The notes beneath the pieces were generated by a model. It was given only the letters and a program-made list of their open reading frames with translations. It ran no database searches and was not told where the DNA came from. This document shows, in pieces, positions 1 to 64,000 of a stretch of 64,000 bases of DNA. The position numbers and the translations under genes are program-made. How positions within the stretch are numbered: position 1 is the first letter of the stretch; every line of letters starts with the position of its first letter. The stretch covers positions 101 to 64,100 of the forward strand of contig JAUSEK010000001.1 in assembly GCA_030650275.1 (NCBI GenBank). The letters are read 5' to 3'. This DNA comes from Candidatus Omnitrophota bacterium. Its GTDB lineage: Bacteria > Omnitrophota > Gorgyraeia > Zapsychrales > Fredricksoniimonadaceae.

Positions 1-837
1 TCAGGGCTGGGATTACTATTTCACGGACGATTTGACTGCCTAAGGCGTTCATGTCTGGTGAGGCGGTAAGGGGGTTTCCCTGGGATGCTTTCGTATTCAA
101 TGCTTGGTTGGTTGGCAGCGCGCTCGGGGACACGTTCTGCGGAACATGTCCCCTGGTAGGCGTTCGGTTGTTGGCCAAGGCAAGATAATCCTGTTCAAGC
201 ATGACCTTTAATCTGGATTCAACAACATAGGCAGTACCTGCCTCGGCGTTCTCGTAGACCACTGCCTTCTCAGGGACTATCCAGACCTTGTTGAAGGTAT
301 TGACCGGGATGTTGGTTGTCCCAAATCTCTTGTTGGCTTCTTCATACACTCTCTTCCAGAAGGTTTTGCCGAATTCATCTTCGGGATAGATCAGAGATGC
401 GGTAATCTGCTTTAAGAGATAGTCCTGGGCTAAGAGATCTCTTCCCATCTCGGTCTGACCAAAGGATGTGGGGACAATCCTATCCTTCTCATAGGGGGAG
501 AGGTTGACCCAGAGGTCTTTCTCGGGGACGGTCAGAGAGGCGAGGAAATATTTGATCAATTTCATTGATTCGTTTTGTAGAGACGCAGCATGCTGCGTCT
601 CTACGTCACCGGTATCCAATATGAAATCAAACCGAAACGGATTGTCGGGATGGACCTTGAGGCCTTTGAGGATGGGGGGATTGAATTGAGGGCTTAAGGA
701 AACCCGGACACCGGGGGCAGGTAAAACCAGTTCCCCCTCTGCCGAGCAAGCAATAGGGCAAATGGCCAAGCCATTGCCCAAAAAAGCAAAAAGAGTCCCT
801 AAAAGGACCGTCTTTCTTAGATTTATATTTAGGGACA
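1..837 (-). CDS. hypothetical secreted protein, 5' part (N-terminus at 837, runs off window start)
   Basis: Minus-strand frame is open from the ATG at 835-837 to position 1, about 279 codons. N-terminus MSLNINLRKTVLLGTLFAFLGNGLAICPIACSAEG is signal-peptide-like. Not in the ORF track because it is edge-truncated. No recognisable family. Confidence 0.5.
577..604. repeat. 28-bp perfect palindrome GTAGAGACGCAGCATGCTGCGTCTCTAC (copy 1 of 2)
   Basis: Exact reverse-complement symmetry read directly. A near-identical copy lies at 61742-61770. This copy sits inside the 1-837 CDS and encodes VETQHAASLQ. Confidence 0.6.
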
Positions 838-890
838 TGTCAAAAGTGTATACTATTTATATGAGTTTTGCCAATTTTCAGCCCACTTTA

Positions 891-930
891 CCCCCTCCCT
901 AACCCTCCCCACAAGGGGGAGGGAAATTCC
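891..930. repeat. GC-rich dispersed repeat, copy A (ccccctccc-taa-ccctcccc-acaa-gggggaggg)
   Basis: Three C/G blocks with alternative hairpin pairings. About 40 bp is near-identical, in inverted orientation, to 11011-11050. Lies in the divergent intergenic region between the CDS starts at 837 and 969. Confidence 0.6.
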
Positions 931-968
931 AGGAAAGCGCTTGCTTTTCGGGGCGGTATAGGGTATAT

Positions 969-2813
969 TTGATACATATGAACAGGCCTATTCACAGCTT
1001 CCATATCCCGGTCATGGGCACCGCCTTTTCCATTGACACACCGGTCAAGGTGGCCCGTTACGGCATTCACTCGGTTATTTCTCTGGTTGATGACACCCTC
1101 ATTGAACAGATGCGCAAGCATTATTGCGAAAAGACCGGGGAGCCCTATGTCCCCATCACCAAACAGGACGAGGATTACCGGGCGTGGCGCATCAGGGCCT
1201 ATCTGGACCTGGTGGACCGCATCGTCCAGAAACAATTCGCGGACGTTAAGAGATCGCATTTTGGGCCGGCTAGCGAGATTACAAAATATTTTGAAATGCT
1301 TGATGACGCCAGCCCCTTGAAGGAAAAATACCGGAGAATGCTGGCCACGCACAATCCCCTGCTCAAGATCAAATTGCAGGAAGAATTGCGCGCCGAAATG
1401 CGCCCCGGCGACATCAATGTCAACATCATGACCAAGCTGGACCGGGACAATTACGACGCCAAGGGCAACAAACTGCCTCCTGAATTTTCCGACGCGCTGG
1501 CCGCCCTTCGCGGCTATGCCACCAGCGGCCTGCGTTCCGCCATCGTCTTTTCCGCGGGCATCAACCGCCGGCTCTATTCGTATGCCGAACAGTTCAAGGA
1601 CTTTTACGCGGACGCCACGGGCGACATCAAAAAGAAGATCATCCTCAAGGTCAGCGATTTCCGCTCCAGTTTCATCCAGGGAAAATTTTTCGCCCAAAAG
1701 GGCCTGTGGATCTCCGAATACCGCGTTGAATCGGGCCTGAACTGCGGCGGCCATCTTTTTGCCACCGACGGGTATTTGATGGGCCCCATCCTCGTGGAAT
1801 TCCGCGCCAAGAAAAAAGAATTCGTCCAGCAATTGCACGTCCTCTGCAACAAGGCGCTGACATCAAAGGGTCGTCTGCCCTTTGCCCAACCGCACCCGAT
1901 CAAGATCACGGCCCAGGGCGGCATCGGCACGGTGCGGGAAGACAAATTTTTACGCGAACATTACGATCTCGACGGCACCGGCTGGGCCACTCCCTTTTTG
2001 CTGTGCCCCGAAGTCACCAACGTGGATGACGTGACCCTGCAAAAACTTTCCCTGGCCACGGAAGACGACCTGTATGTTAGCGACGTGTCGCCCCTGGGGG
2101 TCCCTTTCAATAATTTGCGTGGCTCTTTGAGCGACACGGAAAAAGATGCCAGGGTGCTCCACCACAAGGCCGGCAGCGCCTGCCCCAAAGGACATTTGGT
2201 GTCCAACACGGAATTCACCAGCGAACCCATCTGCACGGCTTCGCGCCAGTACCAGAAACTCAAGATCGACCAGCTGGACACCCTCGGTCTTGACCCCGAA
2301 AAATACAAAATACGTTTCGACCGGATCGTGACCAAGGCGTGCCTTTGCCATGACCTGGGCGAAAGCGCCGTCGTCAAAAACGGCATCCAGACCAGGGTCC
2401 CCGGTTTTCCGGCCATCTGCCCGGGGCCGAACCTCGCTTATTTCTCCAAGATCGTCACGCTCAAAGAGATGGCGAACCACATTTACGGCCGTATCAACCT
2501 GCTCAACGACACCCCGCGGCCGAACATGTTCATCAAGGAACTGCGCATGTACATCGACTATTTGCGCAAGGACATTGAAAAATCTTTGAAGGACTTGAAT
2601 GAACACAAGGCCAAATATTTCACGGAATTCAAGGACAATCTCCTGGAAGGAATTTCGTATTACCGCGATTTATTCCCGGAAATGGTGGAGGAGTCCTTGG
2701 AGTTTCGTACCAAAACGCTCAATGAACTGGAAGAGTGCCGGCAGAAATTGCTGCAGCTGGTTGATGATCACGCCAAGGCCTTTATCCACACCCAGGCATT
2801 GGTTGCGGCTTAA
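969..2813 (+). CDS. large hypothetical protein (614 aa), weakly reminiscent of the FMN-binding glutamate-synthase domain-2 TIM barrel
   Basis: Longest ORF at this locus; the minus ORF 888-1838 is an antisense shadow. Motifs PVMGTAFS, ITAQGGIGT, DLDGTGWATP and AGSACPKG resemble the GltS FMN-domain motifs (isaMSfGAlS, GHDGGTGAS, CxxxxCPxG). Function unknown. Confidence 0.55.
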   Translation: MIHMNRPIHSFHIPVMGTAFSIDTPVKVARYGIHSVISLVDDTLIEQMRKHYCEKTGEPYVPITKQDEDYRAWRIRAYLDLVDRIVQKQFADVKRSHFGPASEITKYFEMLDDASPLKEKYRRMLATHNPLLKIKLQEELRAEMRPGDINVNIMTKLDRDNYDAKGNKLPPEFSDALAALRGYATSGLRSAIVFSAGINRRLYSYAEQFKDFYADATGDIKKKIILKVSDFRSSFIQGKFFAQKGLWISEYRVESGLNCGGHLFATDGYLMGPILVEFRAKKKEFVQQLHVLCNKALTSKGRLPFAQPHPIKITAQGGIGTVREDKFLREHYDLDGTGWATPFLLCPEVTNVDDVTLQKLSLATEDDLYVSDVSPLGVPFNNLRGSLSDTEKDARVLHHKAGSACPKGHLVSNTEFTSEPICTASRQYQKLKIDQLDTLGLDPEKYKIRFDRIVTKACLCHDLGESAVVKNGIQTRVPGFPAICPGPNLAYFSKIVTLKEMANHIYGRINLLNDTPRPNMFIKELRMYIDYLRKDIEKSLKDLNEHKAKYFTEFKDNLLEGISYYRDLFPEMVEESLEFRTKTLNELEECRQKLLQLVDDHAKAFIHTQALVAA

Positions 2814-2816
2814 AAC

Positions 2817-4574
<1,758 letters not shown>

Positions 4575-4910
4575 TTAACTGAACGATGTACCGCATCCGC
4601 AACTGGATTTGGCATTGGGGTTATGGTATTTAAAACCGCTTTCGCGCAAGGTATCAACGTAATCGATCTCAATGCCTTTGATGAACTCAACGCTTTCCTG
4701 GTTGACGATGACCTTCAGGCCCTTTTGTTCAAAAACAATGTCATTCTCATAAGGGTTCTTCTGGAATTTCAATTCATAGGACATGCCCGCGCAGCCGCCG
4801 GTGGTGACGCCAAAGCGCAAGGCATATCCTTCCTTGCCTTCCTTGGCCATCATGGCCTTGACTTTCGCGGCTGCCGCGTCGGTCAATGTGGCTAATGGTG
4901 TATTCTCCAT
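4575..4910 (-). CDS. HesB/IscA-family iron-sulfur cluster insertion protein
   Basis: 111 aa; C-terminal CGCGTSF motif. Stop is adjacent to the thiC start. Confidence 0.9.
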   Translation of the reverse strand: MENTPLATLTDAAAAKVKAMMAKEGKEGYALRFGVTTGGCAGMSYELKFQKNPYENDIVFEQKGLKVIVNQESVEFIKGIEIDYVDTLRESGFKYHNPNAKSSCGCGTSFS

Positions 4911-4916
4911 AATTTA

Positions 4917-4945
4917 ATTATAACACAACGGGAAAGCTTGTTCAA
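4917..4945 (-). promoter_or_regulatory. sigma70-like promoter for iscA-thiC (TTGAAC-17-TGnTATAAT), predicted leaderless
   Basis: Minus strand reads gcagTTGAACaagctttcccgttgtgtTATAATtaaattATG. The -10 ends 6 nt before the ATG, so transcription would start at or next to the start codon. No Shine-Dalgarno. Confidence 0.45.
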
Positions 4946-4984
4946 CTGCGGAGGTTCTAACTCGGAGGGTCACCGGCATTACCT

Positions 4985-5851
4985 TCAATAACGCATTGAA
5001 AACCCGCAAAATGGGTTTAAATCATCCGCGGCGGCCGTCGCGCCTATATTAATACCCATATCCAATTGTATATATTCGGTCAAAGCGTAGGTTAATCCGG
5101 CATCAACCGTTGCGACCAATTTTGCATCCTCTTCTGTGCTGATATGACTGAAGAATTCCACATAACCGCTTAGGCCGCCGACGATGGCGTGTCCAAAAGT
5201 AATAGAATGAATATATTCCCTATGATAGTTGTCATCCGATTTATTTTTATTAAGATCAACTTCAGCCATCAAACCCATATTCCACTCAGCGGCAAGCCCG
5301 ACAGCCAAGGGAACAATGATCCCGCCTTCCATATCGTCGTTACCAAAATGACCCCTATCAGTTGGAAATTTAATGAAAGGCATCAAGGCCAAAGCTGTCT
5401 GCCCGCCATCATTTCCCCATATATTGACCTTAAGACGGGTTTGCATATCCCCAAATCCTTCTTTGGTTGAGTGGACCCCGTCTTCTCTTGTTTTCTCATG
5501 GGCATAAGGATTAATGATCACTTGCAGATCCGCGTTATTTAAAAGTCCGATCTTAAAATTTGCAGGGGCGTAACTAAACGTATCAACGCGGGTTTGTGGT
5601 TCATCCGGGTTATGATGGTCATAGGCATGATCGATCAGGCTCATTTCTACCTGAACGTGGCCGGCATCAACGGTATAAGGACTTTCAGTTTTATCCGGAC
5701 GGTCTGTGCTCATCTCACGCATCAATTCAACCGGTGTCGGATGAAATAAATGGTATTGTTGCTTATTGGACACTGCTTGGTCAGCGGCTTGGGCTGAAAC
5801 GGCATGGAATAAAAATATCAGTAAGGCCAAAATTTGTTTGCGATGCATCAT
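4985..5851 (-). CDS. outer-membrane transporter family protein (MetA-pathway phenol-degradation-like)
   Basis: 288 aa; signal peptide MMHRKQILALLIFLFHAVSAQA, MSTDRP motif and C-terminal aromatic residue. Lower GC than neighbours. Confidence 0.55.
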   Translation of the reverse strand: MMHRKQILALLIFLFHAVSAQAADQAVSNKQQYHLFHPTPVELMREMSTDRPDKTESPYTVDAGHVQVEMSLIDHAYDHHNPDEPQTRVDTFSYAPANFKIGLLNNADLQVIINPYAHEKTREDGVHSTKEGFGDMQTRLKVNIWGNDGGQTALALMPFIKFPTDRGHFGNDDMEGGIIVPLAVGLAAEWNMGLMAEVDLNKNKSDDNYHREYIHSITFGHAIVGGLSGYVEFFSHISTEEDAKLVATVDAGLTYALTEYIQLDMGINIGATAAADDLNPFCGFSMRY

Positions 5852-5882
5852 TACTCCCTAATCTTTATTTTTCACTTGAGCA

Positions 5883-6740
5883 TTAACAGGGGGCGTTCAG
5901 GAGGCTCATTTTAGATTTGATGACGCCGTAATTGCGTTGGGAAGAAATGAGGTAAAATTCCTTCATCTGCCAGGGTCTGGGGGTCTTAGTAAAAAAGGCG
6001 GTGTCCACTTTGTCCAGGACCTTGCCGCTCTCGACGGCGCGCAGGTCATAGCCGGCCGAGCGGATGATGGGCCAGGAGCCGGCGAAATCCCAGATGTGGC
6101 AGCGCAAAAAACACCCGCAACCGCGGCCCAAAGCCGACCAGCACAGATTGACAACGGCACAGGCCGCGATCATGATGTGAAAATCCTTGTCATTCCAGCG
6201 GTATTTGTCAAAAAACGTATCATTGCAGAAAAACAGCGACTTGGCTGAAATTTGCTCATCAACAGGAACAATGGGCGTGCGTTTTTCATCGGCGCTAAAG
6301 GCGTTGCGGACATAATACGAATGCGCGCCATCGCAAAAGAACAGTTCGTTGAGGACCGGAAAATACACAACACCCAGCCACGGTTGACGGTCTTTCATAA
6401 GCCCCAGGGAAATGCCGAAGAGCGGCATGCCCTTGGCATAAAGCCGCGTGCCGTCAATGGGGTCCAGAGCCCAAATAAATTTCTTTTTAGCCAGGAAACT
6501 GTCATCAAGATACTCGCCGATGCGCGGGTCTTCCTCATCAATGAGCACGTGGTCCGGGTCCTTGAGAAATTCCCCCAGCGACCGGCGGCAAAGCCCGGAA
6601 ATGGCGCGGTCCGCTTCGGTGATGACGGACTGGTCGGATTTCAAGGCCGATCCGCCTTCAGACATATATTTTAAAGCAATACTCCCCGCTTCGCGGATGA
6701 AGCTGAACATTTTTTCAAGATAAACAGCTGAATTTTCCAT
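5883..6740 (-). CDS. inositol monophosphatase / CysQ family phosphatase
   Basis: WALDPIDGT signature of the IMPase superfamily. Confidence 0.8.
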   Translation of the reverse strand: MENSAVYLEKMFSFIREAGSIALKYMSEGGSALKSDQSVITEADRAISGLCRRSLGEFLKDPDHVLIDEEDPRIGEYLDDSFLAKKKFIWALDPIDGTRLYAKGMPLFGISLGLMKDRQPWLGVVYFPVLNELFFCDGAHSYYVRNAFSADEKRTPIVPVDEQISAKSLFFCNDTFFDKYRWNDKDFHIMIAACAVVNLCWSALGRGCGCFLRCHIWDFAGSWPIIRSAGYDLRAVESGKVLDKVDTAFFTKTPRPWQMKEFYLISSQRNYGVIKSKMSLLNAPC

Positions 6741-6741
6741 A

Positions 6742-7176
6742 TTATTGTTTTAAACTGGAACGGATCATGAGGATAGGGATATCGGTGTGATGGCGCAAGG
6801 TATTGGCGACACTACCCAAGATCACATCCTTGATAAAGCCATGCCCGTGGGTGGACATGGCGATCAGGTCGCATCCTTCCTGTTCGGCCACGGCCAGGAT
6901 CCCGTCAACGGGTTCTTTCCCCTGTATCAAAATGGCCTTGACCTTAAAACCATCCGCGGCCAAAGCGTCGCGGATGGTATTCAGATAGATATGGTCCTTG
7001 GTCATTTCCTCGGAATCCGCAAGGTTCAGGTCATTTTGCAGGCGCGCGGTAAAACCGTCAGCCACGTGCACCAAAACCAATTTTGCCTTGGTCATTCTTG
7101 CCAGAGGACGGATGTGTTCAAGGATCTTGGTGTCCGTCAGGGGATTATCCAAAGAAATAAGGATCTTCTTATACAT
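6742..7176 (-). CDS. universal stress protein UspA family
   Basis: [10 protein letters not shown]...VLVHV...[19 protein letters not shown] pattern. Start at MYKK, preceded by GGAGGTGGGC RBS; the ORF-track start at 7224 is an upstream extension. Confidence 0.8.
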
Positions 7177-8509
7177 GCCCACCTCCAAACCAGCCGGATA
7201 CCGTCTGGTACAACAAATATCCATTTAATACCACAATGATAGCGGTAACGCCCCAGGCCGTCAACTGCAACCACCAGGGATTGCTGAAGCGGTCCATTTT
7301 CTGCCTGTCCCCTGTAAACCAGACCAGGGGAATGACAGCAAAGCTCAACTGCAAAGAAAGGACGACCTGACTTAAGATCAGGAGGTCTCCCACCCCTTTT
7401 TCACCGTAAAGTATAGCAACGATGACCGCGGGAACAATGGCGACCAGGCGGGTCAGGAGCCGGCGCATCCACGGCCTTAAACGGATGTTCAAAAATCCTT
7501 CCATGACGATCTGGCCGGCCAAGGTCCCGGTCAAGGTGGAGTTCTGACCAGAAGCCAGAAGCGCCACCGCAAACAAGGTGCTAGCAAAGGTCGCCCCCAA
7601 AACCGGCGTCAACAGACGGTACGCGTCATGGATGTCGGCGACATTCTGATGGGCTGTCCCGTGAAAGGCCGCGGCGCTGACGATCAGGATCGCGGCATTG
7701 ATAAAAAACGCGCACAACAAAGCGGCGGTCGAGTCAATGGTGGCAAAACGGATGGCCATGGCCTTGCCCGCGTCATCGCGTTTATAAGCACGGGTCTGCA
7801 CGATGCTCGAGTGCAGATACAGATTGTGCGGCATCACCGTGGCCCCCAGGATGCCGATGGCGATATACAGCATGGACGGGTTAAAAACGATCTCGGGTTT
7901 TGGAAGCAGGTTCGCGATGATGGCAGGCATCGAAGGATGGGACACGGCCATTTCATAAGCAAAACATCCGCCGATCACAACGATCAAGGACGCCACAATG
8001 CATTCCAGGATGCGAAAACCCTTGTGCTGAAGGAACAAAATGATCATGACGTCCATGGCCGTCAGCAGGATCCCGACGATCAAAGGAATGCCGAACAAAA
8101 GATTTAATGCGATGGCAGAACCGATGACTTCCGCCAAGTCGCAGGCGGCAATGGCGATCTCACAGAGGACCCATAGGCCGATGGCCACCGGTTTGGAAAA
8201 ATGGTCCCTGCAGGCCTGGGCCAGATCGCGGCCCGTGACAATGCCCAATTTCAAGGCCAGATGCTGGAGCAAAATGGCCATAAAATTGGAGATCAGAATA
8301 ACGGATATGAGCGTATAACCGAATTTGGCGCCGCCGGCCAGGTCGGTCGCCCAATTGCCCGGATCCATGTATCCGACCGCCACCATTAATCCTGGTCCCG
8401 CAAAGGCCAGCATCTTTCGCCATACTCCGGCCGTTGCAGGTACAGCAACCGAAGCATACACTTCAGATAAGGTGAAGAGGGTGACCTCACGGCGCCATGG
8501 TTTGCTCAT
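7169..8509 (-). CDS. mntH: NRAMP-family divalent metal (Mn2+/Fe2+) transporter MntH
   Basis: [20 protein letters not shown] signature and multiple TM helices. Likely start is MSKPW at 8509, overlapping the fur stop as ATGA. Confidence 0.9.
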
Positions 8510-8958
8510 ACCCCTGCTCCCTGGCATTTGGCGCAAATCCCGTAAAAATGCATTTCATGTCCCAGCACTTTGAACCCCTCTTTCTCTAAAATAGGATGAT
8601 AACGGCTGTCTTCGCCCAGGTCCGGAAATTCAATGACCCCGTGACAGCGCACGCAGCGGGCATGATGATGCGGTTTTTCATCATAAATGTGCTCAAAATG
8701 CTGATGCTTTTCCCCAAAGGCCGTTTCGCGGACGACGCCGGCCTCCAGCATTTCCCTTAAAGAACGGTACACGGTGGCCCTGGAAATTTTCGGCTTGTGC
8801 CGGACGCAGAATTTTGCGATCTCTTCGGTGGTAAAATGGCCATGGGCGTTCATGACCTCTTTAAAGACCCCTGACCGCCCGCGGCTGACCTTTAAACCCG
8901 CGCGAGAAAGGTATTTCTCAAACTTGCAGTGCTCCCGGGCAATGGATGTTGTTTCCAT
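8506..8958 (-). CDS. Fur-family metalloregulator (likely Mn/Fe uptake regulator)
   Basis: HHHxRCVRCHG...CxxC Fur motifs. Immediately upstream of mntH. Start taken as METTS. Confidence 0.85.
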
Positions 8959-9020
8959 ATGAGATACTGTATCGTCCAAAAAATAAAAATCAAGTTCTTT
9001 TTTTAAAGAGCTTTAACACA

Positions 9021-9572
9021 TTAATCGCGCCACTTGATGGAACAGCCCATGGAGGGGAATTGTTGGACGGCAACAGGACGGCCGGCAGACATGTTGTTCA
9101 TCGCCTCCTTCAATTCTTCGCGGGTCACGGCGTCTTCGTCCTTCCAATTGTCGTCCACGCGGCCGTGATAGGCAAGTTTTCTATCTTTGTTGAACAGATA
9201 AATGTCGGGCGTGCATTGGGCGCGGAAGGCATCGGCGACTTTTTGAGTTTCGTCAGCCAGATACGGAAAATCGATCCCCCATTCCTTGATCTTGAGCGCC
9301 ATCTTGTCCGGAGCGTCGTCGGGAAAGTTAGGATTGATGTTGGGATTGATGGCCACGGTATTGACCTTCATCCCCTTGCCGTATTTGGCCAGGCGCAATA
9401 ACCGCGGCCACACCGCCAAAGCATACGGGCAATGATTGCAGGTGAAAGCCACCAAAAGCCCGCGCTCACCGTACAAATCGCTTCCCTTATAGGATCTTCC
9501 GGACGGGTCTTTGAGCTGGAAATCCGGCATCAGAGTACCTAACGGTATTTTGATGGATTCCAATAAAGCCAT
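9021..9572 (-). CDS. thioredoxin-fold thiol-disulfide oxidoreductase (redoxin family)
   Basis: CNHC (CxxC) motif in a TlpA/AhpC-like context; 183 aa. Confidence 0.65.
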   Translation of the reverse strand: MALLESIKIPLGTLMPDFQLKDPSGRSYKGSDLYGERGLLVAFTCNHCPYALAVWPRLLRLAKYGKGMKVNTVAINPNINPNFPDDAPDKMALKIKEWGIDFPYLADETQKVADAFRAQCTPDIYLFNKDRKLAYHGRVDDNWKDEDAVTREELKEAMNNMSAGRPVAVQQFPSMGCSIKWRD

Positions 9573-9643
9573 TTGAATGGGTCCCTGACTTTTTGTGCTA
9601 TAATTATTTTGAAAACAAAACCATTATACGGACGCGAATCTAT

Positions 9644-10288
9644 ATGTCAAGAACGCTGCTGATCCAACAATACGAGCTCGGCCCCTTGAACAATTTCCTC
9701 TATTTGCTGGGCGATACGGCCACCAAAGAAATGGCGGTCGTGGACCCGGCCTGGGAGCCGGATTTCCTCTGTAACGAGGCCGAACGTCTGGGCTACCATA
9801 TCACCAAAATATTTTTGACCCATGGCCACCCTGACCATGTCAACGGCCTGGGTGGTGTTCTGCGCCGTCACAACGTTCCGGTCTATATTTCCAAGCACGA
9901 AGCGCTGTTTTTTCGTCCCAGATCCAAAAATCTGGTGGATGTCGTGGACAAAGAAAAACTTTCATTGGGGGATATCACCTTTGATGTCCTGCACGCGCCG
10001 GGGCATACGCCAGGATGCCAGCTCTTTTTGGCGCAAGGCCAATTGATCAGCGGGGATGTGCTTTTTATTGATGGATGCGGCCGCTGCGATCTTCCCGGCA
10101 GCGACCCGAGGGCCATGTACCGCTCCCTCACCAACGTCCTCATGAAACTGCCCGACGACACCGTGGTCCATCCGGGACACAATTACGGCCCCACCCCCAC
10201 CGACACCATCGGCCATCAGAAAAAAACCAACCCCTACCTGCAATGTTCCAGTATGGAAGAATTTCTAGGCGAGCGGATGGGTCTTTAA
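9644..10288 (+). CDS. MBL-fold metallo-hydrolase (glyoxalase II-like)
   Basis: THGHPDH (HxHxDH) motif and downstream His/Asp ligands. Start taken at MSRTLL; the upstream ORF-track start is a TTG. Confidence 0.8.
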   Translation: MSRTLLIQQYELGPLNNFLYLLGDTATKEMAVVDPAWEPDFLCNEAERLGYHITKIFLTHGHPDHVNGLGGVLRRHNVPVYISKHEALFFRPRSKNLVDVVDKEKLSLGDITFDVLHAPGHTPGCQLFLAQGQLISGDVLFIDGCGRCDLPGSDPRAMYRSLTNVLMKLPDDTVVHPGHNYGPTPTDTIGHQKKTNPYLQCSSMEEFLGERMGL

Positions 10289-10676
10289 AAAATCACTGGG
10301 GGAGAGTATTTCGATCTTTTTAAAATACCCTAAAGACAAAAGATGAGCATCACCTGAAACAATACAGTCAACGCCCGCACTCACAGCGCATTCAAGAATA
10401 CGGTTATCATCAGGATCATTCTTAATAACGGCAACTTTATGAGTGACAACCACCAGTTCAACGAGTTCAGAAAGTTCATGGGCTATCTGCTGTACAACAG
10501 AAACCGGTAGTCGAAACTTCTTATCGACCAGGACCTCCGCCAATTCCTTAAGGATATCTTGAGACAAAGCGATCCTGATTTTTCCCGAAATCCCCATATC
10601 CAGAATATCACGGCTTTTTCCGCCAAACATGATTGCCGAAATAAGAACATTTGTATCCAAAACTATCTTCAAACCA
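10265..10676 (-). CDS. PIN-domain toxin (VapC-like)
   Basis: KIVLDTNVLISA...D...D PIN motifs. Proposed TTG start, 7 nt after an AGGAAAGGG RBS, directly follows the antitoxin stop. Confidence 0.75.
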
Positions 10677-10919
10677 TTACCCTTTCCTGAGGCGATAATC
10701 GGCAATGGCCCCGGCAATGTCCTTTTCCTTTAACCCGACCGCTTTAACATGTTGCCTGGTTGACCGAAAAATCCCTTTCCACACGCGTTTTTTGGCAATG
10801 TACGCCCGCGCCGCTTCCCGGATAAACTCGGAGCGGCTGCGCGCCTCCTCGCGGCTGACAGAATCGATATCCCGCAAAAGCTCATCTGAAAATGAAATAT
10901 TCACTGTCTGCGTTTTCAT
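10677..10919 (-). CDS. ribbon-helix-helix (CopG-like) antitoxin
   Basis: 81 aa from MKTQTVNISFSDELLRDID. Strong GGGAGGTG RBS. Immediately upstream of the PIN gene. Confidence 0.65.
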   Translation of the reverse strand: MKTQTVNISFSDELLRDIDSVSREEARSRSEFIREAARAYIAKKRVWKGIFRSTRQHVKAVGLKEKDIAGAIADYRLRKG

Positions 10920-10938
10920 ATCTTCACCTCCCAATACA

Positions 10939-10967
10939 AGTATATACAAACTTTGTATATAATGCAA
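10939..10967 (-). promoter_or_regulatory. promoter of the toxin-antitoxin operon (TTGCAT-17-TATACT) with embedded 21-bp palindrome TATATACAAAGTTTGTATATA (10941-10961)
   Basis: Hexamers and spacing read on the minus strand. A perfect palindrome overlapping the spacer and -10 is typical of an autoregulated antitoxin operator. Confidence 0.45.
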
Positions 10968-11010
10968 GGTCAATAATCAAAAAATTTGTAATAAGTTAGC
11001 TCTAAAAACG

Positions 11011-11050
11011 AATTCCCTCCCCCACCGTGGGGAGGGTTAGGGAGGGGGGA
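11011..11050. repeat. GC-rich dispersed repeat, copy B (inverted relative to copy A), with terminator-like geometry
   Basis: Minus strand reads cccccctccctaaccctccccacggtgggggagggaattcgttttt. It lies downstream of the minus gene 11256-11813, so hairpin plus T-run could terminate that gene. Confidence 0.6.
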
Positions 11051-11255
11051 TTTTTATTGCTGTGTGAGTTTTTTACCGAAAATTGCAAATCGTGTTCCAG
11101 GGACATGATAAATATGATGGCTTTTGACCAAACTATTCAGATATTTGAAGACATCCCGATGAATTATGTAGTCAAAATCGTGCCGGATGATCACCCCCGA
11201 ATCCGCGAGCATCTTGAAGGCGTTCTCGGATATCTTGAGAAAAGTAGACGATGCC

Positions 11256-11813
11256 TTATTTTAGCTGGAAAGATTTCAGGGCTTCTTCGACCTTTGAAGA
11301 GGACTGGGGATATTTGCGGATGGTGGTCAGAAATGTCAGGATATAGGCCTGGTCCCTGCGGATGGTCCAGGCCACGACGGCTTTAAGATTATCGGGTTTG
11401 GGCGCCTCGAACACCAGGCGATGCCCCTTGCGGCCGCCAAACGCAATGGGCTTGTCTTCAATGATCTTGATATTGGTCTTAAAGACCGCTGCCGTCTGCT
11501 CGACGATGGTCCGGCTGAAGGTCTTGATGCTGGCGATCTCGTCAGGCACGGGCTGGATGGTGATGTTGATGTTCTCGCGAAAGACGTCCAGGGCGGTTTC
11601 TTTGGGGGACAAAAAGACAACCGCCACCCCCGGCTGCGGACTTTCGATCACCTGCCAGTTTTTGGGATAACGGACAAAGAATTTATACGAAGAATTCTGA
11701 TAATCCGCGAATTGGCCGGCATGATAAACGATCAAAATAATGCCGGCCGCCATGGCCAGGGCGGCCATAGCCCCCACGGTAATCAAAATGTTCTTTTTGG
11801 TTTGGGTCTTCAT
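11256..11813 (-). CDS. PsbP-like / DUF1795-type exported protein, N-terminally anchored
   Basis: N-terminal TM/signal segment followed by the ...YPKNWQV...VVFLSP...ITIQPV...AYILTFLT...SFQLK pattern typical of the PsbP-like fold. Confidence 0.5.
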   Translation of the reverse strand: MKTQTKKNILITVGAMAALAMAAGIILIVYHAGQFADYQNSSYKFFVRYPKNWQVIESPQPGVAVVFLSPKETALDVFRENINITIQPVPDEIASIKTFSRTIVEQTAAVFKTNIKIIEDKPIAFGGRKGHRLVFEAPKPDNLKAVVAWTIRRDQAYILTFLTTIRKYPQSSSKVEEALKSFQLK

Positions 11814-13967
11814 CTATGAATAAAATTTCTTACCCCGGTCTCTCAATTGGATCAGATACCGGCAGGGCTTGAAACGCCCGTCCTTGAACCTGGTTTCCAG
11901 GGCCTCCATCTGTTTGACAAGGGCCTCGATGCCGACGCTGTCGGCATAACGCAAAAGCCCTCCCCGAAACGGCGGGAACCCCGTGCCCATGATCATGCCC
12001 GTGTCCACCGTATCAGCCCCGTCCACAATCCCCTCTTGAAGGACCATGGCCGCCTCATTGATCATGATGCCGATCATGCGCCCGATCGCCTCTTTTTCAT
12101 CAAACCGGCCGCTGTTTTTGACCAAGGCGGTGATCTGGCCATTGACCGCGCCCCGCCTGCCGGCGGGGTGCACATAAAAACCTTTACCGGATTTTTTACC
12201 CAGCCATTTCATTTCATAGGCCTTGTTGAAAATACCGCAGGGCGCGAACCTGTGCCCCAAGCCGGCCTCCAAAATATGCAGGACCTTGACCCCGACGTCC
12301 AGGCCGACCTCATCGGATAAAGTGAAGGGCCCCATGGGCAAGCCGAAATCCGTGGCAATTTTGTCAATGCGCTCGATGGACCCGCCTTCTTCCAAAAGAC
12401 GTCCAGCCTCATTGACATAACCCAACAGCACGCGGTTGACCAAAAAGCCCGGCGCGTCCTTGACGATGACCGGGATCTTCCCCAAACGTTTGGCGAATTC
12501 AATGGCCGTGACCAGGGTTTCTTTGGAGATCTGCGGGGTCGTGATGACCTCGATCAAAGGCATGCGGTGCACGGGGTTAAAAAAATGAAAACCCACCACC
12601 CTGGACGGGTCTTTGACGATGGCCGCCATTTGGGTCACGGACAGCGACGAGGTATTGGACGCCAGGATGGCGCGTACCGGTAAGGCATCGCTCAAGTCCT
12701 TAAAGACCTTTTTCTTGATGTCCATGTCCTCCACCACCGCCTCAATGGCGATATCGCAATCGGAAAAGCCGATATAGTCCACGGCACCGGAGATCATGGC
12801 CATTTTATTGGCCACCTCATGCGGCTTCATGCGCCGGCGTTTAAGGGCTTGGTTGTACACGTCATACGCGGCCTTGAATCCTTTGGCCACGGCGTCATAA
12901 TTGATATCTTTGAGCCGCACCCATACCCCGCGATTGCTCAACAACTGGGCAATGCCCCCGCCCATGACACCAGCCCCGATCACCGCGACCTTACAGATCG
13001 GCAGGGGCTGGACACCATCGCATCCGGGCGCTGTCAATTTCTTGAATTTCTCCGAGAGGAAAAATACTTTGACCAGATTTTTAGAAACAGGCGTAACGAC
13101 CAATTGGGCGAACGCGGTGGACTCCATGTCTAAAGCGGTGTCCCTCTTTGAGGAAAATGTCTTTTGGACCACGTCCAGCGCCTTGAGCGGTGCTGGATAA
13201 AAACCCTTGGTGCTTTTCAGGACTTCCTTACGCGATCGTCCAAAGACGACACTGCGGCCCAACGAAGTATTTTCAAGGAAAGCGTCCATGCCTTTGCGGG
13301 GATTTGGACGAAAGATCCGCTGGTTGGGCACACGGACGATCTCCCCGATGAATTCGGCCAAGCGCTGCGGCAGGCCTGCCTGCGGATAAAGACGGTCCAC
13401 CAGCCCCATCCTGAAAGCCGCCTCGGCGCTGACCGGAGCGCCGGAAAGGATGAGTTTCAAGGACCCCTGCAAACCGACCAGACGCGGCAGACGAAAAGTA
13501 CCGCCAAAACCCGGAACGATCCCCAGATTGACCTCCGGCAAACCGATCTTCACCTTATCATTGAACGTCGCGATACGGTAACGGCATGCCAAAGCCAGTT
13601 CGCATCCGCCCCCCAGGGCCGCGCCGTCAATGACAGCCACCGTCGGGAAAGCCAAGTCCTCCAATTTGTCCAGAACCCTTTGCCCGGCCTGCGATTTGGC
13701 CTTGCCGTCGTTGACCTCAACGATGTTCTCGATCTCCTTAATGTCCGCGCCGGCGATAAAAATGTCCTTTTTCGCGCTTTGGATGATGAGGGCCGTCAGC
13801 GGGGGCCTGTTCTTGATCTCGTCAAGGATCCTGTCAAAACGGGTGATCACGTCAGCGGTCAGCACATTGACCTTGACGTCGGGGGCGTCAAAGGTGATGA
13901 TCCCGATGCTGGCTTCCTGTTTAAAAAATACGGGCATTTGATTTCCTTTAATGTACGGGCACGGCAT
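11814..13967 (-). CDS. fatty-acid oxidation complex alpha subunit (enoyl-CoA hydratase / 3-hydroxyacyl-CoA dehydrogenase, FadJ/FadB type)
   Basis: 717 aa; N-terminal crotonase fold, VIGAGVMGGGIAQL NAD-binding motif and C-terminal 3HCDH domains. Confidence 0.9.
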   Translation of the reverse strand: MPCPYIKGNQMPVFFKQEASIGIITFDAPDVKVNVLTADVITRFDRILDEIKNRPPLTALIIQSAKKDIFIAGADIKEIENIVEVNDGKAKSQAGQRVLDKLEDLAFPTVAVIDGAALGGGCELALACRYRIATFNDKVKIGLPEVNLGIVPGFGGTFRLPRLVGLQGSLKLILSGAPVSAEAAFRMGLVDRLYPQAGLPQRLAEFIGEIVRVPNQRIFRPNPRKGMDAFLENTSLGRSVVFGRSRKEVLKSTKGFYPAPLKALDVVQKTFSSKRDTALDMESTAFAQLVVTPVSKNLVKVFFLSEKFKKLTAPGCDGVQPLPICKVAVIGAGVMGGGIAQLLSNRGVWVRLKDINYDAVAKGFKAAYDVYNQALKRRRMKPHEVANKMAMISGAVDYIGFSDCDIAIEAVVEDMDIKKKVFKDLSDALPVRAILASNTSSLSVTQMAAIVKDPSRVVGFHFFNPVHRMPLIEVITTPQISKETLVTAIEFAKRLGKIPVIVKDAPGFLVNRVLLGYVNEAGRLLEEGGSIERIDKIATDFGLPMGPFTLSDEVGLDVGVKVLHILEAGLGHRFAPCGIFNKAYEMKWLGKKSGKGFYVHPAGRRGAVNGQITALVKNSGRFDEKEAIGRMIGIMINEAAMVLQEGIVDGADTVDTGMIMGTGFPPFRGGLLRYADSVGIEALVKQMEALETRFKDGRFKPCRYLIQLRDRGKKFYS

Positions 13968-13982
13968 GCCGTGCCCCTACAG

Positions 13983-15260
13983 TCAACGTTCCAAAACTAC
14001 GGCTGCCCCCTGGCCTCCGCCAATACACAAAGACACTAATCCCCTATTGAGGTTATTGCGTTTCAAATGTTTCAACATGGTCAAAATGAGCCGCGCCCCG
14101 GTGGCACCGACGGGATGCCCCAAAGCCACGGCCCCGCCGTTGACGTTCAGCTTGGCCGGATCTATGGACCCTGTATACCCCTCATAACCGAATTGCTTGG
14201 CGAATTGCGGCGAATCCATGGCTTTCAAACAAGCCAAGACCTGCACGGCAAAGGCCTCATTGATCTCAACGGCCTGCATGTCGGACAATTTCAAACCCGC
14301 TTTCTTTAAAGCTATGGGAATGGCGTGGGCCGGGCCTATGCCCATGCGCCGCGGCTCCACTCCGGCAAAAGCGAAAGACCGGATATACCCCAGGGGCTCA
14401 AGGCCCAATTCTTTCGCGCGGCTTTCGGAAGCGACCAAAAGGGCCACAGCCCCGTCGGTGATCTGGCTGGCGTTGCCGGCCGTGACCGTGCCGCCGGTCC
14501 TGTCAAACACGGCTTTTAATTTACCCAGGGCCTCCATGGTCTGCCCCTCGCGGGGACCATTGTCATCCATCACAAGTTCCCTGAATTTCGGACCCGGAAT
14601 GACCGGCACGATCTCCTGGCGCAGCGCATAGCGGCCGGCAATGGCCTTTTGATGGCTCAACAAAGAAAATTCGTCCTGTTCTTTGCGCGTAATGCCGAAT
14701 TCCTTGGCCAGCACCTCCGCGGTCTGCCCCATGCCCAAACCGCAGACCGGATCGGTCAAGCCCAGCATGAGACCGATGCGCGGGCTGAAATGACGCGGAC
14801 GAAATTTTAAAAAGGCCCACAACCTGGCCACGGCTGTTTTGGCCCTCTGCACTTCGCCGAATATCTCCTGCGTGTCTTTGCGGAAAAAAAACGGGATATT
14901 GCTCATGGATTCGGTGCCGCCGGCCAAAATACAGCGGCCTTCCCCGGTCCTGATCCTGACGGCGGCGCTCACCACGGCCTCGATGCCGGAAGCGCAATTG
15001 CGATGCACGGTGAAAGCCGGCGTCGTCACAGGGATGCCGGCCAGCAAAGCGATGACGCGCGCCACGTTGGCGGCGTCCATCGGCTGGGCCACGTTGCCGA
15101 AGATCACCTCGTCGATGACCTTGACATCAAGCGCCATACGGTCGATCAGTTCCCGCGCGGCGATGCGCGCCAATTCCTGCGCGCTCAAATCATTAAAAGC
15201 CGTCCCCATCTTGCAAAACGGGGTCCTGATGCCGTTGACGACCGCGATCCTTTCCATCAT
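13983..15260 (-). CDS. acetyl-CoA C-acyltransferase (3-ketoacyl-CoA thiolase)
   Basis: Thiolase motifs NASQITDGAVALLV and CIGGGQGAAVVLE; 425 aa. Confidence 0.9.
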   Translation of the reverse strand: MMERIAVVNGIRTPFCKMGTAFNDLSAQELARIAARELIDRMALDVKVIDEVIFGNVAQPMDAANVARVIALLAGIPVTTPAFTVHRNCASGIEAVVSAAVRIRTGEGRCILAGGTESMSNIPFFFRKDTQEIFGEVQRAKTAVARLWAFLKFRPRHFSPRIGLMLGLTDPVCGLGMGQTAEVLAKEFGITRKEQDEFSLLSHQKAIAGRYALRQEIVPVIPGPKFRELVMDDNGPREGQTMEALGKLKAVFDRTGGTVTAGNASQITDGAVALLVASESRAKELGLEPLGYIRSFAFAGVEPRRMGIGPAHAIPIALKKAGLKLSDMQAVEINEAFAVQVLACLKAMDSPQFAKQFGYEGYTGSIDPAKLNVNGGAVALGHPVGATGARLILTMLKHLKRNNLNRGLVSLCIGGGQGAAVVLER

Positions 15261-15263
15261 TTT

Positions 15264-16745
15264 TTACGCTTTCGGCCGGATATCCACGATCCGTTTTTCC
15301 TTGTTGGCCGTTTCCAGTTCCAGACGTTTGACCATTTCGGAAAGCGGGATGATCTTCACCTCGTTGGGGGAAATCTCCGCGCTGGCCACCAGTTTGCTTT
15401 TGACATCGTCCGCCAGAGCCGACGCATCCTGCCCTGCTTTAGGCGTGATGTACACGGCCACCTCGTCCACATCATAGGGATCATTGTTGTGTTTGCGGAT
15501 CTCGATCTGCCATTCCTCAACATACGGGATGTCGCTGATGACACTGCCGAAATGGCTCAAATTGACCAAAGCGCCTTTGATCTTGGACAATTGCAGGTCT
15601 TTATTGTCGGAAAGGCGGGTGATATCGCTCGACAACCGCAAGGTCGTCCTCCGGCAATAAGGACATGCCCCGTACGTCATGCCGCCTGTGACGATATCGC
15701 CGGTGCGGTAACGCAGGACAACGCTGGCACGGGCATCCAGCGCGGTATAGACCAGTTCCCCATCCTGGCCTTCTTCCTTGATCTGGCCTGTTTGCGGGTC
15801 AACGATCTCAAAGATCTCTTTGTCTGGATAAAGATGATAACCGCTGGAAACGTCATGGGGCGCCGGGCATTCGGCCCAGGCCGAACGCGCCTCTGTAAAA
15901 CCATAGGTCCCGAAAATAAAAACGTCCTTGGCCCCCTGCCGGGCGAGCATCCCGGAGAGTTTTGCTTTATACCCCGGGGTGACCTTGGCGGCGCCCAGCA
16001 CGATCTTTTTGATGTATGAGAGGTCCTGCCCTTTTTCCTGGGCAAAACGCACCAGATGATAAACGTAACTGGGCACGCCCAGGACCACCGACGGTTTGAT
16101 GCGCGAGAGCGCGACCATGTTGCCCTCGGTGCCCAGGACCTTTCCCCCGCCGGTGCTCAAAGAGAATACCCCCGATTCCAGCGCTCCGAAAAACACCTGC
16201 CAGAACGCCAGATGCGGGGCAAAAGGAAAAATGTTCATGATGCGCTCATCGGGCGCGATATCGAACAGACGCACCATCCGGCTTCCGGAAAGGTTCAAAT
16301 TGCCGATGTCAGCGCGGCTGTAGATAAAAGGCACGGGGCTGTTGGTCGTTCCGGTCGTGAACGTCATAAAGACCGGACGGTATTCGCGGCCCAGACGGTC
16401 CTGGACATGTTCTTTGCCTTTGCATAAAGACAGGGCCGCTAACTTCAATAATTCACTTTTGGGCCAAAAGCGGCGCATCTTTTCCTGGTCCGGCGCAAGG
16501 ACGAAATCGCGGAATTTCTGGGGGTTTTCTTTGGAAATGAGGTCCAGTTTGCTGGTGAAAGGAAGGTGCTTTAAGTCCGCGGTACCGCGGATATGGCGGG
16601 GATCAATGTTGTTGTCATCAAATAATTTGCGGTAATGGGGACTGAACGGATAAACGTGACGGTTGATGAAATGGCGTAACTTCCGGTCCTGGAGGGCTTT
16701 GACTTGAACGTACGATAAAGACGTGAGATCAGACCACGGATCCAT
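15264..16745 (-). CDS. PaaK-family adenylate-forming CoA ligase (phenylacetate-CoA ligase / F390 synthetase-like)
   Basis: N-terminal YVQVKALQDRKLRHFINRHVYPFSPHYRKLF...LPFTSKLDL and TTGTT P-loop-like motif. Start taken as MDPWSDL. Confidence 0.7.
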   Translation of the reverse strand: MDPWSDLTSLSYVQVKALQDRKLRHFINRHVYPFSPHYRKLFDDNNIDPRHIRGTADLKHLPFTSKLDLISKENPQKFRDFVLAPDQEKMRRFWPKSELLKLAALSLCKGKEHVQDRLGREYRPVFMTFTTGTTNSPVPFIYSRADIGNLNLSGSRMVRLFDIAPDERIMNIFPFAPHLAFWQVFFGALESGVFSLSTGGGKVLGTEGNMVALSRIKPSVVLGVPSYVYHLVRFAQEKGQDLSYIKKIVLGAAKVTPGYKAKLSGMLARQGAKDVFIFGTYGFTEARSAWAECPAPHDVSSGYHLYPDKEIFEIVDPQTGQIKEEGQDGELVYTALDARASVVLRYRTGDIVTGGMTYGACPYCRRTTLRLSSDITRLSDNKDLQLSKIKGALVNLSHFGSVISDIPYVEEWQIEIRKHNNDPYDVDEVAVYITPKAGQDASALADDVKSKLVASAEISPNEVKIIPLSEMVKRLELETANKEKRIVDIRPKA

Positions 16746-16780
16746 ACTTTTTAGTGTAGTATAACCCGCCGCGGGTGACG

Positions 16781-16830
16781 AGCGAAATCTCAAAAAAGAA
16801 ATCCCCGTTTCTGCCCAATGGCGGAAACGG
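16781..16830 (-). terminator. rho-independent terminator (13-bp stem AAATCCCCGTTTC / GAAACGGGGATTT) after the 16858-17268 gene
   Basis: Perfect 13-bp inverted repeat with 12-nt loop, followed on the minus strand by a U-run (plus strand caaaaaag). Confidence 0.6.
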
Positions 16831-16857
16831 GGATTTTCTTTCTCAAAGACGAATTAA

Positions 16858-17268
16858 TTACTTTTGCGCGGGAGCGGGAGCTGCAGCCGGAACAGCGGCA
16901 GGGGCCTCTTCCTCTTCAGCCGGATCTTCTTCGGCAGGAACAACAGGCGCTTTGGCTTCGGCAACTGCTTTGGCTAACTTCTCGGCGAACGGGGTCGAAT
17001 CAGAATCATAGGCGGCCTTGCCCTTAGGGCAGACATTGAAAGAAACGCCCTCGGCTTCCATCTTGGTATAATCATTGGGGTCATTCAAATTCAACTCACG
17101 GCCGGTCAAAGGACAGATCTTGTTGCCCGCTTCTATAACAACAGGGGCGGCGGGTTCGGCGGCAACGGCAGGTTCTGCGGTAACAGCGGGTTCGGGGGCG
17201 GTTTGGGCGAAAACAATACCCGCGGCAAGAGCGAATGCGGCGGTCAAAACAACCAATTCCTTATTCAT
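16858..17268 (-). CDS. secreted Ala/Pro/Glu-rich protein with a YHS/TRASH-like Cys motif
   Basis: Signal peptide MNKELVVLTAAFALAAGIVFAQ. CPLTG...(x18)...EGVSFNVCPKGKAAY resembles the YHS domain. Low-complexity AP/E-rich C-terminus. AGGAGAG RBS. Confidence 0.5.
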   Translation of the reverse strand: MNKELVVLTAAFALAAGIVFAQTAPEPAVTAEPAVAAEPAAPVVIEAGNKICPLTGRELNLNDPNDYTKMEAEGVSFNVCPKGKAAYDSDSTPFAEKLAKAVAEAKAPVVPAEEDPAEEEEAPAAVPAAAPAPAQK

Positions 17269-17342
17269 AACTTCTCTCCTTTTTTTAGATAAGAACTATT
17301 TCTTATACATTACCACAGATGAAAACTTTTCCAAACATTTTT

Positions 17343-18455
17343 TTAAGAGCCCCTGGCGCACAGTTTCTTTGTTTTCTCTTCAATGCAGGCCGTCAATTCT
17401 TCAAAAGACCTCTCGAACGCCAAAAGGCCTTCATCCAGCAATTTCAGGCACAGGACATTGACGTCCATGCCCGATGCCCTCAATTCCTCCAGGGCGCGCT
17501 GGGACGCGGCCACATCCTTAAAGACCGCCGCAGTCTTCAGCGTCCCGTGATCTAAAAACGCTTCCAGGGTCTTCTCCGGCAGGGTATTGACCGTAGGACG
17601 GACGATCAGTTCCGTGACGTATTTGATATCGCTGTAACAGGGATCCTTGGTCCCGGTCGAAGCCCACAGCACGCGCTGAACGCGGGCGCCTTTGGCTTCA
17701 AGTGTTTTGAAATCAGCGCCGGAAAAGGTCTGGCCGAACTTATGAAAAATGATCGCGCAATTGTGCACCGCGGCGCGCCCCTTCAAAGACGCTTTTTCCT
17801 CGCCCAGCCATTTGTCCACGGCCGTATCAATGCGGCTGACGAAAATGCTGGCCACCGAACGGACCTTGCTGACATCTCCGCCTTCCTGGGCAAAACGGCT
17901 TAATCCTTTGATATAACTCCAGGCCACCTGCTGGTATTGTTCAGCGGAAAAAATGAGGGTCGCGTTGACGTTAACGCCTTCGGCGATCAACTGTTCAACC
18001 ACCAGACAGCCGTTTTTGGTGGCCGGGACCTTGATCATCACATTGGGCCGCGCCAATTTTTTCCAGAGACGCAGCCCTTCCATGAATTGCGCCTGGATTT
18101 CCCTGCCCAATTTCGGGTTGATCTCCAAACTGACATAACCGTCCAAACCTTTGGTCTCTGCATAGACCTCTTTAAAAAGGTCAGCGGCATCCTGAACGTC
18201 CTTGATGGTCAGATCGTCGTAGATCTCAAATGTGGACTTGCCGGCTTCCGCTAATTCTATGATACGGCTGTCATAATCGGCGCTGGACGTGACGGCCTGT
18301 TTGAAGATGGTTGGGTTGGACGTTTGCCCGCGCAGTCCCTGGTCAATGAGGGATTTGAGACGGCCGGAGGCGATCATAGAGCGGCTGATATTGTCGATCC
18401 AAAAACTCTGGCCGAGGGCCGCGATCTCGTGCATCTTTGTTTTAGGCATGATCAT
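17343..18455 (-). CDS. tal: transaldolase
   Basis: 370 aa; conserved WIDNISR / TSNPTI transaldolase motifs. Confidence 0.9.
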   Translation of the reverse strand: MIMPKTKMHEIAALGQSFWIDNISRSMIASGRLKSLIDQGLRGQTSNPTIFKQAVTSSADYDSRIIELAEAGKSTFEIYDDLTIKDVQDAADLFKEVYAETKGLDGYVSLEINPKLGREIQAQFMEGLRLWKKLARPNVMIKVPATKNGCLVVEQLIAEGVNVNATLIFSAEQYQQVAWSYIKGLSRFAQEGGDVSKVRSVASIFVSRIDTAVDKWLGEEKASLKGRAAVHNCAIIFHKFGQTFSGADFKTLEAKGARVQRVLWASTGTKDPCYSDIKYVTELIVRPTVNTLPEKTLEAFLDHGTLKTAAVFKDVAASQRALEELRASGMDVNVLCLKLLDEGLLAFERSFEELTACIEEKTKKLCARGS

Positions 18456-19393
18456 TTTCTTTTGATGACCTTTTTGACCGCTTCAATGATATTGACGTCC
18501 TTCAAACCGTAGTGCGCCTGCAACTGGGCAGGCGTACCGCTTTCGCCGAACGAGTCCTTGACCCCGATGATCTCCATGGGGGCCGGGGCATGCTCTGCTA
18601 CAACTTCAGCGACGGCGCTACCCAAACCGCCGGCCATTTGATGCTCTTCCGCCGTGACAATGGCGCCCGTTTCCTTGACGGAAACGACAATGGCTTGGAT
18701 ATCAATGGGTTTGATGGTGTGCATGTTCACGACTTTAACGCTGATGCCCTCATGAAACAATTTTTCGGCCGCGGACAAGGCCTCGGACACCATGGCCCCG
18801 CAGGCAATGACCGTAACATCCTTACCCTTGCGCAGGACATTGGCTTTGCCGATGACAAACGGGTCTTCTTGTTTGGTGATGATGGGAAGCGGCGCGCGGC
18901 TGGTGCGCATATAAAAAGGGCCAGGCGTATTGGTGATGGCGCGGGTGGCTTTTTTGGCTTCAAGGACATCCGCGGGGCAGATGACCCTCATGTTGGGCAA
19001 AACCCGCATGATGGCAAAGTCCTCCAGGCACTGGGCGCTGGCCCCGTCTTCCCCGACGGTCACGCCGCCGTGCGAGCAGACCACCTTGACATTGCAATTG
19101 TTGTAGCAGATGTCCAGGCGGATCATGTCATAGGCGCGGTTGGTCAAAAACACGGCAAACGACGTGGCAAAGACGACGAAACCCTGGGTGCTTAAACCCG
19201 CGGCCGTGCCGATCACGTCCTGTTCCGCGATGCCGAGGTTAAAAAAACGTTCGGGGAATTCTTTCTTGAAATATTCCGCGCGGGTGGCGTCTTCCAGGTC
19301 GCCGGAAACCACGACAATGTTCTGATTGACGCGGCCCAAAGCCGTTATTTCTTCGCCGAAACCGTCACGGGTCGGGATGGGTTTTAATTCCAT
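18452..19393 (-). CDS. transketolase, C-terminal (pyrimidine-binding) subunit
   Basis: 313 aa; the Pyr and C-terminal transketolase domains as a separate polypeptide. Confidence 0.9.
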   Translation of the reverse strand: MELKPIPTRDGFGEEITALGRVNQNIVVVSGDLEDATRAEYFKKEFPERFFNLGIAEQDVIGTAAGLSTQGFVVFATSFAVFLTNRAYDMIRLDICYNNCNVKVVCSHGGVTVGEDGASAQCLEDFAIMRVLPNMRVICPADVLEAKKATRAITNTPGPFYMRTSRAPLPIITKQEDPFVIGKANVLRKGKDVTVIACGAMVSEALSAAEKLFHEGISVKVVNMHTIKPIDIQAIVVSVKETGAIVTAEEHQMAGGLGSAVAEVVAEHAPAPMEIIGVKDSFGESGTPAQLQAHYGLKDVNIIEAVKKVIKRK

Positions 19394-19394
19394 A

Positions 19395-20246
19395 TTATTT
19401 TCCGCCAGAGGCGGATCCGCCTCCGGCGGACAATTCCTTTAATGCCTGGGCCAATTGCTCTTGATTAGGTGCCTTGCCGTGCCAGGCGCTTTTGCCTTCC
19501 ATGAATGAAACGCCTTTGCCTTTGACCGTGTGGGCGATGATGACCGAAGGTTTGCCCTGGATGTCTTTGAGCGCGTCAAACGCCGCAACCAGGTCCTTGA
19601 TGCTGTGCCCGTTGACCTCAAAAACATGCCAGCCGAACGAAGCCCATTTTTGACCCAGCGGCTCCAAATTTTTGATCTCATTGGTGGGGCCGTTCTCCTG
19701 CACCTTGTTGTAATCCACGATGGCGCAGACATGGTCAAGTTTGTAGTGGGCCGCGGTCATGGCCGCTTCCCACACCGACCCTTCCTGGATCTCGCCGTCG
19801 CCCAGGAGGCAATAGACCTTGAAATCCTTGCCGCGCATCCGGGCGCCCAAAGCAATGCCGTTGGCGAACGCAAGCCCATGCCCCAAAGACCCGGTGCTGA
19901 ATTCAACGCCCGGGACCTTGGTATGCACGTGGCCCTGCAGACGGGCGCCGAACTTGCGGAATGTTTTTAATTCTTCTTTGGGGAAATAACCGAAATTGGC
20001 CAGCGTCACATAAACCACGGGGCTGACATGGCCTTTGGAAATGATGAGGCGGTCGCGGCCCTCCCATTTCGGATCAGACGGCTTATGGCTCATCTGATGC
20101 CCATAAAGGGTGAGCATGATCTCGACGCTGGACAAGGAACCGCCCGGATGGCCGGAACCGGCGCAGGCGAGGGTCTCTAAGATCTCATGGCGTATTTGAA
20201 CGGCTTGACGTTCGAGGGAAACGATATCGAGCGGCTTTACAGACAC
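19395..20246 (-). CDS. transketolase, N-terminal (TPP-binding) subunit
   Basis: AGSGHPGGSLS and GDG...E TPP motifs. Start uncertain (GTG near 20246); the ORF-track 5' extension would overlap the lipoate ligase gene. Confidence 0.85.
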   Translation of the reverse strand: MSVKPLDIVSLERQAVQIRHEILETLACAGSGHPGGSLSSVEIMLTLYGHQMSHKPSDPKWEGRDRLIISKGHVSPVVYVTLANFGYFPKEELKTFRKFGARLQGHVHTKVPGVEFSTGSLGHGLAFANGIALGARMRGKDFKVYCLLGDGEIQEGSVWEAAMTAAHYKLDHVCAIVDYNKVQENGPTNEIKNLEPLGQKWASFGWHVFEVNGHSIKDLVAAFDALKDIQGKPSVIIAHTVKGKGVSFMEGKSAWHGKAPNQEQLAQALKELSAGGGSASGGK

Positions 20247-20277
20247 GCAAAGAGTATATTCAAATCCATTTTGTTCG

Positions 20278-20910
20278 TCAAGACAAAAGCCTGCGCAGAT
20301 GAACCTTGAACGCGGCCGGGTCAATGGGGACATTGGTCACGAAATCCGCGTGGGGACGGCCTTTGCGGTATTCGGGAACGTCTTTGGGTATGGCCAGATA
20401 TCTGGTGATCAGGGACAGGTCAAAATCATAAAGGATGGTGCCGTGATGCAGGATATGATCCTTGCCCCGTTTCTGGGCATTGCCGGAGAATTTCTTTTCG
20501 CTGCCCGCTAAAACAATATCAGAAGTAGGCCGAAACAGGGCTTTGACCCCCAATGGCTCCAGGGCGGCAATGACCTTGGCGCTGATCCATTCATAGGACT
20601 TGCGCAGATCGTTGAGAACGGGATATTGTATTTTAGAAAGGACCAGCGCGTAGTTGAGGCAGCCGGGCCCCTGCACCACCGTGCCTCCGCCGGAAGCGCG
20701 GCGCAAAATGGGGATGCCATCAGCTTCGGCCTCTTTGAGGCGGACATCTTCTTCGATCTTCCCGATGCGGCCGACCACGATAAAAACGCGCGGGGATTCC
20801 CAAAAACGCACAACAGGCCCCGCCCCCTCCTTATCAGCTAAACGCAATAAATTCTCATCAAAATCAATATTTTGCCGGGGATCGGGGAATGAAACATCTT
20901 CAAAACGCAT
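20278..20910 (-). CDS. lipoate-protein ligase / octanoyltransferase catalytic domain (LplA N-domain / LipM-like)
   Basis: RRASGGGTVVQGPGCLNYALV motif of the BPL/LplA/LipB superfamily; 210 aa, no C-terminal accessory domain. Confidence 0.78.
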   Translation of the reverse strand: MRFEDVSFPDPRQNIDFDENLLRLADKEGAGPVVRFWESPRVFIVVGRIGKIEEDVRLKEAEADGIPILRRASGGGTVVQGPGCLNYALVLSKIQYPVLNDLRKSYEWISAKVIAALEPLGVKALFRPTSDIVLAGSEKKFSGNAQKRGKDHILHHGTILYDFDLSLITRYLAIPKDVPEYRKGRPHADFVTNVPIDPAAFKVHLRRLLS

Positions 20911-22351
20911 AAGATGTCTTCACGTCGCGCGCGGCCTTGACCTCATCAGGACGTGAGATCGGCATGGTCTTGGGAAGGTCTTTGAAGGCCCCGGGATCCA
21001 ACTTGGATAAGGCGTCTGCGGCGATCATCTCATCGATAAAAGCGTCCATGGTCTGCTTGGACTCGGTTTCCGTGGGCTCGATCATGACCGCTTCGGGTAC
21101 GCTGATGGGGAAATACACCGTCGGCGGATGGATGCCGCGGTCAATGAGGAATTTGGCAATGTCAATGGCGTGCACGCCGCGGCTGGCCTGGATGGACGCG
21201 GAAAAAACCGCTTCGTGCATGCACAGCTTGTCAAAACACAATTTATAGTATGGCTGAAGACGGCGCATGATGTAATTGGCATTGAGAACCGCGTGGTCGG
21301 CCGTTGCCTTGAGGCCTTCTTTGCCGAGCATCAGGAGATACGCGTAAGCCCTCAACAAAAGGGCAAAATTGCCGTAAAAAGCCGCGATGTATCCGATGGA
21401 ATCAGGGTAGTCATAATCCAGGGCAAAGGTGCCGTCCTTGCGTTTGATGACCCGTGAAATGGGCAAAAACTTGGCGAGTTTGTCATTGACCCCGACAGGT
21501 CCGGCGCCCGGGCCTCCCCCGCCGTGCGGTGTCGTGAATGTCTTGTGCGTGTTGATATGCATCACGTCAAAACCCAAGTCCCCGGGCCGGCAGCGGCCCA
21601 GCAGTGCGTTCAAATTGGCCCCGTCATAATACATGATCCCGTCCACGGAATGGATGATCTTGGCAATTTCATCAATGTTGGATTCAAAAAGGCCGTAGGT
21701 GCTGGGGCAGGTCATCATCAGGCCCGCCACCTCGTCGTTGACAGCGCTTTTTAATTTTGCGATGTCCATTCCACCGTCTTTATTGGAAGGGATGGAAATG
21801 GTCTCGTATCCGGCGATGGCGGCGCTGGCCGGATTGGTGCCGTGGGCGGAATCCGGGATGATGACATATTTCTTCTTCTGGTTACCTTTGGCCTTATGAT
21901 ACGCGGCCATGAGCATAATGCCGGTCAATTCGCCGTGCGCGCCGGCCAGGGGCTGGAGCGTAAAATGCGAAAAGCCGGTCATTTCACACATCCATTGCTC
22001 AAGCTCGTAAAGGACCTCCAGGGCACCCTGGGTGAGCATTTCCCCACCCGCCAGTTGAGGCAGGAGCGGATGAAGGTCAGCGAAACCGGACAGACGCGAC
22101 AGGGCCTCGGTGAACTTGGGGTTATACTTCATGGTGCAGGAGCCCAGCGGATAAAAATGGGTGTCGACGGAGAAATTCTTTTGAGACAAAAGGGTATAAT
22201 GGCGCACGACATCCAGTTCCGATACCTCGGGCAAGGGCGCATCGTTGCCGCGGGCATACTTTTGCGGCACCTTGGCCTTAACCGGCACGTCGGAATCCGG
22301 AAACCTGAATCCCCTGCGGCCCTGAACGCTCTTTTCAAAAATTAATTTCAT
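20900..22351 (-). CDS. gcvPB: glycine dehydrogenase (decarboxylating) subunit 2
   Basis: 483 aa; PLP-dependent GcvP C-terminal half, conserved throughout. Confidence 0.95.
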   Translation of the reverse strand: MKLIFEKSVQGRRGFRFPDSDVPVKAKVPQKYARGNDAPLPEVSELDVVRHYTLLSQKNFSVDTHFYPLGSCTMKYNPKFTEALSRLSGFADLHPLLPQLAGGEMLTQGALEVLYELEQWMCEMTGFSHFTLQPLAGAHGELTGIMLMAAYHKAKGNQKKKYVIIPDSAHGTNPASAAIAGYETISIPSNKDGGMDIAKLKSAVNDEVAGLMMTCPSTYGLFESNIDEIAKIIHSVDGIMYYDGANLNALLGRCRPGDLGFDVMHINTHKTFTTPHGGGGPGAGPVGVNDKLAKFLPISRVIKRKDGTFALDYDYPDSIGYIAAFYGNFALLLRAYAYLLMLGKEGLKATADHAVLNANYIMRRLQPYYKLCFDKLCMHEAVFSASIQASRGVHAIDIAKFLIDRGIHPPTVYFPISVPEAVMIEPTETESKQTMDAFIDEMIAADALSKLDPGAFKDLPKTMPISRPDEVKAARDVKTSYAF

Positions 22352-23682
22352 AACGTTTCTTCCAGCGCTTTAACGTACGCATCAATTTCCGCCTTCGTAC
22401 GCTTTTCCGTGACAGCCACCAATAAATATTTCTCCATACCTTTATAGTAGCGCCCCAGCGGGAACCCGGCGGCGAAGCCCTTCTTGATCATGGCTCCGAC
22501 GACATCAGAAGCATCCTTGGGCAGGCAGATGGTGAACTCGTTGAACGTCGGCGAAGAACGCTTGACCTCAACACCTTTGATCTTCGCTATTTCCTGTTTG
22601 GCGTATTCGGCCTTGTCTAAATTCAGCTGTGCCATTTCCTTCAAGCCCTGACGGCCGATCATGGACATGAAGATCGCCGCCTGCAAAGCGCACAAGGAAA
22701 CATTGGTGCAAATGTTGGACGTGGCCTTTTCGCGGCGGATGTGCTGTTCGCGCGCCTGCAGGGTATTGACAAAACAGCGGCGCCCTTGGGTATCAACGGT
22801 TTCCCCGACGATGCGGCCGGGCATTTTGCGCATGTATTTCCCGCGCACGGTCATGAACCCCAGATACGGCCCGCCGAAATTCAGCGGCAATCCCAGGGAC
22901 TGGCCTTCGCCGGTGACGATGTCCGCGCCCATGGCCCCGGGGGTCTTGAGCAATCCCAGCGACACCGGATAAACGCTGACAATGGCCAAGGCTCCGACGC
23001 TATGGGCCTTTTCAATAATATCGGTCAGGTCATCGATGGCGCCAAAAAAATTAGGGTTCTGCAGGATAACGGCCGCGGTGTTCCGGTCCAGGAGTTTTTC
23101 GATCTCGGGCCGGCTGCTTTGCCCGTGCACGACCGGCGTTTCTTCAAATTGATAATGCAAATGATGCGTGTAGGTCTTGAGAATTTTGCGGTAAATGGGG
23201 CTGACCCCGCCGTCCATGATGATCTTGGAACGGCCCGTGACGCCCATCGCCATCATCATGGCCTCATACAAGGCCGTGCCGCCGTCATACAAAGAGGCGT
23301 TGGACACGTCCATGCCCGTCAAAGCGCACATGGAACTCTGGTATTCAAACAGGGACTGCAGGGTGCCCTGCGCGCATTCGGGCTGATAGGGCGTATAGGC
23401 GGTGTAAAATTCCCCGCGTGACGTGAGCATGCCCACGGCCGAAGGAATGTAATGGTCGTAAAATCCGCCGCCCAAGAACGGCACCAGGTGCACGTTATTT
23501 TTTAAGGAAAGCCCGGTGACCTTGCGCACGACCTCATATTCGGAAAGCCCCTCGGGCAGATCAAAGGACTTCGGACGGTGTTTGGGCTTGATGTCCGCAA
23601 AAAGTCCGTCTATGGAAGGAACGCCGGCAATGTCCAGCATTTGCCGGACTTCGGCATCGGTATTGGTGATATAAGGGTTCAC
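22348..23682 (-). CDS. gcvPA: glycine dehydrogenase (decarboxylating) subunit 1
   Basis: 444 aa; GcvP N-terminal half. Confidence 0.95.
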   Translation of the reverse strand: MNPYITNTDAEVRQMLDIAGVPSIDGLFADIKPKHRPKSFDLPEGLSEYEVVRKVTGLSLKNNVHLVPFLGGGFYDHYIPSAVGMLTSRGEFYTAYTPYQPECAQGTLQSLFEYQSSMCALTGMDVSNASLYDGGTALYEAMMMAMGVTGRSKIIMDGGVSPIYRKILKTYTHHLHYQFEETPVVHGQSSRPEIEKLLDRNTAAVILQNPNFFGAIDDLTDIIEKAHSVGALAIVSVYPVSLGLLKTPGAMGADIVTGEGQSLGLPLNFGGPYLGFMTVRGKYMRKMPGRIVGETVDTQGRRCFVNTLQAREQHIRREKATSNICTNVSLCALQAAIFMSMIGRQGLKEMAQLNLDKAEYAKQEIAKIKGVEVKRSSPTFNEFTICLPKDASDVVGAMIKKGFAAGFPLGRYYKGMEKYLLVAVTEKRTKAEIDAYVKALEETL

Positions 23683-23686
23683 GGGG

Positions 23687-24088
23687 TCATTGCTCTATGG
23701 TTGTGAGGTAATTGCGGTAGTCCTCGGCCGTCATTAAGGAAGAGGCCTCTTCGGAGCTGGTGATCTCGATCTTGGCGATCCAGCCCTTTTCGTAACAGTC
23801 CTTGTTGATCAGGCCCGGATCGTCTTGCAGGGCGCGGTTGACCTCGGTCACCCGGCCGGACATGGGAGAAAAAATATCGCTGGCCGCCTTGACCGACTCA
23901 ACAGAAACGAACTGCTCGAACTGTTCAACCTCCGTCCCTTCCTTGGGAAGTTCGATATAGGTGACGTCGCCCAGGGCGTTCTGGGCATAATCGGTGATGC
24001 CGACGGTGCCGGTATTGTCCTCAATATTGATCCACTCGTGGTCCTTGGTGTACAGATAATGGTCAATGATCTCAACAGCGCCGCTCAT
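23687..24088 (-). CDS. gcvH: glycine cleavage system H protein (lipoyl carrier)
   Basis: 133 aa; lipoyl-lysine motif ESVKAASDIFSP. Confidence 0.95.
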   Translation of the reverse strand: MSGAVEIIDHYLYTKDHEWINIEDNTGTVGITDYAQNALGDVTYIELPKEGTEVEQFEQFVSVESVKAASDIFSPMSGRVTEVNRALQDDPGLINKDCYEKGWIAKIEITSSEEASSLMTAEDYRNYLTTIEQ

Positions 24089-24109
24089 GTGACACTCCTA
24101 TTTTCCCGA

Positions 24110-25210
24110 TCATTTTTTTAAAGAGCCGTTCTTGTAAAACGGCCTGCGGGTCATCATGCCTTCGGTTTTGGTTTTATCATCCCCGAAAAGAATTTTCTTT
24201 TCAAGGACATTTTCCCCTTTTTCAACAAAGCCGATGCCGACCCCGGCATTCAGGCCCGCTGAAAATGTCCCGCTCGTCACTGTGCCGACGGCCCTGCCCT
24301 GTCCATTGTACAGCGTATGGCCGGCGCGCGGCGATTTGCGCGAACCGGAAACAAAATACCCGACCGTGCGGTGGTTGCCCGCCTCTTTTTGACGAAGGAC
24401 CGCCTCTTTACCGATAAAATCCTTGTTTCCGTCAATGAACTTATCCAGTCCCGCCTCCAGAGGAGAAATATTCTCCTCCAATTCATGGCCATAAAGCGAA
24501 TAACACATCTCAATACGCAAAACGTCGCGCACGCCCAGGCCGGTCGGCTTGACACCGGGGTCCTTTAAAATGCGGCGCCATATTTCAACGGCCTGTCCCC
24601 AGGGACAATAGATCTCATAGCCCAATTCGCCGGTATATCCGGTGCGGCTGACGATGCAGCGGATGCCGGCCACATCAAGGACCTCGAACCCGTAATAAGA
24701 CAAACGCTCAATGCCGGGGACCAAAGGTTTCAAAACATCCCGCGATAAAGGGCCCTGCACGTCGATCTTCGCGGTCTCGAACGACGCGTCGCGAAACGGG
24801 GTGTTCCCGGATAAATGCGCTTTGACATGCGCGGCATCCTTGGCAATATTGGCCGCGTTGACCACCATCATCCATGCCTCGCCGGTCAGACGGTATACAA
24901 TGCAATCGTCGATGACACCGCCCTGATCGTTGAGCATGACGCCGTAACGGCAGGTCAAAACCGGCATGTCCGCGATGGTCTGCGTGACGATCCGGTCCAG
25001 ACCGCAGGCAACGGCGTCCCCGCAGATGATGAACTCCCCCATATGAGAGCAGTCAAAGATGGAACATCTCTTGCGGTTATCTTCCCACTCGGCCAAAATG
25101 CCCGCATATTGCAAAGGCATGTTCCAGCCGCCAAAAGTCACCATTTTGGCGCCAAGGGCGGCGTGTTCGCCGGCCAGAGGCGTATTATGAATAACTGTTT
25201 CGGTGGGCAT
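24110..25210 (-). CDS. gcvT: aminomethyltransferase (glycine cleavage T protein)
   Basis: 366 aa; typical GcvT. Confidence 0.95.
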   Translation of the reverse strand: MPTETVIHNTPLAGEHAALGAKMVTFGGWNMPLQYAGILAEWEDNRKRCSIFDCSHMGEFIICGDAVACGLDRIVTQTIADMPVLTCRYGVMLNDQGGVIDDCIVYRLTGEAWMMVVNAANIAKDAAHVKAHLSGNTPFRDASFETAKIDVQGPLSRDVLKPLVPGIERLSYYGFEVLDVAGIRCIVSRTGYTGELGYEIYCPWGQAVEIWRRILKDPGVKPTGLGVRDVLRIEMCYSLYGHELEENISPLEAGLDKFIDGNKDFIGKEAVLRQKEAGNHRTVGYFVSGSRKSPRAGHTLYNGQGRAVGTVTSGTFSAGLNAGVGIGFVEKGENVLEKKILFGDDKTKTEGMMTRRPFYKNGSLKK

Positions 25211-25319
25211 AGTATCTGATGGTATAAGAATGGTATTTTTTAATCAAGATATTTTATTCCAAGAATTCCTTTGCCACGGGCCCGGGGAAGAATAAAATAC
25301 ATGAAGAAAGGAACTCACC

Positions 25320-25676
25320 ATGTCGTTCAATGACTTTATGAACAAGGTCCGCCAATGGGACAACCGCACCGCCCAATGGATGATACGCCATTTTTATATC
25401 CTTTTCTTCGAGATCATCCTGGTGGTCCTATTCATCGGCGTGTTCGTCAACGCGCTCAAAGTGATCGACGTGGGCATCGACATCCATAAGAACGACATCA
25501 TCGAACGCCTGCTGATGGTCCAATCGGTCAACACGCTTTTGATCGCGATCCTGTTGTTGTTCAACTCTTTCTGGCTTTTATACATCTTCGGCGGTTTGCT
25601 GCGGATCCGGAATCTGCTCAAGGACATTGATTTCAATTTAAGCCGGCGCAACGGCCCCCGCAACAAGAACGAATGA
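25320..25676 (+). CDS. small two-TM membrane protein of unknown function
   Basis: 118 aa; AAGGAA RBS 8 nt before the ATG; two hydrophobic helices. Divergent from gcvT. Confidence 0.4.
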   Translation: MSFNDFMNKVRQWDNRTAQWMIRHFYILFFEIILVVLFIGVFVNALKVIDVGIDIHKNDIIERLLMVQSVNTLLIAILLLFNSFWLLYIFGGLLRIRNLLKDIDFNLSRRNGPRNKNE

Positions 25677-25685
25677 CCCCGCAAA

Positions 25686-26915
25686 TTAAAAATATTCCTG
25701 GCACATGTCCTTCAACTGCGTCAAAACCTTGTTCTTGATCTGGCCGGCCCTGCCCCAATGGATGGACTCTTCGGTATTTTGCAGATAATTCATCTTGGCC
25801 AGACCGATGGCGCCGGCAAAAACCGGAACATTGTTCAGGCCCTTGGCCCCGACGCCCATCCCAACCGGCAGATGGACCCGTTGCTCAACGCGTTCCATGA
25901 GCCCGGGCAATAAAGCCCCTCCCCCGACCATGACAATGCCGCCGTTGAGATCATGGACAAGGACGGACCCCTCGATCACCGTTTCCAGATGCGTCAGGAA
26001 ATTCTCGATCTCCCAACCAACGGCATCGCAGACCGATTGGCGGCTGACCGGGACATACTCTGTGGCGCGCAGAACCAGGATGTCACCTGTTTCCGCCGAC
26101 GGACCCGGCGCGGCAACGGCATGCAGGCGCTTGATCTCCTCGGCCTTTTCGATCGTCAGGCTCAAACGGTCCGCGAGGGTTTGGGTGACATACTGCCCTC
26201 CCCAGGGGATCAATTGGATATCGCGCAGCACGCCGTCCTTGAATAACAGGACATTGGTCAGCTTGGCGCCGATATCGACCAGAACGCACCCCCTGTCCTT
26301 AAGATTTTTATCCAACACCACTTCAGCGGCGGCATAGGAGGAACAGGACAGGCGGTCCACCTCGAAACCGGCCTGATGCACGGCCTGCACCACATTGCGC
26401 AAACGATTGGCCTTGGCGGCCAGGATCAAAATATTGGACTCAAGTTTGCGGCCGAAAAGCCCCGCGGGGTTCAATGCCGCGTTAACGTCATCCACCCTGT
26501 ACATCTGGGGAAAATCGTGGATCGTTTCCTCGTCGATATCGACCCCCAGCAACCGGGCCTGGTGGTTGACCTTGCGGATGTCCGAAGGGCTGATGACCTT
26601 GGTGCCGGCGTCGATCAGGGGAATGACCGCGGCACTACGGTGCACGCTCAACGCGTCCGCACCTATTCCGACACGTAAGCTGCGGACCTCAACGGAAAAT
26701 TTCCGGGCCACACTTTTAACGGCGGACTTGATGCATTGGGACAGGTCCTCCAGATCGCTGACAGACCCGTCCTTGAGCCCCATCGCGCGGGTTTGAAAAA
26801 CCCCCAACAGCTCCAGGTTCTGTGCATCCTGCGCCTTGACCAGGGCGACCTTGAACTCACTGGCCCCCAGGTCCAAACCGCAAAAATATTTCAATCGCGC
26901 GACTCTCTTGAACAT
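25686..26915 (-). CDS. ftsA: cell division protein FtsA
   Basis: 409 aa; actin-like ATPase motifs (GLDLGA..., ...DIGAK...). Confidence 0.9.
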   Translation of the reverse strand: MFKRVARLKYFCGLDLGASEFKVALVKAQDAQNLELLGVFQTRAMGLKDGSVSDLEDLSQCIKSAVKSVARKFSVEVRSLRVGIGADALSVHRSAAVIPLIDAGTKVISPSDIRKVNHQARLLGVDIDEETIHDFPQMYRVDDVNAALNPAGLFGRKLESNILILAAKANRLRNVVQAVHQAGFEVDRLSCSSYAAAEVVLDKNLKDRGCVLVDIGAKLTNVLLFKDGVLRDIQLIPWGGQYVTQTLADRLSLTIEKAEEIKRLHAVAAPGPSAETGDILVLRATEYVPVSRQSVCDAVGWEIENFLTHLETVIEGSVLVHDLNGGIVMVGGGALLPGLMERVEQRVHLPVGMGVGAKGLNNVPVFAGAIGLAKMNYLQNTEESIHWGRAGQIKNKVLTQLKDMCQEYF

Positions 26916-26921
26916 ACGCTG

Positions 26922-27692
26922 TTATTTTGTCCTTTCCTCATCGGTCCCGGCGATGATGGGCTCGGCAAACCGCAGATCAACATACCGGGCCCGGGCCCAT
27001 TCAACGTTCCTTTGGGCCAAAAGGACCTCAAACTTCTGCACTTTCAACGGAAAATGGTCCTGGTCCAGGATCACGCGCAGTCCGCCGTCGAGAATGAACT
27101 CGATCTTCGACGGGTTGGCGGCATCAACGGCTGTGATCTTAAGCAAGGCCGTGCGCGGATGGCCCTTGAACTCATTCAGGATGGCCACCACCGCCCGCAG
27201 GGACCTGGAAACGACAGGAGCGCCCAGGACCACCCTGGGCCTTAGAACAATGCCGTTGACGACAGGCAAGGACGGCTGCTGGGTATCCGCGTTATAAAGC
27301 GCGACCCCCGCGGTATCCACGAGTAAAAATTTATTTTTCCGGCGCACCTGTGCCACAACATCGCGCTTCTTGGCCAGGACCTTGATCTTGTCGGGAAACT
27401 GGCGGATGACCCGCAATTGCGCGATCTGCGGGTATTGCGCGCTCAACCGGGAATGCACTTTGCGGACATCCACCTTAAAAATATTGTGCCCCTTTAACCC
27501 GCGCAGGTCCCGGGCATCAATGAACCGGATCGACGCGTCAACCAGCACGTCCTTGACCGCAAACAGCGGCGATGTCGTCAAGAAATCCACGGTTTTGGCA
27601 TACGCTGAAAAGACCACCAGGGCGATGAACAAAAAAACAATGGTCCGGATGACCGCAATGCCCGGGATGTTAATGTTTGACTTTTTTGCCAT
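26922..27692 (-). CDS. ftsQ: cell division protein FtsQ/DivIB
   Basis: N-terminal TM plus POTRA domain. Start taken as MAKKSNINIPG; the longer ORF-track form would overlap ddl by about 200 bp. Confidence 0.7.
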   Translation of the reverse strand: MAKKSNINIPGIAVIRTIVFLFIALVVFSAYAKTVDFLTTSPLFAVKDVLVDASIRFIDARDLRGLKGHNIFKVDVRKVHSRLSAQYPQIAQLRVIRQFPDKIKVLAKKRDVVAQVRRKNKFLLVDTAGVALYNADTQQPSLPVVNGIVLRPRVVLGAPVVSRSLRAVVAILNEFKGHPRTALLKITAVDAANPSKIEFILDGGLRVILDQDHFPLKVQKFEVLLAQRNVEWARARYVDLRFAEPIIAGTDEERTK

Positions 27693-28617
27693 AGGCCAGG
27701 TCCAAAAGTTTTTCGCATACCCCCGCGAACGAATACCCGGCCTTGAAAGCGGCCTTGGGGAACAAGCTTGTTTCGGTGAATCCGGGAATGGTGTTGATCT
27801 CCAGAATATAAGGGTCACCCTTTTCATCCACGCGCAGATCCACCCGCGAGAAGGCCTCACACCCGAGGATATCATGGGCGGCCAAAGCGATCTGCCGGAT
27901 ACGTTGTGTCAGGGCCTGATCAATGTCCGCGGGAACGGTGTATTGGGTCAACCCTTTCTGGTATTTGGAGGTGAAATCAAAAAAAGCGGAAGGCGGACGG
28001 ATCTCGACCAAGGGCAGGACCTCGCGGTCAAAAATACCCGCGGTGAATTCCCTCCCCTTGATGAACCGCTCAACGATCACGCGCCCACCGAACGACAAAG
28101 CGTCCTTGAAGGCCGATTCCCACTGGGAAGGATGGCGCACGATATAGACCCCGATGCTGGAGCCCTCGCACGCGGCCTTGACCACGAACGGCAAATTCTT
28201 GAGCGCGGCGAAAACATCCTTAAAAGTGACCGGGTCCCCGTCCGTGATGCAGACATGCGGCGGCACGGGAATGCCCGCCTGCTTGAACAGGGTTTGGGTT
28301 ATGGTCTTATCAAACGCCAGACGGCTGGCGTCGGGGCCGCAGCCCGTATAAGGAATATCCATTTCTTCCAAAATGGACTGGATCACTCCATCCTCCCCCA
28401 AACGGCCGTGCAAGGCGATAAAGGCGATGTCCATAGCAGCGTCCCGCAGCAGCGTCCTGATGAGGCCCTGGTCGGAAACGTTGATGTCAACAGGCACGGC
28501 CTGATGGCCGGCTCCGGACAATGCAAGGGCGACCGCCCGTCCCGACCTTAAAGAAATTTCCCTTTCGGACGAATAGCCACCCATCAAAACGCCGATGGTC
28601 CCGAAACGTCCGCTCAT
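27670..28617 (-). CDS. ddl: D-alanine--D-alanine ligase
   Basis: 315 aa; ATP-grasp Ddl motifs. Confidence 0.9.
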   Translation of the reverse strand: MSGRFGTIGVLMGGYSSEREISLRSGRAVALALSGAGHQAVPVDINVSDQGLIRTLLRDAAMDIAFIALHGRLGEDGVIQSILEEMDIPYTGCGPDASRLAFDKTITQTLFKQAGIPVPPHVCITDGDPVTFKDVFAALKNLPFVVKAACEGSSIGVYIVRHPSQWESAFKDALSFGGRVIVERFIKGREFTAGIFDREVLPLVEIRPPSAFFDFTSKYQKGLTQYTVPADIDQALTQRIRQIALAAHDILGCEAFSRVDLRVDEKGDPYILEINTIPGFTETSLFPKAAFKAGYSFAGVCEKLLDLAYGKKVKH

Positions 28618-30008
28618 ACCAATGGCTCCCTGTGACTGACGGCACCGGTGCGCTCTCTGAGCGCCGCCAAAAACGGTTCACACAGATCCGTGATGTCCCC
28701 GGCGCCCAAAAAAAGCACCAGGTCCCCGGGCCGCGCAACACGGACAAGGGTTTCAATGATGGATCCTTTTTTGAGATACGAGGCCCTGCGGCCCAGAACG
28801 CAACGGACCCGCTCAAACAATTGCGAAGCGGTCGCGCCTTCATTGGGTTTCTCGCCGGCGGCATAAATATCGGTGAGGATCAATTCATCGGTGAGGTCCA
28901 AGCTGCGCGCGAACTCATCCAAAAGGAATTTGGTGCGCGAATAACGGTGCGGCTGGAACACCGTCAGCAAACGCCGGCCGGCAAAAAGGCGCGCCGCCTT
29001 CAGGGTGGCGGTGATCTCCGTCGGGTGATGGCCATAATCGTCCACCACCATGATATCACCGGCCTCGCCCTTGAACTGGAAGCGGCGTCTGACGCCGGAA
29101 AACGTTCTCAAGGTCCGCCGGATCACCGCAAGGTCAATGTTCAATTCAAGCCCGAGGGTGATGCAGGCCAAGGCATTGAGGACATTGTGTTCGCCGCCAA
29201 CGGCAAGTTCAAAGTCCCCCAATTTCCCCTGGGGCGTCCGGCAGGAAAAACGGGAATGGAACCCGTCGGTGATGACATCGGTGGCCGTGACGTCAAAAGA
29301 GCGGTCAAAACCATACACCCGTGTCCGCGGCGCATGGGTTTTTGCCAGGCGGCGCAGGCGTTCGTCCTGCCCGCAGATGATCACTGTTCCCCCGGGGCGC
29401 GTGCATTGCATGAATTTGGCGTAAGCGCTCAAGATGCCGTCCCAATCCTTGTAATGGTCCACGTGCTCAAAATCCACATTGGTGATGATGGAAAAATGCG
29501 GCTTAAAATACAAAAATGTCCCATCGCTCTCATCCACCTCGGCCACAAAATACCTGCCCTCACCCAGATGCGCGTGATGATCGCTGCCCTTGACGATACC
29601 GCCGACGGCGGTGGTGGGGTTCAGACCCGCCTCAACCAACAGCAAGGCGACCATGGACGTGGTCGTGGTCTTGCCGTGGGCGCCGGCCACGGTGATCGCG
29701 GTCTGTTCATTGACCAATTGGGCCAGGACCTCGGCGCGGCGCAGCAGGGGGATCTTGCGGCTGACGGATTCAATACGTTCAGGATTGGCGATGGACACCG
29801 CCGAGGAGTAGACCACGAAATCGGGGCCCCGGACATTGCTGGCATGATGCCCGATGGTGATCTCGGCCCCGTTTTCTTTCAACCGGCCGGTCAGGTCGCT
29901 CGCTTTTAAGTCCGAACCGCTGACCTTATGTCCCTTGGCCAAAAGCAACGAGGCCAAAGCCCCCATGCCGATGCCGCCGATGCCGATCAGATGATAATGT
30001 TTGCGCAT
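28614..30008 (-). CDS. murC: UDP-N-acetylmuramate--L-alanine ligase
   Basis: 464 aa; GIGGIGMGALA and Mur ligase motifs. Confidence 0.9.
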   Translation of the reverse strand: MRKHYHLIGIGGIGMGALASLLLAKGHKVSGSDLKASDLTGRLKENGAEITIGHHASNVRGPDFVVYSSAVSIANPERIESVSRKIPLLRRAEVLAQLVNEQTAITVAGAHGKTTTTSMVALLLVEAGLNPTTAVGGIVKGSDHHAHLGEGRYFVAEVDESDGTFLYFKPHFSIITNVDFEHVDHYKDWDGILSAYAKFMQCTRPGGTVIICGQDERLRRLAKTHAPRTRVYGFDRSFDVTATDVITDGFHSRFSCRTPQGKLGDFELAVGGEHNVLNALACITLGLELNIDLAVIRRTLRTFSGVRRRFQFKGEAGDIMVVDDYGHHPTEITATLKAARLFAGRRLLTVFQPHRYSRTKFLLDEFARSLDLTDELILTDIYAAGEKPNEGATASQLFERVRCVLGRRASYLKKGSIIETLVRVARPGDLVLFLGAGDITDLCEPFLAALRERTGAVSHREPLV

Positions 30009-30012
30009 ACCT

Positions 30013-30804
30013 TTAACCGCCCTGAAGGCGCCTCAACCACATGGCATTGAGATCTTCCAAACTCTTGATGTGTACATACGTTTGACGCAAGGCATCTTCA
30101 AAACGCGTGTTCTTCTTGAGTTCCCGGCAAAGTTTGTAAAAATGCTGCTCGTCAAATTCAGTGATCAGGAAATACACGGCGCTGGCCGCCTCGGCATAAA
30201 AAAGCTGGACGGTATTTTCATCCGTATCTCTATATAATCGCATATCCGCCAATCCAGTTAAAGGAATAAATTGACCTTTTTCAATGGCTTGGCGCACAGC
30301 GCGGTCAGAACCGAAACGTTTGGCCTTTTCCTGGTACATGGCCACCCCCTCCTCAAACCACAAAGGGACATCCGCGGACATGCCGACGAATTCGCGGAAG
30401 ATGATATGCCCCAGCTCGTGGGGGAGCATGGAATCAAAAAACCCTTGCGCCGACGGGTAGGTCTTGATCACCTTTGCCTCCGCCAGGGCCGTTCCGTGGG
30501 ACCAGCCGGCCTGTCCGCCGTTTAGGACATAATCCTCTTCGTCGCGGTAAATGTAAATGACCGCGCGTTTGTCCCACGACCAGCTCTGATAACGGCTGAT
30601 CCCTAAATTGGCGGTGACCCTCCTGAAGTCCTCCTCCGCGGACGCCATCACGGTGTCCACGAAATCCTGCGGCACGTCCCTGTCATAGATGATGAAATTC
30701 TGCCCCTTTTGCTCTTCCCATTTCTGCGAAGACGGCGCGGCAAAAACATCCGACGTCAAAAACATACACAGAACGGTCAGTCCTACGCGGCCAACGACGT
30801 TCAT
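30013..30804 (-). CDS. secreted HExxH zinc metallopeptidase-like protein (peptidase MA-like)
   Basis: Signal peptide. HELGHIIF followed by LWFEEGVAMYQE, a gluzincin-type third-ligand Glu motif. Sits between murG and murC. Confidence 0.55.
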   Translation of the reverse strand: MNVVGRVGLTVLCMFLTSDVFAAPSSQKWEEQKGQNFIIYDRDVPQDFVDTVMASAEEDFRRVTANLGISRYQSWSWDKRAVIYIYRDEEDYVLNGGQAGWSHGTALAEAKVIKTYPSAQGFFDSMLPHELGHIIFREFVGMSADVPLWFEEGVAMYQEKAKRFGSDRAVRQAIEKGQFIPLTGLADMRLYRDTDENTVQLFYAEAASAVYFLITEFDEQHFYKLCRELKKNTRFEDALRQTYVHIKSLEDLNAMWLRRLQGG

Positions 30805-31856
30805 AATTCCTCCAGGGCTTGGACCAAACGCTGCGGGGCGTCAGGCACAAAAATATTTTGGGTCCTGGCGCGCACGCCGATCGGCTGTGCGAGCATCTTC
30901 TCAACGGCCTGTTTCAACAATTCCGCAGTGCAATCTTTTTCTTCCAGCAAAACAGCCGCGCCAACGTCCGATAATACAGCCGCGTTATATTTTTGATGGC
31001 CGCCGGCAAAAGGATAAGGCACCAGGACCGACGGGAGCGCGAACGCCGCCAATTCACACACCGTGGCGGCGCCGGCGCGGGCAATGACCATGTCGGCAGC
31101 GGCATAGGCCTCCTCAACGGGGCTTAAAAAAGCGTAGGCCTTAACGCGAAGACCGGCCTTGCGGTATTTTGCGGCGTAAACAGGATGGTCATGCCTGCCG
31201 GTCATATGGATGGCCTGGACCTTTGTCCCCAGCAATACCAGCATTTCAAAAACCAGGGCATTCAAACGCTGACTCCCCTGGCTCCCTCCCAAAATTAAAA
31301 TGACGGGACCGGCAGGGTCAAGGCCGAATTTAAGGCGTAATACTTCTTTTGGAACGAATGGGGCGTTCTGATGGCAGGGGCATCCGGTATGGACCGTTTT
31401 AGAAGCGCTGAAATACCATTTGCTGACGGAAAAAGTGACGGCGATGCGTTTGGCCATCAACGCCATCACGCGATTGGCTTTTCCCGGCACAACGTTCTGT
31501 TCGTGGATCATGAGCGGGATCCGCTCGGCCCATGCCGCGGCCGCGACGGGAAAAGACCCGTAGCCGCCAAAGCCCAGGACCTTGTCCGGACGGATGTCCC
31601 TGACGATCCGCCGGGCACGGCCAAAGGCCTTGGCCGTCCCCGCCATCCACGCGGCCAACCCCCAGGGCGTGCGCGCGCTCAAACCCGCGGCGTCAATGCG
31701 ATGACAAACGAAGCCCTCGTCTTTGATCTTTGCCTCCCCCGCCGCCAAAGCGCCGGCAAAGACCACCTCATGCCCGCGCGCTCTCAAAACCAATGCGGTG
31801 CACAGGGCAGGGAACATATGCCCGCCGCTGCCGCCGGTCGCCAGTAATATTCTCAC
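30801..31856 (-). CDS. murG: UDP-N-acetylglucosamine--N-acetylmuramyl-(pentapeptide) pyrophosphoryl-undecaprenol GlcNAc transferase
   Basis: 351 aa; GGSGGH and GT28 motifs. Confidence 0.9.
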   Translation of the reverse strand: MRILLATGGSGGHMFPALCTALVLRARGHEVVFAGALAAGEAKIKDEGFVCHRIDAAGLSARTPWGLAAWMAGTAKAFGRARRIVRDIRPDKVLGFGGYGSFPVAAAAWAERIPLMIHEQNVVPGKANRVMALMAKRIAVTFSVSKWYFSASKTVHTGCPCHQNAPFVPKEVLRLKFGLDPAGPVILILGGSQGSQRLNALVFEMLVLLGTKVQAIHMTGRHDHPVYAAKYRKAGLRVKAYAFLSPVEEAYAAADMVIARAGAATVCELAAFALPSVLVPYPFAGGHQKYNAAVLSDVGAAVLLEEKDCTAELLKQAVEKMLAQPIGVRARTQNIFVPDAPQRLVQALEEL

Positions 31857-32947
31857 GATCGGTACTCCTGGACCTTGGAAATGTTCAATAAAATGCCTAT
31901 GGCCGCCAGATGAAAGATCAGCGCCGACCCGCCGTAACTGATAAAGGGCAGCGGCAAACCCTTGGTCGGGAACGCGCCGATGCTCACCCCCGCGTTGACC
32001 ACCGCCTGCAGGCCCAGCATCATGACGATGCCGGTGCCCAGGAAAAACCCGAAAGGATCATCGGCCTGACGGATGATCCGGGTGCCCAGCCAGATGAAAA
32101 CCGCGAAAAGGATGATGACCGCCAGCGTCCCGATCAATCCCAATTCCTCGCCGATAATGGAGAGGATGAAATCCGTATGCGCCGCCGGCAGGTAAAATAA
32201 TTTCTGCTGGCTGTGGCCCAGGCCCACGCCGAAAACACCGCCGGAACCCAGCGCGATCTGGGATTGCGTCAGCTGGAACCCGATGCCCTGGCTGTCCTGC
32301 CAGGGGTCCAAAAACGCGCTGATGCGCGCCATGCGGTAAGGCGCCTTGATGATCAGATACACGAGCACCGGGACGCTTAAAAAAGCGACCAGCCCCAAAT
32401 GCCATAATCTCGCGCCGGCGATCAAAAGCATGCCCAGCATGACCACCGCGATCTCGACCGTGGTCCCCAGGTCCGGCTGTTTGACGGTCAGGACGCAAAC
32501 AAGGCCCATGACCAGAATGGGCGGCACGAACCCTTTCCAAAAACTTTTGATGATCATCTGTTTGCGGCTTAAGAAATCAGCGGTGTAGACGATGACGGCC
32601 AGTTTGGCCAATTCCGAGGGCTGAAAGTTGAACATGCCGATCCTAAACCAGCGCCGGGCTCCGTAACTTTCCTTGCCGATGTACGGGATGAGGACCAGCA
32701 CCAAAAGGACGATGCTCAACAGCAAAATGCGGCCGGCATACGGCTGGATGAGCCGGTAATCCACGGCCATCGCGGCCAGGCACATGCTCAAACCGATGAA
32801 CAAAAACAACAGGTGGCGTTTCAGGTAATACAAACTGTCGTGATTGGTCTGCATGGCGTTCACACAGCTGGCGCTGTAGATCATGACAATGCCGATGCAG
32901 ACAAGGGCCAGCACAACCATGGTCAGCGATGTCCTTGTTTCACGCAT
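31853..32947 (-). CDS. ftsW: peptidoglycan glycosyltransferase FtsW (SEDS family)
   Basis: 364 aa polytopic SEDS protein in dcw context. Confidence 0.9.
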   Translation of the reverse strand: MRETRTSLTMVVLALVCIGIVMIYSASCVNAMQTNHDSLYYLKRHLLFLFIGLSMCLAAMAVDYRLIQPYAGRILLLSIVLLVLVLIPYIGKESYGARRWFRIGMFNFQPSELAKLAVIVYTADFLSRKQMIIKSFWKGFVPPILVMGLVCVLTVKQPDLGTTVEIAVVMLGMLLIAGARLWHLGLVAFLSVPVLVYLIIKAPYRMARISAFLDPWQDSQGIGFQLTQSQIALGSGGVFGVGLGHSQQKLFYLPAAHTDFILSIIGEELGLIGTLAVIILFAVFIWLGTRIIRQADDPFGFFLGTGIVMMLGLQAVVNAGVSIGAFPTKGLPLPFISYGGSALIFHLAAIGILLNISKVQEYRS

Positions 32948-32963
32948 ATCTTACGGAATTATA

Positions 32964-33019
32964 GGGACACAATACTTAATTCAACCATGAATAAACACAG
33001 GAATTAAGTTTTGTGTCCC
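32964..33019. repeat. long imperfect inverted repeat (19-bp arms GGGACACAATACTTAATTC / GAATTAAGTTTTGTGTCCC, 18-nt loop) between murD and ftsW
   Basis: Arms are reverse complements except for one central T/T mismatch; read directly. Confidence 0.5.
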
Positions 33020-33025
33020 CATAAT

Positions 33026-34297
33026 TCATACCAATTGATTAACAATTTCCTTAAACATCCGCCCGCGGTGCTCGTAGTCGTTGAACATGTCAAAACTGGC
33101 GCACATGGGTGATAAAACCACGCAATCTCCGGTCTTGGCCGCGCGCCGGGCTGTTTCAACCGCTTCGGGCAAGGACCCGCAAACTTCAACGGGAACGACA
33201 TCGGCAAATGTGGCGCGCAATAGTTCTTTGGTCTGCCCGATGACGACCATTTTTTTGACCCTGGCCTTGACGATATCCTTTAACAAAGAAAAATCCAGGT
33301 GTTTATCGCTGCCCCCGCAGATCATGACCATGGGTTTTTTCAAATGCGTCAGGGCCCAGCGGCCCGCTTCCGGTGTCGTGGACTTAGAATCATTGATGTA
33401 ATCCACCCCGTCCAAAGCGCGCACCCATTCCTGGCGATGTTCAACCCCTTTGAATTCCGCGAAAACCTTCCGGGAGATCTCATCGGCAATACCCAGGGCC
33501 CGCGCCGCAGCCAACGCCGCCAAATGATTGGGGTTGTTGATATCCTTGGGCGCGACGGAATCGTTAAAAAACACAACATGGCTTTTTAAATGCCCCGCCA
33601 TCTCCCTCAGTTCGGGCTGATCACCCAGGATCGCCGCATCATTCTCGTCCTGATCGGCAAAAAGTTTTGCCTTGGCGTCAAAATACTCCTGCGGGTCCTT
33701 GTGCCGGTCCAGATGGTTCCGGCTGAAATTCAGCCACACCCCGACGTGCGGTTTAAAATGTATGGTGGATTCCAATTGAAAAGAACTGATCTCCAAAACC
33801 ACGGTATCCGACGGCTGCAGGTCCAGCACATGTTTGGAAAAAGGACTGCCGATATTGCCGCACAAACACACCCCGCGGCCAGCGGCCTTAAGAATGGCGG
33901 CGATCAGGGTGGATGTCGTGGTCTTGCCGTTACTGCCGGTCACCGCGATGATGGGGCACGGGCATAAACGGAACGCGAACTCAATTTCCCCCATCACCTC
34001 AACGCCCGCCGCCTGCGCCCAGCCAACGGCTTCAATGTCCCGGCGCACCCCCGGGCTTAAAACGATATAGTCGCTGTTTGCGATAAAGACCCTGGTATGC
34101 CCGCCGCATTCGATCTGGACCTGTTGCGGACTGGTCAGGCCGGACAATTCTTTTTCAACCGAGGCGCGGGGCTTGAACTCTGATATTTTTGCCGCCCCTC
34201 CCAGGCGCACGACGGCATTGGCCACGGCGATGCCGCTGCGGGCGGCCCCGATGACCGTCACTCTTTTGCCTTTGACGTTAAAAGCGGATAGGGTCAT
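33026..34297 (-). CDS. murD: UDP-N-acetylmuramoylalanine--D-glutamate ligase
   Basis: 423 aa; Mur ligase motifs. Confidence 0.9.
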   Translation of the reverse strand: MTLSAFNVKGKRVTVIGAARSGIAVANAVVRLGGAAKISEFKPRASVEKELSGLTSPQQVQIECGGHTRVFIANSDYIVLSPGVRRDIEAVGWAQAAGVEVMGEIEFAFRLCPCPIIAVTGSNGKTTTSTLIAAILKAAGRGVCLCGNIGSPFSKHVLDLQPSDTVVLEISSFQLESTIHFKPHVGVWLNFSRNHLDRHKDPQEYFDAKAKLFADQDENDAAILGDQPELREMAGHLKSHVVFFNDSVAPKDINNPNHLAALAAARALGIADEISRKVFAEFKGVEHRQEWVRALDGVDYINDSKSTTPEAGRWALTHLKKPMVMICGGSDKHLDFSLLKDIVKARVKKMVVIGQTKELLRATFADVVPVEVCGSLPEAVETARRAAKTGDCVVLSPMCASFDMFNDYEHRGRMFKEIVNQLV

Positions 34298-35385
34298 CTG
34301 ATCTTAAGCGTGGTCAGTGTCAGTATGGCCAAAATGATGGCGCAGATCCAAAAGCGCACGATGATCTTGTTCTCGTTCCATCCGGACAATTGCAAATGAT
34401 GATGAAAGGGGGACATTTTGAACAGGCGTTTGCCTGTCAATTTGAACGAGGCCACCTGCAGGATGACCGAGACCGCTTCCACCACGAACACGCCGCCCAG
34501 GACCACAAGCCAGACCTCCTTTTTAATGAGGATGGCGATCACCCCCAAACAGCCGCCCAGGGGCAAAGACCCCACATCGCCCATGAAGACGCTGGCCGGA
34601 TGGCAATTGAACCACAAAAATCCCAGACTTGCCCCGACGATGGCAGCACAAAAGACCGTGAGTTCACCGGCGCCCGGCACATGCGGGATGAGCAAATATT
34701 CGCTCATCTGGAAATTGCCCGTGACATAACTGAGCGCGCCCAGCGTAAAGGCCACCATCAGCGTGCACCCGATGGCCAGGCCGTCCAGCCCGTCGGTGAG
34801 ATTGACCGCGTTGGAAGCGCCGACAATGACGAGCACGACCCAAAACACAAAAAACGCGCCCAAATTAATGATCAGGTTCTTAAAGAACGGCACGTCCAGA
34901 AATGAAGAGGTCGCCGGATGCAAATAGAGATACACGCCGACAGCGGCGGCCAGTAACGCCTGCCCCAGCAATTTGGCGCGCGCGCTCATGCCGCGGCCCT
35001 TGGCCGGAACACCGGCCAATTTCATCGCATCATCAAGGCCGCCGATCACGGCCAGGCACAAACAGACAAAAGCGGTGAGCAAAATGAACGGATTGGTCAG
35101 GTTCCCCCACAACAGCACGGAGGCAAGGATGCTGCCGACGATGAACACCCCTCCCATGGTCGGGGTCCCTTCTTTCTTTTCCTGGAATTGGTCCAGGGCC
35201 GGGGCGTCATTGCGTTTGGCGATCTCGCGGATGCGTCTGTCTTTAAAAGAACGGATGAACAGGGGACCAAAAATGATGCACAGCAAAAAAGCCGTCACCC
35301 CTGCCATGCCTGTGCGGAAGGTGATGTAACGGAAAATATTAAAGGCCCCGGACAGGTGGATGAGATCCGACAAGAAATAAAACAT
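34294..35385 (-). CDS. mraY: phospho-N-acetylmuramoyl-pentapeptide transferase
   Basis: 363 aa; MraY TM topology and DD...D motifs. Confidence 0.95.
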   Translation of the reverse strand: MFYFLSDLIHLSGAFNIFRYITFRTGMAGVTAFLLCIIFGPLFIRSFKDRRIREIAKRNDAPALDQFQEKKEGTPTMGGVFIVGSILASVLLWGNLTNPFILLTAFVCLCLAVIGGLDDAMKLAGVPAKGRGMSARAKLLGQALLAAAVGVYLYLHPATSSFLDVPFFKNLIINLGAFFVFWVVLVIVGASNAVNLTDGLDGLAIGCTLMVAFTLGALSYVTGNFQMSEYLLIPHVPGAGELTVFCAAIVGASLGFLWFNCHPASVFMGDVGSLPLGGCLGVIAILIKKEVWLVVLGGVFVVEAVSVILQVASFKLTGKRLFKMSPFHHHLQLSGWNENKIIVRFWICAIILAILTLTTLKIR

Positions 35386-35388
35386 GCA

Positions 35389-36750
35389 CTATCCTTTCAA
35401 CAAAGACCGGACGACTCCCTCCATTTTCATCCGGCGCGACCCCTTGACCAAAACAGCATCCCCATCGGCGAGGACCTTCCTTAATTTCGTCCCGGCGTCC
35501 TGAACGTCGTCGTAAGAAAAAACAGACATGTCCGGACGGACCGCGAGCGCGCCGCGGGCGATGTTCCGGGCCAACGGACCGACGGTGATCAGGACGTCAA
35601 TACCGGCCTGCGCCGTCCTCTTGCCCGCGCTGCGGTGATAGGCGGCCGACCTTGTTCCCAATTCCAGCATGTCCGCCGCGACCAGGATCTTTTTGCCTCG
35701 GCCTTTCAAAGCGGACAACGTTTCAATGGCGCCGGCCATGGACACCGGGTTGGCATTATACGAATCATCGATCAGCCACCCCTTGCCCAAACGGATGAAT
35801 TCCTGCCGGCCTTTGGGAAAATGAAAAGCGCTCAAGGCCTTTGCCGCCGCGCGCGCTGCGACGCCCAATAAACGTCCGCAGGCAAAAGCTGCCAATGCAT
35901 TATACGCATTATTACGCCCGCAGGAACGCAGTTCAATTGTTTTTCCTTCTAAGATCAGGCGCAGGCGGCATCCTCTGACAACGCCGACATCTTTTGCCTG
36001 AAAACGCGCCTTGCCGTCAACGGCATAGGTGATCACGTTCAATCTTTTTTCCCGCGCGCACCGCGCTGCCAGCAAAGGATCATCCGCATTCAACACGATC
36101 TTACCCATGCGGGGCATGAACGATGTCATTTGCCATTTTTCCCTCAACACACCGTTGATGTCCTTGAGCCCTTCGAAGTGAGAGACGCCGATATTCGTAA
36201 AAACCGCGATATCCGGACGGACCATTTGCGCCAGCCACGGGATGTCCCCGGGCTGATTGGTGGCGCATTCCAGCACAGCCGCCTGATGGGATTTTTTAAG
36301 TTTCAGCAAGGTCATGGGCACGCCGATATGATTATTCTGCGTGCCCTCATTCTTAAGGACCGTATAGTTACGGCGCAGGACAGCGGCGATCATTTCCTTG
36401 GTCGTGGTCTTGCCCGCACTACCAGTAATGGCGAGAACCGGGATCTTAAAACGCATCCGGTGAAAACGCGCCAGATGCCCCAAAGCCAGGACCGTGTCCG
36501 CAACGCGGATGACAGCGGCATTTTTATTTTTGACCGCGACCGGTTTGGCAACGAGCACAACGCGAATGCCTTTGCCGACGACGTCGCGCACGAAATCATG
36601 CCCGTCGAAGGTGTCCCCTTTGATGGCGATGAAAAGGTCGCCTTTGCGCACACTACGGGAATCAATGGACACCCCGCGCACGCTCGCGCGCGCATCACCC
36701 TGCGTCAACTTCCCTCCCGTTGCTTCTATAATTTCTCTGACGGTGAACAT
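35389..36750 (-). CDS. murF: UDP-N-acetylmuramoyl-tripeptide--D-alanyl-D-alanine ligase
   Basis: 453 aa. Confidence 0.9.
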   Translation of the reverse strand: MFTVREIIEATGGKLTQGDARASVRGVSIDSRSVRKGDLFIAIKGDTFDGHDFVRDVVGKGIRVVLVAKPVAVKNKNAAVIRVADTVLALGHLARFHRMRFKIPVLAITGSAGKTTTKEMIAAVLRRNYTVLKNEGTQNNHIGVPMTLLKLKKSHQAAVLECATNQPGDIPWLAQMVRPDIAVFTNIGVSHFEGLKDINGVLREKWQMTSFMPRMGKIVLNADDPLLAARCAREKRLNVITYAVDGKARFQAKDVGVVRGCRLRLILEGKTIELRSCGRNNAYNALAAFACGRLLGVAARAAAKALSAFHFPKGRQEFIRLGKGWLIDDSYNANPVSMAGAIETLSALKGRGKKILVAADMLELGTRSAAYHRSAGKRTAQAGIDVLITVGPLARNIARGALAVRPDMSVFSYDDVQDAGTKLRKVLADGDAVLVKGSRRMKMEGVVRSLLKG

Positions 36751-38210
36751 TTCAAAAATTCCATCACGATCTCCCGCTCATTGAACGGGATGGTCTTGTC
36801 CTGAAATATCTGACGCTCCTCGTGTCCTTTGCCGGCGATGAGGACCAGGTCCCCGGTCCTGGCCATCTTCAGCGCCCTGCCGATGGCTTCGCGGCGGTCT
36901 ACACAGGTCTCAAAATTTGTGCGGGTGAACCCCGCGGTGATCTGGTCAATGATCACCTGCGGGTCCTCGCTGCGGGGATTATCGCTGGTCACCACCGAAT
37001 GGTCGGCGAGCAGACAGGCCACATGCCCCATCTTGGGTCTTTTGCCATGGTCACGGTCCCCGCCGCAGCCGAACACGACGATGACGCGCTTGGCCGTCAC
37101 CGCTTTTAAGGCCCGCAGCACGTTGATCAGGCCATCCTCGGTATGGGCGTAATCAATGAATACAAAAAAATCCTGACCCGCATCCACCGGCTGCAGACGG
37201 CCGGGCACATTCTTTAAACCCTCAATGCCCTTCACGATCGTTTCCACGGCAAAATCCTGCGCAAGGGCGCAGGTGAATGCGGCTAAAATATTATAAACAT
37301 TATGCCGGCCGATCATGCGGGTATGAACGGGAATTTTTCCGCCTGAAAAATGGATATCAAATTCCGTGCCGCTTAAAGCATAACGGATGTCCACGGCGCA
37401 CACATCCGCTGGCGCGTCAATGGCATAGGTCCACACCCGGGCTTGGGTCAGGGTCTTCAAACGCCGGCCGTATTCGTCGTCGGCATTGATGATGACCGCG
37501 GCCTGGGGCGATAGGCGGGAAAATAACAGGGACTTAGCCCTGAAATAATCCGCCATGTCCGCGTGATAATCCAGATGGTCCTGCGTCAGGTTGGTGAACA
37601 CCCCGACGGCAAAATCAATGCCGTCCAGACGCCCCTGGTCCAGCGCGTGCGACGAGGCCTCGATCACACAATAGGGCACGCCCTCTTGGACCAGACGCGC
37701 CAGATAGCGCTGGTTATCCAAATAGCCGGGCGTTGTGTTCTTTGACGGGAAAAACGTTGTGCCGATGCGGCTATTGATCGTGCCGACGACCCCGCATTTT
37801 TGTCCGGCGGCACGAAGGACGGACTCCAATAAATAGGTGATCGTCGTTTTGCCGTTGGTGCCGGTGATGCCGATGGTCTTGACCTGACCGCCGGGATGGC
37901 CATAAAATCTCGGCGTGACCCGGCGCAAGAATGCTTTTGTGTCCACGGTATCCAGGACGCACACGTCATCGGGAATGGTGTGATCTCCCAGCACACGCCC
38001 GGCCTGCTGTTTGACGATGGTCCGCGCGCCTTGCCTGACAGCCTCCCTGATGAAATCCGCGCCATTGACCTTGAACCCCGGCAGGGCGACAAAAAGCCCG
38101 TCGGGCATGCCTTCACGGGAGTCGCAGCTGATGCACCCTACGGGATACTGGGCGTAAGCCGGCGGAACATGGATCCCCGTCCCTTGCAATAGTTCACGCA
38201 GCAGCATCAT
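36726..38210 (-). CDS. murE: UDP-N-acetylmuramoyl-L-alanyl-D-glutamate--2,6-diaminopimelate ligase
   Basis: 494 aa. Confidence 0.9.
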   Translation of the reverse strand: MMLLRELLQGTGIHVPPAYAQYPVGCISCDSREGMPDGLFVALPGFKVNGADFIREAVRQGARTIVKQQAGRVLGDHTIPDDVCVLDTVDTKAFLRRVTPRFYGHPGGQVKTIGITGTNGKTTITYLLESVLRAAGQKCGVVGTINSRIGTTFFPSKNTTPGYLDNQRYLARLVQEGVPYCVIEASSHALDQGRLDGIDFAVGVFTNLTQDHLDYHADMADYFRAKSLLFSRLSPQAAVIINADDEYGRRLKTLTQARVWTYAIDAPADVCAVDIRYALSGTEFDIHFSGGKIPVHTRMIGRHNVYNILAAFTCALAQDFAVETIVKGIEGLKNVPGRLQPVDAGQDFFVFIDYAHTEDGLINVLRALKAVTAKRVIVVFGCGGDRDHGKRPKMGHVACLLADHSVVTSDNPRSEDPQVIIDQITAGFTRTNFETCVDRREAIGRALKMARTGDLVLIAGKGHEERQIFQDKTIPFNEREIVMEFLKCSPSEKL

Positions 38211-39895
38211 TTGGACATACCCCGGGCATTCAAATATTTAAGGGCATCGGCCACCACTTCCTGAAAGACGGGTGCTGCCACCGATCCCCCGTAATACACG
38301 GGATGTGGATCGTCAAAAACAACGACCGCGGCCAGCCGCGGATCACCCACCGGCGCGAAACCGATGAAGGTCGCGTAAAAATGCGCGTGGGAATACGCGC
38401 CGTCCACCACCTTCTGGGCTGTCCCCGTCTTTCCACCGACCGTAACGCCCGGGATCTTGGCTTTTTTCCCCGTGCCATTGTCCACGGCCCCCTGCAGGAT
38501 CGAACGCAAACGCAAGGATGTTTGCTGGGTCATGATCTTGTCCAGAATGACCGGCTTGCCTTCCTTAACGATCCGGCCCTTGGCGTCACGGACAGATCGA
38601 ACGACATAAGGACGCATATAGATCCCGTTGTTGGCGATGGCCGCGATGGCCCCGGCCAATTGCAAGGCCGTCACCGTCACCTCCTGCCCGATGGGGACAG
38701 CGCCGATGGATGTTTTGGACCACAACCGCACGGGCTTTAAATAACCCTTGGCCTCGCCGGGCAGGTCGATGCCTGTCCTCATGCCGAAACGGAAATGATG
38801 CGCGTAATTATAAACGCGCCGGGGCCCCAGCCGCTGGGCCACCTTGACGGTGCCGATATTGCTGGAACGTTCAATGACCTGCCGGAACGTCAAAAGCCCC
38901 TCCGGCTCATGGTCGTGCAAAATATGATTGGCCACGCGGTAAGTGCCGCGCTCGCAGTTGATGACATCTGTTTCCTTGACCACTTCCTCCTGCAAGGCCG
39001 CGGCGGCCGTCACGATCTTAAACACAGACCCCGGTTCATAGGTGAACACGATGGCGCGGTTGACCCTGTTTTCCGTTGGGCTCTTGCCGGGCTCTTCCAG
39101 ATTATAGGTGGGCCGGTTGGCAAATGCCAGGATTTCCCCGGTCCTGGGGTCCAGCACGATGATGCTGGCCCCCTTGGCATTGTATTTCCGGTACATGTTC
39201 TCCAGCGCCCGCTCGGCGATGAACTGGATGGTCTCATCAATGGTCAGGACCAGATCAAGCCCGTCCACAGGCGCGACATACCCTTTTTCCAGCAACAATT
39301 CCCTCTGGTGCGCGTCGCGCATAACGACCGAAGAGCCCTCCTGGCCCTTCAGATAACGGTCATAGTCGCGTTCCAGCCCCTCGAGGCCGGTATTATCCAT
39401 ACCGGCAAATCCGATCAGATGCGCGGCCAGGGTCTTGTTTGGATAAAAACGTTTGCTCTCTTTGACAAACCCTATGCCCGGCAATTTTGCCTCCTCGACG
39501 CGTTCATACACGTCCTGCGGCAGCTTGCGGACGATCCAAACAAAATATTTATCATTCTTGAGTTTCAAAAGCAAAAGGGCGGGATCCATTTTGATGATCC
39601 CCGCCAGACGCAGCATGATCGCGTCGCGGTCATGGCGCTTGTTTAGCACCCGCGCGTTGGCAAAAACTGAATAAACAGGCAGGTTAATGGCCAGGGGCCT
39701 CAAATTGCGGTCATAAATGGTCCCCCGGGTGGGCTCGAGGACGACACTGTGTTCATGCTGGCGCTGGGCAAGTCGGGCGAGGAAAGAAGAACGGAAGATC
39801 TGGATATAAAATAGGAAGACGACCGAATACAACAATCCTGCCAGCAGAACGATGAAGACAACGGCAAAACGAAGAGGATATTTACGCAGGTACAA
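38207..39895 (-). CDS. ftsI: penicillin-binding protein 3 (peptidoglycan D,D-transpeptidase FtsI)
   Basis: 562 aa; N-terminal TM, dimerisation domain and transpeptidase SxxK / SxN / KTG motifs. Confidence 0.9.
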   Translation of the reverse strand: MYLRKYPLRFAVVFIVLLAGLLYSVVFLFYIQIFRSSFLARLAQRQHEHSVVLEPTRGTIYDRNLRPLAINLPVYSVFANARVLNKRHDRDAIMLRLAGIIKMDPALLLLKLKNDKYFVWIVRKLPQDVYERVEEAKLPGIGFVKESKRFYPNKTLAAHLIGFAGMDNTGLEGLERDYDRYLKGQEGSSVVMRDAHQRELLLEKGYVAPVDGLDLVLTIDETIQFIAERALENMYRKYNAKGASIIVLDPRTGEILAFANRPTYNLEEPGKSPTENRVNRAIVFTYEPGSVFKIVTAAAALQEEVVKETDVINCERGTYRVANHILHDHEPEGLLTFRQVIERSSNIGTVKVAQRLGPRRVYNYAHHFRFGMRTGIDLPGEAKGYLKPVRLWSKTSIGAVPIGQEVTVTALQLAGAIAAIANNGIYMRPYVVRSVRDAKGRIVKEGKPVILDKIMTQQTSLRLRSILQGAVDNGTGKKAKIPGVTVGGKTGTAQKVVDGAYSHAHFYATFIGFAPVGDPRLAAVVVFDDPHPVYYGGSVAAPVFQEVVADALKYLNARGMSK

Positions 39896-39910
39896 TTTCT
39901 CGATCCGTCC

Positions 39911-40207
39911 TTAATGGTCCCAGGCCCTGGCCTCCCGGGCGGACAAAACCAGGGTCATCACCCGGTCCTTGCCCATGAACTGCATGTTGCTGTCTTTTTC
40001 CAGAAGCCGGTTGCCCAAATTATTGGCGGATTTTAAAGCGAGGATCTGATGGGTCAGCGCGCCGTTGGTATCTAATAACTTATGGACGCTGGTCTGTTTG
40101 TCTTTGCCTTGATACGCCAGATCCACGATCTGTGTTTGCATGTTGATATACATGAGCGCGGTCACGGTCGCGAAAGACATGATCTGTATCCATGTTTTGA
40201 GCGTCAT
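39911..40207 (-). CDS. ftsL: cell division protein FtsL-like
   Basis: 98 aa; single TM plus coiled coil, positioned between rsmH and ftsI. Confidence 0.6.
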   Translation of the reverse strand: MTLKTWIQIMSFATVTALMYINMQTQIVDLAYQGKDKQTSVHKLLDTNGALTHQILALKSANNLGNRLLEKDSNMQFMGKDRVMTLVLSAREARAWDH

Positions 40208-41106
40208 GCTAACCTCCGGATCGCCCTTAACCGGGCGCTACGGCTGCGCGCGTTGAGGGCGCATTCTTCCTGCGCCGGGCGCAGCGGTTTTTTTGTCAAA
40301 ATTTCCGCCGTGCCCTGGGCGGCCTCGGCGCGGAATTTGTTCTTAACGATACGATCCTCCAGCGAATGGAACGCGATCACGCACAAGCGTCCACCCGGTT
40401 TTAAAGCACCACAGCAAGCGTCCAGGCCGCGTTCCAATGATCCCATCTCATCGTTGACCACGATGCGCAGCGCCTGGAATGTGCGCGTGGCCGGATGGAT
40501 CTTCCCGCGGGTATAACCCTTGGGCAAAGACAGCAGGACACTCCGGGCCAGGTCCTGTGTTGTGGTGATCTTTGCTTCGGCGCGCCGGCGGATGATCGTT
40601 TTGGCGATGCGCCGGGAAAAACGTTCCTCGCCGAATTCCCAAATGACCTGCGCCAGCTTTTCTTCGGGCCACGTATTGACGATGTCCGCAGCCGTCAAAT
40701 CCTGGTTTACATCCATGCGCATATCCAGAGGTCCGTCCTGTTGAAAACTCAAACCCCGCGCGCTGTCATCCAGCTGAAAACTGGATATGCCGAGGTCCAA
40801 CAAAATACCATCGACAGCCGTCACCTGGACTTGGGCCAAAAAACGCAAGACGTCGCTGAAATTGCCCTTTAACAAATCAATCCTTAAGGATAATCCAGCC
40901 AACCGTTTTTCAGCCTCGGCCAGGGACGTGCTGTCGCGGTCAATACCGATCAAATGTCCTTGGGGACCCAACTGTCGGGCCATGAGCACGGCATGGCCAG
41001 CTAACCCCAAGGTCCCGTCCACCGCCGTGCCTCCTTCGGGAAGGGCCAAAAGGTCCATGACCTCCCGCGGCATGACCGGCGTGTGGGCTTTTATGTCAAA
41101 TTCCAC
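40204..41106 (-). CDS. rsmH: 16S rRNA (cytosine1402-N4)-methyltransferase RsmH (MraW)
   Basis: 300 aa; SAM-binding motifs and dcw position. Confidence 0.9.
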   Translation of the reverse strand: MEFDIKAHTPVMPREVMDLLALPEGGTAVDGTLGLAGHAVLMARQLGPQGHLIGIDRDSTSLAEAEKRLAGLSLRIDLLKGNFSDVLRFLAQVQVTAVDGILLDLGISSFQLDDSARGLSFQQDGPLDMRMDVNQDLTAADIVNTWPEEKLAQVIWEFGEERFSRRIAKTIIRRRAEAKITTTQDLARSVLLSLPKGYTRGKIHPATRTFQALRIVVNDEMGSLERGLDACCGALKPGGRLCVIAFHSLEDRIVKNKFRAEAAQGTAEILTKKPLRPAQEECALNARSRSARLRAIRRLA

Positions 41107-41531
41107 ATGTTCTCCGCGGTCTTCTCAAACTCGGAGCTTGTCCTGTTAAAAAATGCCTGCCAGGTCGCGGTGTCCCAAATTTCAATGCGGTTGGAAACAC
41201 CGATGACCACCGTATCTTTCTTGATGCCCGCAAAGGTCTTGAGGTAATCGGGGATGATGAAACGTCCCTGCCTGTCGGGGAGCACCTCGCAGGCCCCGGA
41301 AAAAAAGATCCGGTTGAAATTGCGGGCCTCCTGCTTGGTGAATGACAGGCCTTTGAATTTCTGTTCCTGGAGCTGCCACTCATGGTCGCTGAACATGAAA
41401 ATGCATCTGTCCAGGCCGCGGGTGACATAAAACTTCTCAATATTGTTCTCACGGGCAATTTCGCGCATGCGCGCGGGCAGGATCAGGCGGCCTTTGTTGT
41501 CAATGCCGTGTATGTGTTCACCGTAAAACAA
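41091..41531 (-). CDS. mraZ: transcriptional regulator MraZ
   Basis: Two DxxxR repeats (GIDNKGRLILPARMR and DRQGRFIIPDYLK). TTG start (MFYGEH) 6 nt after an AAGGAG RBS. Confidence 0.85.
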   Translation of the reverse strand: MFYGEHIHGIDNKGRLILPARMREIARENNIEKFYVTRGLDRCIFMFSDHEWQLQEQKFKGLSFTKQEARNFNRIFFSGACEVLPDRQGRFIIPDYLKTFAGIKKDTVVIGVSNRIEIWDTATWQAFFNRTSSEFEKTAENMWNLT

Positions 41532-41590
41532 ACAGGGCTCCTTTAGCCAGGCTCCATCCCGCTTCGCGGGATGTCGTAAATGGCCTTCGG

Positions 41591-41625
41591 CCACTTACTC
41601 CACTTTCCACCACTTTATTCCACTT
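41591..41625 (-). promoter_or_regulatory. four direct repeats AAGTGG with about 10-bp periodicity (putative MraZ operator)
   Basis: Plus-strand CCACTT at 41591, 41600, 41610 and 41620, between the -10 box and the mraZ start. MraZ is known to bind phased GTGG-type direct repeats in its own promoter. Confidence 0.5.
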
Positions 41626-41632
41626 GATGGCA

Positions 41633-41661
41633 AGTATAAAGGATAGCCCAAGGGTTGTCAA
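41633..41661 (-). promoter_or_regulatory. Pmra sigma70 promoter TTGACA-17-TATACT
   Basis: Consensus -35 and near-consensus -10 with 17-bp spacer, read on the minus strand upstream of mraZ. Confidence 0.55.
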
Positions 41662-41683
41662 TACACAAAATATCTTATGTTTA

Positions 41684-42601
41684 TTAGAGAATGCTGCGGG
41701 CTTTGCGTTCGTCCGCGCCGATCTGGCGGACAAGGTCTTGCGGGGTCTTAAAGACGCGTTCGTTGCGGATCTTTTTTATAAAATGGACTTCGAGGGTCTG
41801 GCCGTAGAGGTTTTGGTTGAGGTCAAAAATATACACTTCCAAATGAACGGTCGGCTTTCTCTCCTTGAACGTGGGGCGCACGCCCAGATTGGCAACGCCG
41901 CGCCGTATTTCTCCTTTGACGTCCACCCGCACGGCATAAACACCATGAGGCGGTAAAATGTTGGGTCCCAAGCGCAAATTTGCCGTCGGATATCCCAATC
42001 TCCGGCCGCGGCCGCGGCTTTGCACCACGTCGGCCATGACTGAAAACGGCCTGCCCAACAAGCGTTGGGCCGCGCTCAATTTCCCCGACGCTATCAAGCC
42101 GCGCAAACGGGTGCTGCTGATGGGTTCGCCTCCGACTTTTAAAGGTGCCACTCCATGGGCAACATAACCATATTGTTCACCCAAACGCTTAAAAAGAGCG
42201 ATGTCCCCGCGGCGGTCTTTGCCGAAACGAAAATCTTCCCCCACAAAAACCGCCTGGACGCCCAAACGCCCGACGAGAGCGCTGCGGATAAAGGTCTCGG
42301 GTCGGATGGCGGCAAAGGCCCGCGTGAAACGAATGACGATGCAGACCCTGACCCCGAGCGTTTCCAAAAGTTTGAACCGGTGGCGCAGAGAAACTAAATA
42401 ATCGATCTTGGCGGACGAAGACAAAACATGGGCAGGATGAGGAAAAAAAGTAATGACAACCGGCACGGCTTTCCGGCGGCGGGCCTCTTTCACCATGGCC
42501 GCCAGCAGCATTTGATGGCCGCGGTGCACCCCGTCAAAAATACCGATGGCAACGCAGGAGCGTTTAATTTTGACCCGGCCAAGACCGGATATGACCTTCA
42601 T
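41684..42601 (-). CDS. ribF: bifunctional riboflavin kinase / FAD synthetase
   Basis: 305 aa; N-terminal FAD synthetase (GxFDGxHxGH) plus C-terminal flavokinase. Confidence 0.9.
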   Translation of the reverse strand: MKVISGLGRVKIKRSCVAIGIFDGVHRGHQMLLAAMVKEARRRKAVPVVITFFPHPAHVLSSSAKIDYLVSLRHRFKLLETLGVRVCIVIRFTRAFAAIRPETFIRSALVGRLGVQAVFVGEDFRFGKDRRGDIALFKRLGEQYGYVAHGVAPLKVGGEPISSTRLRGLIASGKLSAAQRLLGRPFSVMADVVQSRGRGRRLGYPTANLRLGPNILPPHGVYAVRVDVKGEIRRGVANLGVRPTFKERKPTVHLEVYIFDLNQNLYGQTLEVHFIKKIRNERVFKTPQDLVRQIGADERKARSIL

Positions 42602-43232
42602 TTAAGTCCTCAAGTTTGACCGCGTCCTTGATGTCAAAAGGCCCGACCTTGGTCCGCTCGATCTGGCTGATGCAGGCACCGCACCCAAGGACATCGCCCA
42701 CATCTTCGGCCAATTGGCGGACATAGGTGCCCTTGGAACAGGCCATAAAAAATTCCACTTCTGGAAGGGCGAACGACAACAGCCGCACCTCGTCCACGCG
42801 CACCTTGCGGGCCGTGCGTTCAACGCTTTTGCCCTCGCGGGCGATCTTATAAAGCCGCTGGCCCTGATGCTTCACCGCGGAAACCATGGGCGGTTTTTGT
42901 TCAATGTCCCCCACGAAACCCCTGAAAACCTCTTCCACGCGCGAACGCGTGATCCCGGAAAACGGCTTTTCCTCAATGACCTGGCCCATGATATCAGCGG
43001 TGGTGGTCTTGGTGCCCAAACGCAAGGTGGCGCGGTAGGACTTGTCAAAAGCGACAAAACGGTCGAACAGCTTGGTGGACTTCCCCAAAAGCATCACCAG
43101 CACACCGGTGGCCAAAGGGTCCAGCGTCCCGGCATGCCCCACCCGGCGCATCTTGAATTTCCTGCGGATAAAGCCGACCACGTCGTGGGAGGTGATCCCC
43201 GGCGGTTTATTGACGACAATAACGCCTTCCAT
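42564..43232 (-). CDS. truB: tRNA pseudouridine(55) synthase
   Basis: HAGTLDPLATGVL catalytic Asp motif; 222 aa. Confidence 0.9.
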   Translation of the reverse strand: MEGVIVVNKPPGITSHDVVGFIRRKFKMRRVGHAGTLDPLATGVLVMLLGKSTKLFDRFVAFDKSYRATLRLGTKTTTADIMGQVIEEKPFSGITRSRVEEVFRGFVGDIEQKPPMVSAVKHQGQRLYKIAREGKSVERTARKVRVDEVRLLSFALPEVEFFMACSKGTYVRQLAEDVGDVLGCGACISQIERTKVGPFDIKDAVKLEDLNEGHIRSWPGQN

Positions 43233-43244
43233 GTTCCCGCCTTT

Positions 43245-44222
43245 TTAAGCGCTTTTAAGCTGCTTCGCGCAAGCCGCCAATATTTTTTTCCGGGCGGTCA
43301 AAAGACCCGCGTGCACCTTGCACCCGGCGGCCTTGCGGTGGCCTCCCCCGTCGAATTGCTGGGCCAAGACCGCCACATCCATTTTGCCCTGACTGCGCAA
43401 ATTCACCCTCGTCATCTTGGAATTCACTTCGTTCAGGATAATGACCGCTTCAATGCCTTTCACGTTCCTTAAAAAAGTAAAGACCTTCTCCTTGAGGTCA
43501 AACCCTTTGGAAAAAAGGTCCGCCGTGCGTTTGGGGATGGGCGCGCAATACACGCGGCCGCCCAAAACAAGTTCGGCCTCATAAATGAGTTTGGAAAAAT
43601 GTTTCATGTCAGCGACGGGGATTCCGGGATAAAGTTTTTCATTCAAAAACGGCGCCTTTAAACCAAAAGCCATGAGTTCACCCGCGATGGCGTGGGTGCG
43701 GCTGCTTGTATTTTCATATTTGAACGAACCCGTGTCCGTCATGATGCCGGCATACAAAAGCAGGGCCATGTCCTTGTCCAAACGGACCTTCGCCCGCTCA
43801 AACAGGCCGAACAAAACTTCGCACGTTGAAGACGCCCTGGGGACAACACAGTTGACGGAACCAAAACGGTCGTTGGTCACATGATGGTCGATATTGATCA
43901 CAGGTTTGCCTTTGACCAAAAGTTTTCTCACCCCGCCGATACGCTCAAGGTCTCCGCAGTCCAGGACAATGGCCGCCCCATAGTCAAACGGTTTAACGCT
44001 GGAGGCCTTTTTGAAAAGCCCGGCCTTGGGCAGGAATTTCAACCAATCAGGCAGATCGTTCTCGTTGACAACGACGGCGGACTTTTTCATTTTCTTAAGC
44101 GCCAGCACCATGGCTAAAACGGAAGCCGCGGCATCCGTGTCAGGGTTACAATGGCAGGTCACCAAAAACGTCTTGTGCCGGCGCACAACGCGCAGGACAT
44201 CATCAAACGCTTTCATCAGCAC
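43245..44222 (-). CDS. nrnA: DHH/DHHA1 phosphoesterase (NrnA-type oligoribonuclease / pAp phosphatase)
   Basis: DHH motifs (CHCNPDTD, DHH) and DHHA1 GGGH; located between rbfA and truB. Confidence 0.8.
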   Translation of the reverse strand: MLMKAFDDVLRVVRRHKTFLVTCHCNPDTDAAASVLAMVLALKKMKKSAVVVNENDLPDWLKFLPKAGLFKKASSVKPFDYGAAIVLDCGDLERIGGVRKLLVKGKPVINIDHHVTNDRFGSVNCVVPRASSTCEVLFGLFERAKVRLDKDMALLLYAGIMTDTGSFKYENTSSRTHAIAGELMAFGLKAPFLNEKLYPGIPVADMKHFSKLIYEAELVLGGRVYCAPIPKRTADLFSKGFDLKEKVFTFLRNVKGIEAVIILNEVNSKMTRVNLRSQGKMDVAVLAQQFDGGGHRKAAGCKVHAGLLTARKKILAACAKQLKSA

Positions 44223-44583
44223 CCTCCTCGCCGTTGGAACTCAATTTCTTGATCTCCTCCAGGGCCCGGTCGATCTGTTGGGCATGATGCACGGACTTAT
44301 CATAGATGAACAGGAACTCCGGGGTGGCGCGCATGACCACGCGCTGGCTGATGAGTTTACGGATATACCCCCGGCAACTGTCAAGCCCCTCGGCCGCGTC
44401 CTTGATGTCCTCGGGGTCCTCGGACAGGGTGCTGAACTTGACCTTGGCGCGCTGAAGATCTTTGCTGACCTCAACGCCCATGATGGTGACGAAAGCGACG
44501 CGCGGGTCGTTCAAGTGCCCCAGCAGGATCATGTTGCCGAGCTCGCGTTTGATGGCTTCATTGACTTTTTCAATCCGTGACAT
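44203..44583 (-). CDS. rbfA: ribosome-binding factor A
   Basis: Start taken as MSRIEKVNEAIKRELG; 126 aa. Confidence 0.85.
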   Translation of the reverse strand: MSRIEKVNEAIKRELGNMILLGHLNDPRVAFVTIMGVEVSKDLQRAKVKFSTLSEDPEDIKDAAEGLDSCRGYIRKLISQRVVMRATPEFLFIYDKSVHHAQQIDRALEEIKKLSSNGEEGADESV

Positions 44584-45295
44584 GCGGTCTCCTTTGCGCG
44601 CCCCAGGCCTTAAGATATTCAAGGGCCGGCGCCGGGTCATCTTCTTTAAGGATCTTGTCCAATTCTTTGGAATATCTCTGGACTTTAAGGGCATCAACGG
44701 CCCCGGCGCGCACGGCCTCTTTGAGCAATTTCAATGTCCCGGGTACAACGGTAAAACGCAAGCGTCCCGCGAAACGCGCGGCCCGCAGGACCCGCGTGGG
44801 ATCATCCATGAAACTTTTGTCGTGCAGGACGCGGATCTTTTTTGAACGCAGGTCAGCCCTGCCGTTGAAAGGGTCCCTGATCTTCCCCCATGCCGCGGCA
44901 TTCAAGACGACGGCCATGGCGTTAATGGTAAAATCCCGGCGGAAAAGGTCGTCGCGCAGAACCGAGGCGGTCACCGACGGCAAAGCGCCGGGACGGGCAT
45001 ACGTTTCTTTGCGGGCCGTGGCAAAATCAACGGCACGCCCGTTGGGCAAAAACACGGTGGCGGTCTTGAACGCCGGATAACGGACTATTTTGGATCCCGC
45101 ATGTTTGGCCGCGAACAATCCTGCGAGGCGCATCCCCTGGCCTTCAACGGTGATATCCAAATCAATGCTGGGGGCTTTCAACGCGAGATCGCGCACCGGC
45201 CCGCCGACCAGATACGCGCGCATCCCGCTTTCATCCGCCAGAACGCCTATCTGTCTCACCAATGCCAGCGACTTTTTGTCCAATCGTGATAACAA
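44570..45295 (-). CDS. tRNA nucleotidyltransferase / poly(A) polymerase head-domain protein (short, 242 aa)
   Basis: GGPVRDLAL...DLDI...RRDFTINA class-II nucleotidyltransferase motifs. TTG start just after the xerD stop; shorter than full CCA-adding enzymes. Confidence 0.6.
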   Translation of the reverse strand: MLSRLDKKSLALVRQIGVLADESGMRAYLVGGPVRDLALKAPSIDLDITVEGQGMRLAGLFAAKHAGSKIVRYPAFKTATVFLPNGRAVDFATARKETYARPGALPSVTASVLRDDLFRRDFTINAMAVVLNAAAWGKIRDPFNGRADLRSKKIRVLHDKSFMDDPTRVLRAARFAGRLRFTVVPGTLKLLKEAVRAGAVDALKVQRYSKELDKILKEDDPAPALEYLKAWGAQRRPHVTD

Positions 45296-45296
45296 A

Positions 45297-46180
45297 TTAT
45301 CCCCTGGGATGAAACTGTTTGTGCACGCTCTTGAGCCGCTCTTTGTCCACGTGCGTGTAAATTTGCGTCGTGGCGATGTCCGCGTGGCCGAGCATTTCCT
45401 GCACAGAGCGCAGATCCGCGCCATGTTCCAGCAAATGGGTGGCGAAGGTATGCCTCAACGTGTGCGGCTTGATGTTCTTTTTGATGCCCGCCAGCCGCGC
45501 GTATTGCTTGATGATCTTCCAGGCCATGACCCGCGACATCTTTTTGCCCTGCTGGCTTAAGAAAAGCGCGTCGCTTTCCGTGGTTTTCAATGATCTGGGA
45601 CGGATGTGTCCGCAATAATAGGCAATGGCTTCCCGCGCTTTCCTGCCGACGGGAATGATGCGCTCCTTGCTGCCTTTGCCGATGGCGCGCACAAAGCCGG
45701 CTTCCAAATTAACGCTGGCGACCTTCAGGTCCACCATTTCCGAAACGCGCATGCCGGAGGCGTAAAAAAGTTCCAGCATCGCGTAATCGCGTTTATGATT
45801 TTTTCCCTTGGTCTGCGCCGCCCGCAGGATCGCTTCCATCTCTTTTTGCGTCAATACCTCGGGGATCCGCGCCCATTGTTTGGGCGTATCCACCAGGGAA
45901 GTCGGATCTTCCTTAGCCAGGCCGTCGCGCACCAGAAAACGGTGGAACATTTTGACGGCGGCCAGGTTCCTGCAAATACTGGACGTGGAGAGGCCCGACT
46001 TCTTGAGTGTTTGCAAAAAACCGGTGATATGCTCCGAACGGACAGTGTCCGCATTTTTGACGCCCTGGCCGGCCAATAATTTTACATATTTTTCCAGGTC
46101 CAGCCGGTAGGCCGCAAGCGTGTTCTTTGCCAGACCGCGCTCAACGGAAATATAGTTGATGAATTCACCGATGAATTCCT

Positions 46181-46184
<4 letters not shown>
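45297..46184 (-). CDS. xerD: site-specific tyrosine recombinase XerC/XerD
   Basis: R...HxLRHTFATHLLEHGADLRSVQEMLGH...Y catalytic tetrad region; 295 aa. Confidence 0.85.
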
Positions 46185-48792
<2,608 letters not shown>

Positions 48793-48807
48793 ATCATATA
48801 TCTGATT

Positions 48808-48836
48808 ATTTTAACATCCCGACGGTATTCCGTCAA
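48808..48836 (-). promoter_or_regulatory. candidate tRNA-Pro promoter TTGACG-17-TAAAAT
   Basis: Hexamers read on the minus strand about 15 nt upstream of the mature tRNA 5' end. Confidence 0.4.
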
Positions 48837-49079
48837 TCCTTTGTGGGGTGTTGCGCATCTCGTGCGCAAGCCTAACCTGCTCATTGCAAAAGATATGGGC
48901 GGTATCCGGACGCTTCCTTTGCGGTAAACGCCCATACGCCCTCCCGTCTAAATGTCCGTCATTTTAAATGTTTTTGGGGGAAATATTTTGTTCAACCGAC
49001 CGGGGAAATCGGCTACTACACCTATATACTAATATAAAACCAGAACCTGTCAATTGTTCTTGTGACGCCATTTGTTCTT

Positions 49080-50291
49080 TCAACTTTCACTAACTCTAAA
49101 AGATCGTATTGAATTTATCTTTTCGTTTATTTTAAATGTATGCTCATCAAGATCGTTAACAAATTCCTCAATGCTATCTAATTCTTCATCTGTAAAGCTG
49201 CGGTGTTCATATCGCAACATTCCATTGATGAGTCCCAAGAGATCACTAAACCCATGTCTTTGATACGGCTCTAGCAACCTATCTTCGGCTTTTCTTTGCC
49301 AAAACATGTATGGGGGATTCTTTTTCTTGCTCAAGCTTATTTTTGCAGTACTTAACGCGTTGGTGAGGCGCCCGACCCTGAAAAGCACATAGAAAATAAT
49401 GTAACTGACACAATAATATTCCTTGTCTCTGCTAAGTCGGGTGAGCAATGCTTGAACGAATAATTCTCCGTCTTTCTCATCCCTGAAAGATTTAAATAAC
49501 TTAACTAATGCATCGCCGTTCTCAGACTGCACAGTTGCCCCTTGGGGATCATTTAATATTTCTTGCCGCTCTCCAGATTTACTACTCGTCCAACTATCCT
49601 GATAGATGCTTTTAATTTGTCTCCCTTGGCATAATGCGTATATACTACCCAACTCTCCTGATTGACGCCCGTATTTTTGATAACGACTAATTTCATCCTT
49701 AAGAGTAGCTGCCACTTTTCTTTCTATTTGATTTTGTAACTTATAGATTGCTTCCTCTGTTAATTTAATAGGTATAAATCTTTTCTTTTTATCTGATTTA
49801 AATTCAACGTTCTTTAGAATGCGTTTCTGTCCATATTGATCTACGAAAATTATGTCTGCTTTGAAATCCTTCCCTTCCTTGCAAAATGGTGGGCAAATCC
49901 AGAAATCTGCGTGTAGGTCGGTAGTCGCGCGTGGAGGAATAGGGTAGTCTCCGTGATATTCACTGTGCACATCTTTAAGCGATACATGTCCTTGATTTCT
50001 AGGCTTCTTGATGTAAACGTTTAAGATGCTAATCGGTTGGTCTGTTGGATTTGTTACGTACCAATAACCCACTATCTGCATGGCGGGTTTTTGATCACCG
50101 GTGCTCCCCATGTGCCACCAGTTAAATCTGTAATGAGGAAGGATGATTGGACGGTTTAGCCAATGCCTTATCCATGGGAATATGGCCCCTAATTTCTCCA
50201 ATATACTGTTCAGCGATGCCAAAGATTGACTGAGTATTCGAGCCCAAAACTTTACATCGCTATCTGTGTTTAAGTTATTATTTTGAGTCAT
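49080..50291 (-). CDS. orphan hypothetical protein (403 aa) in low-GC island
   Basis: Clean 403-codon ORF with GC of roughly 42% by eye versus about 58% in the flanks. No motif I can place; N-terminal half beta-rich, C-terminal half helical. Confidence 0.6.
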   Translation of the reverse strand: MTQNNNLNTDSDVKFWARILSQSLASLNSILEKLGAIFPWIRHWLNRPIILPHYRFNWWHMGSTGDQKPAMQIVGYWYVTNPTDQPISILNVYIKKPRNQGHVSLKDVHSEYHGDYPIPPRATTDLHADFWICPPFCKEGKDFKADIIFVDQYGQKRILKNVEFKSDKKKRFIPIKLTEEAIYKLQNQIERKVAATLKDEISRYQKYGRQSGELGSIYALCQGRQIKSIYQDSWTSSKSGERQEILNDPQGATVQSENGDALVKLFKSFRDEKDGELFVQALLTRLSRDKEYYCVSYIIFYVLFRVGRLTNALSTAKISLSKKKNPPYMFWQRKAEDRLLEPYQRHGFSDLLGLINGMLRYEHRSFTDEELDSIEEFVNDLDEHTFKINEKINSIRSFRVSES

Positions 50292-50554
50292 TCCGCCTTT
50301 AGTTCTTTGAACCGTTTCCAGGTATCTTATTTATTCGCTAATGATTCTGATGAAATGTACCCATTATGCCAGAAACAAAAACCCTCCGCAATTCATTAAA
50401 ATCGCATGGGTTTATATACAAATAGCCTCAAATCTAATTCAAATTCTGTCCTCCCAAGTACCGGTTCTGCCTCCATTGCCTAACATTGAATTGTTCAAAA
50501 ATAAATCCTCCCCGTCCTTACCCTATTCTCTCCTCTCCCATGTCGCAAGGGGTA

Positions 50555-50611
50555 GTTCAAGACCCCACTCACTCATAAAAAACTTATAGTAGAGTGTGTG
50601 GGGTCTTGAAC
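50555..50611. repeat. 20-bp inverted repeat (GTTCAAGACCCCACTCACTC / GAGTGTGTGGGGTCTTGAAC) with 17-bp AT-rich spacer
   Basis: Arms are reverse complements with a single mismatch; read directly. Confidence 0.55.
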
Positions 50612-50659
50612 GGTTTTGAGCGCTTTTGCCCAAAAACCCCGTGCAAATGGGAGAAAAAA

Positions 50660-50734
50660 GGGCACAAATTAGGCACAGATTTGTGCCTGATCTGTGCCCA
50701 AACTTGCGCCCTTGTTTGTGCCTAATCTGTGTCT
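50660..50734. repeat. array of GGCACA / TGTGCC heptamers forming nested palindromes
   Basis: At least six copies of the (A/G)GGCACA core in both orientations within 75 bp: GGGCACA, AGGCACA, TGTGCCT, TGTGCCC, then TGTGCCT-AATC-TGTGTCT. Confidence 0.55.
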
Positions 50735-51081
50735 ATTTTAGACTATAGCTCAAAGAAATAGTACCTACGATTATCTTTTTACATAACGAATTAGTAGGCC
50801 AACCCTTCTCCAGTCCGTATTTGAAGGTTAAGCGCCACACTTGTTGTTAAACAAGCAGAAACAAGCACTACGAGTACCTTTATACGCAACCTGGCCTTTA
50901 CACGGCTCACCACCTCTATGCCACAGTTCAGTTGAGGATTTTGCATGTTGCCCTCTCCTTTCCCGGACTGCGGAAGGGTTGGCGCTTGGCGATGTGCCAT
51001 TTATAGAATTTTAATGTTGTGAAAAGGGCTTTTGTCGAATTTCGAACCCGATGTCGGACATACGCAACGAAAATGCAATTC

Positions 51082-51492
51082 TTAGGGCTTTATCATCTGT
51101 TTTGTTTTTTGGATAACCTGGCTGACAAAAGCAATATAATCATCCGCTTCTTTCTTGGTGATCGTGCCGCCGGCATCGTAAAGGTCTTTATTACGCTTCA
51201 TCCGCATGGCATTGCCAACCGTAAAGACATCTGGATCGCCTAGAATTTCACTCAACTTAAGTAATATCTTAACATGATGCCCGGTCACGCTCCTGACCTT
51301 AACCCCGCCCTTCTTTGCCAAAATAGCCATGCCGATCTTGATCAATGCCTGATAACAATAGGTAAATTGGACTTCCCTAAAATGGTCTTTCTGGGCAATA
51401 TCCAGATCACGCATGGCGCTTTCAACATAACGGTCAATTTGGGCCGCCGTAAATTTAAACTTCTGAAAGAACTCCTGTTCAAATGAGATCAT
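51082..51492 (-). CDS. HEPN-domain protein (toxin partner of nucleotidyltransferase)
   Basis: 136 aa helical protein with R-x4-HH (RSVTGHH). Overlaps the upstream MNT gene by 4 bp (ATGA). Confidence 0.65.
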   Translation of the reverse strand: MISFEQEFFQKFKFTAAQIDRYVESAMRDLDIAQKDHFREVQFTYCYQALIKIGMAILAKKGGVKVRSVTGHHVKILLKLSEILGDPDVFTVGNAMRMKRNKDLYDAGGTITKKEADDYIAFVSQVIQKTKQMIKP

Positions 51493-52031
51493 ATGATCCT
51501 CACGGTTTTCTTGGATTCAATAGACTTTAAAAACGGATCCTTCCCTTTTTTATCATTGTACTCCTGAAGCGACATACTGACGGCATTAATGTCTCTTTGG
51601 GTAGACTTTTGCACCTGTGCAACCGCCTTTTGAAGTTCTACGGTACTATGATCTCCAACAACCAAAAAATCAATGTCGCTATGGGAATCCATCTTCTCCT
51701 GGGCATAGGAACCAAAAATAACGGCTTTTTTAATACCAGAAATAGTGCCAAGTGAAGTCTTTAATACCTGCTCCAGACCAATGGTCTTTAAAACGATGTT
51801 TTTATACTCCTTTAACAACGGAAAGCTCTTATTTAACGAATAATACCGCTGTTTGCCCTGCCAGCGGCTTTTTAAGAGGCCCTCTTTTTCAAGGACGATC
51901 AGTTTACGGGTCAAATTACCGCTCTCTGTATGGAGGATCCGGGCTAGGTCATTGACATAAACCTCAAACCCTTGTTGCAGCATGAAATAATTGAGGATTT
52001 GTTGAGAAACTTTAGAGCGCAGGCTGATCAT
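51489..52031 (-). CDS. minimal nucleotidyltransferase (MNT) with N-terminal winged-HTH
   Basis: GSYAQEKMDSHSDIDFLVV (GS...DxD) pol-beta NTase motif preceded by a wHTH-like segment; 180 aa. Confidence 0.75.
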   Translation of the reverse strand: MISLRSKVSQQILNYFMLQQGFEVYVNDLARILHTESGNLTRKLIVLEKEGLLKSRWQGKQRYYSLNKSFPLLKEYKNIVLKTIGLEQVLKTSLGTISGIKKAVIFGSYAQEKMDSHSDIDFLVVGDHSTVELQKAVAQVQKSTQRDINAVSMSLQEYNDKKGKDPFLKSIESKKTVRII

Positions 52032-52054
52032 AGGAATTGCCTCACTGTGTTGAT

Positions 52055-52082
52055 TTACAGTGATTACTGTAAATTATTACAG
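52055..52082 (-). promoter_or_regulatory. overlapping palindromes TTTACAGT-GATT-ACTGTAAA and CTGTAA-ATTA-TTACAG upstream of the MNT-HEPN operon (candidate operator)
   Basis: Perfect inverted repeats 24-51 bp upstream of the MNT start codon. Confidence 0.4.
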
Positions 52083-52139
52083 CAATGGAGTCAATATTTT
52101 TATCAATTTTTGGTATCCCAAAGACATCTAACTTATTTA

Positions 52140-52194
52140 TGCACAAAACAACAAATAAATATGCACAGATCGACATAATCTTTTGCACAAATCG
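52140..52194. repeat. three direct repeats TGCACA(A/G)A(A/T)C spaced 22-23 bp
   Basis: TGCACAAAAC (52140), TGCACAGATC (52162) and TGCACAAATC (52185). Core resembles the GGCACA(A/G)AT heptamers at 50660-50680. Confidence 0.45.
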
Positions 52195-52290
52195 ATATGG
52201 TTTTTGGTGTCCAAAAAGTGTCCAAGTTTAATGCAGATTGGTTAAAACTGAATAAAAATGATTAAAAAGGTCTCGCTTTAGGACAAGTTT

Positions 52291-52725
52291 TCATACCTCT
52301 TTGATCCCGAGGCCGATCTCGGCTTCGGCGACAAGTTTGTCCCCCACCCTGACCTCGGCGCGGATGATGCCGGTCTTGGGTAAAAGTTTCACGGAAGAGA
52401 CCTCAATGCGCAACTGGTCACCGGGGACCACGGGATGGTGAAAACGCGCATCGATCTTGGCCAGATGATAAACCAGGTCCTTGCCCTGCAAATCTTTACT
52501 GTAATAAAAATAGACGCAACCCGCCTGGGTCATGGCTTCAATGATCAGCACGCCGGGCATGATCTTTTCACCCGGGAAATGCCCCTGAAAAAATTGTTCA
52601 TTGATCGAAACGTTCTTCACAGCGGTCAACTTCTGATCGGGGACGCACTCAACGACCTTGTCGATCATCAGGAACGGATAACGATGAGGGATTATTTTCT
52701 GGATCTCTAAAATATCTAAAATCAT
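52291..52725 (-). CDS. fabZ: 3-hydroxyacyl-ACP dehydratase FabZ
   Basis: PHRYPFLMIDKV and GHFPG hot-dog fold motifs; 144 aa; AAGGAGAG RBS. Confidence 0.9.
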   Translation of the reverse strand: MILDILEIQKIIPHRYPFLMIDKVVECVPDQKLTAVKNVSINEQFFQGHFPGEKIMPGVLIIEAMTQAGCVYFYYSKDLQGKDLVYHLAKIDARFHHPVVPGDQLRIEVSSVKLLPKTGIIRAEVRVGDKLVAEAEIGLGIKEV

Positions 52726-52740
52726 ATTTTTCTCTCCTTA

Positions 52741-52775
52741 CAGGACCCCGCCGCTTGCCGCTAACGGCAGGCGGG
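52741..52775 (-). other. GC-rich hairpin enclosing the ribE stop codon, immediately before the fabZ RBS
   Basis: CCCCGCCGCTTGCCG-CTAA-CGGCAGGCGGGG: about 14 bp of pairing with one mismatch. The ribE TAG sits in the loop and no U-run follows. Confidence 0.4.
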
Positions 52776-53354
52776 GCTTCTGTTTAAAATATATTTTGCC
52801 AGAACATCCGTCTCAACATTCACCAGGTCCCCCGCCTTCTTACGGGCCAGTGTCGTCACGGCCAGCGTATAGGGAATTAAATAAACACTGAAATCCGACG
52901 CCCCCACCTTGCCGACGGTCAAACTGATCCCGTCGACGGCCACAGACCCTTTAGGCGCCAGATATTTACGATTCGTTTTAGAAATACTGATGGTCAGCGC
53001 CACCCAATTCTTGGCGCGCTCAACGCGTTTGACCACGGCCGCCTCGTCCACGTGGCCGGTGACAAAATGCCCGCCCAAACGGCCGTCGGACTTTAACGCC
53101 AGTTCCAAATTGACCTTGCCGCCGGTCTTAAGGTCTTTGAGCGCGGTGTTGGCTATGGTCTCGCGCATCGCGTCAAAAGAAATGACGGTCCCTTTTTTAC
53201 GCGACGCGGTCAGGCAAACACCGTTGAGCGCCACACTATCACCCAAACGTACGTCTTTGGCCAAAGGCCCGGCGTCCACGGACAAGGCCATCAAATTGGC
53301 TTTTGTCCCCATGGCCTTGATCGTTCCCGCGTGTTGAATGATCCCGGTGAACAC
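52761..53354 (-). CDS. ribE: riboflavin synthase (alpha subunit)
   Basis: MFTGII start and duplicated lumazine-binding half-domains; 197 aa. Confidence 0.9.
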   Translation of the reverse strand: MFTGIIQHAGTIKAMGTKANLMALSVDAGPLAKDVRLGDSVALNGVCLTASRKKGTVISFDAMRETIANTALKDLKTGGKVNLELALKSDGRLGGHFVTGHVDEAAVVKRVERAKNWVALTISISKTNRKYLAPKGSVAVDGISLTVGKVGASDFSVYLIPYTLAVTTLARKKAGDLVNVETDVLAKYILNRSPACR

Positions 53355-54427
53355 TACAAATACCCCTCGATCAAAATATCTTCGCCGATCTTGCCGGCGG
53401 AAACGCGCTTCAATGCAACGGCCTCATCCAGACGCCTGACGCGCAATCCCCGGACGGCATCCAGGCCCTCTCCCATGATCCTGAGGGCGACATACACCAT
53501 CATTTTGTCCACCAAGCCCTCTTTGAGCGCGGCGCCGACCAAGGCCGCGCCCCCTTCGATCAACATAGCAGTTATTTCCCGCTGGGCAAGGATTTTCAAA
53601 GCCCGGCGCAGGTCCACCCTGCCTCCTTTGGCCGGCACAACGATGATCTCGGCTTTGCGGCCTAATGATTTTATCCTGCGCGCCGAAGCCCTCTGCGTGG
53701 TCAATATCAAAACATCTTCCCTGCGCGTGCCTTTAAAAAGTTTGGCATCGGCCGGTGTTTTCAAGTCCGAATCAAAAATAATTTTTTTCAAACGTTTAGC
53801 GGGGAAAGAATTCAAGGCCGGGTCATCTTTGAGCACCGTATTGACCCCCACGGCAATGGCATCAAAACCGAAACGCATGCAACGGGCCAGATCGCGGCTG
53901 GCCTTGGACGTGATCCATTTGGATTCGCCGCTTAAGGTCGCTGTCTTGCCGTCCAGAGTTTGCGCGGTCTTGGCGGTAACGAACGGCATGCGCTTGCTGA
54001 TCCATTGATTGAATGCCTCATTCATGCGCGTCAGTTCTTCTTGCAAGAACCCGGCCTTAACGCTGATGCCGGCCTTGCGCAAGATCTGAATGGACTTGCC
54101 GCTCATCAAAGGATTGGGGTCCAAAACGCCGATATAAACCTTGCGGATGCCGGCGCGGATGATGGCATCAGTGCATGGCGATGTACGGCCATAATGAGAA
54201 CAGGGCTCCAGCGTCACGTACAAAACAGCGCCTTTGGCTTTGGCCCCGATTTTCTTCAAGGCCATGGCCTCGGCGTGGTCAGCCCCGCAGGCCGCGTGCC
54301 ATCCCTCGGCAATGACCTTGCCGTTCTTGACGACGAGGGCGCCGACCATCGGGTTAGGCGAAGTCCTGCCCCAGCCCTTCATGGCCAATTCGTACGCGCG
54401 GTGCATGTAAAATAAATGATCATTCAT
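53354..54427 (-). CDS. ribD: bifunctional diaminohydroxyphosphoribosylaminopyrimidine deaminase / 5-amino-6-(5-phosphoribosylamino)uracil reductase
   Basis: CDA zinc motif HAE...PCxxC plus C-terminal reductase domain; 357 aa. Confidence 0.9.
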   Translation of the reverse strand: MNDHLFYMHRAYELAMKGWGRTSPNPMVGALVVKNGKVIAEGWHAACGADHAEAMALKKIGAKAKGAVLYVTLEPCSHYGRTSPCTDAIIRAGIRKVYIGVLDPNPLMSGKSIQILRKAGISVKAGFLQEELTRMNEAFNQWISKRMPFVTAKTAQTLDGKTATLSGESKWITSKASRDLARCMRFGFDAIAVGVNTVLKDDPALNSFPAKRLKKIIFDSDLKTPADAKLFKGTRREDVLILTTQRASARRIKSLGRKAEIIVVPAKGGRVDLRRALKILAQREITAMLIEGGAALVGAALKEGLVDKMMVYVALRIMGEGLDAVRGLRVRRLDEAVALKRVSAGKIGEDILIEGYL

Positions 54428-54430
54428 AAA

Positions 54431-55276
54431 TCAAGCACATCTCGCCTTCATTTGCTCAACGGTTGCATAAGGTACCGAGGCCTTGCCGACATAGGTGTGG
54501 GATTTGGCTGACCCGTGCGCGTCGGAGCCGCCGGTCATCACCAGATCGTATTTCTTGGCTATCTTTTCATAAAATTTTGTGACCGTGTCCGTGGTATTGG
54601 GATAATACACCTCAAGGCCGCCCAAGCCAGCCTTGACCATGGGCGAAATGAGTTCGTCTTTTTGCGTGAGCATAGGATGGGCCATGACCGCGATGCCTCC
54701 GCTTTGGCGGATGAGATCAATGGCCTCAAAGGGCGTCTGTTTGTATTTAGGTGCCCAGCCCGGGCAGCCTTCGGATAAATATTTTTTGAAAGCGTCTTTG
54801 AACGACGACACCCATCCCTTTTGGTGCAGCAGCAAAGCCAGATGCGCCCGGCCGACAGCCCTGCTTTTGGTGAGCGCGCAAACTTCCTCGAATGTGATAT
54901 TGTCGATGCCCACGGTTTTCAAATTGAGCAACATCTGTTTCATGCGCGCCACACGGGCGTCCAAAAATGTGTCCAGACGATCGAACAAAGGGCCCTTGGC
55001 ATAGTCAATGAAATATCCCAGAATATGCACGTCCTTGCCCTCGATCTCGGAAGACAATTCAATGCCCGGGACGACCTCAAGCCCCGAGGGATTGGCCGCT
55101 GTGATGGCGGGTGCGACCCCTTCAGTAATATCATGGTCGGTGATGGCAATGCAGGCAAGCCCGGCTTTCAGCGCGTCGGCGACGACTTCCTCGGGGGAAG
55201 AGGTCCCGTCGGAATAATAGGTGTGCATGTGAAGGTCGGCAAGGGCGGGCAGGGCTTCCATGAGTTTAGGGCTCAT
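54431..55276 (-). CDS. PHP-domain phosphoesterase (TrpH/YciV-like)
   Basis: [12 protein letters not shown] start of the PHP domain; about 282 aa. Start taken as MSPKLMEAL, overlapping the nusB stop by 11 bp. Confidence 0.75.
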
Positions 55277-55685
55277 GAACGATCTCTTTTTTATGGATCT
55301 TGTCGAGGATGCCGTTGACGAATTTGCTGGATTCCAGGTCGCCGTATTTCTTGGCGAGTTCAACCGCTTCGTTGATGGCAACCTTGGGCGGAATGTCCGT
55401 GGTGTATTTGAGCTCAAAAAGCCCCATGCGCAAAATGTTGCGGTCAATGATGGCCATGCGCGTCAACTGCCAGTTGGTGGCGTATTCGGAAATTTTGCCG
55501 TCAATGTCCTTCAGGTTTTCGCGCACGCCCCCGGCCAGACGTTGGGCATAACCCATGACCTCCCCGTCTTTGTTGGGCTCCTGGCCCCAATAATCACCCA
55601 GAGAGTCCTCCAAAGACCGGCGGGTCAGCTCGATCTGGTAAAGGATCTTTAAAGCGTGTTCACGGGCCAGGGTGCGACGTCTCAT
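55266..55685 (-). CDS. nusB: transcription antitermination factor NusB
   Basis: 139 aa all-helical; ...[13 protein letters not shown]... NusB signature region. Confidence 0.9.
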
Positions 55686-55695
55686 AGAAAGAGCG

Positions 55696-56136
55696 CTAAA
55701 CCTTTTTTAATAAATTGACCATCTGCAAAGCCGCCCGGGCCGCGTCCCTGCCTTTATTCGGACCGCCCTTGCTTTGGGCGCGTTTCTGGGCCTGGTCAAC
55801 GGTGTCCGCGGTCAAAATGCCCATGATCACCGGTTTTCCCGCCGTCAAAGAGGCCTCCATGATGCCGCGCACACCTTCATTGGCGATCACCTCAAAATGA
55901 TATGTTTCCCCGCGGATGACCGCGCCCAGACAGATGACGGCGTCCACGTTCTTTTTCTTGGCCAGTTTCAAAGCCGTCAAAGGAATTTCAAAAGTTCCGG
56001 GCACCCACACCGTCGTGATCTGGTCTTCTTTAAGACCGGAATGTTTGAGTTCCATCCAGCAGGCGTTCACAAGCGCCTTGGTGATGAAATCATTGAAACA
56101 CGACGCGACAATGGCAATGCGGACCTTCTTTTTCAC
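55696..56136 (-). CDS. ribH: 6,7-dimethyl-8-ribityllumazine synthase
   Basis: 146 aa; [11 protein letters not shown] and lumazine synthase fold motifs. Confidence 0.9.
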
Positions 56137-57335
56137 AAAATATGCCCCAACTTGTCTTTCTTGGCCTTCAGGTATTGCTCGTTTTGGGGATTATGCGGGA
56201 TCTTGATGGGGATCCGCTCGACGACCGTAAGCCCGTATCCTTCCAGACCCACGATCTTGCGGGGATTATTGGTCAATAACCGGATCTGGCGGACCCCCAG
56301 GTCAACGAGGATCTGCGCGCCGATGCCGTAATCACGCAGATCGGGGGCGAAGCCCAGGGCCTGATTGGCCTCGACCGTGTCCATGCCGTCATCCTGCAGA
56401 TTGTAGGCCTTCATTTTATTGACCAGGCCGATGCCCCGGCCTTCATGATGGCGGATATAAAGCACAACACCCGTGCCGATCTCGGCAATGGCTTTCATGG
56501 CGCTTTTGAGCTGGCTGTTGCAGTCACAACGCAAAGACCCGAACACGTCTCCGGTCAGGCATTCGCTCTGGGCCCGCACCAAGACCGGCTTGGTCCCGTC
56601 GATGTCCCCCCTGACCATGGCGATGTGCAGGACATTGTCCACCAGGGACTGGTAAGCGACCATCTTGAATTCCCCAAACTCCGTCGGTAAATTCGCCTCT
56701 TCCACCCGCTCGACGAGTTTTTCGGTCTTGCGGCGGTATTCGATCAAGCTGTCGATGGTGCAGATCTTCAAATTGCTTTTGCGGGCGAAGGTGACCAGGT
56801 CATTGGTCCGGGCCATGGTGCCGTCTTCGTTCATGATCTCGCAGATGACCCCGGCCGGATAAAGGCCGGCCAAACGCATCAGGTCCACCGATGCCTCGGT
56901 GTGCCCGGCGCGCACCAGCACCCCGCCCCGGCGGGCGCGCAGCGGGAACAAATGCCCGGGGGTCACAAGGTCTGACGGTTTGGATTTGGGGTCAATGAGG
57001 ACCCCGACGGTCTTGGCGCGGTCAGCGGCGGAAATACCCGTGGTGACGCCGAAAGCCGCGTCCACGGAAATGGTCCACGCGGTATTGCATTTTTGATGCT
57101 GATCGTTCAATTCATCCTTCATCGGATGAAGACCGAGTTCATTGAGCCGGCTGTCCTCCATGGGCACACAGATGAGCCCCCTGGCCTCCTTGGCCATGAA
57201 ATTGATGGCATTGGGGGTGATGAATTGGGCGGCAACGAGCACGTCCCCTTCGTTCTCGCGGCCCTCATCGTCCATGACAATGACCATGCGGCCTGCTTTA
57301 AGATCTTCCACAATTTCCGGAATAGTGTTAAACAT
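56133..57335 (-). CDS. ribBA: bifunctional 3,4-dihydroxy-2-butanone-4-phosphate synthase / GTP cyclohydrolase II
   Basis: 400 aa; DHBP synthase N-half and GCHII C-half with CxC...C zinc motif ([14 protein letters not shown]). Confidence 0.9.
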
Positions 57336-57343
57336 GGGGTCAA

Positions 57344-57372
57344 GTATATTCTAAATATTATTCCTTGTCAAT
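57344..57372 (-). promoter_or_regulatory. promoter for ribBA (TTGACA-17-TATACT), near-leaderless
   Basis: Minus strand reads TTGACAaggaataatatttagaaTATACTtgaccccATG. Only 8 nt separate the -10 from the ATG and there is no SD. Confidence 0.45.
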
Positions 57373-57430
57373 CCCTTTGTCCCGCCCTATAATAAAACAA
57401 GTTTTTCATAAACCTATTGTTTCTAATGAC

Positions 57431-57907
57431 ATGCGACTTTCTAGAAAAATAGCTTCCCTGCTTTTGCGCCAAAAAAAGACCCTGTCTGCCGCGGAATCCT
57501 GCACCGGCGGCCTTTTGGCCCATACCCTGACCAATATTCCCGGCTCTTCCGCATTTTTCCATCTGGGGATCATCGCCTACGATGATGCCGCGAAGATCAA
57601 ATTATTAAAAGTACCGGCCAAAACCCTGGGCGTCCATGGCGCGGTCAGCCAACCCGCGGCCCGGCTCATGGCCCAAAACGTCCGCAAGATCCTTAAAACC
57701 GACTTAGGGGTAGGCATCACCGGCATTGCCGGCCCATCAGGGGGAAACAAAGCCAAACCGGTTGGCCTGACCTATATCGCTGTCAGCGACGGGAAAACAA
57801 CCGTATGCAGGGCATTCCGCTTTCATGGCACGCGCGTAAACAATAAAAACAGGGCTGTCCGGGCCGCCTTGCGCCTGGTCCTCAAAAAGGTCAAAGGTCA
57901 AAGCTGA
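57431..57907 (+). CDS. CinA C-terminal domain protein (nicotinamide-nucleotide amidohydrolase PncC-like)
   Basis: LSAAESCTGG and GITGIAGP motifs. Start taken as MRLSRKIASLL. Confidence 0.8.
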   Translation: MRLSRKIASLLLRQKKTLSAAESCTGGLLAHTLTNIPGSSAFFHLGIIAYDDAAKIKLLKVPAKTLGVHGAVSQPAARLMAQNVRKILKTDLGVGITGIAGPSGGNKAKPVGLTYIAVSDGKTTVCRAFRFHGTRVNNKNRAVRAALRLVLKKVKGQS

Positions 57908-57918
57908 AAGGTCAAAGG

Positions 57919-58584
57919 ATGGATATCGCCAATCGTCTCAAACGCTGTTTCAAGCCCCGTTTTGCCGTCATTTATCCTTTCGGCGTTTTCGTCCTCTTTT
58001 TCTGTTCTTCGGATGAGCATTCCTTAAAAAACGGGATCGGTTATATCATTGCCGGGGCTTTGCTGCGGCTATGGTCCAATGGTTATGCCATCAAAAATGA
58101 CCGCCTGACCACATCCGGCCCCTATGCTTTTGTCCGCAATCCCCTGTATTTAGGAACACTCCTCATCGCTTTGGGGTTGACCATCGTATTAAAAATGGAC
58201 CTGGCGATGACGGTCCTCTTTTTAGCGGTCCTAGGATGGGTCTACAGCAAAACCATTCGTGGGGAAGAAAGAATGCTGGCGGCAAAATTCGGGGAGGAAT
58301 ACAAAAAATATTGTTCAAAGATACCGGCCCTGGTCCCTTCCCTGGTCCCCTACATCCCGGGAGAGAAATGGCCGTTTCGCATCCAGCGGCTGATCGACAG
58401 CAAAGAACACAAACCGGTGTTCTGGCTCATCATCCTCCTCATTGTCTTCCACCTCAAGACCCGCCTGCTCCTCGAGCATAAGCCCATGACCGCAAAGACA
58501 TGGGCCTGGGTCGCGTTAGGCCTCGTCCTGATCTGCCTGGACATTCTCTACGAATTCAACAAGAAAAAGATCCACGCCAAATAA
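57919..58584 (+). CDS. membrane methyltransferase of the ICMT/PEMT family
   Basis: TSGPYAFVRNPLYLG motif and multiple TM helices; 221 aa. Confidence 0.72.
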   Translation: MDIANRLKRCFKPRFAVIYPFGVFVLFFCSSDEHSLKNGIGYIIAGALLRLWSNGYAIKNDRLTTSGPYAFVRNPLYLGTLLIALGLTIVLKMDLAMTVLFLAVLGWVYSKTIRGEERMLAAKFGEEYKKYCSKIPALVPSLVPYIPGEKWPFRIQRLIDSKEHKPVFWLIILLIVFHLKTRLLLEHKPMTAKTWAWVALGLVLICLDILYEFNKKKIHAK

Positions 58585-58620
58585 AAATCCCGCCCTGCCT
58601 CAGGCGGAACGGGATTTTTA
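58583..58620. terminator. bidirectional rho-independent terminator between convergent genes
   Basis: AAAAATCCCGCCctgcctcaGGCGGaacGGGATTTTTA: GC-rich hairpin flanked by an A-run and a T-run. Confidence 0.6.
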
Positions 58621-58648
58621 ATTAAGGTTACGGTGGGTGTCCCCGAAA

Positions 58649-59395
58649 TTAGCGGGAGCGGAGTTTGGACAATAGGCGCAGGATCTCCATGTACAGCCAG
58701 ACCAGGGTGACCATGAGCGCGAAAGCGCCGTACCACTCCATATACCTTTCCAGGCCCTGATGACTGCCCCGCTCGATCATGTCAAAATCCAGGATCAAAG
58801 ACATGGACGCGATGCCGACCACGAATAAACTGAATGCAATGCCCAAAGGCCCGCTGCCGTTAAGAAATCCCGGAGGAGCGATGTGGAAAAACCCCGCCGC
58901 CATGACGGCTAAATAAAAGATCATGATCCCGCCCATGGCGATCATGAGGCCTTTGCGCAAACCCGGTGTCGCTTGCAGGAACCCTGTTTTATATCCCATC
59001 AGCATGGCCAGCATCACGCCGAACGTCAATCCTACGGCCTGCACGACAATGCCCGGATAGGAACGCTCGAAATACGCGGACAACACGCCCAGCACAAGGC
59101 CTTCGCAAGCCGCGTACAAAGGCGCTGACACCGACGACCATTGCGGCTTAAAACACGTGGCTATGGCCAGGACAAACCCGACGAACAAGCCGACCACCAT
59201 GACCGTGCCTGCCCATCCGGCGCTGGCCGGGTTAACGGCCTTGGACCAGGCCCAAAATGCCGTTGCCATCAAGACGAGCAAAAGAATAAGGGCCTTGTTG
59301 ACCGTGCCCTGAACGGTCATGGTCTGCCCCGACCCTACAACGGCACGGGCATTGTCAAAAACCTTGCTGTTCAATGTCGGATTACTGCTTTCCAT
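58649..59395 (-). CDS. Bax inhibitor-1 / YccA-family membrane protein
   Basis: 248 aa with about seven TM helices, BI-1-like spacing. Confidence 0.5.
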   Translation of the reverse strand: MESSNPTLNSKVFDNARAVVGSGQTMTVQGTVNKALILLLVLMATAFWAWSKAVNPASAGWAGTVMVVGLFVGFVLAIATCFKPQWSSVSAPLYAACEGLVLGVLSAYFERSYPGIVVQAVGLTFGVMLAMLMGYKTGFLQATPGLRKGLMIAMGGIMIFYLAVMAAGFFHIAPPGFLNGSGPLGIAFSLFVVGIASMSLILDFDMIERGSHQGLERYMEWYGAFALMVTLVWLYMEILRLLSKLRSR

Positions 59396-59414
59396 CTCAC
59401 ACCTCCATTAATTA

Positions 59415-59879
59415 TTAAATTGTCCCTGCCCATCGTAAGGCGATGTGCATGATGATATTCGTGTAGATCCCGGCCATCACATCATCCAGCATGATCCCCC
59501 AACCGCCGGGCCTGGCCTCCAGCCGGTTAATAGGGTATATTTTAAACATATCGAACGCCCGAAACAAGAAAAAAACGCTGATCGCGACCGGCCAGGTCAC
59601 CGGCCAGGCCATGGGCAGTCCTGCTAAAGCCACCAGAACACCGACGACCTCGTCCAAAACAACAATGCCGGGGTCTTTTTGTTTCAACATTTTTTCCACG
59701 CGGCCGCAAACAGGAACACCAACCGCAAAAAGCACAAACACAACAACGGCATAAGCCCATGGATGCCCCTGCAAGGCAAAAGCCAGGGCAATTCCCGCCG
59801 CGGTCGCGGCCGTGCCCGGAGCGATGGGAAAATATCCGATGCCGAAAAACGTGGCTATGATCTTTGCGAATCGGTCCAT
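59415..59879 (-). CDS. pgpA: phosphatidylglycerophosphatase A
   Basis: FFGIGYFPIAPGTAAT motif; 154 aa. Confidence 0.85.
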   Translation of the reverse strand: MDRFAKIIATFFGIGYFPIAPGTAATAAGIALAFALQGHPWAYAVVVFVLFAVGVPVCGRVEKMLKQKDPGIVVLDEVVGVLVALAGLPMAWPVTWPVAISVFFLFRAFDMFKIYPINRLEARPGGWGIMLDDVMAGIYTNIIMHIALRWAGTI

Positions 59880-60430
59880 TGATTTTTAAAATACGCGGCG
59901 CCGGAGCCGACGGTCAAAAAAACGGTAATAACCATTAAAAAATTGATGACCCCCTGCCACAGAGGCTGGATCTGAAAGAACCACGCGGCTGTCCACGGGC
60001 TTTCCTCGGCGATCAAAAACAAGAGGACAACGGAAATGCTGATGATCTGAAAAACGGTCTTGATCTTACCCGCCTTTTCCGCGGCCAGCACCTGGCCCCG
60101 GCTCATGGCCCGCAAACGCGACGCGGTCACGCAAATTTCCCGAACAGCGATCAGGACAACCATCCACGCCTCCACCATGCCCGTATAGGTCAGAACAAAA
60201 AAAACAGACAGGATCAGGACCTTGTCGGCGATGGGGTCCATGATCTTGCCGAAATCACTGGTCAAGCCGCTCTTCTTCGCCAAATGCCCGTCGTAAAAAT
60301 CCGTCAATGCCGCGCCCGCGAACAAAACAGCCGCGGCCACGTAAGCGGCCAGCGAATACTGGCAAAGCAGCCACACGATCAGGGCCGCAAAGACCAGACG
60401 CGAAAGGGTCAGGATATTAGGCAGGGTCAT
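59855..60430 (-). CDS. pgsA: CDP-diacylglycerol--glycerol-3-phosphate 3-phosphatidyltransferase
   Basis: CDP-alcohol phosphatidyltransferase motif DFYDGHLAKKSGLTSDFGKIMDPIADK. Confidence 0.9.
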   Translation of the reverse strand: MTLPNILTLSRLVFAALIVWLLCQYSLAAYVAAAVLFAGAALTDFYDGHLAKKSGLTSDFGKIMDPIADKVLILSVFFVLTYTGMVEAWMVVLIAVREICVTASRLRAMSRGQVLAAEKAGKIKTVFQIISISVVLLFLIAEESPWTAAWFFQIQPLWQGVINFLMVITVFLTVGSGAAYFKNQWTDSQRS

Positions 60431-61734
60431 CGCACGACTCCAGCCAGGTCATATTCATAGGCATCGGTGATATCCACTTCAACCATGTCCCCCTGTTTCA
60501 ACGGGTCCTTTGAACGCACATACACAACGCCATCCACGTCCGGGGCATCGTATTCGCTGCGTCCGATATAAGTATCCTTGGATCCCTTCTCTTTTTCATC
60601 AATAAGGACATTGAGCCGGCGGCCGACGAAACCTTTCTGAATTTCCCTGGAGATGGCCTGCTGGTCGCGCATGAGAATATCCATGCGTTCTCTTTTGACC
60701 CTGGCCGGCACATGCCCTGGCATGTCATGAGCGGCTGTCCCCTCTTCTTTGGAATAAATGAAAACACCGACGCGCTCAAAACGCATCTGCTGATTGAAGG
60801 CGCGCAATTCTTCAAAGTCCTCTTTTGTTTCTCCAGGAAGACCGACGATATAGGTGGTGCGCACAAACGCCCGCGGCAGGACCGAACGGATCCTGGCCAC
60901 AAGGTCCAGGGTCTGTCGGCGGGTGATATGACGGTTCTGTTCGGCCAAAATATGGTCGCTGATATGCTGCAGAGGCATGTCAATGTACTTGCAAATCTTG
61001 TCTTCGCCGGCCATGACCTCAATGAGTTCATCGGTCACGTGAGCGGGGAACGCGTATAACAAACGTATCCAACGGATATTTTTGACGCTCCGGGCCATCT
61101 CTTTTAAAAGCCGCGCCAACGATTTTGTGCGGTAAATGTCCAGCCCATAGGCCGTGATGTCCTGACCGATGAGGTTGATCTCCTTAACGCCCGCCGCGTC
61201 CAAACGCGCCACTTCCTGCAGCACGGACTCGACGGTGCGTGAAATGAACCTGCCTTTGATCTTGGGAATGGCACAAAAACTGCAGGCATTAAAACAACTC
61301 TCGCAGATCTTGACGTAGGCGAAATGCCGCGGGGTCAGCTGGACTCCCGCGGGGTCCGCGTCCCGGTTTAACGTCGGGGTACCGACAAAAGCGTCCACGT
61401 CCTTGAACTGGGCGGCCAATTCTTTGCCGTAACGCTGGGCCAGACAGCCGGCGACGATGATCTTTTGGATCTTGCCCTTTTTTTTAAGGTCGATGAGGTC
61501 CAGGATGGTGTCCACGGACTCTTTGCGGGCGTCTTCAATGAACGAGCAGGTGTTGACGATGATGACCTGGGCCTGTTTCGCCTCAACGATGCGATGGCCG
61601 TTCTTTTTTAAACGGCCAAGGATCATCTGCGCGTCGGTGAGGTTGCGGGCGCACCCTAAATTGATAACGCCGACCCCGCCATCGGCGGGACCGGCGCCCA
61701 AACGTTCCTGCTGAAAATCCCTGGTTGTTTTCAT
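60427..61734 (-). CDS. rimO: ribosomal protein S12 methylthiotransferase RimO
   Basis: MTTase N-domain, radical-SAM CxxxCxxC (CESCFNACSFC) and C-terminal TRAM domain; 435 aa. Confidence 0.8.
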   Translation of the reverse strand: MKTTRDFQQERLGAGPADGGVGVINLGCARNLTDAQMILGRLKKNGHRIVEAKQAQVIIVNTCSFIEDARKESVDTILDLIDLKKKGKIQKIIVAGCLAQRYGKELAAQFKDVDAFVGTPTLNRDADPAGVQLTPRHFAYVKICESCFNACSFCAIPKIKGRFISRTVESVLQEVARLDAAGVKEINLIGQDITAYGLDIYRTKSLARLLKEMARSVKNIRWIRLLYAFPAHVTDELIEVMAGEDKICKYIDMPLQHISDHILAEQNRHITRRQTLDLVARIRSVLPRAFVRTTYIVGLPGETKEDFEELRAFNQQMRFERVGVFIYSKEEGTAAHDMPGHVPARVKRERMDILMRDQQAISREIQKGFVGRRLNVLIDEKEKGSKDTYIGRSEYDAPDVDGVVYVRSKDPLKQGDMVEVDITDAYEYDLAGVVR

Positions 61735-61741
61735 ATATACT

Positions 61742-61770
61742 GTACAGACGCAGCATTGCTGCGTCTCTAC
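61742..61770. repeat. 29-bp near-perfect palindrome GTACAGACGCAGCATTGCTGCGTCTCTAC (copy 2 of 2) followed by TTTTT
   Basis: 12-bp stem with one mismatch and a 5-nt loop. Overlaps the rodZ stop codon (61767-61769) and lies 8 nt before the rimO ATG. Confidence 0.6.
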
Positions 61771-62567
61771 TTTTTCACCGTAAGCCCCTCTTTGGTAATG
61801 ACAACCCTTTTGGCCCCGCGCTCGGCGCCGCCTAAGGACCCGATATGCCTGCCGTTGACCTCCAGGTCCAGCTCATTGATGTTCTTGCCGGAAAGTTCGA
61901 TCCGGTCCTGGGCAGACCAGGATTCCGTGGTCCCCTTTTTCATCCGGTCCTCGAATACGATCTTGTCGTCGGTCTTGACCCTGATCCAGGTGTTCCTGGG
62001 AACCCGCACAGCCAATGTCACCTTGGCGCTGTTGCTTTGGGTCCTGATGATCTGCGATCTGTGGGCAGCGGGTTCTTCGGCCCGCTGTATTTTCTTTCCG
62101 CCAGAGGCGGATCCGCCTTTGGCGGAGACAGGCACGTGTTTCTTGAACGCATCGACCGCGCATCCGCCGACTTTGAGGACCACCACAACAGCCAGAACAA
62201 TGCCGATCCAACGGACCATCATGGACCGGTTTTTAGAACTGAATATTTCGCGTTTGGACTGATAAAAACGGGACGACGGGGCGACAACCACCGGCCTGCC
62301 TGGCAAGGGAGGTTTTGGCTGCTGGACCTCGTAACGGGAAAGGACCTCAACAGGGTCGAGCCCTAAGAATTCCGCGTAAATCTTCAGGAAACCCCGGTAA
62401 TAGAACGGGGTCAGCATGCGCACGGAATACCCCTCTTCAATGGCCTTGAGCGCGTCTAAAGGGATCTTGGTGGCCTCGTGGACAATGTCCAGGGTCAGCC
62501 CTTTGGCTTCGCGGGTTGTTTTCAGCAGAGAATTATGCGTTTTCTGCGGCGTTGGTTCCGGCATCAC
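61767..62567 (-). CDS. rodZ: RodZ-like cytoskeleton protein (N-terminal HTH, TM, C-terminal DUF4115-like)
   Basis: XRE-type HTH (GLTLDIVHEATKIPLDALKAIEEG), single TM, beta-rich C-terminal domain. Confidence 0.65.
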   Translation of the reverse strand: MMPEPTPQKTHNSLLKTTREAKGLTLDIVHEATKIPLDALKAIEEGYSVRMLTPFYYRGFLKIYAEFLGLDPVEVLSRYEVQQPKPPLPGRPVVVAPSSRFYQSKREIFSSKNRSMMVRWIGIVLAVVVVLKVGGCAVDAFKKHVPVSAKGGSASGGKKIQRAEEPAAHRSQIIRTQSNSAKVTLAVRVPRNTWIRVKTDDKIVFEDRMKKGTTESWSAQDRIELSGKNINELDLEVNGRHIGSLGGAERGAKRVVITKEGLTVKK

Positions 62568-64000
62568 TTGGAATGTTCCCCATATTGTCTAAAAGCCACT
62601 TTTCGCGGTCCACGAGGATGTCCCGCGCCTTGCTGCCGGCATAAGTGCCGACAATGCCTTTTTGTTCCATGATATCGATCAGACGCGCCGCGCGCGAATA
62701 TCCCAGGCGCAGGCGCCTTTGCAAAATGGACACCGAGGCCTGGTTGGTCTCTATGACCACGCGCACGGCCTCGTCATACATTGCGTCATCATTTTCCAGC
62801 CCTGCCCCGCCGGAGGAGGATACGGTTTTAAGGACGTTCTCATTATACTCGGGATTGCCCTGACCCTTGATGAAGGCAATGACGCGGGAGATCTCCTCAT
62901 CGGAAACAAAACAGCATTGCCCGCGCGTGGGCTTGCCGTCGCCGGGCTTCATAAAGAGCAGGTCCCCCTTGCCCAACAGGTCCTGCGCGCCGTTGCCATC
63001 CAGCACCGTGCGCGAATCCACCTTGGAGGCGACCTTAAAAGAAATGCGCGCCGGAAAATTGGCCTTGATGATGCCGGTGACGACATCCACCGACGGGCGC
63101 TGGGTGGCCAGGATCAGGTGAATGCCGACCGCGCGGGCCAACTGGGACAAACGGGCGATGGCGCCTTCAATGCTTCTGGCCGAGACCTGCATCAGGTCCG
63201 CCAACTCATCAACGACGATGACAATGTAAGGCATTTGATGGCCTTTGGCCTGATAACCCTTGATATTGCGCACCTGTTCTTTGGCCAGAAGTTTGTAGCG
63301 CTGTTCCATTTCCCCCACCACCCAGTTGAGGGCCGAGGTAACTTTCTTGACATCCGTGACAACCGGACAGATCAAATGCGGCAGGTCATTATAAGGGGCC
63401 AGCTCAACCATCTTGGGGTCCACCATGATGAATTTCACTTCCGAGGGCGACGCGTTAAAAAGGATGGACATGATCAAACCGTTGAGGCACACGGTCTTGC
63501 CCGAACCGGTGGTGCCCGCGACCAAAAGATGGGGCATGTCACAGAGGTCCGCGATCAAAGGCTGGCCGGACGTGTCTTTTCCGACGGCGAGCATGAGTTT
63601 CGAGTCCGAAGAACGCGCCACGCTCTTGCCCAGGACGTCTTTCAGATAAACGGAAGCGGACAAACCGTTGGGCACCTCGACACCGACGCGGTTCTTGCCC
63701 GGGATGGGGGCCAGGATGCGCACCGCCGGGACGCTCAAGGCCAGGGCGATGTCGTCGGACAAACTGGAAATGCGCTGGATCTTCACCCCGGGCGCGGGCT
63801 GAAGTTCATAGCGCGTGATGACCGGCCCGCGCTCGATGTCCACCACCTTGACATTGACCCCGAAATCCGCCAGCGTTTCCTCCAGCATCTTGGCCCCGCC
63901 CATCAGGGCGCTTTGAATGACGCCGGCAGCCACCTGCGGCGGATCATTGAGAAGGTCTAAGGCCGGCAAATGATATTCCCCCACTGTTTTGGGCTTTTGC
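62533..64000 (-). CDS. ftsK: DNA translocase FtsK (linker, motor and gamma domains; N-terminus beyond window)
   Basis: Walker A GTTGSGKT, Walker B IVVDELADLM and the C-terminal winged-helix gamma domain. Frame stays open to position 64000. Confidence 0.9.
   Translation of the reverse strand, partial: QKPKTVGEYHLPALDLLNDPPQVAAGVIQSALMGGAKMLEETLADFGVNVKVVDIERGPVITRYELQPAPGVKIQRISSLSDDIALALSVPAVRILAPIPGKNRVGVEVPNGLSASVYLKDVLGKSVARSSDSKLMLAVGKDTSGQPLIADLCDMPHLLVAGTTGSGKTVCLNGLIMSILFNASPSEVKFIMVDPKMVELAPYNDLPHLICPVVTDVKKVTSALNWVVGEMEQRYKLLAKEQVRNIKGYQAKGHQMPYIVIVVDELADLMQVSARSIEGAIARLSQLARAVGIHLILATQRPSVDVVTGIIKANFPARISFKVASKVDSRTVLDGNGAQDLLGKGDLLFMKPGDGKPTRGQCCFVSDEEISRVIAFIKGQGNPEYNENVLKTVSSSGGAGLENDDAMYDEAVRVVIETNQASVSILQRRLRLGYSRAARLIDIMEQKGIVGTYAGSKARDILVDREKWLLDNMGNIPSDAGTNAAENA

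Follow-up and report, generated by a model that had tools for sequence, protein, structure and literature searches.

Does a stretch of low GC content beside a tRNA gene hold one horizontally acquired defence system, or does it combine parts with separate histories? This question is raised by a block of about 3.5 kb between fabZ and tRNA-Pro in a Candidatus Omnitrophota genome. It lies within the 64,000-nt stretch of DNA that we analysed in full (the window), and an earlier note had described it as a horizontally acquired defence or mobile cassette. Here, we argue that it is probably a composite defence/toxin-antitoxin islet, acquired horizontally and built of independently moving modules. The coordinates of its features are collected in Table 1.

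Table 1. Features of the islet and its two borders, in order of position in the window
Feature	Position	Strand	Basis or remark
tRNA-Pro(CGG)	48716-48792	-	ARAGORN; Rfam tRNA 65.8 bits; downstream island boundary
Low-GC inserted islet at the fabZ/tRNA-Pro junction	48794-52290	.	GC, tetranucleotides, synteny
19-nt imperfect direct repeat, downstream copy	49066-49084	-	overlaps stop codon of the 403-aa ORF
ORF of the 403-aa protein (uncharacterised widespread family)	49080-50291	-	ORF list
19-nt direct repeat, upstream copy (GTTCAAAGAACTAAAGGCG)	50294-50312	-	includes ribosome-binding site of the 403-aa gene
Terminator-like hairpin, then U-run (CCCAUGCGAUUUUAAUGAAUUGCGGAGGG-UUUUUGUUU)	50366-50410	-	read from sequence; minimum-free-energy fold
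Three-way-junction element (~125 nt)	50535-50654	-	P1 outer stem, P2 hairpin, P3 20-bp hairpin with conserved loop
GGCACA/TGTGCC iterons	50655-50739	.	six half-sites in three pairs, 11 nt apart within a pair
Fold-back element with small putative ORF (~210 nt)	50795-51003	-	stem and ORF
HEPN-like protein, 136 aa (PDC-M05B)	51082-51492	-	PADLOC
wHTH (ArsR/MarR-like) plus minimal nucleotidyltransferase (MNT), 180 aa (PDC-M05A)	51489-52031	-	PADLOC, Pfam
Promoter and operator of the MNT-HEPN operon	52040-52094	-	promoter scan
Upstream repeats	52141-52227	.	three ATYTGTGCA sites and tandem TGGACAC-N4-TGGACAC
fabZ ORF	52291-52725		FabA-like domain, 8.7e-31

The foreign composition that the earlier note had claimed is evident by every measure used. 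The GC content of the island is 40.6%, as opposed to 54.7% for the remaining window, which places it about 7.5 SD under the other non-overlapping 3.5-kb windows (mean 0.547, sd 0.019, minimum 0.494). Its tetranucleotide deviation is the largest of the window (L1 distance 0.50 versus a median of 0.16), and GC3 departs from the flanks as well, with 0.38 in the 403-aa gene and 0.48/0.51 in MNT/HEPN versus 0.63-0.70 in ligA, fabZ, ribE, ribD, and xerD. The flanks themselves (tRNA-Pro, fabZ, and the ligA side) are housekeeping, as had been stated.

Synteny with related genomes adds a second line of evidence. Sequence similarity to other Omnitrophota ends precisely at the 5' end of the tRNA (position 48793). 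The closest genome (L006, LigA 89% identical) is comparable only as far as the island edge, where its sequence breaks. Three related Omnitrophota (L014, L018, and L011) lack the block altogether, with an empty junction of 81-141 bp between fabZ and tRNA-Pro, and four others (L007, L008, L010, and L012) carry unrelated cargo there; the junction is a permissive intergenic site that is recurrently variable. Owing to the deviating GC, GC3, and tetranucleotides, together with this empty or variable site in relatives, we consider the island to be of foreign origin, so that this part of the earlier proposal stands.

Within the island, the claimed nucleotidyltransferase-HEPN pair is borne out by model matches. 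The MNT protein matches the PADLOC PDC-M05A model (PDLC04368, 1.1e-39, residues 4-180) as well as Pfam NTP_transf_2 (2.2e-9) and Polbeta (8.7e-9), its translation contains the motif GS-X10-DID (G107-S108-X10-D119-I-D121), and an ArsR-type HTH is matched below the NCBIfam cut-off (2.7e-8). The HEPN-like protein, whose ORF overlaps that of MNT by 4 nt, matches PDC-M05B (PDLC04379, 4.3e-13). Both genes by which PADLOC defines PDC-M05 (M05A and an adjacent M05B) are thus present, and judged by its sequence the pair is an ordinary member. PDC-M05 has been described as a nucleotidyltransferase plus HEPN candidate (PMC12988326, PMC12881386), and a PDC-M05 representative is reported as one of four candidates that gave E. 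coli protection from one or more of three phages (PMC12881386). The pair shares the gene order, the 4-nt overlap, and the architecture of an ArsR-like HTH with a KNTase-like nucleotidyltransferase, and nothing essential differs from the available parts of the published description, which do not mention the operator (TTGAC plus double CTGTAA-N4-TTACAG) discussed below (PMC12881386, PMC12988326).

The type VII HepT/MntA systems are similar in that a minimal nucleotidyltransferase with the GS-X10-DxD motif is encoded immediately ahead of a small HEPN-like protein, the two being coupled in translation (PMC7641770, PMC11586414). By analogy with MntA/HepT, the nucleotidyltransferase domain may neutralise or modify its downstream HEPN-like partner. 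There are differences, however. The MNT protein carries an extra N-terminal wHTH, and its match to the NCBIfam MntA model (8.5e-7) stays at 28.8 bits, where the cut-off is 60. The partner matches Pfam HEPN below the cut-off (E = 0.011, 16.3 bits versus 22) and is devoid of the Rx4-6H RNase motif with its canonical histidine, its sole candidate site being R100-N-K-D-L-Y105, which is invariant across five homologues. Since Rx4-6H is missing, the partner may not act as an RNase in the way HepT does, and both RNase toxicity and AMPylation of the toxin by its antitoxin are no more than putative for this pair.

The promoter of the operon (-35 TTGACT at 52094-52089, -10 TACAGT at 52071-52066) was found by a promoter scan and is overlapped by a double palindrome of the form CTGTAA-N4-TTACAG (52067-52082 and 52045-52060). 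The MNT-HEPN module turns up at unrelated loci in Omnitrophota, and there too the MNT start codon is immediately preceded by TTGAC and the double palindrome (L073, L074/L075, L076, and L078). The wHTH would bind the double palindrome and thus repress its own operon. This conserved promoter and operator account for part of the repeats noted at 52055-52194. Further upstream, the three ATYTGTGCA sites are spaced about 20-22 nt apart and share their core with the iterons at 50655-50739, and the TGGACAC tandem recurs upstream of MNT in L078. The two repeat clusters that the earlier note pointed out are real and non-random: of the eight GCACARAT sites that the 64-kb window contains, the island holds six, as against about 0.3 expected by chance in 3.5 kb. 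They are not arrays of heptamers, as they resolve into the promoter/operator, phased iterons, a three-way junction, and a fold-back element with a small ORF.

The three-way junction belongs to no known family. The element contains a 20-bp hairpin (50555-50611) and is preceded by the iterons, which include an 18-nt palindrome (50660-50699) centred on a GATT spacer. A second copy, 81% identical, is present at another MNT-HEPN locus (L078, 1736-1854), and the consensus of 47 pairs is 100% paired in both copies, with five compensatory and four to five wobble changes. The 301 nt around the element have a fold z of -6.5. No further copy was found in 537 kb of sequence searched, and for this element and the fold-back element alike the best Rfam matches (27-29 bits versus thresholds of 45-80) are generic hairpin matches. 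In L078 the iterons occupy the equivalent place upstream of the three-way junction; they differ in sequence (ACTACACGG, three direct copies and one inverted). A single-stranded form of the gene-sense strand is probably what is under selection. As a side observation, and secondary to the reading of the 403-aa family given below, iterons and junction might tentatively be seen as a structured element, RNA or ssDNA, that is new and travels with PDC-M05 modules.

Iterons that differ from locus to locus, beside a hairpin whose loop is conserved, also look like Rep-type origins. This brings up the possibility that the island is the decayed remains of a prophage, a small rolling-circle replicon, or an integrative element that targets tRNA genes, with iterons and hairpin as a former origin or oriT. 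The island deviates in composition and is lacking in related genomes, as is expected of tRNA islands and prophages, and it adjoins a tRNA. MNT-HEPN modules do so repeatedly: in L074/L075 a tRNA-Arg lies downstream at a distance of about 80 nt, in L073 the contig ends by the module with a tRNA-like start, and in L078 the 5' half of a tRNA-Pro is located directly upstream. Other copies are found near an IS3-type transposase or near a Y1 transposase and a reverse transcriptase. Nevertheless, we deem a decayed element improbable. The tRNA-Pro is intact and borders the island with its 5' side, repeat analysis revealed no tRNA-derived direct repeat, and no ORF or Pfam match within 48794-52290 points to a tyrosine or serine recombinase, nor does the island contain Rep, relaxase, or phage genes. 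XerD (45297-46184) is a syntenic housekeeping gene in all Omnitrophota loci compared. The 403-aa family and the hairpin have no relatives among viral contigs, and the phage and plasmid collections searched contain nothing that matches the 403-aa protein, an absence that is uninformative on its function either way. A classical tRNA-integrated element is hence rejected for its position at the 5' side and for the missing integrase and direct repeat. An integron cassette was discarded as well: the polarity of the 50555-50611 hairpin (GTTCAAG...CTTGAAC) is opposite to that of attC (R'' RYYYAAC ... R' GTTRRRY), and neither inside the island nor next to it is there an ORF recognisable as an integrase.

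If not a remnant of one element, could the island be one multi-gene system, in which the wHTH-MNT protein regulates, via common GCACARAT sites, both the 403-aa gene and the RNA elements in between? All island genes lie on one strand. GCACARAT/ATYTGTGCA sites, clustered as described above, precede MNT (52141-52192) and occur again ahead of the structured element and the 403-aa gene (50655-50739); this could reflect local co-regulation. In L078, moreover, MNT-HEPN is followed by the three-way junction as well. Against this, the iterons differ in that locus and the next gene is an unrelated 148-aa gene. The operator conserved at MNT is CTGTAA-N4-TTACAG and not GCACARAT. The 403-aa gene and MNT-HEPN never occur together at the 21 other loci of the former and the eight other loci of the latter. 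Their GC3 differs, and between them stands a terminator-like hairpin, missed by the consensus scan because of its bulges, which is predicted to separate the 403-aa gene from upstream transcription. A 19-nt repeat brackets the 403-aa ORF, its copies matching at 16 of 19 positions (the maximum in 100 local shuffles was 14). Based on co-occurrence, GC3, hairpin, and bracketing repeat, we regard the modules as independent and a single integrated system as highly improbable. The island is a patchwork, and the notion of one cassette falls away. Its three modules would be an autoregulated two-gene PDC-M05, a separately acquired 1.2-kb cassette encoding the 403-aa protein, and, between them, two small non-annotated elements.

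The island had been singled out as the likeliest spot in the window for something undescribed, and within it the most promising candidate is the 403-aa gene. No model in Pfam, NCBIfam, PHROG, or PADLOC matches its product, so that 'no recognisable family' holds for curated models. It is no orphan, however, with 73 close homologues from several phyla (47-92% identity) and 745 family representatives at 50% clustering. Identity amounts to 57-69% across Gammaproteobacteria, Alphaproteobacteria, Nitrospirota, and Omnitrophota; for comparison, LigA shares just 50-58% between the more distant Omnitrophota lineages recovered. The predicted structure comprises a helix at the N-terminus, an Ig-like beta-sandwich, and a helical domain of the HEAT/VHS-like type. 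Sandwich and helical repeat are generic folds, and there is no catalytic domain. In the window's protein the N-terminal helix is amphipathic and no clear TM helix is present. Ahead of the same sandwich and helical-repeat module, other members have one or two TM helices (80 of 125 full-length members, ~64%) or, in one fusion among the sequences examined (P0137), a ThsB-like TIR (1e-37 to ThsB, 1e-60 to the TIR part of PDC-S66). The N-terminus is thus swappable. When 77 members were compared with PADLOC-DB v2, the shared module matched no defence model, the TIR of P0137 being the sole match.

Such an arrangement is familiar from defence proteins with interchangeable TM/TIR effectors, such as PycTM/PycTIR, the 2TM/TIR-SAVED effectors of CBASS, and ThsB-type TIR proteins. 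The 403-aa family likewise has a conserved C-terminal module behind a variable TM/TIR N-terminus, and its genes are also found in toxin-antitoxin and defence neighbourhoods. Unlike in those systems, the module matches no known sensor domain and no signal-generating enzyme is associated with the family. In a plain list drawn up without a matched background, the neighbours comprise HigBA, PemK, VapBC, HEC-08, PDC-S37, PDC-S19, PD-Lambda-3_B, DrmC, HerA, and SoFic; the family genes sit alone beside them.

What, then, does the protein do? No experiment or established family ties it to defence. It is a candidate single-gene defence protein, a reading that we rate just short of an even call. With a little more reserve, we propose that the family represents new, widespread single-gene anti-phage proteins of the abortive-infection type, with interchangeable effectors (TM helices, TIR, or an amphipathic helix) on an undescribed cytoplasmic sensor module made of the Ig-like sandwich and the HEAT/VHS-like repeats. 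The conserved module would act as a sensor or binding unit in the cytoplasm and the N-terminus as the effector, through membrane perturbation or NAD+ depletion; together, they would make up an abortive-infection-type defence protein encoded by one gene. Alternatively, the protein may be a non-defence accessory protein (e.g., a membrane-associated scaffold or adaptor) that hitch-hikes in variable regions. Its folds are of the binding type only, ordinary metabolic genes occur in most contexts of the family, and known defence models fail to match the protein itself, all of which suits such a role. We nonetheless find this somewhat unlikely in view of the patchy spread across phyla at high identity, the GC3 that is very low for this host, the swappable effector-like N-termini, and the repeated vicinity to toxin-antitoxin and defence genes.

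The remaining small element, the fold-back, resembles a type I toxin. Known type I toxin-antitoxin systems of the hok/sok type have small hydrophobic toxins and mRNAs with a 5'-3' fold-back. Here, a 20-bp stem joins the 5' and 3' ends (50964-50983 with 50798-50817), and the putative ORF spans 69 aa (50791-51000); counted from an internal ATG (50946), which follows a Shine-Dalgarno-like GGAGAG, it spans 51 aa. In the predicted peptide, a basic stretch leads into a hydrophobic helix. It differs from known type I systems in that the promoter scan found no convincing antisense promoter, no antisense RNA was identified, and there is no sequence similarity to known toxin families. Substitutions between the two known copies have no third-position bias, and coding is therefore not proven. 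The second copy (P0343 in L112), a 71-aa homologue directly after a DUF3800/PDC-M04A gene, is 64% identical; the ORF is open in both, length changes keep the frame, and the hydrophobic segment is retained. Their consensus fold contains 55 pairs, six of which are compensatory, and the 5'-3' stem shows a compensatory change.

The segment between 48794 and 52290 clearly stands apart from its surroundings, and the low-GC island beside a tRNA gene that the earlier note had perceived by eye is borne out by GC, GC3, and tetranucleotide profiles alike. Its GC content is 0.406, versus 0.547 for the remaining window, whose other non-overlapping 3.5-kb windows show a mean of 0.547 (sd 0.019, minimum 0.494), and the tetranucleotide deviation across the 64 kb reaches its maximum here. 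GC3 amounts to 0.38 in the 403-aa gene and to 0.48 and 0.51 in the MNT (nucleotidyltransferase) and HEPN genes, respectively, versus 0.63-0.70 in the flanking xerD, ligA, fabZ, ribE, and ribD. All three island ORFs lie on the minus strand, matching the flanks. The repeat clusters, too, hold up: six of the window's eight GCACARAT sites fall inside the island, together with a 20-bp hairpin, an 18-nt palindrome, and a palindrome pair (see the table).

Features of the low-GC island and its two neighbors (window coordinates)
Feature	Position	Strand	Remark
tRNA-Pro(CGG)	48716-48792	-	island neighbor
403-aa gene	49080-50291	-	
Three-way junction	50535-50654	-	outer stem P1, short hairpin P2, 20-bp hairpin P3
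Hairpin, 20-bp	50555-50611		
Palindrome, 18-nt	50660-50699		
Fold-back element	50795-51003		20-bp stem joins the ends, small ORF enclosed
HEPN gene	51082-51492	-	
MNT gene	51489-52031	-	
Palindrome pair	52045-52082		
TTGAC and double palindrome	52094-52045		
fabZ	52291-52725		other island neighbor

The proposal of a horizontally acquired defense-type island was largely right, except that the island combines independent modules in a mosaic and is not one single system. Defense islets of this kind are frequent, and the MNT-HEPN pair has been catalogued before, so the island as such is ordinary. The leads worth pursuing are the uncurated family of the 403-aa protein and two structured elements that are absent from Rfam, to which the conserved promoter and operator of the MNT-HEPN module can be added as a third lead.

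Synteny places the island at a variable site. In Omnitrophota the gene order is PHP-ribD-ribE-fabZ-tRNAPro-ligA-lipoprotein-xerD, and in three lineages (L014, L018, and L011) the site is empty, with only 81-141 bp from the end of fabZ to the tRNA. Other lineages carry unrelated cargo, as read from the translations: two membrane proteins, a multi-pass one of 602 aa and another of 339 aa (L007); a pair of small ORFs and, after them, response-regulator-like, histidine-kinase-like, and 1021-aa proteins (L008); or a 576-aa ORF resembling PEP-utilizing enzymes (L010). Because the gap is either empty or differently filled, the fabZ–tRNA-Pro junction is permissive and has varied repeatedly, and what the window holds there is an insertion. 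Similarity between genomes ends precisely at the 5' end of the tRNA. A classical tRNA-targeted island can be rejected: the tRNA is intact, the insertion is found 5' of it, and there is neither an integrase nor a tRNA-derived repeat. The locus documents a permissive insertion site 5' of tRNA-Pro in Omnitrophota, a group for which, to our knowledge, there is nearly no experimental genetics.

LigA places the genome in Candidatus Omnitrophota, and its best match (89% identical) is found on a MAG contig (JACPXN010000111, L006). This closest relative's contig starts at ligA, so the island region falls outside it. The break (JACPXN010000111.1, position 1-46) coincides with the tRNA/island boundary, which fits strain-level heterogeneity or repeats at that point. 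The longest ligA ORF of the window (feature 46701-48792, GTG at 48743) shares 28 nt with the tRNA-Pro gene, an overlap also seen in L014; the true ligA start probably lies further downstream.

The MNT protein (180 aa) combines an ArsR/MarR-type wHTH with a minimal nucleotidyltransferase domain containing GS-X10-DID, and its HEPN-like partner counts 136 aa. Judging by the PADLOC matches (M05A 1.1e-39, M05B 4.3e-13), the module is a member of the candidate defense system PDC-M05. In the literature, PDC-M05 is described as a nucleotidyltransferase and HEPN pair typical of toxin-antitoxin (TA) modules, and a representative is reported to be one of four candidates that protected E. coli from one or more of three phages (PMC12988326, PMC12881386). 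Canonical type VII HepT contains Rx4-6H, whereas the HEPN-like protein here offers RNKDLY as its only candidate catalytic site, which is invariant in five homologs. The Pfam HEPN match of the partner stays under the cut-off, and for neither protein did a sequence search find a solved relative. The RNase/AMPylation mechanism (PMC7641770) would apply to the window module only by analogy with type VII HepT.

Close homologs of the MNT protein are abundant (54-100% identical), several of them labeled Omnitrophota or Omnitrophica, and a protein on an NCBI Omnitrophota contig is 100% identical to it. The two-gene module, in itself ordinary and already catalogued, was found again in unrelated surroundings: L074 has it between metabolic genes, L076 has it in TA clusters that adjoin a Y1 transposase and a reverse transcriptase, and another copy neighbors ParE and an IS3-type transposase. 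Several copies are located near tRNA genes. In L074 and L075 the module lies just 5' of a tRNA-Arg that begins about 80 nt further, and in L073 it apparently lies just 5' of a tRNA-like sequence at the contig end (by eye, without an ARAGORN call). In the groundwater contig L078, a tRNA-Pro 5' half (362-408) comprising acceptor arm, D-arm, and anticodon loop stands directly upstream of the module and ends abruptly. This proximity suggests either past tRNA-linked mobility or a safe-harbor preference; no recombinase was found.

Upstream of the start codon, every module copy shows the same block, namely a TTGAC (-35), CTGTAA-N4-TTACAG, six bases, and a second palindrome of the CTGTAA-N4-TTACAG type. 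The block explains the palindromes pointed out in the earlier note at about 52055-52082. We regard the double palindrome as the putative autoregulatory operator of the wHTH domain, and the conserved promoter and operator offer a handle on the regulation of an abundant candidate system. A tandem TGGACAC-N4-TGGACAC is also present upstream of MNT, both in the window (52207-52224) and in L078. Over the whole window this heptamer occurs 19 times, versus 6.2 expected, a number reached in 0 of 100 shuffles.

The 403-aa protein, on the other hand, matches nothing in Pfam, NCBIfam, PHROGs, or PADLOC, and a PDB profile search gave nanobody matches only, which are spurious and caused by a YYC motif. Still, it is no orphan, as had been thought, but a member of a large uncharacterized family: 73 homologs at 47-92% identity were found (including Thiodiazotropha, Nitrospirota, and Emcibacter), and in a profile search the family extends to 745 cluster representatives (50% identity), of which 121 have E <= 1e-30. 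At 57-69%, its cross-phylum identity is higher than that of LigA (50-58%) between the more distant Omnitrophota lineages recovered, and this sequence comparison points to horizontal spread under strong constraint. A phage or plasmid origin was looked for, yet IMG/VR, INPHARED, and PLSDB yielded no member of the family.

Members share a predicted Ig-like beta-sandwich and a HEAT/VHS-like helical domain, and differ at the N-terminus. One or two hydrophobic N-terminal segments are present in 80 of 125 full-length members, while the window protein begins with an amphipathic helix. In one member (P0137) a TIR domain takes the place of the hydrophobic segments. It matches ThsB (1e-37) and the TIR part of PDC-S66 (1e-60) and appears to retain the catalytic-type glutamate in RREL. 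As TIR domains are cytoplasmic, we infer that the shared module is cytoplasmic too.

The genomic contexts of the family all differ, without a conserved partner, and are rich in TA and defense genes. For example, the flanking genes in L004 are HigBA and PemK, VapBC adjoins the TIR form, HEC-08 immediately precedes the gene in L060, and a PDC-S37-like helicase-nuclease immediately follows it in L066. Strong matches among 81 neighbors include PDC-S19 (3e-131), PD-Lambda-3_B (3e-115), DrmC, HerA, and SoFic. MNT-HEPN is missing from all 21 loci that hold a family member, and the eight MNT-HEPN loci in turn lack family members. In the window, a terminator-like hairpin with a U-run precedes the start codon of the 403-aa gene by about 75 nt. 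The family is sizeable and without a curated model, and its domain swaps and neighborhoods bear the usual signature of immune genes. Tentatively, with somewhat less than even confidence, the 403-aa gene could be a separately acquired single-gene cassette for a sensor-plus-effector defense protein. An imperfect direct repeat of 19 nt, GTT[C/G]AAAGAAC[T/A]AA[A/T]GGCG, brackets its ORF exactly (49066-49084 and 50294-50312), with 16 of 19 positions matching, where 100 local shuffles gave at most 14. The repeat, which may be an insertion scar, is not present around homologs in 10 other loci.

The 790-nt 'non-coding' stretch at 50292-51081 holds three distinct components. An 81%-identical version of the three-way junction follows the MNT-HEPN module of L078, and all 47 pairs form in both sequences. 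Substitutions in paired columns always keep the pairing (five are compensatory double changes, the others G-U pairs, valid on the gene-sense strand only), and the P3 loop TAC(T/C)ATAAGTTT is conserved. The 301 nt around the junction fold with z = -6.5. Rfam gave nothing over noise, and a covariance model found no more copies in the window and 44 other loci (537 kb). Directly upstream of the junction, the window has six GGCACA/TGTGCC half-sites in three pairs with a within-pair spacing of 11 nt; at the equivalent position L078 has an unrelated ACTACACGG motif in three direct copies and one inverted. Iterons that differ between loci, next to a hairpin that is conserved, would be compatible with either an operator with a structured RNA or the remnant of a Rep-type origin. 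A 15-mer search for the hairpin in viral contigs gave 28 matches, which we attribute to chance because the palindromic partner is absent from all of them. An integron attC reading of the 20-bp hairpin was dismissed (wrong polarity, no IntI), as was a tRNA remnant at 51030-51060, which neither ARAGORN nor Rfam backed.

The fold-back element encloses an ORF of 69 aa, or of 51 aa if read from an internal ATG after GGAGAG. In its predicted product, a hydrophobic helix comes after a basic stretch. Another locus (L112) carries a 71-aa version that is 64% identical; there, within 100-1174, the element lies directly 3' of a DUF3800 gene (PADLOC PDC-M04A, 1.2e-17) and is followed by a strong terminator hairpin. 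Both copies have retained the frame with its Shine-Dalgarno-like sequence and hydrophobic segment, and also the stem, which shows one compensatory change. Substitutions between the two ORFs lack a third-position bias, and PADLOC gave no match for the small ORFs (e.g., as a second PDC-M04 component). The element resembles a type I toxin transcript and may be one. Compensatory changes support both structured elements.

Two further low-GC patches occur in the window, both on the minus strand. At 10265-10973 (GC 0.46-0.47), a 150-aa PIN/VapC-like ORF overlaps a 98-aa RHH/CopG-like ORF, a pair that, as read from the translations, is probably a VapBC toxin-antitoxin. The other, at 4985-5851 (GC 0.445), encodes a 288-aa protein with a signal-peptide-like N-terminus and sits between thiC-like and inositol-monophosphatase-like ORFs.

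Follow-up and report, generated by a model that had tools for sequence, protein, structure and literature searches.

What does a gene of foreign composition, annotated only as coding for a "hypothetical protein" and lying beside a toxin–antitoxin (TA) pair, contribute to a member of Candidatus Omnitrophota? The gene in question (49080..50291, minus strand) occurs in a 64,000-nucleotide stretch of DNA, referred to here as the window, and is an intact open reading frame with an ATG start that encodes a protein of 403 aa (MDO8674536.1, Q7K71_00260). The exact protein sequence is present in the NCBI records of a Candidatus Omnitrophota MAG. An earlier note on this DNA had called the same reading frame, and both peptides that it quoted fall inside it. 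It had also taken the composition to be foreign, which is borne out by the GC content, 0.392 in the gene and 0.547 over the remainder of the window; the other parts of the low-GC island have values of 0.431 (HEPN gene), 0.411 (MNT gene), and 0.43 (spacer). The left edge of the island is marked by a tRNA-Pro(CGG) gene (48716..48792, minus strand), placed by ARAGORN, Rfam (65.8 bits), and the GC profile, with the island on its 5′ side. A tRNA-linked integrative element was considered and rejected, as the island lies 5′ of the tRNA and contains neither a direct repeat of a tRNA fragment nor an integrase.

The TA neighbor named in the earlier note is a pair of MNT and HEPN genes (51082..52031, minus strand; MNT 51489-52031, HEPN 51082-51492), identified by matches to Pfam (NTP_transf_2, 2e-9; HEPN, 0.011) and to the PADLOC models PDC-M05A (1e-39) and PDC-M05B (4e-13). 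The spacer between the pair and the 403-aa gene contains a perfect long hairpin with a trailing U-run, resembling an intrinsic terminator (50649..50713, minus strand), which was recovered both by folding (MFE of −91.8 kcal/mol and z=−9.2 for 50545-50745, minus strand) and as repeats D3 and I3. Judged from its sequence, this hairpin probably insulates the HEPN/MNT pair and the 403-aa gene as two transcription units. A second stable hairpin is found in the same spacer (50555..50611, minus strand), with 20-nt arms that are 95% complementary.

A large family absent from domain databases

The protein was at first thought to be an orphan, a view that does not survive a wider search: 73 homologs share 47-92% identity with it, and the family as a whole comprises 573 clusters at 50% identity, counted from those representatives, of 1.84 billion searched, that matched at E<=1e-3. 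The family motifs are kept down to ~27% identity. Members are spread over at least six phyla, mostly in uncultured bacteria, and the hosts of the close subfamily include Omnitrophota, Alpha- and Gammaproteobacteria, Planctomycetia, Desulfobacteraceae, and Nitrospirota.

The accompanying remark that no nucleotide-binding, nuclease, or protease motif can be recognized in the protein agrees with our searches of Pfam, NCBIfam, PHROGs, and PADLOC, none of which assigned it a domain. Pfam-A, NCBIfam, and PHROGs returned no family at E<=1 for the 403-aa protein, and among the 5027 models of PADLOC-DB v2.0.0 only AriB came up, at chance level (E=0.091, 10.9 bits). Precomputed Pfam annotation was empty for all 73 homologs, and 60 diverse members scanned singly shared no common family, the only scoring domain being the TIR of one relative (P0159) discussed below. 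PADLOC gave no match outside the TIR or HNH parts of nine relatives, and none at all for two more (P0222 and P0209). No relative was found by tblastn against cultured phages and plasmids or by a scan of IMG/VR. Further profile searches, using the beta domain or the 60 members, returned mostly already-known sequences, with no more fusions among the matches listed. The protein family to which the gene belongs is large, horizontally mobile, and without a name.

Architecture of the core and its exchangeable N-terminus

The AlphaFold2 (AF2) model of the full protein (pLDDT 82.7) places strands at residues 49-166 and helices at 188-402, consistent with the two-part organization that had been read from the sequence. 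The first part is predicted to be an Ig-like beta-sandwich (residues 49-166; 49794..50147, minus strand; pLDDT of the strands ~90) carrying the motifs WWHMG...VTN...DQxGQ, and within this domain only W59, N81, and D151 are fully or almost invariant across the family. The second part (residues 180-402; 49086..49754, minus strand) is modeled as an all-alpha domain with one small beta-hairpin; predicted alone, it reaches a pLDDT of 93.2 and a pTM of 0.91. Its conserved motifs are LKDExxRYxxxGRxxGxLGS, SENGDAL, EYYCVSY, and EKINSIRxxR, and E200, G215, and Y297 do not vary among 60 diverse members. A Foldseek search of the PDB with this domain alone returned helical repeats only (best E=0.31, TM<0.3) and no enzyme fold, and a sequence-profile search of the PDB gave only chance-level matches to antibodies (E>=0.19). 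As modeled, the C-terminal domain is a novel, alpha-repeat-like fold with no solved structural relative, and the lack of an enzyme match makes it fit a binding or sensor role. Besides the small beta-hairpin within the helical half, the AF2 model of the full protein has an N-terminal helix at residues 9-45, which the earlier note had not mentioned.

Comparison across relatives shows that the family consists of a constant core, the Ig-like beta-sandwich plus the all-alpha domain, with an exchangeable N-terminal module. At least one transmembrane (TM) helix precedes the beta domain in 89 of 150 members with a complete N-terminus (~59%), the TM-bearing members having one or two such helices, and the positive-inside rule predicts the core to lie on the cytoplasmic side in 66 of 75 members with a single TM helix. 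The initial statement that the protein has no TM segment stands for the 403-aa protein itself, in which Kyte-Doolittle means over 19 aa do not rise above 0.99 ahead of the beta domain, and fails for the family. One relative (P0159), found on three contigs including a 140-kb contig and an NCBI MAG, joins a TIR domain (residues 2-133; Pfam TIR_2 4e-19, PADLOC PDC-S66 1e-60, ThsB 1e-37) to the full core, and another (P0204) joins an HNH nuclease to the beta domain with no alpha domain; each fusion is represented by one cluster among the 150 listed matches. Beta-only relatives make up 28 of 221, and they include stand-alone proteins of ~170 aa in which TM helices are followed by the beta-sandwich and the alpha domain is absent.

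The 403-aa protein has no TIR domain by Pfam, TIR being present among the relatives only in P0159. In its clade, which has no TM, TIR, or HNH module, the variable slot is occupied by the putative amphipathic helix at residues 9-45 (50157..50267, minus strand), modeled by AF2 at low pLDDT as helices 9-37 and 39-45. The hydrophobic moment of this segment reaches 0.54 at a mean hydrophobicity of 0.1-0.3, and its counterpart in the long variants is, by alignment, their second TM helix.

Genomic neighborhoods and a proposed role in defense

The suggestion that the gene is a single-gene cassette is supported by the terminator-like hairpin that splits it from the HEPN/MNT pair and by the neighborhoods of its homologs, as no neighbor family recurs in 25 homolog loci. 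TA, restriction-modification (RM), defense, or insertion sequence genes lie within three genes of the family member in ~10 of ~19 independent loci, a raw tally with no background rate beside it, while five loci (L004, L019, L028, L031, and L039) have only neighbors of housekeeping or unknown type. In one locus (L006), PDC-S41, HEC-07, a PLD protein, and Fic lie on one side and a type I RM system on the other. Family genes directly adjoin HEC-08 (L027), a PDC-S37/Mokosh-like helicase-nuclease (L033), and a DUF4238 gene (L003), and a single-protein DUF4238 system gives protection against T7 (PMC9122126). SLFN-AlbA_2/PDC-S50 is found two genes upstream in another locus (L013). Among TA and restriction genes, HigBA and MazEF flank one family gene (L025), HipA directly precedes the one in L034/L035, a PIN TA adjoins the TIR fusion (L022), Mrr_cat adjoins the HNH fusion (L024), and IS1595, VapBC, BrnTA, and Mrr are neighbors in L008-L011. 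One beta-only relative (P0222) lies downstream of HmaA (4e-161) and between HmaB (2e-127) and HmaC (3e-126), in the same orientation as these genes; Hma-embedded genes are enriched for defense systems (bioRxiv 10.1101/2024.01.29.577857). In 13 of 14 loci, the family gene has a lower GC content than the flanking DNA, e.g., 0.40 versus 0.62 and 0.30 versus 0.57. The family gene moves alone, with no conserved partner, into variable regions rich in TA, restriction, and defense genes.

A single-gene cassette, its terminator-like separation, its place beside a TA system in a low-GC island, and the defense-type neighbors of relatives together make a defense or abortive-infection role, inferred from association, the best available reading of the 403-aa protein. 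The size and mobility of the family, the swapping of its N-termini (TM, TIR, HNH), and its TA, restriction, and defense neighbors likewise make the protein a credible candidate for a new single-gene bacterial immune protein. We put the chances at about even that it is a single-polypeptide, modular defense or conflict protein, in which a sensing or assembly core is coupled to an exchangeable N-terminal output. Under such a scheme, the beta-sandwich/alpha core would recognize an infection cue and/or drive self-assembly, and the N-terminal module would deliver the output: TM and amphipathic versions might perturb the membrane, the TIR version might cleave NAD+ or signal, and the HNH version might cut DNA, leading to abortive infection or growth arrest. 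For the Omnitrophota copy, the output would be the amphipathic helix at residues 9-45, acting on the inner membrane, which is the weakest step; given that its clade has no TM, TIR, or HNH module, the output of this copy is conjectural.

More tentatively, and with the balance tipping somewhat against it, we propose for the family at large that its members are widespread single-protein immune sensors, of which the 403-aa protein would be the founding example and whose Ig-like domain and unprecedented all-alpha fold may sense infection on the cytoplasmic side of the membrane and actuate swappable killing modules (TM/amphipathic, TIR, or HNH) at the N-terminus, with the beta-sandwich also circulating alone in a TM-anchored, Hma-embedded form. 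If this is true, the bacterial pan-immune system would gain a new sensor architecture that has no entry in Pfam, NCBIfam, or PADLOC, and the small TM-plus-beta proteins embedded in Hma systems would, as a class, acquire a function. The family would also be a natural effector-swap series (TM, TIR, HNH) on one scaffold, and for that reason a convenient system for studying how a common sensor is coupled to different killing mechanisms.

Could the gene instead be a mobile accessory gene with a role outside defense, a membrane-associated stress or envelope protein, for example, or an addiction or stabilization factor of mobile elements, that hitch-hikes in variable, TA-rich regions? We consider this rather unlikely. 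Such regions gather many kinds of cargo, transposases adjoin the gene in several loci (L007, L008-L011, and L027), several loci have only housekeeping or unknown neighbors, and the PADLOC search of the query and of the core of tested relatives was negative. The ThsB-like TIR and HNH fusions, however, are hard to square with an envelope or stress role, one relative sits inside an Hma operon, and validated or candidate defense genes are directly adjacent in many independent loci. Even if the defense inference fails, the domain family, large and mobile as it is, would still deserve a name.

The conserved core as sensor or effector

The earlier note had labeled the protein a candidate effector. 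A corresponding hypothesis would make the conserved core itself the effector, with the all-alpha domain acting as an uncharacterized type of enzyme or toxin through E200, R209, S216, R285, Y292, and Y297, the TM helices serving as a mere anchor and TIR and HNH being occasional add-ons. Many polar residues of the alpha domain are indeed invariant or nearly so over 60 diverse members (E180, E200, R209, S216, R285, Y292, and Y297) and could mark such an enzyme, the domain holds a glycine-rich GRxxGxLGS loop, and the N-terminus of the query clade carries no recognizable effector. Against this, the fold search with the alpha domain leads to helical-repeat scaffolds only, stand-alone TM-plus-beta and HNH-plus-beta proteins dispense with the alpha domain entirely, and an end at which known killing domains (TIR, HNH) replace one another is usually the output position. 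We therefore regard an effector core as unlikely. The two conserved domains, with no enzyme match for the alpha domain, look more like a constant core for sensing or assembly, and it is the N-terminus that varies.

Comparison with known defense proteins

DSR2 unites sensor and effector in a single protein, its enzymatic killing domain (SIR2) being attached to a sensor of repeat type (HEAT-like repeats). A further comparison class of single-protein defense is provided by the TIR systems of E. coli that consist of a single gene (PMC11350192). The family resembles both in being one polypeptide with no conserved partner, in attaching a known killing-type domain at the N-terminus to a constant region that is not enzymatic (here Ig-like plus alpha-repeat-like), in the ThsB-like TIR of P0159, and in its location in variable regions rich in defense and TA genes. 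It differs in that the 403-aa protein has no TIR, SIR2, or nuclease domain, and in that its core domains match the sensors of these systems neither in sequence nor in fold, the likeness to DSR2 being one of general description.

CBASS Cap15, which consists of two TM helices and a beta-barrel, is a membrane-disrupting effector of abortive infection. Most family members similarly have one or two N-terminal TM helices followed by a small all-beta domain that is predicted to be cytoplasmic. Set against Cap15 as generally described, however, the family fold is an Ig-like sandwich and not the Cap15 barrel, with no PADLOC match; no CD-NTase or cyclase Pfam family appears in any of the homolog neighborhood tables, and the TM helices are lost in the query clade.

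Also comparable are the candidates found through "guilt by embedding" (bioRxiv 10.1101/2024.01.29.577857), to which the beta-only relative between hmaB and hmaC, with its shared orientation, corresponds, and full-length relatives directly adjoin HEC-07 and HEC-08 genes. As no HEC or PDC HMM of PADLOC-DB v2.0.0 matches the core of the tested members, the family is not among the described candidates.

The neighboring HEPN/MNT pair and fold-level likenesses

Given that the 403-aa gene and the HEPN/MNT pair share a strand and a low-GC island and are separated by 790 bp, the protein might be thought of as a third component, effector or accessory, of the HEPN/MNT system. This is very improbable, and is already largely refuted. 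An NTP_transf_2/HEPN pair lies beside the gene in none of the homolog loci examined, and a test for a third component of the type VII HEPN/MNT kind found no co-occurring pair at homolog loci and no recurrent neighbor family in the 25 loci. The very stable hairpin (z=−9.2) stands between the two, and their clusters at >=90% identity differ in size, with nine members for HEPN and two, including the window copy, for the 403-aa protein. The HEPN/MNT pair is a separate system that shares the low-GC island with the gene and is not part of the feature.

Foldseek searches of the PDB and BFVD with the full AF2 model, one of the remote-homology checks that had been suggested, returned only generic sandwiches (PCuAC, ApaG, MSP, and DUF4352/DUF5067-like). 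That the protein has a housekeeping function, either as a copper chaperone of the PCuAC kind or as some other Ig-like binding protein outside the cytoplasm, was already disfavored and has next to no chance of being correct: PCuAC domains are the best PDB matches (E ~1e-4, TM on target 0.5-0.58), but these span the beta-sandwich only, neither His nor Met is conserved throughout the family, which leaves no metal-binding motif of these residues, and the patchy phylogenetic distribution and foreign composition also speak against it. What the protein shares with PCuAC, ApaG, and DUF4352/DUF5067 is the overall topology of the beta-sandwich at residues 49-166, at 10-17% identity and with no common motifs, while a predicted cytoplasmic site and the extra alpha domain set the family apart.

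Domain architecture of the family

The reading frame at 49080..50291 (-) is intact, starts with ATG, and encodes 403 aa, and both peptides cited in the earlier note lie inside it. An exact-sequence look-up identifies the product as MDO8674536.1 (Q7K71_00260, "hypothetical protein", from a Candidatus Omnitrophota MAG contig of 66 kb), and FabZ, NusB, and RibH from the flanks of the gene match the same NCBI record. The protein had been described as an orphan free of recognizable motifs. The first part of this description could not be upheld: a word-indexed search recovered 73 homologs (47-92% identity, all unnamed, none with a Pfam domain), and an HMMER search run exhaustively over 1.84 billion cluster representatives returned 573 clusters at E<=1e-3, 298 of these at E<=1e-10. 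The second part holds, with zero matches of the query in Pfam, NCBIfam, PHROGs, and PADLOC-DB v2.0.0; 60 diverse members scanned individually had no Pfam family in common. No relatives were found in cultured phages, plasmids, or IMG/VR. Residues kept down to ~27% identity are W59, N81, and D151 (beta domain) and E200, R209, G212, G215, S216, R285, Y292, and Y297 (alpha domain).

A full-length AlphaFold2 model built from 33 homologs (mean pLDDT 82.7) has three parts, namely an N-terminal helix of low confidence (residues 9-45), a beta-sandwich (residues 49-166, pLDDT ~90), and a helical domain with one small hairpin (residues 188-402), and thus agrees with the earlier description of a beta-rich N-terminal half and a helical C-terminal half. 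Remote-homology searches, the check suggested at that time, returned only generic Ig-like sandwiches when Foldseek was given the full model (PCuAC, ApaG, MSP, and DUF4352/DUF5067-type; residues ~49-166, 10-17% identity), and a profile search of PDB sequences gave chance-level matches alone. The C-terminal domain, modeled separately from a 62-sequence alignment, reaches a pLDDT of 93.2 and a pTM of 0.91; its best Foldseek match has E=0.31 and TM<0.3, and all its matches are helical-repeat scaffolds (designed repeats, ARM, the ERAP1 C-terminal domain).

The most informative result is the architecture, in which the core of beta-sandwich and alpha domain is constant and the segment preceding it varies. 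One or two predicted TM helices stand before the beta domain in 89 of the 150 members with a complete start, and an excess of K/R follows the TM helix in 66/75 single-TM members, the side that is predicted to place the core in the cytoplasm. A close subfamily (57-69% identity) contains both a long form with two TM helices (430-445 aa) and the short form of the query, where the first TM helix is absent and the second has decayed to an amphipathic helix. The query helix combines a high hydrophobic moment (up to 0.54) with a low mean hydrophobicity; its failure to qualify as a TM segment (maximum 19-residue Kyte-Doolittle mean 0.99) bears out the earlier reading.

Modular immune proteins usually keep a fixed scaffold and exchange known killing domains at one of its ends. 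The relative P0159, from a Capsulimonadaceae host, has a TIR domain in place of the TM region (Pfam TIR_2 4e-19, PADLOC PDC-S66 1e-60, ThsB 1e-37), keeps every core motif, and is present on three independently sourced contigs. Protection of E. coli is reported for TIR systems of a single protein whose other regions lack annotation (PMC11350192). In P0204, an HNH nuclease is joined to the beta domain without the alpha domain. Beta-only proteins make up 28 of the 221 retrieved relatives, most of them ~170 aa long, with one TM helix and a sandwich, and ending at the domain boundary. A few members (P0086, P0090, and P0187) carry a coiled-coil-like C-terminal extension of 170-200 aa that is rich in charged residues and has no match in Pfam or PADLOC; in P0187, it stands in place of the alpha domain.

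One beta-only relative lies inside an Hma defense system. P0222 (52% identity to the beta domain of the query; locus L021 6001-6561, Candidatus Omnitrophota MAG, MFA4888769.1) is a 186-aa protein of TM helix and beta-sandwich, whose gene sits downstream of HmaA (4e-161) and between HmaB (2e-127) and HmaC (3e-126), in the same orientation and with gaps of 16 and 26 nt. It matches none of the HEC and PDC models (candidate defense families) in PADLOC, and a TIR_2 gene lies farther downstream. Hma-embedded genes are rich in known and new defense systems, and several HEC families have been validated (Payne and colleagues, bioRxiv 10.1101/2024.01.29.577857).

Genomic neighborhoods and horizontal transfer

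ORFs called within 6 kb of the gene at 25 loci were clustered all-against-all, and apart from the gene itself, no family was common to several loci, bar an IS1595-type transposase in three (two of them duplicates of a single context). The gene is thus a single-gene cassette, as the earlier note had proposed.

Conflict genes recur repeatedly as its immediate neighbors: HEPN/MNT (PADLOC PDC-M05) in the window; HigB/HigA and a PemK/MazF module on opposite sides (L025); PDC-S41 (4e-129), HEC-07 (4e-133), a PLD protein, and Fic together on one flank, with a complete type I restriction-modification (RM) system on the opposite one (L006); HEC-08 (1e-98; L027); a helicase-nuclease of 1620 aa with matches to PDC-S37 and Mokosh (L033); a Schlafen AlbA_2/PDC-S50 protein with an HSDR_N-AAA protein (L013); a DUF4238 gene (L003), a single DUF4238 protein having given protection against T7 (PMC9122126); HipA (L034/L035); IS1595, VapBC, BrnTA, and Mrr (L008-L011); a PIN toxin-antitoxin (TA) module beside the TIR fusion (L022/L023); and Mrr_cat beside the HNH fusion (L024). 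Of the independent loci, ~10 of ~19 have TA, RM, defense, or IS genes within three genes, a raw tally without background control, and L004, L019, L028, L031, and L039/L040 are counter-examples with unknown or housekeeping neighbors alone.

At L034 (3747-4883) and L035 (3630-4846), the homolog is split into two consecutive ORFs by a frameshift or assembly error; it lies directly downstream of the HipA-family kinase gene (HipA_C 9e-49), nearly overlapping it, the sole case of one immediate neighbor common to two different loci. At L008-L011 (Desulfobacteraceae MAG/metagenome contigs), an IS1595-family transposase insertion interrupts the homolog, leaving an inactivated copy on 14 contigs as a 288-aa N-terminal and a 113-aa C-terminal part (e.g. 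L008 939-1805 and 2982-3323).

Among the named hosts of close relatives are Thiodiazotropha, Woeseiaceae, Sinimarinibacterium, Emcibacter, a Rickettsiales MAG, Planctomycetia, Desulfobacteraceae, and Nitrospirota. In 13/14 loci, the GC content of the gene is below that of its flanks (e.g. 0.40 vs 0.62, 0.30 vs 0.57, 0.38 vs 0.56), which together with the patchy taxonomy indicates repeated horizontal transfer.

Possible mode of action

The family combines a predicted cytoplasmic two-domain core and a variable N-terminal module with solo mobility and residence among conflict genes. The core may sense an infection-associated cue and/or oligomerize, and the N-terminal module would execute the response: membrane damage by the TM and amphipathic forms, NAD+ chemistry by the TIR form, and DNA cleavage by the HNH form, with abortive infection or growth arrest as the putative outcome. 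For the window copy, the output would be the amphipathic helix, the least secure step of the proposal. Within a defense framework, the main alternative is that the alpha domain may be an uncharacterized enzyme and the TM helices only an anchor; its many conserved polar residues permit such a reading, but the absence of any enzyme-fold match and the existence of beta-only proteins speak against it. An accessory role outside defense may also be envisaged.

Single-polypeptide sensor-effector defenses include TIR- or SIR2-fused repeat proteins, and the proposed division between core and module would resemble them in logic; the TM forms may likewise be compared to Cap15, a small membrane effector of TM helices and a beta domain. 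Neither linkage to a cyclase nor a TIR domain is present for the 403-aa gene. As every membership test that could be run (HMMs, fold, cyclase linkage, TIR presence) failed to place it, we do not assign the protein to any described system and regard it as a modular single-gene defense candidate in an unnamed family. Many comparable candidates exist; this family is a good choice for experimental follow-up on account of its size, its clean TM/TIR/HNH swap series, and an alpha fold that is predicted with confidence and has no solved relative.

The low-GC island and its toxin-antitoxin pair

The 403-aa gene is part of a ~3.5-kb stretch of low GC, bounded by tRNA-Pro(CGG) (48716-48792, -) and ligA on the left and fabZ on the right. 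With a GC of 0.392 for the gene, 0.43 for the spacer, 0.431 for HEPN, and 0.411 for MNT vs 0.547 in the rest of the window, the view of a foreign-composition island beside a TA system is confirmed. A classical tRNA-3'-end integrative element is ruled out, since the island is located 5' of the tRNA and lacks both an integrase and a direct repeat of a tRNA fragment.

The HEPN/MNT pair (51082-52031, -) and the 403-aa gene are co-resident cassettes; we reject a single system because the pair is present at none of the homolog loci and a terminator-like hairpin separates the two. This hairpin (50649-50713, -) is very stable, nearly perfect, and followed by a U-run, and a second long, nearly perfect one lies at 50555-50611 (-), within a 790-bp spacer; the region 50545-50745 (-) folds with an MFE of -91.8 kcal/mol (z=-9.2). 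A consensus terminator scan detected neither hairpin. At >=90% identity, the HEPN cluster has 9 members and that of the 403-aa protein two (the window copy and P0001).

The GGCACA-rich hairpin arms are also directly repeated (50680-50696 and 50715-50731). MNT consists of an N-terminal winged-helix (ArsR/MarR-like) region and a nucleotidyltransferase domain; its gene overlaps that of HEPN ("hypothetical" in NCBI) by 4 nt, and the two proteins have matches in PDC-M05, a candidate system of PADLOC. A 69-aa ORF at 50791-51000 (-), where NCBI has no annotation, matches no family and is flanked by a 20-nt inverted repeat (50798-50817 and 50964-50983; 90% complementary, 146 nt apart) in a 201-nt region whose fold has z=-2.7; candidate explanations are a small structured RNA, a MITE-like remnant, and chance. 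The ligA ORF as called mechanically (46701-48743, -; 680 aa from a GTG start) extends into the 3' portion of tRNA-Pro, and the true start of LigA is probably a downstream Met ("MHPPKAQKR...").

Follow-up and report, generated by a model that had tools for sequence, protein, structure and literature searches.

The window, a 64,000-nucleotide stretch of Candidatus Omnitrophota DNA, contains a low-GC island of 3.4 kb that adjoins a tRNA-Pro gene, and the non-coding module described here sits within this horizontally acquired DNA (Table 1). Upstream of the module on the gene (minus) strand is a wHTH-MNT and HEPN-like gene pair, which matches the Pfam family NTP_transf_2 and, weakly, MarR, the PADLOC profiles PDC-M05A and PDC-M05B, and the NCBIfam ArsR-type HTH and MntA models. 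The transcript of this pair would head toward the array hairpin of the module, approximately 340 nt beyond the HEPN stop codon. Downstream are a 403-aa gene and then the tRNA gene, whose promoter in the window, as read by eye, is canonical (TTGACG-17-TAAAAT).

No direct repeat of 14 nt or more flanks the island, nor is any small ORF or leader peptide conserved in the gene-strand interval that separates the module from the downstream gene. The rest of the intergenic DNA in the window (50747-51081, 52032-52300 and 48793-49080) shares only 13-18-nt matches with the other loci considered below. A chromosomal replication origin was rejected for this position, where the GC skew makes no turn and which falls in a low-GC island.

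Table 1. Coordinates of the module and of neighbouring features in the window
Feature	Coordinates	Strand	Remarks
tRNA-Pro	48716-48792	-	Comes after the 403-aa gene
403-aa gene, downstream of module	49080-50291	-	No Pfam, PHROGs, PADLOC or NCBIfam match
Spacer between module and 403-aa gene	50292-50533		G-poor in the window
P1 5′ arm, outer helix	50534-50553	+	TCTCCCATGTCGCAAGGGGT; pairs with 50636-50654 in the DNA fold
P2 (20-bp inverted repeat of the earlier note plus 17-nt loop)	50555-50611	+	
Inverted 20-mer	50555-50574 and 50592-50611		GTTCAAGACCCCACTCACTC and GAGTGTGTGGGGTCTTGAAC; 19/20 complementary, 17-nt spacer
P3, short hairpin	50614-50635	+	TTTTGAGCG-cttt-TGCCCAAAA
P1 3′ arm	50636-50654	+	ACCCCGTGCAAATGGGAGA
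A-tract	50654-50659	+	T-run after the hairpin when read on the minus (gene) strand
Array core	50660-50699		GGGCACA-aatt-AGGCACA-gatt-TGTGCCT-gatc-TGTGCCC; 18-bp hairpin, 4-nt loop; TTTTTT next on the minus strand
Heptamers	50660-66, 50671-77, 50682-88, 50693-99, 50717-23, 50728-34		GGGCACA, AGGCACA, TGTGCCT, TGTGCCC, TGTGCCT, TGTGTCT
Extra reverse units	50704-50734		TTGCGCC (~50704-10), TGTGCC (50717-22), TGTGTC (50728-33); direct repeats 5′ of the terminator hairpin on the minus strand
wHTH-MNT and HEPN-like gene pair, upstream of module	51082-52031	-	wHTH-MNT 51489-52031; HEPN-like 51082-51492
Three direct TGCACARAWC repeats, 22-bp phase	52140, 52162 and 52184 (52140-52193)	+	Upstream of the wHTH-MNT gene

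Architecture of the module in the window

An earlier note on this DNA singled out 50555-50734 as a non-coding region in which a 20-bp inverted repeat lies next to an array of GGCACA-type heptamers. The region is indeed non-coding and both features lie where they were reported. They are two parts of one module of ~206 nt (50534-50739), the inverted 20-mer occupying 50555-50611 and the array 50660-50739. The module consists of a three-way hairpin junction, in which helix P1 is arranged around P2 and P3, an A-tract, and a hexamer-array hairpin at 11-nt phase. Folding of the whole 216-nt stretch yields z = -10 on either strand. Contig L074, which comes from the same sample, ends in exactly the 30 nt found at 50551-50580.

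The heptamers are spaced 11-13 nt apart in the window array, which also contains a degenerate unit (TTGCGCC) that the first description omitted. That description had the heptamers forming perfectly nested palindromes; the nesting stands, and the palindrome is near-perfect rather than perfect, with 18-nt arms that are 89% complementary around a 4-nt loop. On the minus strand, a 115-nt segment folds at -41.7 kcal/mol, and the hairpin with its T-run (GGGCACAGATCAGGCACA-aatc-TGTGCCTAATTTGTGCCC-TTTTTT), which lies downstream of a gene, has the form of an intrinsic terminator. A simple terminator scanner missed this hairpin, most likely because of its internal mismatch.

The exact 9-mer GCACARATY is present eight times in the 64 kb, as compared with 2.9 copies expected, and 0 of 100 shuffles reach eight or more. 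Four of these copies are within the array, two are upstream of the HTH-MNT gene, and two are elsewhere. A looser 10-mer, with one mismatch allowed, is not enriched (17 matches window-wide, five of them inside 75 bp, versus 22 expected). The motif search that the earlier note proposed uncovers a single further cluster of units in the window, upstream of the HTH-MNT gene, where two of three direct repeats at 22-bp phase are exact array 9-mers (GCACAGATC and GCACAAATC, at 52163 and 52185). At the sequence level, the recognition unit thus recurs in the promoter region of the putative wHTH-MNT regulator itself, as in an operator, and the 22-bp-phase repeats may connect the array with the HTH-MNT protein. 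The other loci with GGCACA-type arrays are without an MNT gene. The search for a connection to a recombinase, Rep or XerD protein found none; the XerD-like gene of the window (45297-46184) sits in the housekeeping flank.

Recurrence and covariation among mobile-element islands

Twelve distinct copies of the module are present at 10 independent loci, and the homologous copies reside in one Omnitrophota MAG (L021) and several metagenome contigs (L034, L035, L050/51, L056, L073, L074, L078, L080-82 and L083/84). A non-coding module of ~210 bases is kept by base-pairing in at least 10 mobile-element or defence islands of Omnitrophota-type bacteria. This recurrence of the architecture, with compensatory changes, in unrelated contigs is the strongest evidence against chance.

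In an alignment of nine copies, 94% of 431 cells are paired as compared with 83% in shuffles, and 0 of 500 shuffles are as good. Compensatory double changes affect 19 of the 48 junction pairs, versus 3-5 in slid controls, and single-sided changes are rare (5 cells as opposed to 47 double changes). All three helices contribute: P1 has 20 pairs, six with compensatory changes, and is 92% paired; P2 has 19 pairs, nine with compensatory changes, and is 98% paired; and P3 has nine pairs, four with compensatory changes. The outer half of P1 (CTCTCCCAT/ATGGGAGAG) is conserved in sequence, as are the basal 10 bp of P2 (GTTCMAGACC/GGTCTKGAAC) and a motif in its loop (CTTATRGTA), with covariation residing in the apical half of P2. 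Because the variable positions of P2 covary, they point to intrastrand pairing and not to the binding of a dimer. The inverted repeat, once proposed as a stand-alone recombinase site, is instead helix P2 of a conserved three-way junction.

Following P1 is a GTTACRAC linker, which is present in 10 of 11 copies and deleted from the window copy; no known nic consensus was recognised within it. The A-tract is 5-9 nt long in nine of 11 copies. Beyond it, the array displays hexamers at 11-nt phase, two forward and two to five reverse, with one to three extra units in every copy. The layout of two forward and two reverse units at this phase is shared by nine of the 10 other copies, and L073 has a single outer unit around the inner palindrome. 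The identity of the hexamer varies among arrays (GGCACA, TGAACA, RGAACA, TTACAA or CATTGGAAAT), each array using one hexamer in the same layout, and no other cluster of an array's hexamer is found within its own locus. The oriented repeats are, as first suspected, a genuine selected feature, concerted inside each array and swapped as a set between arrays. Since they are concerted and switch together, the units seem to behave like cognate sites such as those of iterons and operators, and are candidate protein-binding repeats. A compensatory change inside a hexamer of L083 indicates that at least the inner units are constrained by pairing, not sequence. On the gene strand, the array forms a hairpin of 17-20 bp followed by a T-run, an arrangement that is seen in nine of 11 copies and that resembles an intrinsic terminator by which transcripts of the upstream genes would be predicted to end.

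The module is intergenic, and all 10 independent loci have it in one and the same orientation relative to the co-oriented flanking genes. In other copies, the spacer that separates it from the downstream gene consists of low-complexity sequence or tandem repeats and is G-less when read on the plus strand. Over the 100 nt that precede P1, there are nine G residues in the window versus 0-5 in the other copies. In L078, a strand-asymmetric tandem repeat (11 x 17 nt) adjoins the module.

The loci combine genes of integrative or conjugative elements with defence and anti-defence genes, and the module is positioned, in fixed orientation, upstream of ArdA, acidic 155-aa gene, UmuDC and methylase operons. 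L050/51 carries ArdA, methylases, SpoVG, HEPN, RES and UvrD. L021 contains Fic, a large serine recombinase and tRNA-Ser, its array lying ~160 bp upstream of the Fic-wHTH gene, whose wHTH domain has no detectable relationship to that of the window MNT protein. L056 has an Xis/AlpA-like gene and a tyrosine integrase (both read by eye). The junction is conserved between L078 and L083, whereas array and cargo differ, with CBASS in the former and ThsB-TIR in the latter; ArdA, UmuDC and type I R-M come next. L034 and L056 cease to be homologous just after GAGAGTTACRAC. The acidic 155-aa gene follows the module in six loci, and is also found in module-free relatives with TraU/TraH/TraF, ArdC, coupling protein (T4CP) and TrwC relaxase genes. 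In relatives of the host elements, genes for a FitA-like RHH protein, coupling protein and TrwC relaxase come directly after it.

Each stretch of 9-20 kb contains a single module or a tandem pair. Tandem pairs are found in L034 and L056, different hexamers can occur within one element in this way, and L021 is without P2. Modules relocate as units between contexts (L056b, L078). At L038 and L065, a GGCACA hairpin without a junction lies between the 3′ end of an integrase gene and tRNA-Ser. Neither T4SS nor relaxase genes were evident on the module-bearing stretches (each of at most 20 kb), and a covariance-model search near the relaxase and T4SS genes of L071 and L075-77 (relaxase in L076/77, T4SS genes in L075) revealed no divergent module. 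The neighbours of GGCACA-type copies share no protein family, DNA-binding proteins included. Apparent cross-locus ORF families proved to be spurious frames over the module itself.

Omnitrophota are uncultured and widespread, and their mobile elements are almost unstudied. A covariation-backed DNA structure at the border between an element backbone and swappable defence genes (CBASS, Thoeris-like, HEPN/MNT, Fic, RES) provides a concrete marker for finding such islands and for asking how they are transferred, established or rearranged.

Probable pairing at the DNA level and a putative single-strand signal

In Rfam 15, only tRNA-Pro reaches the gathering threshold within the 64-kb window, and at E ≤ 5 the interval 48700-52400 produces only chance hairpin-shaped miRNA matches (19-27 bits, as compared with gathering scores of 70-98). 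A hammerhead or other ribozyme was rejected on the basis that there is no Rfam signal. No phage or plasmid homology of the module was detected by blastn, PLSDB contains no member of the acidic 155-aa family, and a scan of viral contigs with the inverted-repeat pattern returned no match. The same contigs contain 19 matches to GGCACARATTAGGCACA in ~8 unrelated contexts, which is judged consistent with chance, and the array is in none of them; the sole match to two junction patterns, at L070, is a chance terminator match. A literature search found no paper on such an element.

The 431 aligned cells comprise 399 Watson-Crick pairs, six G.T, six A.C and 20 other mismatches. On both strands, G.U wobbles, whose enrichment would mark a structured RNA, occur in the proportion of random mismatches. 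Because they are no commoner than that, DNA hairpins are favoured over RNA. The two strands fold equally well. No sigma-70-like promoter (at least nine of 12 matches) is present on either strand of 50100-51100, and the best promoter hexamers in P1 and P2, as judged by eye, have 3-5 of six matches at the wrong spacing. Just before P1, where a promoter for a plus-strand small RNA might reside, some copies display a weak A/T-rich patch resembling a -10 box, with no -35.

The reading that we tentatively prefer is that the module combines a terminator and a protein-binding array with a signal that would act in cis on whichever single strand of the element is transferred. Given strictly Watson-Crick pairing and no promoter feeding the junction, the junction would act as folded single-stranded DNA rather than as RNA. 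The acting strand would be the template strand of the flanking genes, which is taken by analogy to be the strand transferred in conjugation, since no oriT or relaxase is located on any module-bearing contig. The junction could then be a structure-specific signal of the ssi/Frpo/sso class that recruits primase or RNA polymerase, such that second-strand synthesis or transcription of the adjacent early genes (anti-restriction, toxin-antitoxin, integrase) would follow shortly upon entry. The phased hexamers would most simply be sites for an oligomeric, element-specific DNA-binding protein, for which wHTH-MNT is the candidate in the window.

Leading regions of conjugative plasmids contain co-oriented anti-defence, methylase and TA genes that are punctuated by structured ssDNA promoters (Samuel et al. 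2024, PMC11541004). The gene make-up of the host elements is that of published leading regions, which is counted in favour of the single-strand signal, and the module shares with Frpo/ssi elements its status as structured non-coding DNA among such co-oriented genes of conjugative elements. Further likenesses are the fixed orientation relative to genes, the possibility of several copies per island, and selection for pairing at the DNA level. The single-stranded-DNA promoters and priming signals of the Frpo/ssi type were reportedly treated by Masai and Arai in 1997. Frpo is one long imperfect hairpin with -35 and -10 boxes, whereas the module is a three-way junction in which such boxes are missing, so that the term "ssDNA promoter" in its strict sense is unsupported. 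The module also differs in being fused to a phased hexamer array and a terminator, and has no sequence similarity to known elements. If the single-strand reading is true, the Frpo/ssi concept would reach beyond the Proteobacteria and Firmicutes, in an entirely different fold.

Several observations are counted against a single-strand signal. These are the tandem modules of L034 and L056, the missing P2 of L021, the lack of relaxase and T4SS genes on the module-bearing stretches of at most 20 kb, and the module-free relaxase- and T4SS-bearing relatives. A separate palindrome of ~140 bp, situated just before the acidic 155-aa gene, is a further such point, as it is another candidate for the Frpo-like element. 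The lack of a DNA-binding protein common to the GGCACA-type neighbours and the compensatory hexamer change in L083 are counted likewise.

Alternative readings

The MOBF oriTs of R388 and F combine a hairpin, a linker, an A-tract and phased repeats. The module has a similar layout, with a hairpin, a conserved and presumably single-stranded stretch of ~8 nt, an A-tract and a phased array of the RHH type, and it could conceivably be the oriT of a conjugative or mobilisable element, in which a relaxase binds the junction and nicks the GTTACRAC linker and an RHH-type accessory protein coats the array. Pairing at the DNA level fits this proposal, as do the FitA-like RHH, coupling protein and TrwC relaxase genes of the host-element relatives. 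The end of L034/L056 homology after GAGAGTTACRAC and the exchange of array and cargo between L078 and L083 are what would be expected of joining at a nick, and islands as small as those of the window and L021, which have no transfer genes, might be mobilisable. An oriT is nevertheless unlikely: the relaxase-bearing L076/77 are without the module, module-bearing stretches are without a relaxase, the linker is wholly missing from the window copy and matches no recognised nic consensus, and tandem modules would be odd. In addition, a nick in the module would cause ArdA, UmuDC and the acidic 155-aa gene to enter last, the opposite of their position in leading regions (PMC11541004).

Exchange of cargo also suggests a site for site-specific recombination or accretion. 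The junction would then serve as a folded-DNA substrate, comparable to attC or attI or else belonging to an attP, with the hexamers as arm-type integrase or excisionase sites and the module as a marker of the place at the end of the element where defence cargo is exchanged. Arm-type and Xis or Cox sites typically come in tandem at a phase of 10-11 bp, which the hexamers resemble. Array-side cargo differs between homologous loci (CBASS in L078 versus Thoeris-like in L083; L034 versus L056), modules lie beside Xis-Int in L056, near the large serine recombinase and tRNA-Ser in L021 and in the tRNA-Pro island of the window, and the junction-free hairpins of L038 and L065 border integrase genes. 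The 7 + 5 + 7 bp boxes of P2 recall attC, and attC sites, including the integrase-less attC clusters known as CALIN, likewise possess a folded-DNA hairpin of ~20 bp with a mismatch, structure conserved above sequence, co-oriented TA and defence genes, and adjacent turnover of cargo. By eye, however, the attC boxes (R″ = RYYYAAC, R′ = GTTRRRY) are not matched, in that the invariant inner AAC...GTT triplets are replaced by GTTCMAG...CTKGAAC, with GTT/AAC at the outer end of P2 and an inner pair that is G:C, not C:G. The module has an extra outer helix, a third hairpin and a hexamer array, and one module per 9-20 kb, or per many genes, is not a cassette array. No IntI-like integron integrase is seen in the annotated loci, nor is any recombinase consistently adjacent; the module is intact in all integrated contexts and never appears as the hybrid halves expected of a lambda-type attP; and the window island is without flanking direct repeats. 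Recombination at the module thus seems improbable, and would, if true, represent a new cassette-exchange system.

A third possibility, regarded as equally doubtful, is a purely transcriptional device, namely a strong and possibly bidirectional intrinsic terminator that insulates cassettes, with an array that doubles as operator (here for wHTH-MNT) and a junction that is a passenger palindrome of the REP/BIME or MITE kind. The gene-strand hairpin and T-run in nine of 11 copies, opposite an A-tract, and the consistently intergenic position among co-oriented genes are in keeping with this, as are the three array units at 22-bp phase upstream of the HTH-MNT gene, the placement of the L021 array before Fic-wHTH, and the movement of modules as units (L056b, L078). 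Sites known as rut are the basis for reading G-less, C-rich stretches as Rho-loading, and the flank of the module would accordingly load Rho on antisense transcripts. Like Rho-independent and HutP- or TRAP-type terminators, the module places a T-run and a hairpin of 17-20 bp, closed by a 4-nt loop, just past the upstream genes, with direct repeats that both overlap and precede the 5′ arm. Its stem, in contrast, is of unusual length and repetitive within itself, no RNA-binding regulator is in evidence, and termination requires neither a 125-nt three-way junction with 19 covarying pairs nor one to three extra outer units. A fixed orientation at all 10 loci, and an occurrence confined to mobile elements, would be unusual for REP or MITE sequences, and neither target duplications nor terminal inverted repeats mark the module ends. 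No relationship is detectable between the wHTH domains of the window MNT and L021 Fic proteins.

Slightly less probable still is a hitherto undescribed system, working at the DNA level with the module as its site of action, by which conjugative or integrative elements of Omnitrophota would arrange the defence and anti-defence genes at their ends. The junction, fixed in the backbone, would be the folded single-stranded substrate to which gene sets, each bringing its own hexamer hairpin, are joined at the GTTAC linker, in the manner of attI x attC with different sites and a different enzyme.

A structured non-coding RNA would account for the very strong covariation, and tandem paralogous copies are common among small RNAs. 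Such a transcript on the plus strand would consist of a C/A-rich 5′ region, the junction and a terminator, and in several copies the plus-strand module does end in a hairpin and T-run; loci of the 155-aa type have, upstream, a divergent promoter-like palindrome and a small ORF on the plus strand, making transcription into the module conceivable. On the gene strand, the module would be a 3′-UTR or leader element, which is disfavoured in that its junction comes after the terminator. This reading is decidedly unlikely, given wobbles at the frequency of random mismatches (six and six of 32 non-Watson-Crick cells, on the two strands), the rarity of single-sided changes (5 cells against 47 double), no Rfam match, and no adjacent promoter in the window.

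Short-repeat origins of P4, SaPI and SF3-helicase systems resemble the array, yet an iteron-type vegetative origin, with an initiator on the phased hexamers and with A/T tracts and strand-asymmetric repeats (such as the 11 x 17 nt repeat of L078) as the unwinding or priming region, is very improbable: the head-to-head hexamers between A- and T-tracts are concerted per array and element-specific as it would predict, but no Rep, primase or helicase initiator gene is near any copy, one element can carry tandem modules with different hexamers, the 3.4-kb window island has no replication gene, and the compensatory change in the L083 hexamer favours pairing over the reading of sequence.

Whichever reading holds, the covariance model makes the question testable on public data. 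In shape only, the module recalls the adeno-associated virus ITR, a T-shaped hairpin that likewise has an outer stem around two small hairpins with a short single-stranded stretch and short tandem protein-binding repeats (Rep-binding tetramers in the ITR). The ITR belongs to another domain of life, its repeats are within the stem whereas those of the module are outside, and no HUH Rep is found here.

Copies of the module

The two features singled out in the earlier note, a 20-nt inverted repeat and a run of GGCACA-type heptamers (the array) that starts fifty bases beyond it, are, as comparison of its copies shows, parts of one conserved non-coding module of about 206 nt. The inverted repeat stands as described (50555-50574 and 50592-50611, 19 of 20 positions complementary, 17-nt A/T-rich spacer). 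The GGCACA/TGTGCC heptamers are likewise present, spaced 11-13 nt, but the nested palindrome that they form is not perfect, as its four inner units make 18-nt arms that are 89% complementary around a 4-nt loop. Enrichment of the motif in the window depends on its definition: exact GCACARATY occurs 8 times against 2.9 expected (four copies in the array, two upstream of the HTH-MNT gene and 22 bp apart), whereas the looser 10-mer with one mismatch occurs 17 times against 22 expected, with five of these matches packed into 75 bp.

The pattern GGCACA-N5-GGCACA-N4-TGTGCC-N5-TGTGCC, scanned over one genome per species, has a single match, in a Candidatus Omnitrophota MAG (locus L021). A relaxed form has 47 matches in metagenomes, five of which (four distinct, as L050 and L051 carry the same copy) share with L021 a further stretch of about 130 nt to the left of the array, including a counterpart of the 20-mer. 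With additional copies sought through the gene downstream of one module locus and through a covariance model built from nine copies, the total reaches 12 distinct modules at 10 independent loci. The window holds exactly one module, whose junction, the three-way hairpin portion, spans 50533-50669. A second copy in the window's own sequencing sample (contig L074) has a P2 arm identical to that of the window over 30 nt. Two short-read contigs from this sample, L001 and L074, end inside the P2 loop (window 50580) after an identical 30 nt, probably because the P2 arm is repeated identically in the sample; therefore, at least two loci of that community share the P2 helix. No description of such a module was found in the literature searched. 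The module is real, and is of more interest than the single-locus view had suggested.

Positions of module features, their surroundings in the window and a palindrome at other loci
Feature	Position	Strand	Remark
tRNA-Pro	48716-48792	minus	island border, with LigA on that side
FabZ			opposite border of island
wHTH-MNT and HEPN pair		minus	matches candidate defence system PDC-M05
403-aa protein		minus	orphan, no match in four profile libraries
P1 5′ arm	50534-50553	plus	
P2	50555-50611	plus	the inverted repeat; conserved loop motif CTTATRGTA
P3	50614-50635	plus	
P1 3′ arm	50636-50654	plus	
Linker GTTACRAC			after P1 3′ arm; conserved in other copies, deleted in window
A-tract	50654-50659	plus	
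Array	50660-50734		
Forward GGCACA heptamers	50660, 50671		two
Reverse TGTGCC heptamers	50682, 50693, near 50704, 50717, 50728		five; that near 50704 degenerate
Direct TGCACARAWC repeats	52140, 52162, 52184 (span 52140-52193)		three in exact 22-bp phase, upstream of wHTH-MNT gene
Palindrome of about 140 bp	L073 9880-10010; L078 9880-10010; L076 5573-5709; L071 8607-8730; L080 4020-4150		directly upstream of acidic 155-aa gene

Structure of the junction and the array

In the nine-copy alignment, 94% of pair cells hold standard pairs, compared with 83% after shuffling, and both-sided changes occur in 19 of 48 pairs, compared with 3-5 after displacement of the partners by 1-3 columns; none of 500 shuffles matched the observed values. 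In P1, P2 and P3 alike, the basal half keeps its sequence and the other half varies yet stays complementary, which means intrastrand pairing. A dimeric protein on two half-sites would not give the complementary variation seen in these stems. P2 is missing in L021, and so is dispensable in at least one copy.

Every flanking gene is encoded on the minus strand, where each array forms a hairpin of 17-20 bp with a 4-nt loop, followed directly by a T-run in 9 of 11 copies (in the window, GGGCACAGATCAGGCACA-aatc-TGTGCCTAATTTGTGCCC-TTTTTT). Judged by the sequence definition, which it passes, the hairpin has the form of an intrinsic terminator that would serve the genes upstream. Termination alone, however, leaves unexplained the composition of each arm from two hexamers in 11-nt phase, the 1-3 extra direct copies of the outer unit ahead of the hairpin, and the concerted identity of the hexamer, which is uniform within an array and differs between arrays (GGCACA in seven copies, TGAACA or RGAACA in two, TTACAA in two, CATTGGAAAT in one). 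Concerted, switchable repeats of this kind look like cognate protein-binding sites. A terminator or insulator that carries an operator, with the palindrome as a passenger, is an unlikely account of the module.

The inner units of L083, GGCTCA/TGAGAC, are changed on both arms, which counts against a pure sequence reading of the hexamers. RHH or HTH operators and centromere repeats have properties similar to those of the array, a likeness that does not permit assignment to either. No DNA-binding protein is common to the neighbourhoods of the GGCACA-type copies. In the window, the TGCACARAWC repeats, two of which are the exact 9-mer unit of the array, resemble a set of operators or iterons that the HTH-MNT protein would bind; because they precede its gene, this protein is a reasonable candidate binder for the window copy.

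Whether the structure acts as DNA or RNA can be weighed from its pairs. Among 431 pair cells, 399 are Watson-Crick, 6 G.T, 6 A.C (G.U on the other strand) and 20 other mismatches, proportions expected without wobble tolerance on either strand. Single-sided changes affect 5 cells, compared with 47 double changes, and the DNA folds equally on both strands (z about -10). No sigma-70-like promoter is present in or beside the window module; the window tRNA-Pro has a textbook one (TTGACG-17-TAAAAT, read by eye). On the gene strand, the terminator-shaped hairpin precedes the junction. Because of these features action as DNA is favoured, and a non-coding RNA is quite improbable. An Rfam search returned tRNA only.

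Hosts and neighbouring genes

At all 10 loci, the flanking genes are encoded on the strand complementary to the one used here to describe the module. Read along their coding strand, the upstream genes come first, then the array, the junction, a C-less stretch of 40-700 nt that is low-complexity or tandemly repeated, and a downstream gene. In L078, 11 tandem copies of a 17-nt unit (9381-9567; TGGGTAGGTTGTGTTGA on the locus plus strand) separate the module from a small ORF. The unit is devoid of G on the module strand, an extreme strand asymmetry; other copies have degenerate 5-9-nt C/A-rich repeats in the same place.

Downstream genes encode a very acidic 155-aa protein, followed by SpoVG, ArdA, methylases, UmuDC and type I or III R-M; Fic-wHTH, then tRNA-Ser and a large serine recombinase (L021); an Xis/AlpA-like protein and a tyrosine integrase (L056); or a HEPN or AbiV-like protein (the last two read by eye). 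Upstream are HEPN-MNT (window), HEPN-RiboL-PSP, RES and a UvrD-type helicase fragment (L050/51), Abi-alpha-like and SIR2-like genes, CBASS (L078), or ThsB-TIR with DUF4238 (L083). Members of the acidic family are also encoded in elements that lack the module and carry TraU/TraH/TraF, ArdC, an RHH protein, coupling protein and TrwC relaxase. Because of these neighbours and contexts, the hosts are conjugative or integrative elements and what remains of such elements. A chromosomal flank and backbone are common to L078 and L083, with junctions 77% identical; the two are unlike in defence cargo, array type and repeat stretch. Homology between L034 and L056 reaches GAGAGTTACRAC of their second module and gives way to divergence from the array on. 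The array moves together with the cargo next to it, and the junction moves with the backbone.

Members of the acidic family (P0001-P0046, e.g. L080 4147-4611) match nothing in Pfam, PHROG, NCBIfam or PADLOC. Their genes always lie among those for ArdA, ArdC, SpoVG and methylases, and in one group they immediately precede the RHH, coupling-protein and TrwC genes; the family is a candidate DNA-mimic anti-restriction protein. The conserved palindrome upstream is a candidate for either a Frpo-like single-strand promoter or a divergent one. Each of its arms carries TTGACA and the ribosome-site-like motif AAAGGA, its central hairpin is G+C-rich, and on its other side lies a small divergent ORF.

In the window, both features fall within a 790-bp gap (50292-51081) that contains no credible ORF, in a 3.4-kb low-GC island (48793-52250, 41-46% G+C, genome about 55%) on the 5′ side of tRNA-Pro. 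Its genes are all on the minus strand. Because it has no integrase gene and no flanking direct repeats were found, the island is probably a decayed mobile-element remnant. No similar DNA was found in phage and plasmid collections. At the right edge of the island (52207-52226), GTGTCCAA occurs twice, 12 bp apart; the 15-mer TTTTTGGTGTCCAAA also occurs in L080-82 (L080 3044-3058), adjoining a tRNA-Ser 5′ fragment, and in viral contigs L009 and L019 GTGTC-type repeats of similar kind adjoin the 3′ ends of integrase genes. Such repeats may be arm-type integrase sites, the mark of a former attachment site. A second, long-range inverted repeat (50798-50817 and 50964-50983; 20 nt, 90% complementary, 146 nt apart) separates the HEPN stop codon from the array, in a 201-nt stretch whose minus-strand fold has z = -2.7; the other loci yielded no homologue of it.

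Possible roles

The module combines a pairing-constrained three-way junction and a terminator-shaped phased repeat hairpin, in fixed orientation and resident in mobile elements, and we rate it as a structured DNA that acts in cis in conjugative or integrative elements. The junction would work as folded single-stranded DNA, for which conjugative transfer would be the obvious stage. In published plasmid leading regions, co-oriented anti-defence, methylase and TA genes are punctuated by structured ssDNA signals (PMC11541004); module loci have the same make-up. By analogy, the strand transferred would be the one that serves the flanking genes as template. Entry of the module would in that case follow that of the genes on the junction side, and from it priming or transcription could begin and run back over those genes. 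Single-strand signals of the ssi, Frpo and sso kinds are closest in this proposed working, a resemblance that does not make the module a member. Against such a role stand the absence of -35/-10 boxes from the stems and of relaxase or T4SS genes from the module-bearing stretches examined, the palindrome before the acidic gene, which may itself be Frpo-like, and the tandem modules in L034 and L056. As a whole, the ssDNA-signal explanation is a tentative one, possible rather than probable.

An oriT would account for the hairpin-linker-array layout and the breakpoint at the linker, but relaxase-bearing relatives have no module, the window copy lacks the linker, and the polarity is wrong for ArdA and UmuDC, making this identity doubtful. 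A recombination or accretion site would fit the cargo turnover and the nearby integrases and tRNAs; the module does not match attC boxes, however, and is never split, and we consider such a site improbable. There is a small chance that a new cargo-exchange system uses the module as its site. An iteron origin is highly unlikely. Membership in established classes was rejected on the initiator (iteron origins), promoter boxes (Frpo), relaxase linkage (MOBF oriT), the split site (lambda-type attP) and the defining features tested for attC and Rfam families.

Array-like repeats also occur without the three-way junction. In L038 (185-220) and L065 (174-210), a GGCACA-GGCACA-TGTGCC hairpin, again with this A-tract, lies between a tyrosine integrase 3′ end and tRNA-Ser(tga); it may represent the array in ancestral or minimal form. 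Marine contig L059 (about 100-220) has nine GGCACA/TGTGCC hexamers in 100 nt, with several GGCACA-AATTT-TGTGCC palindromes. In one group of viral contigs (L003, L006, L009, L011, L013, L014 and L019), the last codons of an ORF ending in ...YYGTN* overlap GGCACAAATTAGGCACA, which is probably a chance match to the search pattern.

Follow-up and report, generated by a model that had tools for sequence, protein, structure and literature searches.

The 64,000-nucleotide stretch of Candidatus Omnitrophota DNA analyzed here (the window) carries on its minus strand, from 57335 to 52761, a row of six tightly packed genes that the open reading frame listing and Pfam and NCBIfam scans identify as ribBA-ribH-nusB-PHP-ribD-ribE (Table 1). 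These are the identities and the order proposed in an earlier note made from the sequence alone, and both are borne out. All five rib and nusB products pass their curated NCBIfam equivalog cut-offs, and fabZ, which follows ribE, may close this transcription unit. Read from its ATG at 55276, the PHP gene shares 11 nt with the end of nusB, and independent gene calling on a public Logan contig gives the identical 281-aa product, matching the overlap and the gene boundaries of the earlier note. Another in-frame ATG, at 55261, comes 4 nt past the nusB stop; under either start, PHP and nusB are tightly coupled.

Table 1. Features of the ribBA-ribH-nusB-PHP-ribD-ribE row and its flanks (positions in the window)
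Feature	Coordinates	Strand	Evidence and remarks
Sigma-70-like promoter	57343..57371	-	TTGACA, 17-nt spacer, TATACT; 11/12 matches; ends 8 nt before the ribBA ATG
ribBA, bifunctional DHBP synthase / GTP cyclohydrolase II	57335..56133	-	DHBP_synthase + GTP_cyclohydro2; NF006803 614 bits (cut-off 569)
ribH, lumazine synthase	56136..55696	-	TIGR00114 passed; 4-nt overlap with ribBA stop
nusB, transcription antitermination factor (non-riboflavin gene)	55685..55266	-	TIGR01951 142 bits (cut-off 88)
PHP phosphoesterase, 281 aa, TrpH/YciV / Cv1693 / RNase AM type	55276..54431	-	PF02811 49.7 bits (cut-off 26.4)
PHP insertion-domain segment: 5'-phosphate pocket R108, R111, R143 and base-stacking F163	54788..54955	-	Equivalents of E. 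coli RNase AM residues
GGSDAHG motif of PHP, bearing metal ligands D252 and H254	54512..54532	-	Alignment; motif segment deleted in relative L005
ribD, deaminase/reductase	54427..53354	-	TIGR00326 passed; ATG 3 nt past PHP stop
ribE, riboflavin synthase	53354..52761	-	Family cut-off passed; start overlaps ribD stop codon by 1 nt
fabZ	52725..52291	-	ORF listing and Pfam/NCBIfam; 35 nt downstream of ribE

The whole gene row has one strong promoter-like site, the one ahead of ribBA. Inside the row, candidate promoters were weak consensus matches, none of them convincing, and candidate terminators were weak matches near shuffle expectation. No FMN riboswitch or other Rfam element was found at gathering thresholds across the whole window, and a search at E ≤ 1 over 52000–58200 likewise gave no FMN riboswitch, its sole match being a chance p27_CRE. 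The gene nusB is widely present in rib operons, and rib operons that bear it usually hold further unrelated genes (nrdR, thiL, pgpA) and lack an FMN riboswitch (PMC5312566); the missing riboswitch and the nusB passenger at our locus are the situation typical of that class. The row would be co-transcribed from the promoter before ribBA, with PHP translationally coupled to nusB, and nusB-containing rib operons of this kind may be seen as mixed housekeeping operons that run without flavin control.

The PHP protein adds a member to a known family, that of TrpH/YciV, Cv1693 and RNase AM. Its best NCBIfam matches are NF041577, 3',5'-nucleoside bisphosphate phosphatase (180 bits against an equivalog cut-off of 400), and NF047791, RNase RNM, which is RNase AM (153 against 375), scores that would place it within the broader TrpH/YciV family and outside both curated equivalogs. 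Its sequence relatives of solved structure are limited to BAD_1165 (3e0f), E. coli RNase AM (7ug9), Cv1693 (2yb1) and a further RNase AM (9etk), at E values of 1e-27 to 1e-30. An AlphaFold (AF2) model built from the alignment (pLDDT 88.8, pTM 0.87) has the same four structures as its best Foldseek matches in the PDB (E 1e-20 to 1e-21; 1.4e-21 for 9etk) and superposes on them with TM-scores of 0.79–0.83 over the whole chain, insertion domain included (0.83 over 276 columns for 2yb1). The HisJ family TIGR01856 reaches 22.8 bits against a cut-off of 90.2, on an N-terminal motif only, and the Foldseek match of the model to the histidinol-phosphate phosphatase 2yxo is not significant (E 0.07, TM 0.23). 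Pfam and NCBIfam scans found no HAD family match for the protein, whose fold is a PHP barrel and which has no HAD DxDxT motif. In Omnitrophota, the gene probably represents the orthologue of the two-domain PHP phosphoesterases of TrpH/YciV (COG0613) type, for which Cv1693 and E. coli RNase AM are the models.

In the structure of RNase AM, nine ligands form a three-metal site (H13, H15, D20, H45, E72, H83, H198, D255 and H257), the nucleotide in the site has its 5'-phosphate buried by R107, R110 and R141, and its base is stacked upon by F161 (PMC9410882). Our protein has equivalents of all nine ligands (H16, H18, D23, H48, E73, H84, H200, D252 and H254), and its R108, R111, R143 and F163 correspond to the three arginines and the phenylalanine. 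Ligands, arginine pocket and F163 are invariant in a 23-sequence Omnitrophota alignment; they are kept in essentially every rib-linked protein (the exceptions being H84 in loci L033 and L038, and R143K/F163A in L062), and unlinked homologues of other phyla, like the solved enzymes, conserve them just as well. Judged by alignment, all tested substrate-binding features appear to be present except one loop arginine. In the loop after H200, the arginine of the HPGR motif (R201 in E. coli, which contacts the scissile or leaving phosphate in RNase AM) is absent, and the loop reads HPM-L-T-Q-K. A lysine or arginine three residues further on is common, though not universal, in the clade, and BAD_1165 (3e0f) is also without the HPGR arginine.

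Family, fold, conserved residues, synteny pattern and riboswitch absence are established in this analysis; the substrate, the co-transcription of the row and any tie in function to NusB and rRNA are what we infer. The trinuclear metal centre would activate water, and the arginine pocket with the stacking F163 would grip a nucleoside by its 5'-phosphate, placing the 3'-O-P bond above the metals. From a metal centre joined to such a 5'-phosphate clamp, hydrolysis of pAp and/or 5'-phosphorylated RNA is therefore to be expected: the enzyme would convert pAp to AMP and Pi, and/or remove nucleotides in the 5'-to-3' direction from short 5'-monophosphorylated RNAs, including the trimming of rRNA 5' ends. 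We prefer these canonical activities mainly because the pocket clamps a nucleoside 5'-phosphate with the 3'-O-P bond on the metals, just as pAp and 5'-P RNA require. The protein is probably a pAp phosphatase / 5'-3' nanoRNase of the TrpH/YciV type. Its gene would be coupled in translation to nusB within a mixed housekeeping operon, and its position between rib genes would be a historical accident of operon architecture. In E. coli, RNase AM trims 5S, 23S and 16S rRNA at the 5' end (PMC7261194), and the pairing of a PHP enzyme of this type with NusB, a component of rRNA antitermination, would be functionally coherent. Against this reading of the protein stand the scores below the equivalog cut-offs for both characterized activities and the replacement of the scissile-phosphate arginine of HPGR. 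Two other products of the window, a DHH protein resembling NrnA (43245..44222) and an IMPase/CysQ-like protein (5883..6740), bear on this as well: either could already account for pAp or nanoRNA turnover, so that PHP is not obviously needed there.

The kinship with RNase AM also brings up a flavin-linked RNA role, in which the protein would remove FAD caps from RNA ('deFADding') or act on some other adenylylated flavin, its place in the operon serving FAD recycling or quality control. RNase AM frees intact FAD from FAD-capped RNA in vitro, and in E. coli it alters the level of FAD caps; its usual active-site residues serve in this activity (PMC9410882), and they are conserved in the PHP protein; ribF lies elsewhere in the window, so the organism makes FAD. 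We regard this purely speculative role as very improbable. 5'-3' exoribonucleases in general appear to have deFADding as a side activity, which hence gives no reason for a special operon link, the same residues occur in unlinked homologues of other phyla, and the operon is without a flavin-sensing element.

The nearest PHP homologues are labelled Candidatus Omnitrophica/Omnitrophota. A profile from the PHP alignment, run against one genome per GTDB species, recovered 80 loci, which were sorted by tblastn with the window's own proteins over about 8 kb on either side of each PHP match. PHP lies within the rib row in all 61 Omnitrophota-type loci recovered, at PHP identities from 88% down to 41%; found in 61 of the 80 species loci, and so in every Omnitrophota-type locus, the gene order is not a matter of chance. 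The 19 loci of other lineages (Elusimicrobiota, Nitrospirota, Nitrospinota, Margulisiibacteriota, Poribacteria and unclassified bacteria; PHP identity 39–47%) have no rib or nusB gene within 8 kb, and three further non-Omnitrophota contexts (WOR-3 and two unclassified) likewise show no rib or nusB linkage. Recurrent, independent co-localization in unrelated lineages was thus not found (0 of 22 loci from other phyla, with PHP homologues at a similar distance). The linkage of PHP and rib genes is a single, vertically inherited arrangement in one phylum, and the co-localization anticipated in the earlier note holds across Omnitrophota but not as a recurrent association.

Among the Omnitrophota loci, nusB comes after ribH in 55 of 55 and PHP after nusB in 59 of 59 (median gap 2 nt; at most 30 nt in 53 of the 59). 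PHP is then followed by ribD in 47 of 53 loci, where the two genes overlap or nearly touch (median gap -1.5 nt). Genes with no relation to riboflavin keep their places too: 37 of 44 loci have cinA, in divergent orientation, upstream of ribBA, and in 21 of 31 related loci fabZ is found no more than 3.2 kb downstream of ribE. The unrelated genes nusB, cinA and fabZ are about as syntenic as PHP.

The ribD-ribE pair is detached in five loci; in L009, L012, L030 and L033 it lies elsewhere while PHP stays with ribBA-ribH-nusB, the next gene after PHP being purU in L009, uvrB in L012 and a helicase gene in L030, and the row in L033 being interrupted by a 5.2-kb insertion. A search with the L062 protein led to a related clade, read in three long contigs (L085–L087). 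There, and in L062 itself, the order is ribD-ribE-ribBA-ribH-nusB-PHP, with PHP last in the row and followed by a gene for a CobC-like histidine phosphatase and then by cobU-cobT-cobS. The unit ribBA-ribH-nusB-PHP is invariant and ancestral, and the 'embedding' of PHP in most Omnitrophota reflects the position of ribD-ribE, behind this unit rather than in front of it. None of the loci examined splits nusB-PHP from ribBA-ribH, and because no locus separates them, synteny does not tell a link to nusB from a link to the rib genes. In a close relative (L005), a 1.4-kb toxin-antitoxin-like insert has taken the place of the final ~100 nt of the PHP gene, two metal ligands among them, and all rib genes are intact; the case comes from one MAG and could be an artefact of assembly.

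The neighbours of PHP in other phyla are not conserved (an alanine racemase gene, a folB-like gene or a gene for a CBS protein), and this variety, taken together with the cob genes behind PHP in the L062 clade, the sub-threshold equivalog scores and the altered loop after H200, would fit another small-molecule substrate, such as a nucleotide-derived phosphoester or an intermediate of cobalamin or another cofactor. We think such a substrate unlikely: the full binding set for pAp and 5'-P RNA is conserved, and no neighbour is conserved across phyla, so no single alternative pathway is indicated.

The earlier note had favoured a role in the riboflavin pathway itself, at its missing phosphatase step; PHP would then be the non-HAD phosphatase that converts ARPP (5-amino-6-ribitylamino-uracil 5'-phosphate) to ArP for RibH in Omnitrophota. 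In this sole or moonlighting role, the single phosphate of ARPP would bind at the trinuclear metal site. What speaks for it is the place of PHP between rib genes, with tight ribD gaps, in those 47 of 53 informative Omnitrophota loci and down to 41% identity; this phylum-wide retention beside ribD could be accounted for by a riboflavin-related role too. PHP enzymes can, moreover, act as small-molecule phosphomonoesterases, as the HisJ family does. No ORF with an N-terminal, HAD-like DxDxT motif was found in the 64-kb window by a crude regular expression that speaks for the window and not for the genome. The riboflavin pathway is encoded by more than 75% of Omnitrophota genomes (PMC10066038), and our literature search found no paper that assigns the dephosphorylation step in this phylum; it also found no relevant paper linking PHP/COG0613 to riboflavin.

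Several observations argue against this role. The linkage was inherited once, and the loci of other phyla have no rib neighbours. The constant partners of PHP are ribBA-ribH-nusB and not ribD, for ribD-ribE detaches while PHP stays with nusB, and in the L062/L085–L087 clade PHP stands at the end of the operon, after nusB, rather than embedded in it. As nusB, cinA and fabZ show, this neighbourhood keeps unrelated genes together (PMC5312566). The protein has a fold of the Cv1693 type and not of the HisJ type, its conserved pocket of three arginines and stacking phenylalanine would serve no evident purpose with ARPP, a monophosphate, and the L005 gene, in its single MAG, has lost two metal ligands beside intact rib genes. 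The very name TrpH goes back to a mistaken association by gene neighbourhood.

Nor do the rib-linked proteins share a residue signature. Four positions (D82, M202, T204 and N227) are fixed in the main Omnitrophota clade and rare in unlinked proteins; none of the four occurs in the other two rib-linked groups, and no specificity position is common to all rib-linked proteins. In a rough neighbour-joining tree, rib-linked proteins branch among unlinked ones of other phyla and the group L061/L068/L073/L074 falls apart from the main clade, a pattern from which we draw no further conclusion on the monophyly of rib-linked proteins. The sequences thus appear to carry no signature of a functional change tied to rib linkage. 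With one inherited linkage, a constant ribBA-ribH-nusB block, a retained apparatus for 5'-phosphonucleotides and no signature of its own, the ARPP phosphatase role finds no support here: its case is synteny inherited once, and we consider it improbable. Of the two readings in the earlier note, the one it gave second, a pAp phosphatase or 5'-3' RNase of TrpH type, has the better support.

If the ordinary reading as a pAp phosphatase or RNase holds, the value of the locus is mainly cautionary and for annotation. We suggest that the PHP gene be annotated as a TrpH/RNase AM-family phosphoesterase and not as a riboflavin enzyme, and that nusB-carrying rib operons be treated as mixed housekeeping operons in which guilt by association is unreliable. 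The arrangement ribBA-ribH-nusB-PHP offers a phylum-wide marker for Omnitrophota, and the pairing of nusB with an RNase AM relative could hint at a coupling of rRNA transcription and 5'-end maturation. It is doubtful that the rib-operon PHP performs the long-elusive ARPP step, wholly or in part, across Omnitrophota, or, in a weaker variant, that it couples flavin supply to the turnover of FAD-capped RNA. Should the minority reading as an ARPP phosphatase be true, it would provide a new enzyme family, a non-HAD and non-orthologous replacement, for a step to which many genomes have no enzyme assigned.

Among known systems, the closest are the RNases AM of E. coli (YciV/TrpH, gene rnm; 7ug9) and Vibrio (9etk), which share with our protein the barrel and insertion domain, the identical nine ligands and the equivalents of the arginine pocket and phenylalanine (sequence E of about 1e-27 to 1e-30; Foldseek E 1.4e-21; TM 0.79). 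They differ from it at about 30% identity, with HPGR (R201) where it has HPMLTQK and with a trp/yciO context in place of nusB and rib genes, and its activity is a predicted one. The pAp phosphatase Cv1693 of Chromobacterium violaceum (2yb1) represents its best NCBIfam family, NF041577, and has the same ligand and AMP-binding residues; at 30% identity to Cv1693, our protein falls under the 400-bit equivalog cut-off and is without the HPGR arginine. The histidinol-phosphate phosphatases HisJ/HisK share the PHP superfamily and the trinuclear metal centre, but HisJ enzymes lack the insertion domain with the arginine pocket. Genes for HAD ARPP phosphatases generally lie outside rib operons. The HAD enzymes that perform the riboflavin dephosphorylation step, YigB/YbjI in E. 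coli and YcsE/YwtE/YitU in B. subtilis (PMC7062661), have only the proposed reaction in common with our protein; they use an aspartate nucleophile on a Rossmann-like fold in contrast to a trinuclear metal PHP barrel, and there is no sequence similarity. For the operon as a whole, the nearest parallel is proBA-nrdR-ribD-ribE-ribA-ribH-nusB-thiL-pgpA of Vibrio cholerae (PMC5312566), in which rib genes are transcribed together with nusB and unrelated genes and which, like our locus, has no FMN riboswitch; in Omnitrophota the passenger after nusB is PHP, and ribD-ribE stand behind rather than in front.

The PHP gene is disrupted in L005, a relative at 88% nucleotide identity, in which a 1.4-kb insert (L005:4119-5520) encoding a HigB/HigA-like pair substitutes for its 3' end, including the metal ligands of the GGSDAHG motif, while the rib genes on either side are intact. 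Either this lineage can do without PHP or its metagenome-assembled genome is mis-assembled. L077 is listed as Krumholzibacteria, and both its PHP protein and its upstream folB-like neighbour are near-identical to their counterparts in the Nitrospira loci L075, L076, L078 and L079, which suggests that the contig is mis-binned or mislabelled.

In an Omnitrophota subclade (L042, L043, L046 and L052; ~8835-9480 in each), the gene 3' of PHP matches only the reductase half of RibD, at residues ~147-355 of the window protein. The deaminase half did not turn up within 8 kb to either side, and the pyrimidine deaminase of this subclade must therefore be encoded elsewhere or have been replaced. In a related clade (L085:2918-11217, L086, L087 and L062), PHP closes the row ribD-ribE-ribBA-ribH-nusB-PHP. 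Immediately after it come a His_Phos_1 (CobC-like) gene and cobU-cobT-cobS, so that cobalamin nucleotide-loop genes adjoin the riboflavin operon.

Upstream of the window's own operon, two promoter-like sites with 11/12 matches each lie back to back, one for ribBA (-) and the other for cinA/pncC (+). With 8 nt between the end of the ribBA -10 element and the ATG, the ribBA transcript may lack a leader. For cinA, the start listed at 57365 would fall within this promoter region, making a later start at the ATG near 57431 more likely.

Downstream of fabZ, a stretch of 42-46% GC, compared with ~55%, is bounded by fabZ and a tRNA gene and looks like a small island beside the tRNA with a toxin-antitoxin pair. 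In the relative L002, fabZ is followed instead by ligA and an integrase. Two long plus-strand ORFs amid the minus-strand dcw (mur/fts) cluster, of odd composition and rich in Arg, Ser, Thr and Cys, are probably antisense artefacts across the ddl/ftsQ region.

Coordinates of additional features in the window
Feature	Position	Strand	Remark
IMPase-family protein	5883-6740		Weak HisN/CysQ similarity
Two long ORFs	26836-28551	+	
ribF, truB and NrnA-like DHH gene	41684-44222		
Low-GC stretch	48700-52250		
tRNA gene	48719-48792	-	One flank of low-GC stretch
403-aa ORF	49080-50291		Inside low-GC stretch; no NCBIfam match
136-aa ORF	51082-51492		Partner of HTH + MntA-like nucleotidyltransferase
HTH + MntA-like nucleotidyltransferase	51489-52031		Inside low-GC stretch
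Back-to-back promoter-like sites	57335-57393		

Elsewhere in the window, ribF, a riboflavin kinase/FAD synthetase that passed the cut-offs, is grouped with truB and the gene for an NrnA-like DHH phosphoesterase, which scored 107 bits against a cut-off of 350. This protein and the IMPase-family protein add to the candidates for a phosphatase acting on pAp, nanoRNA or small molecules.
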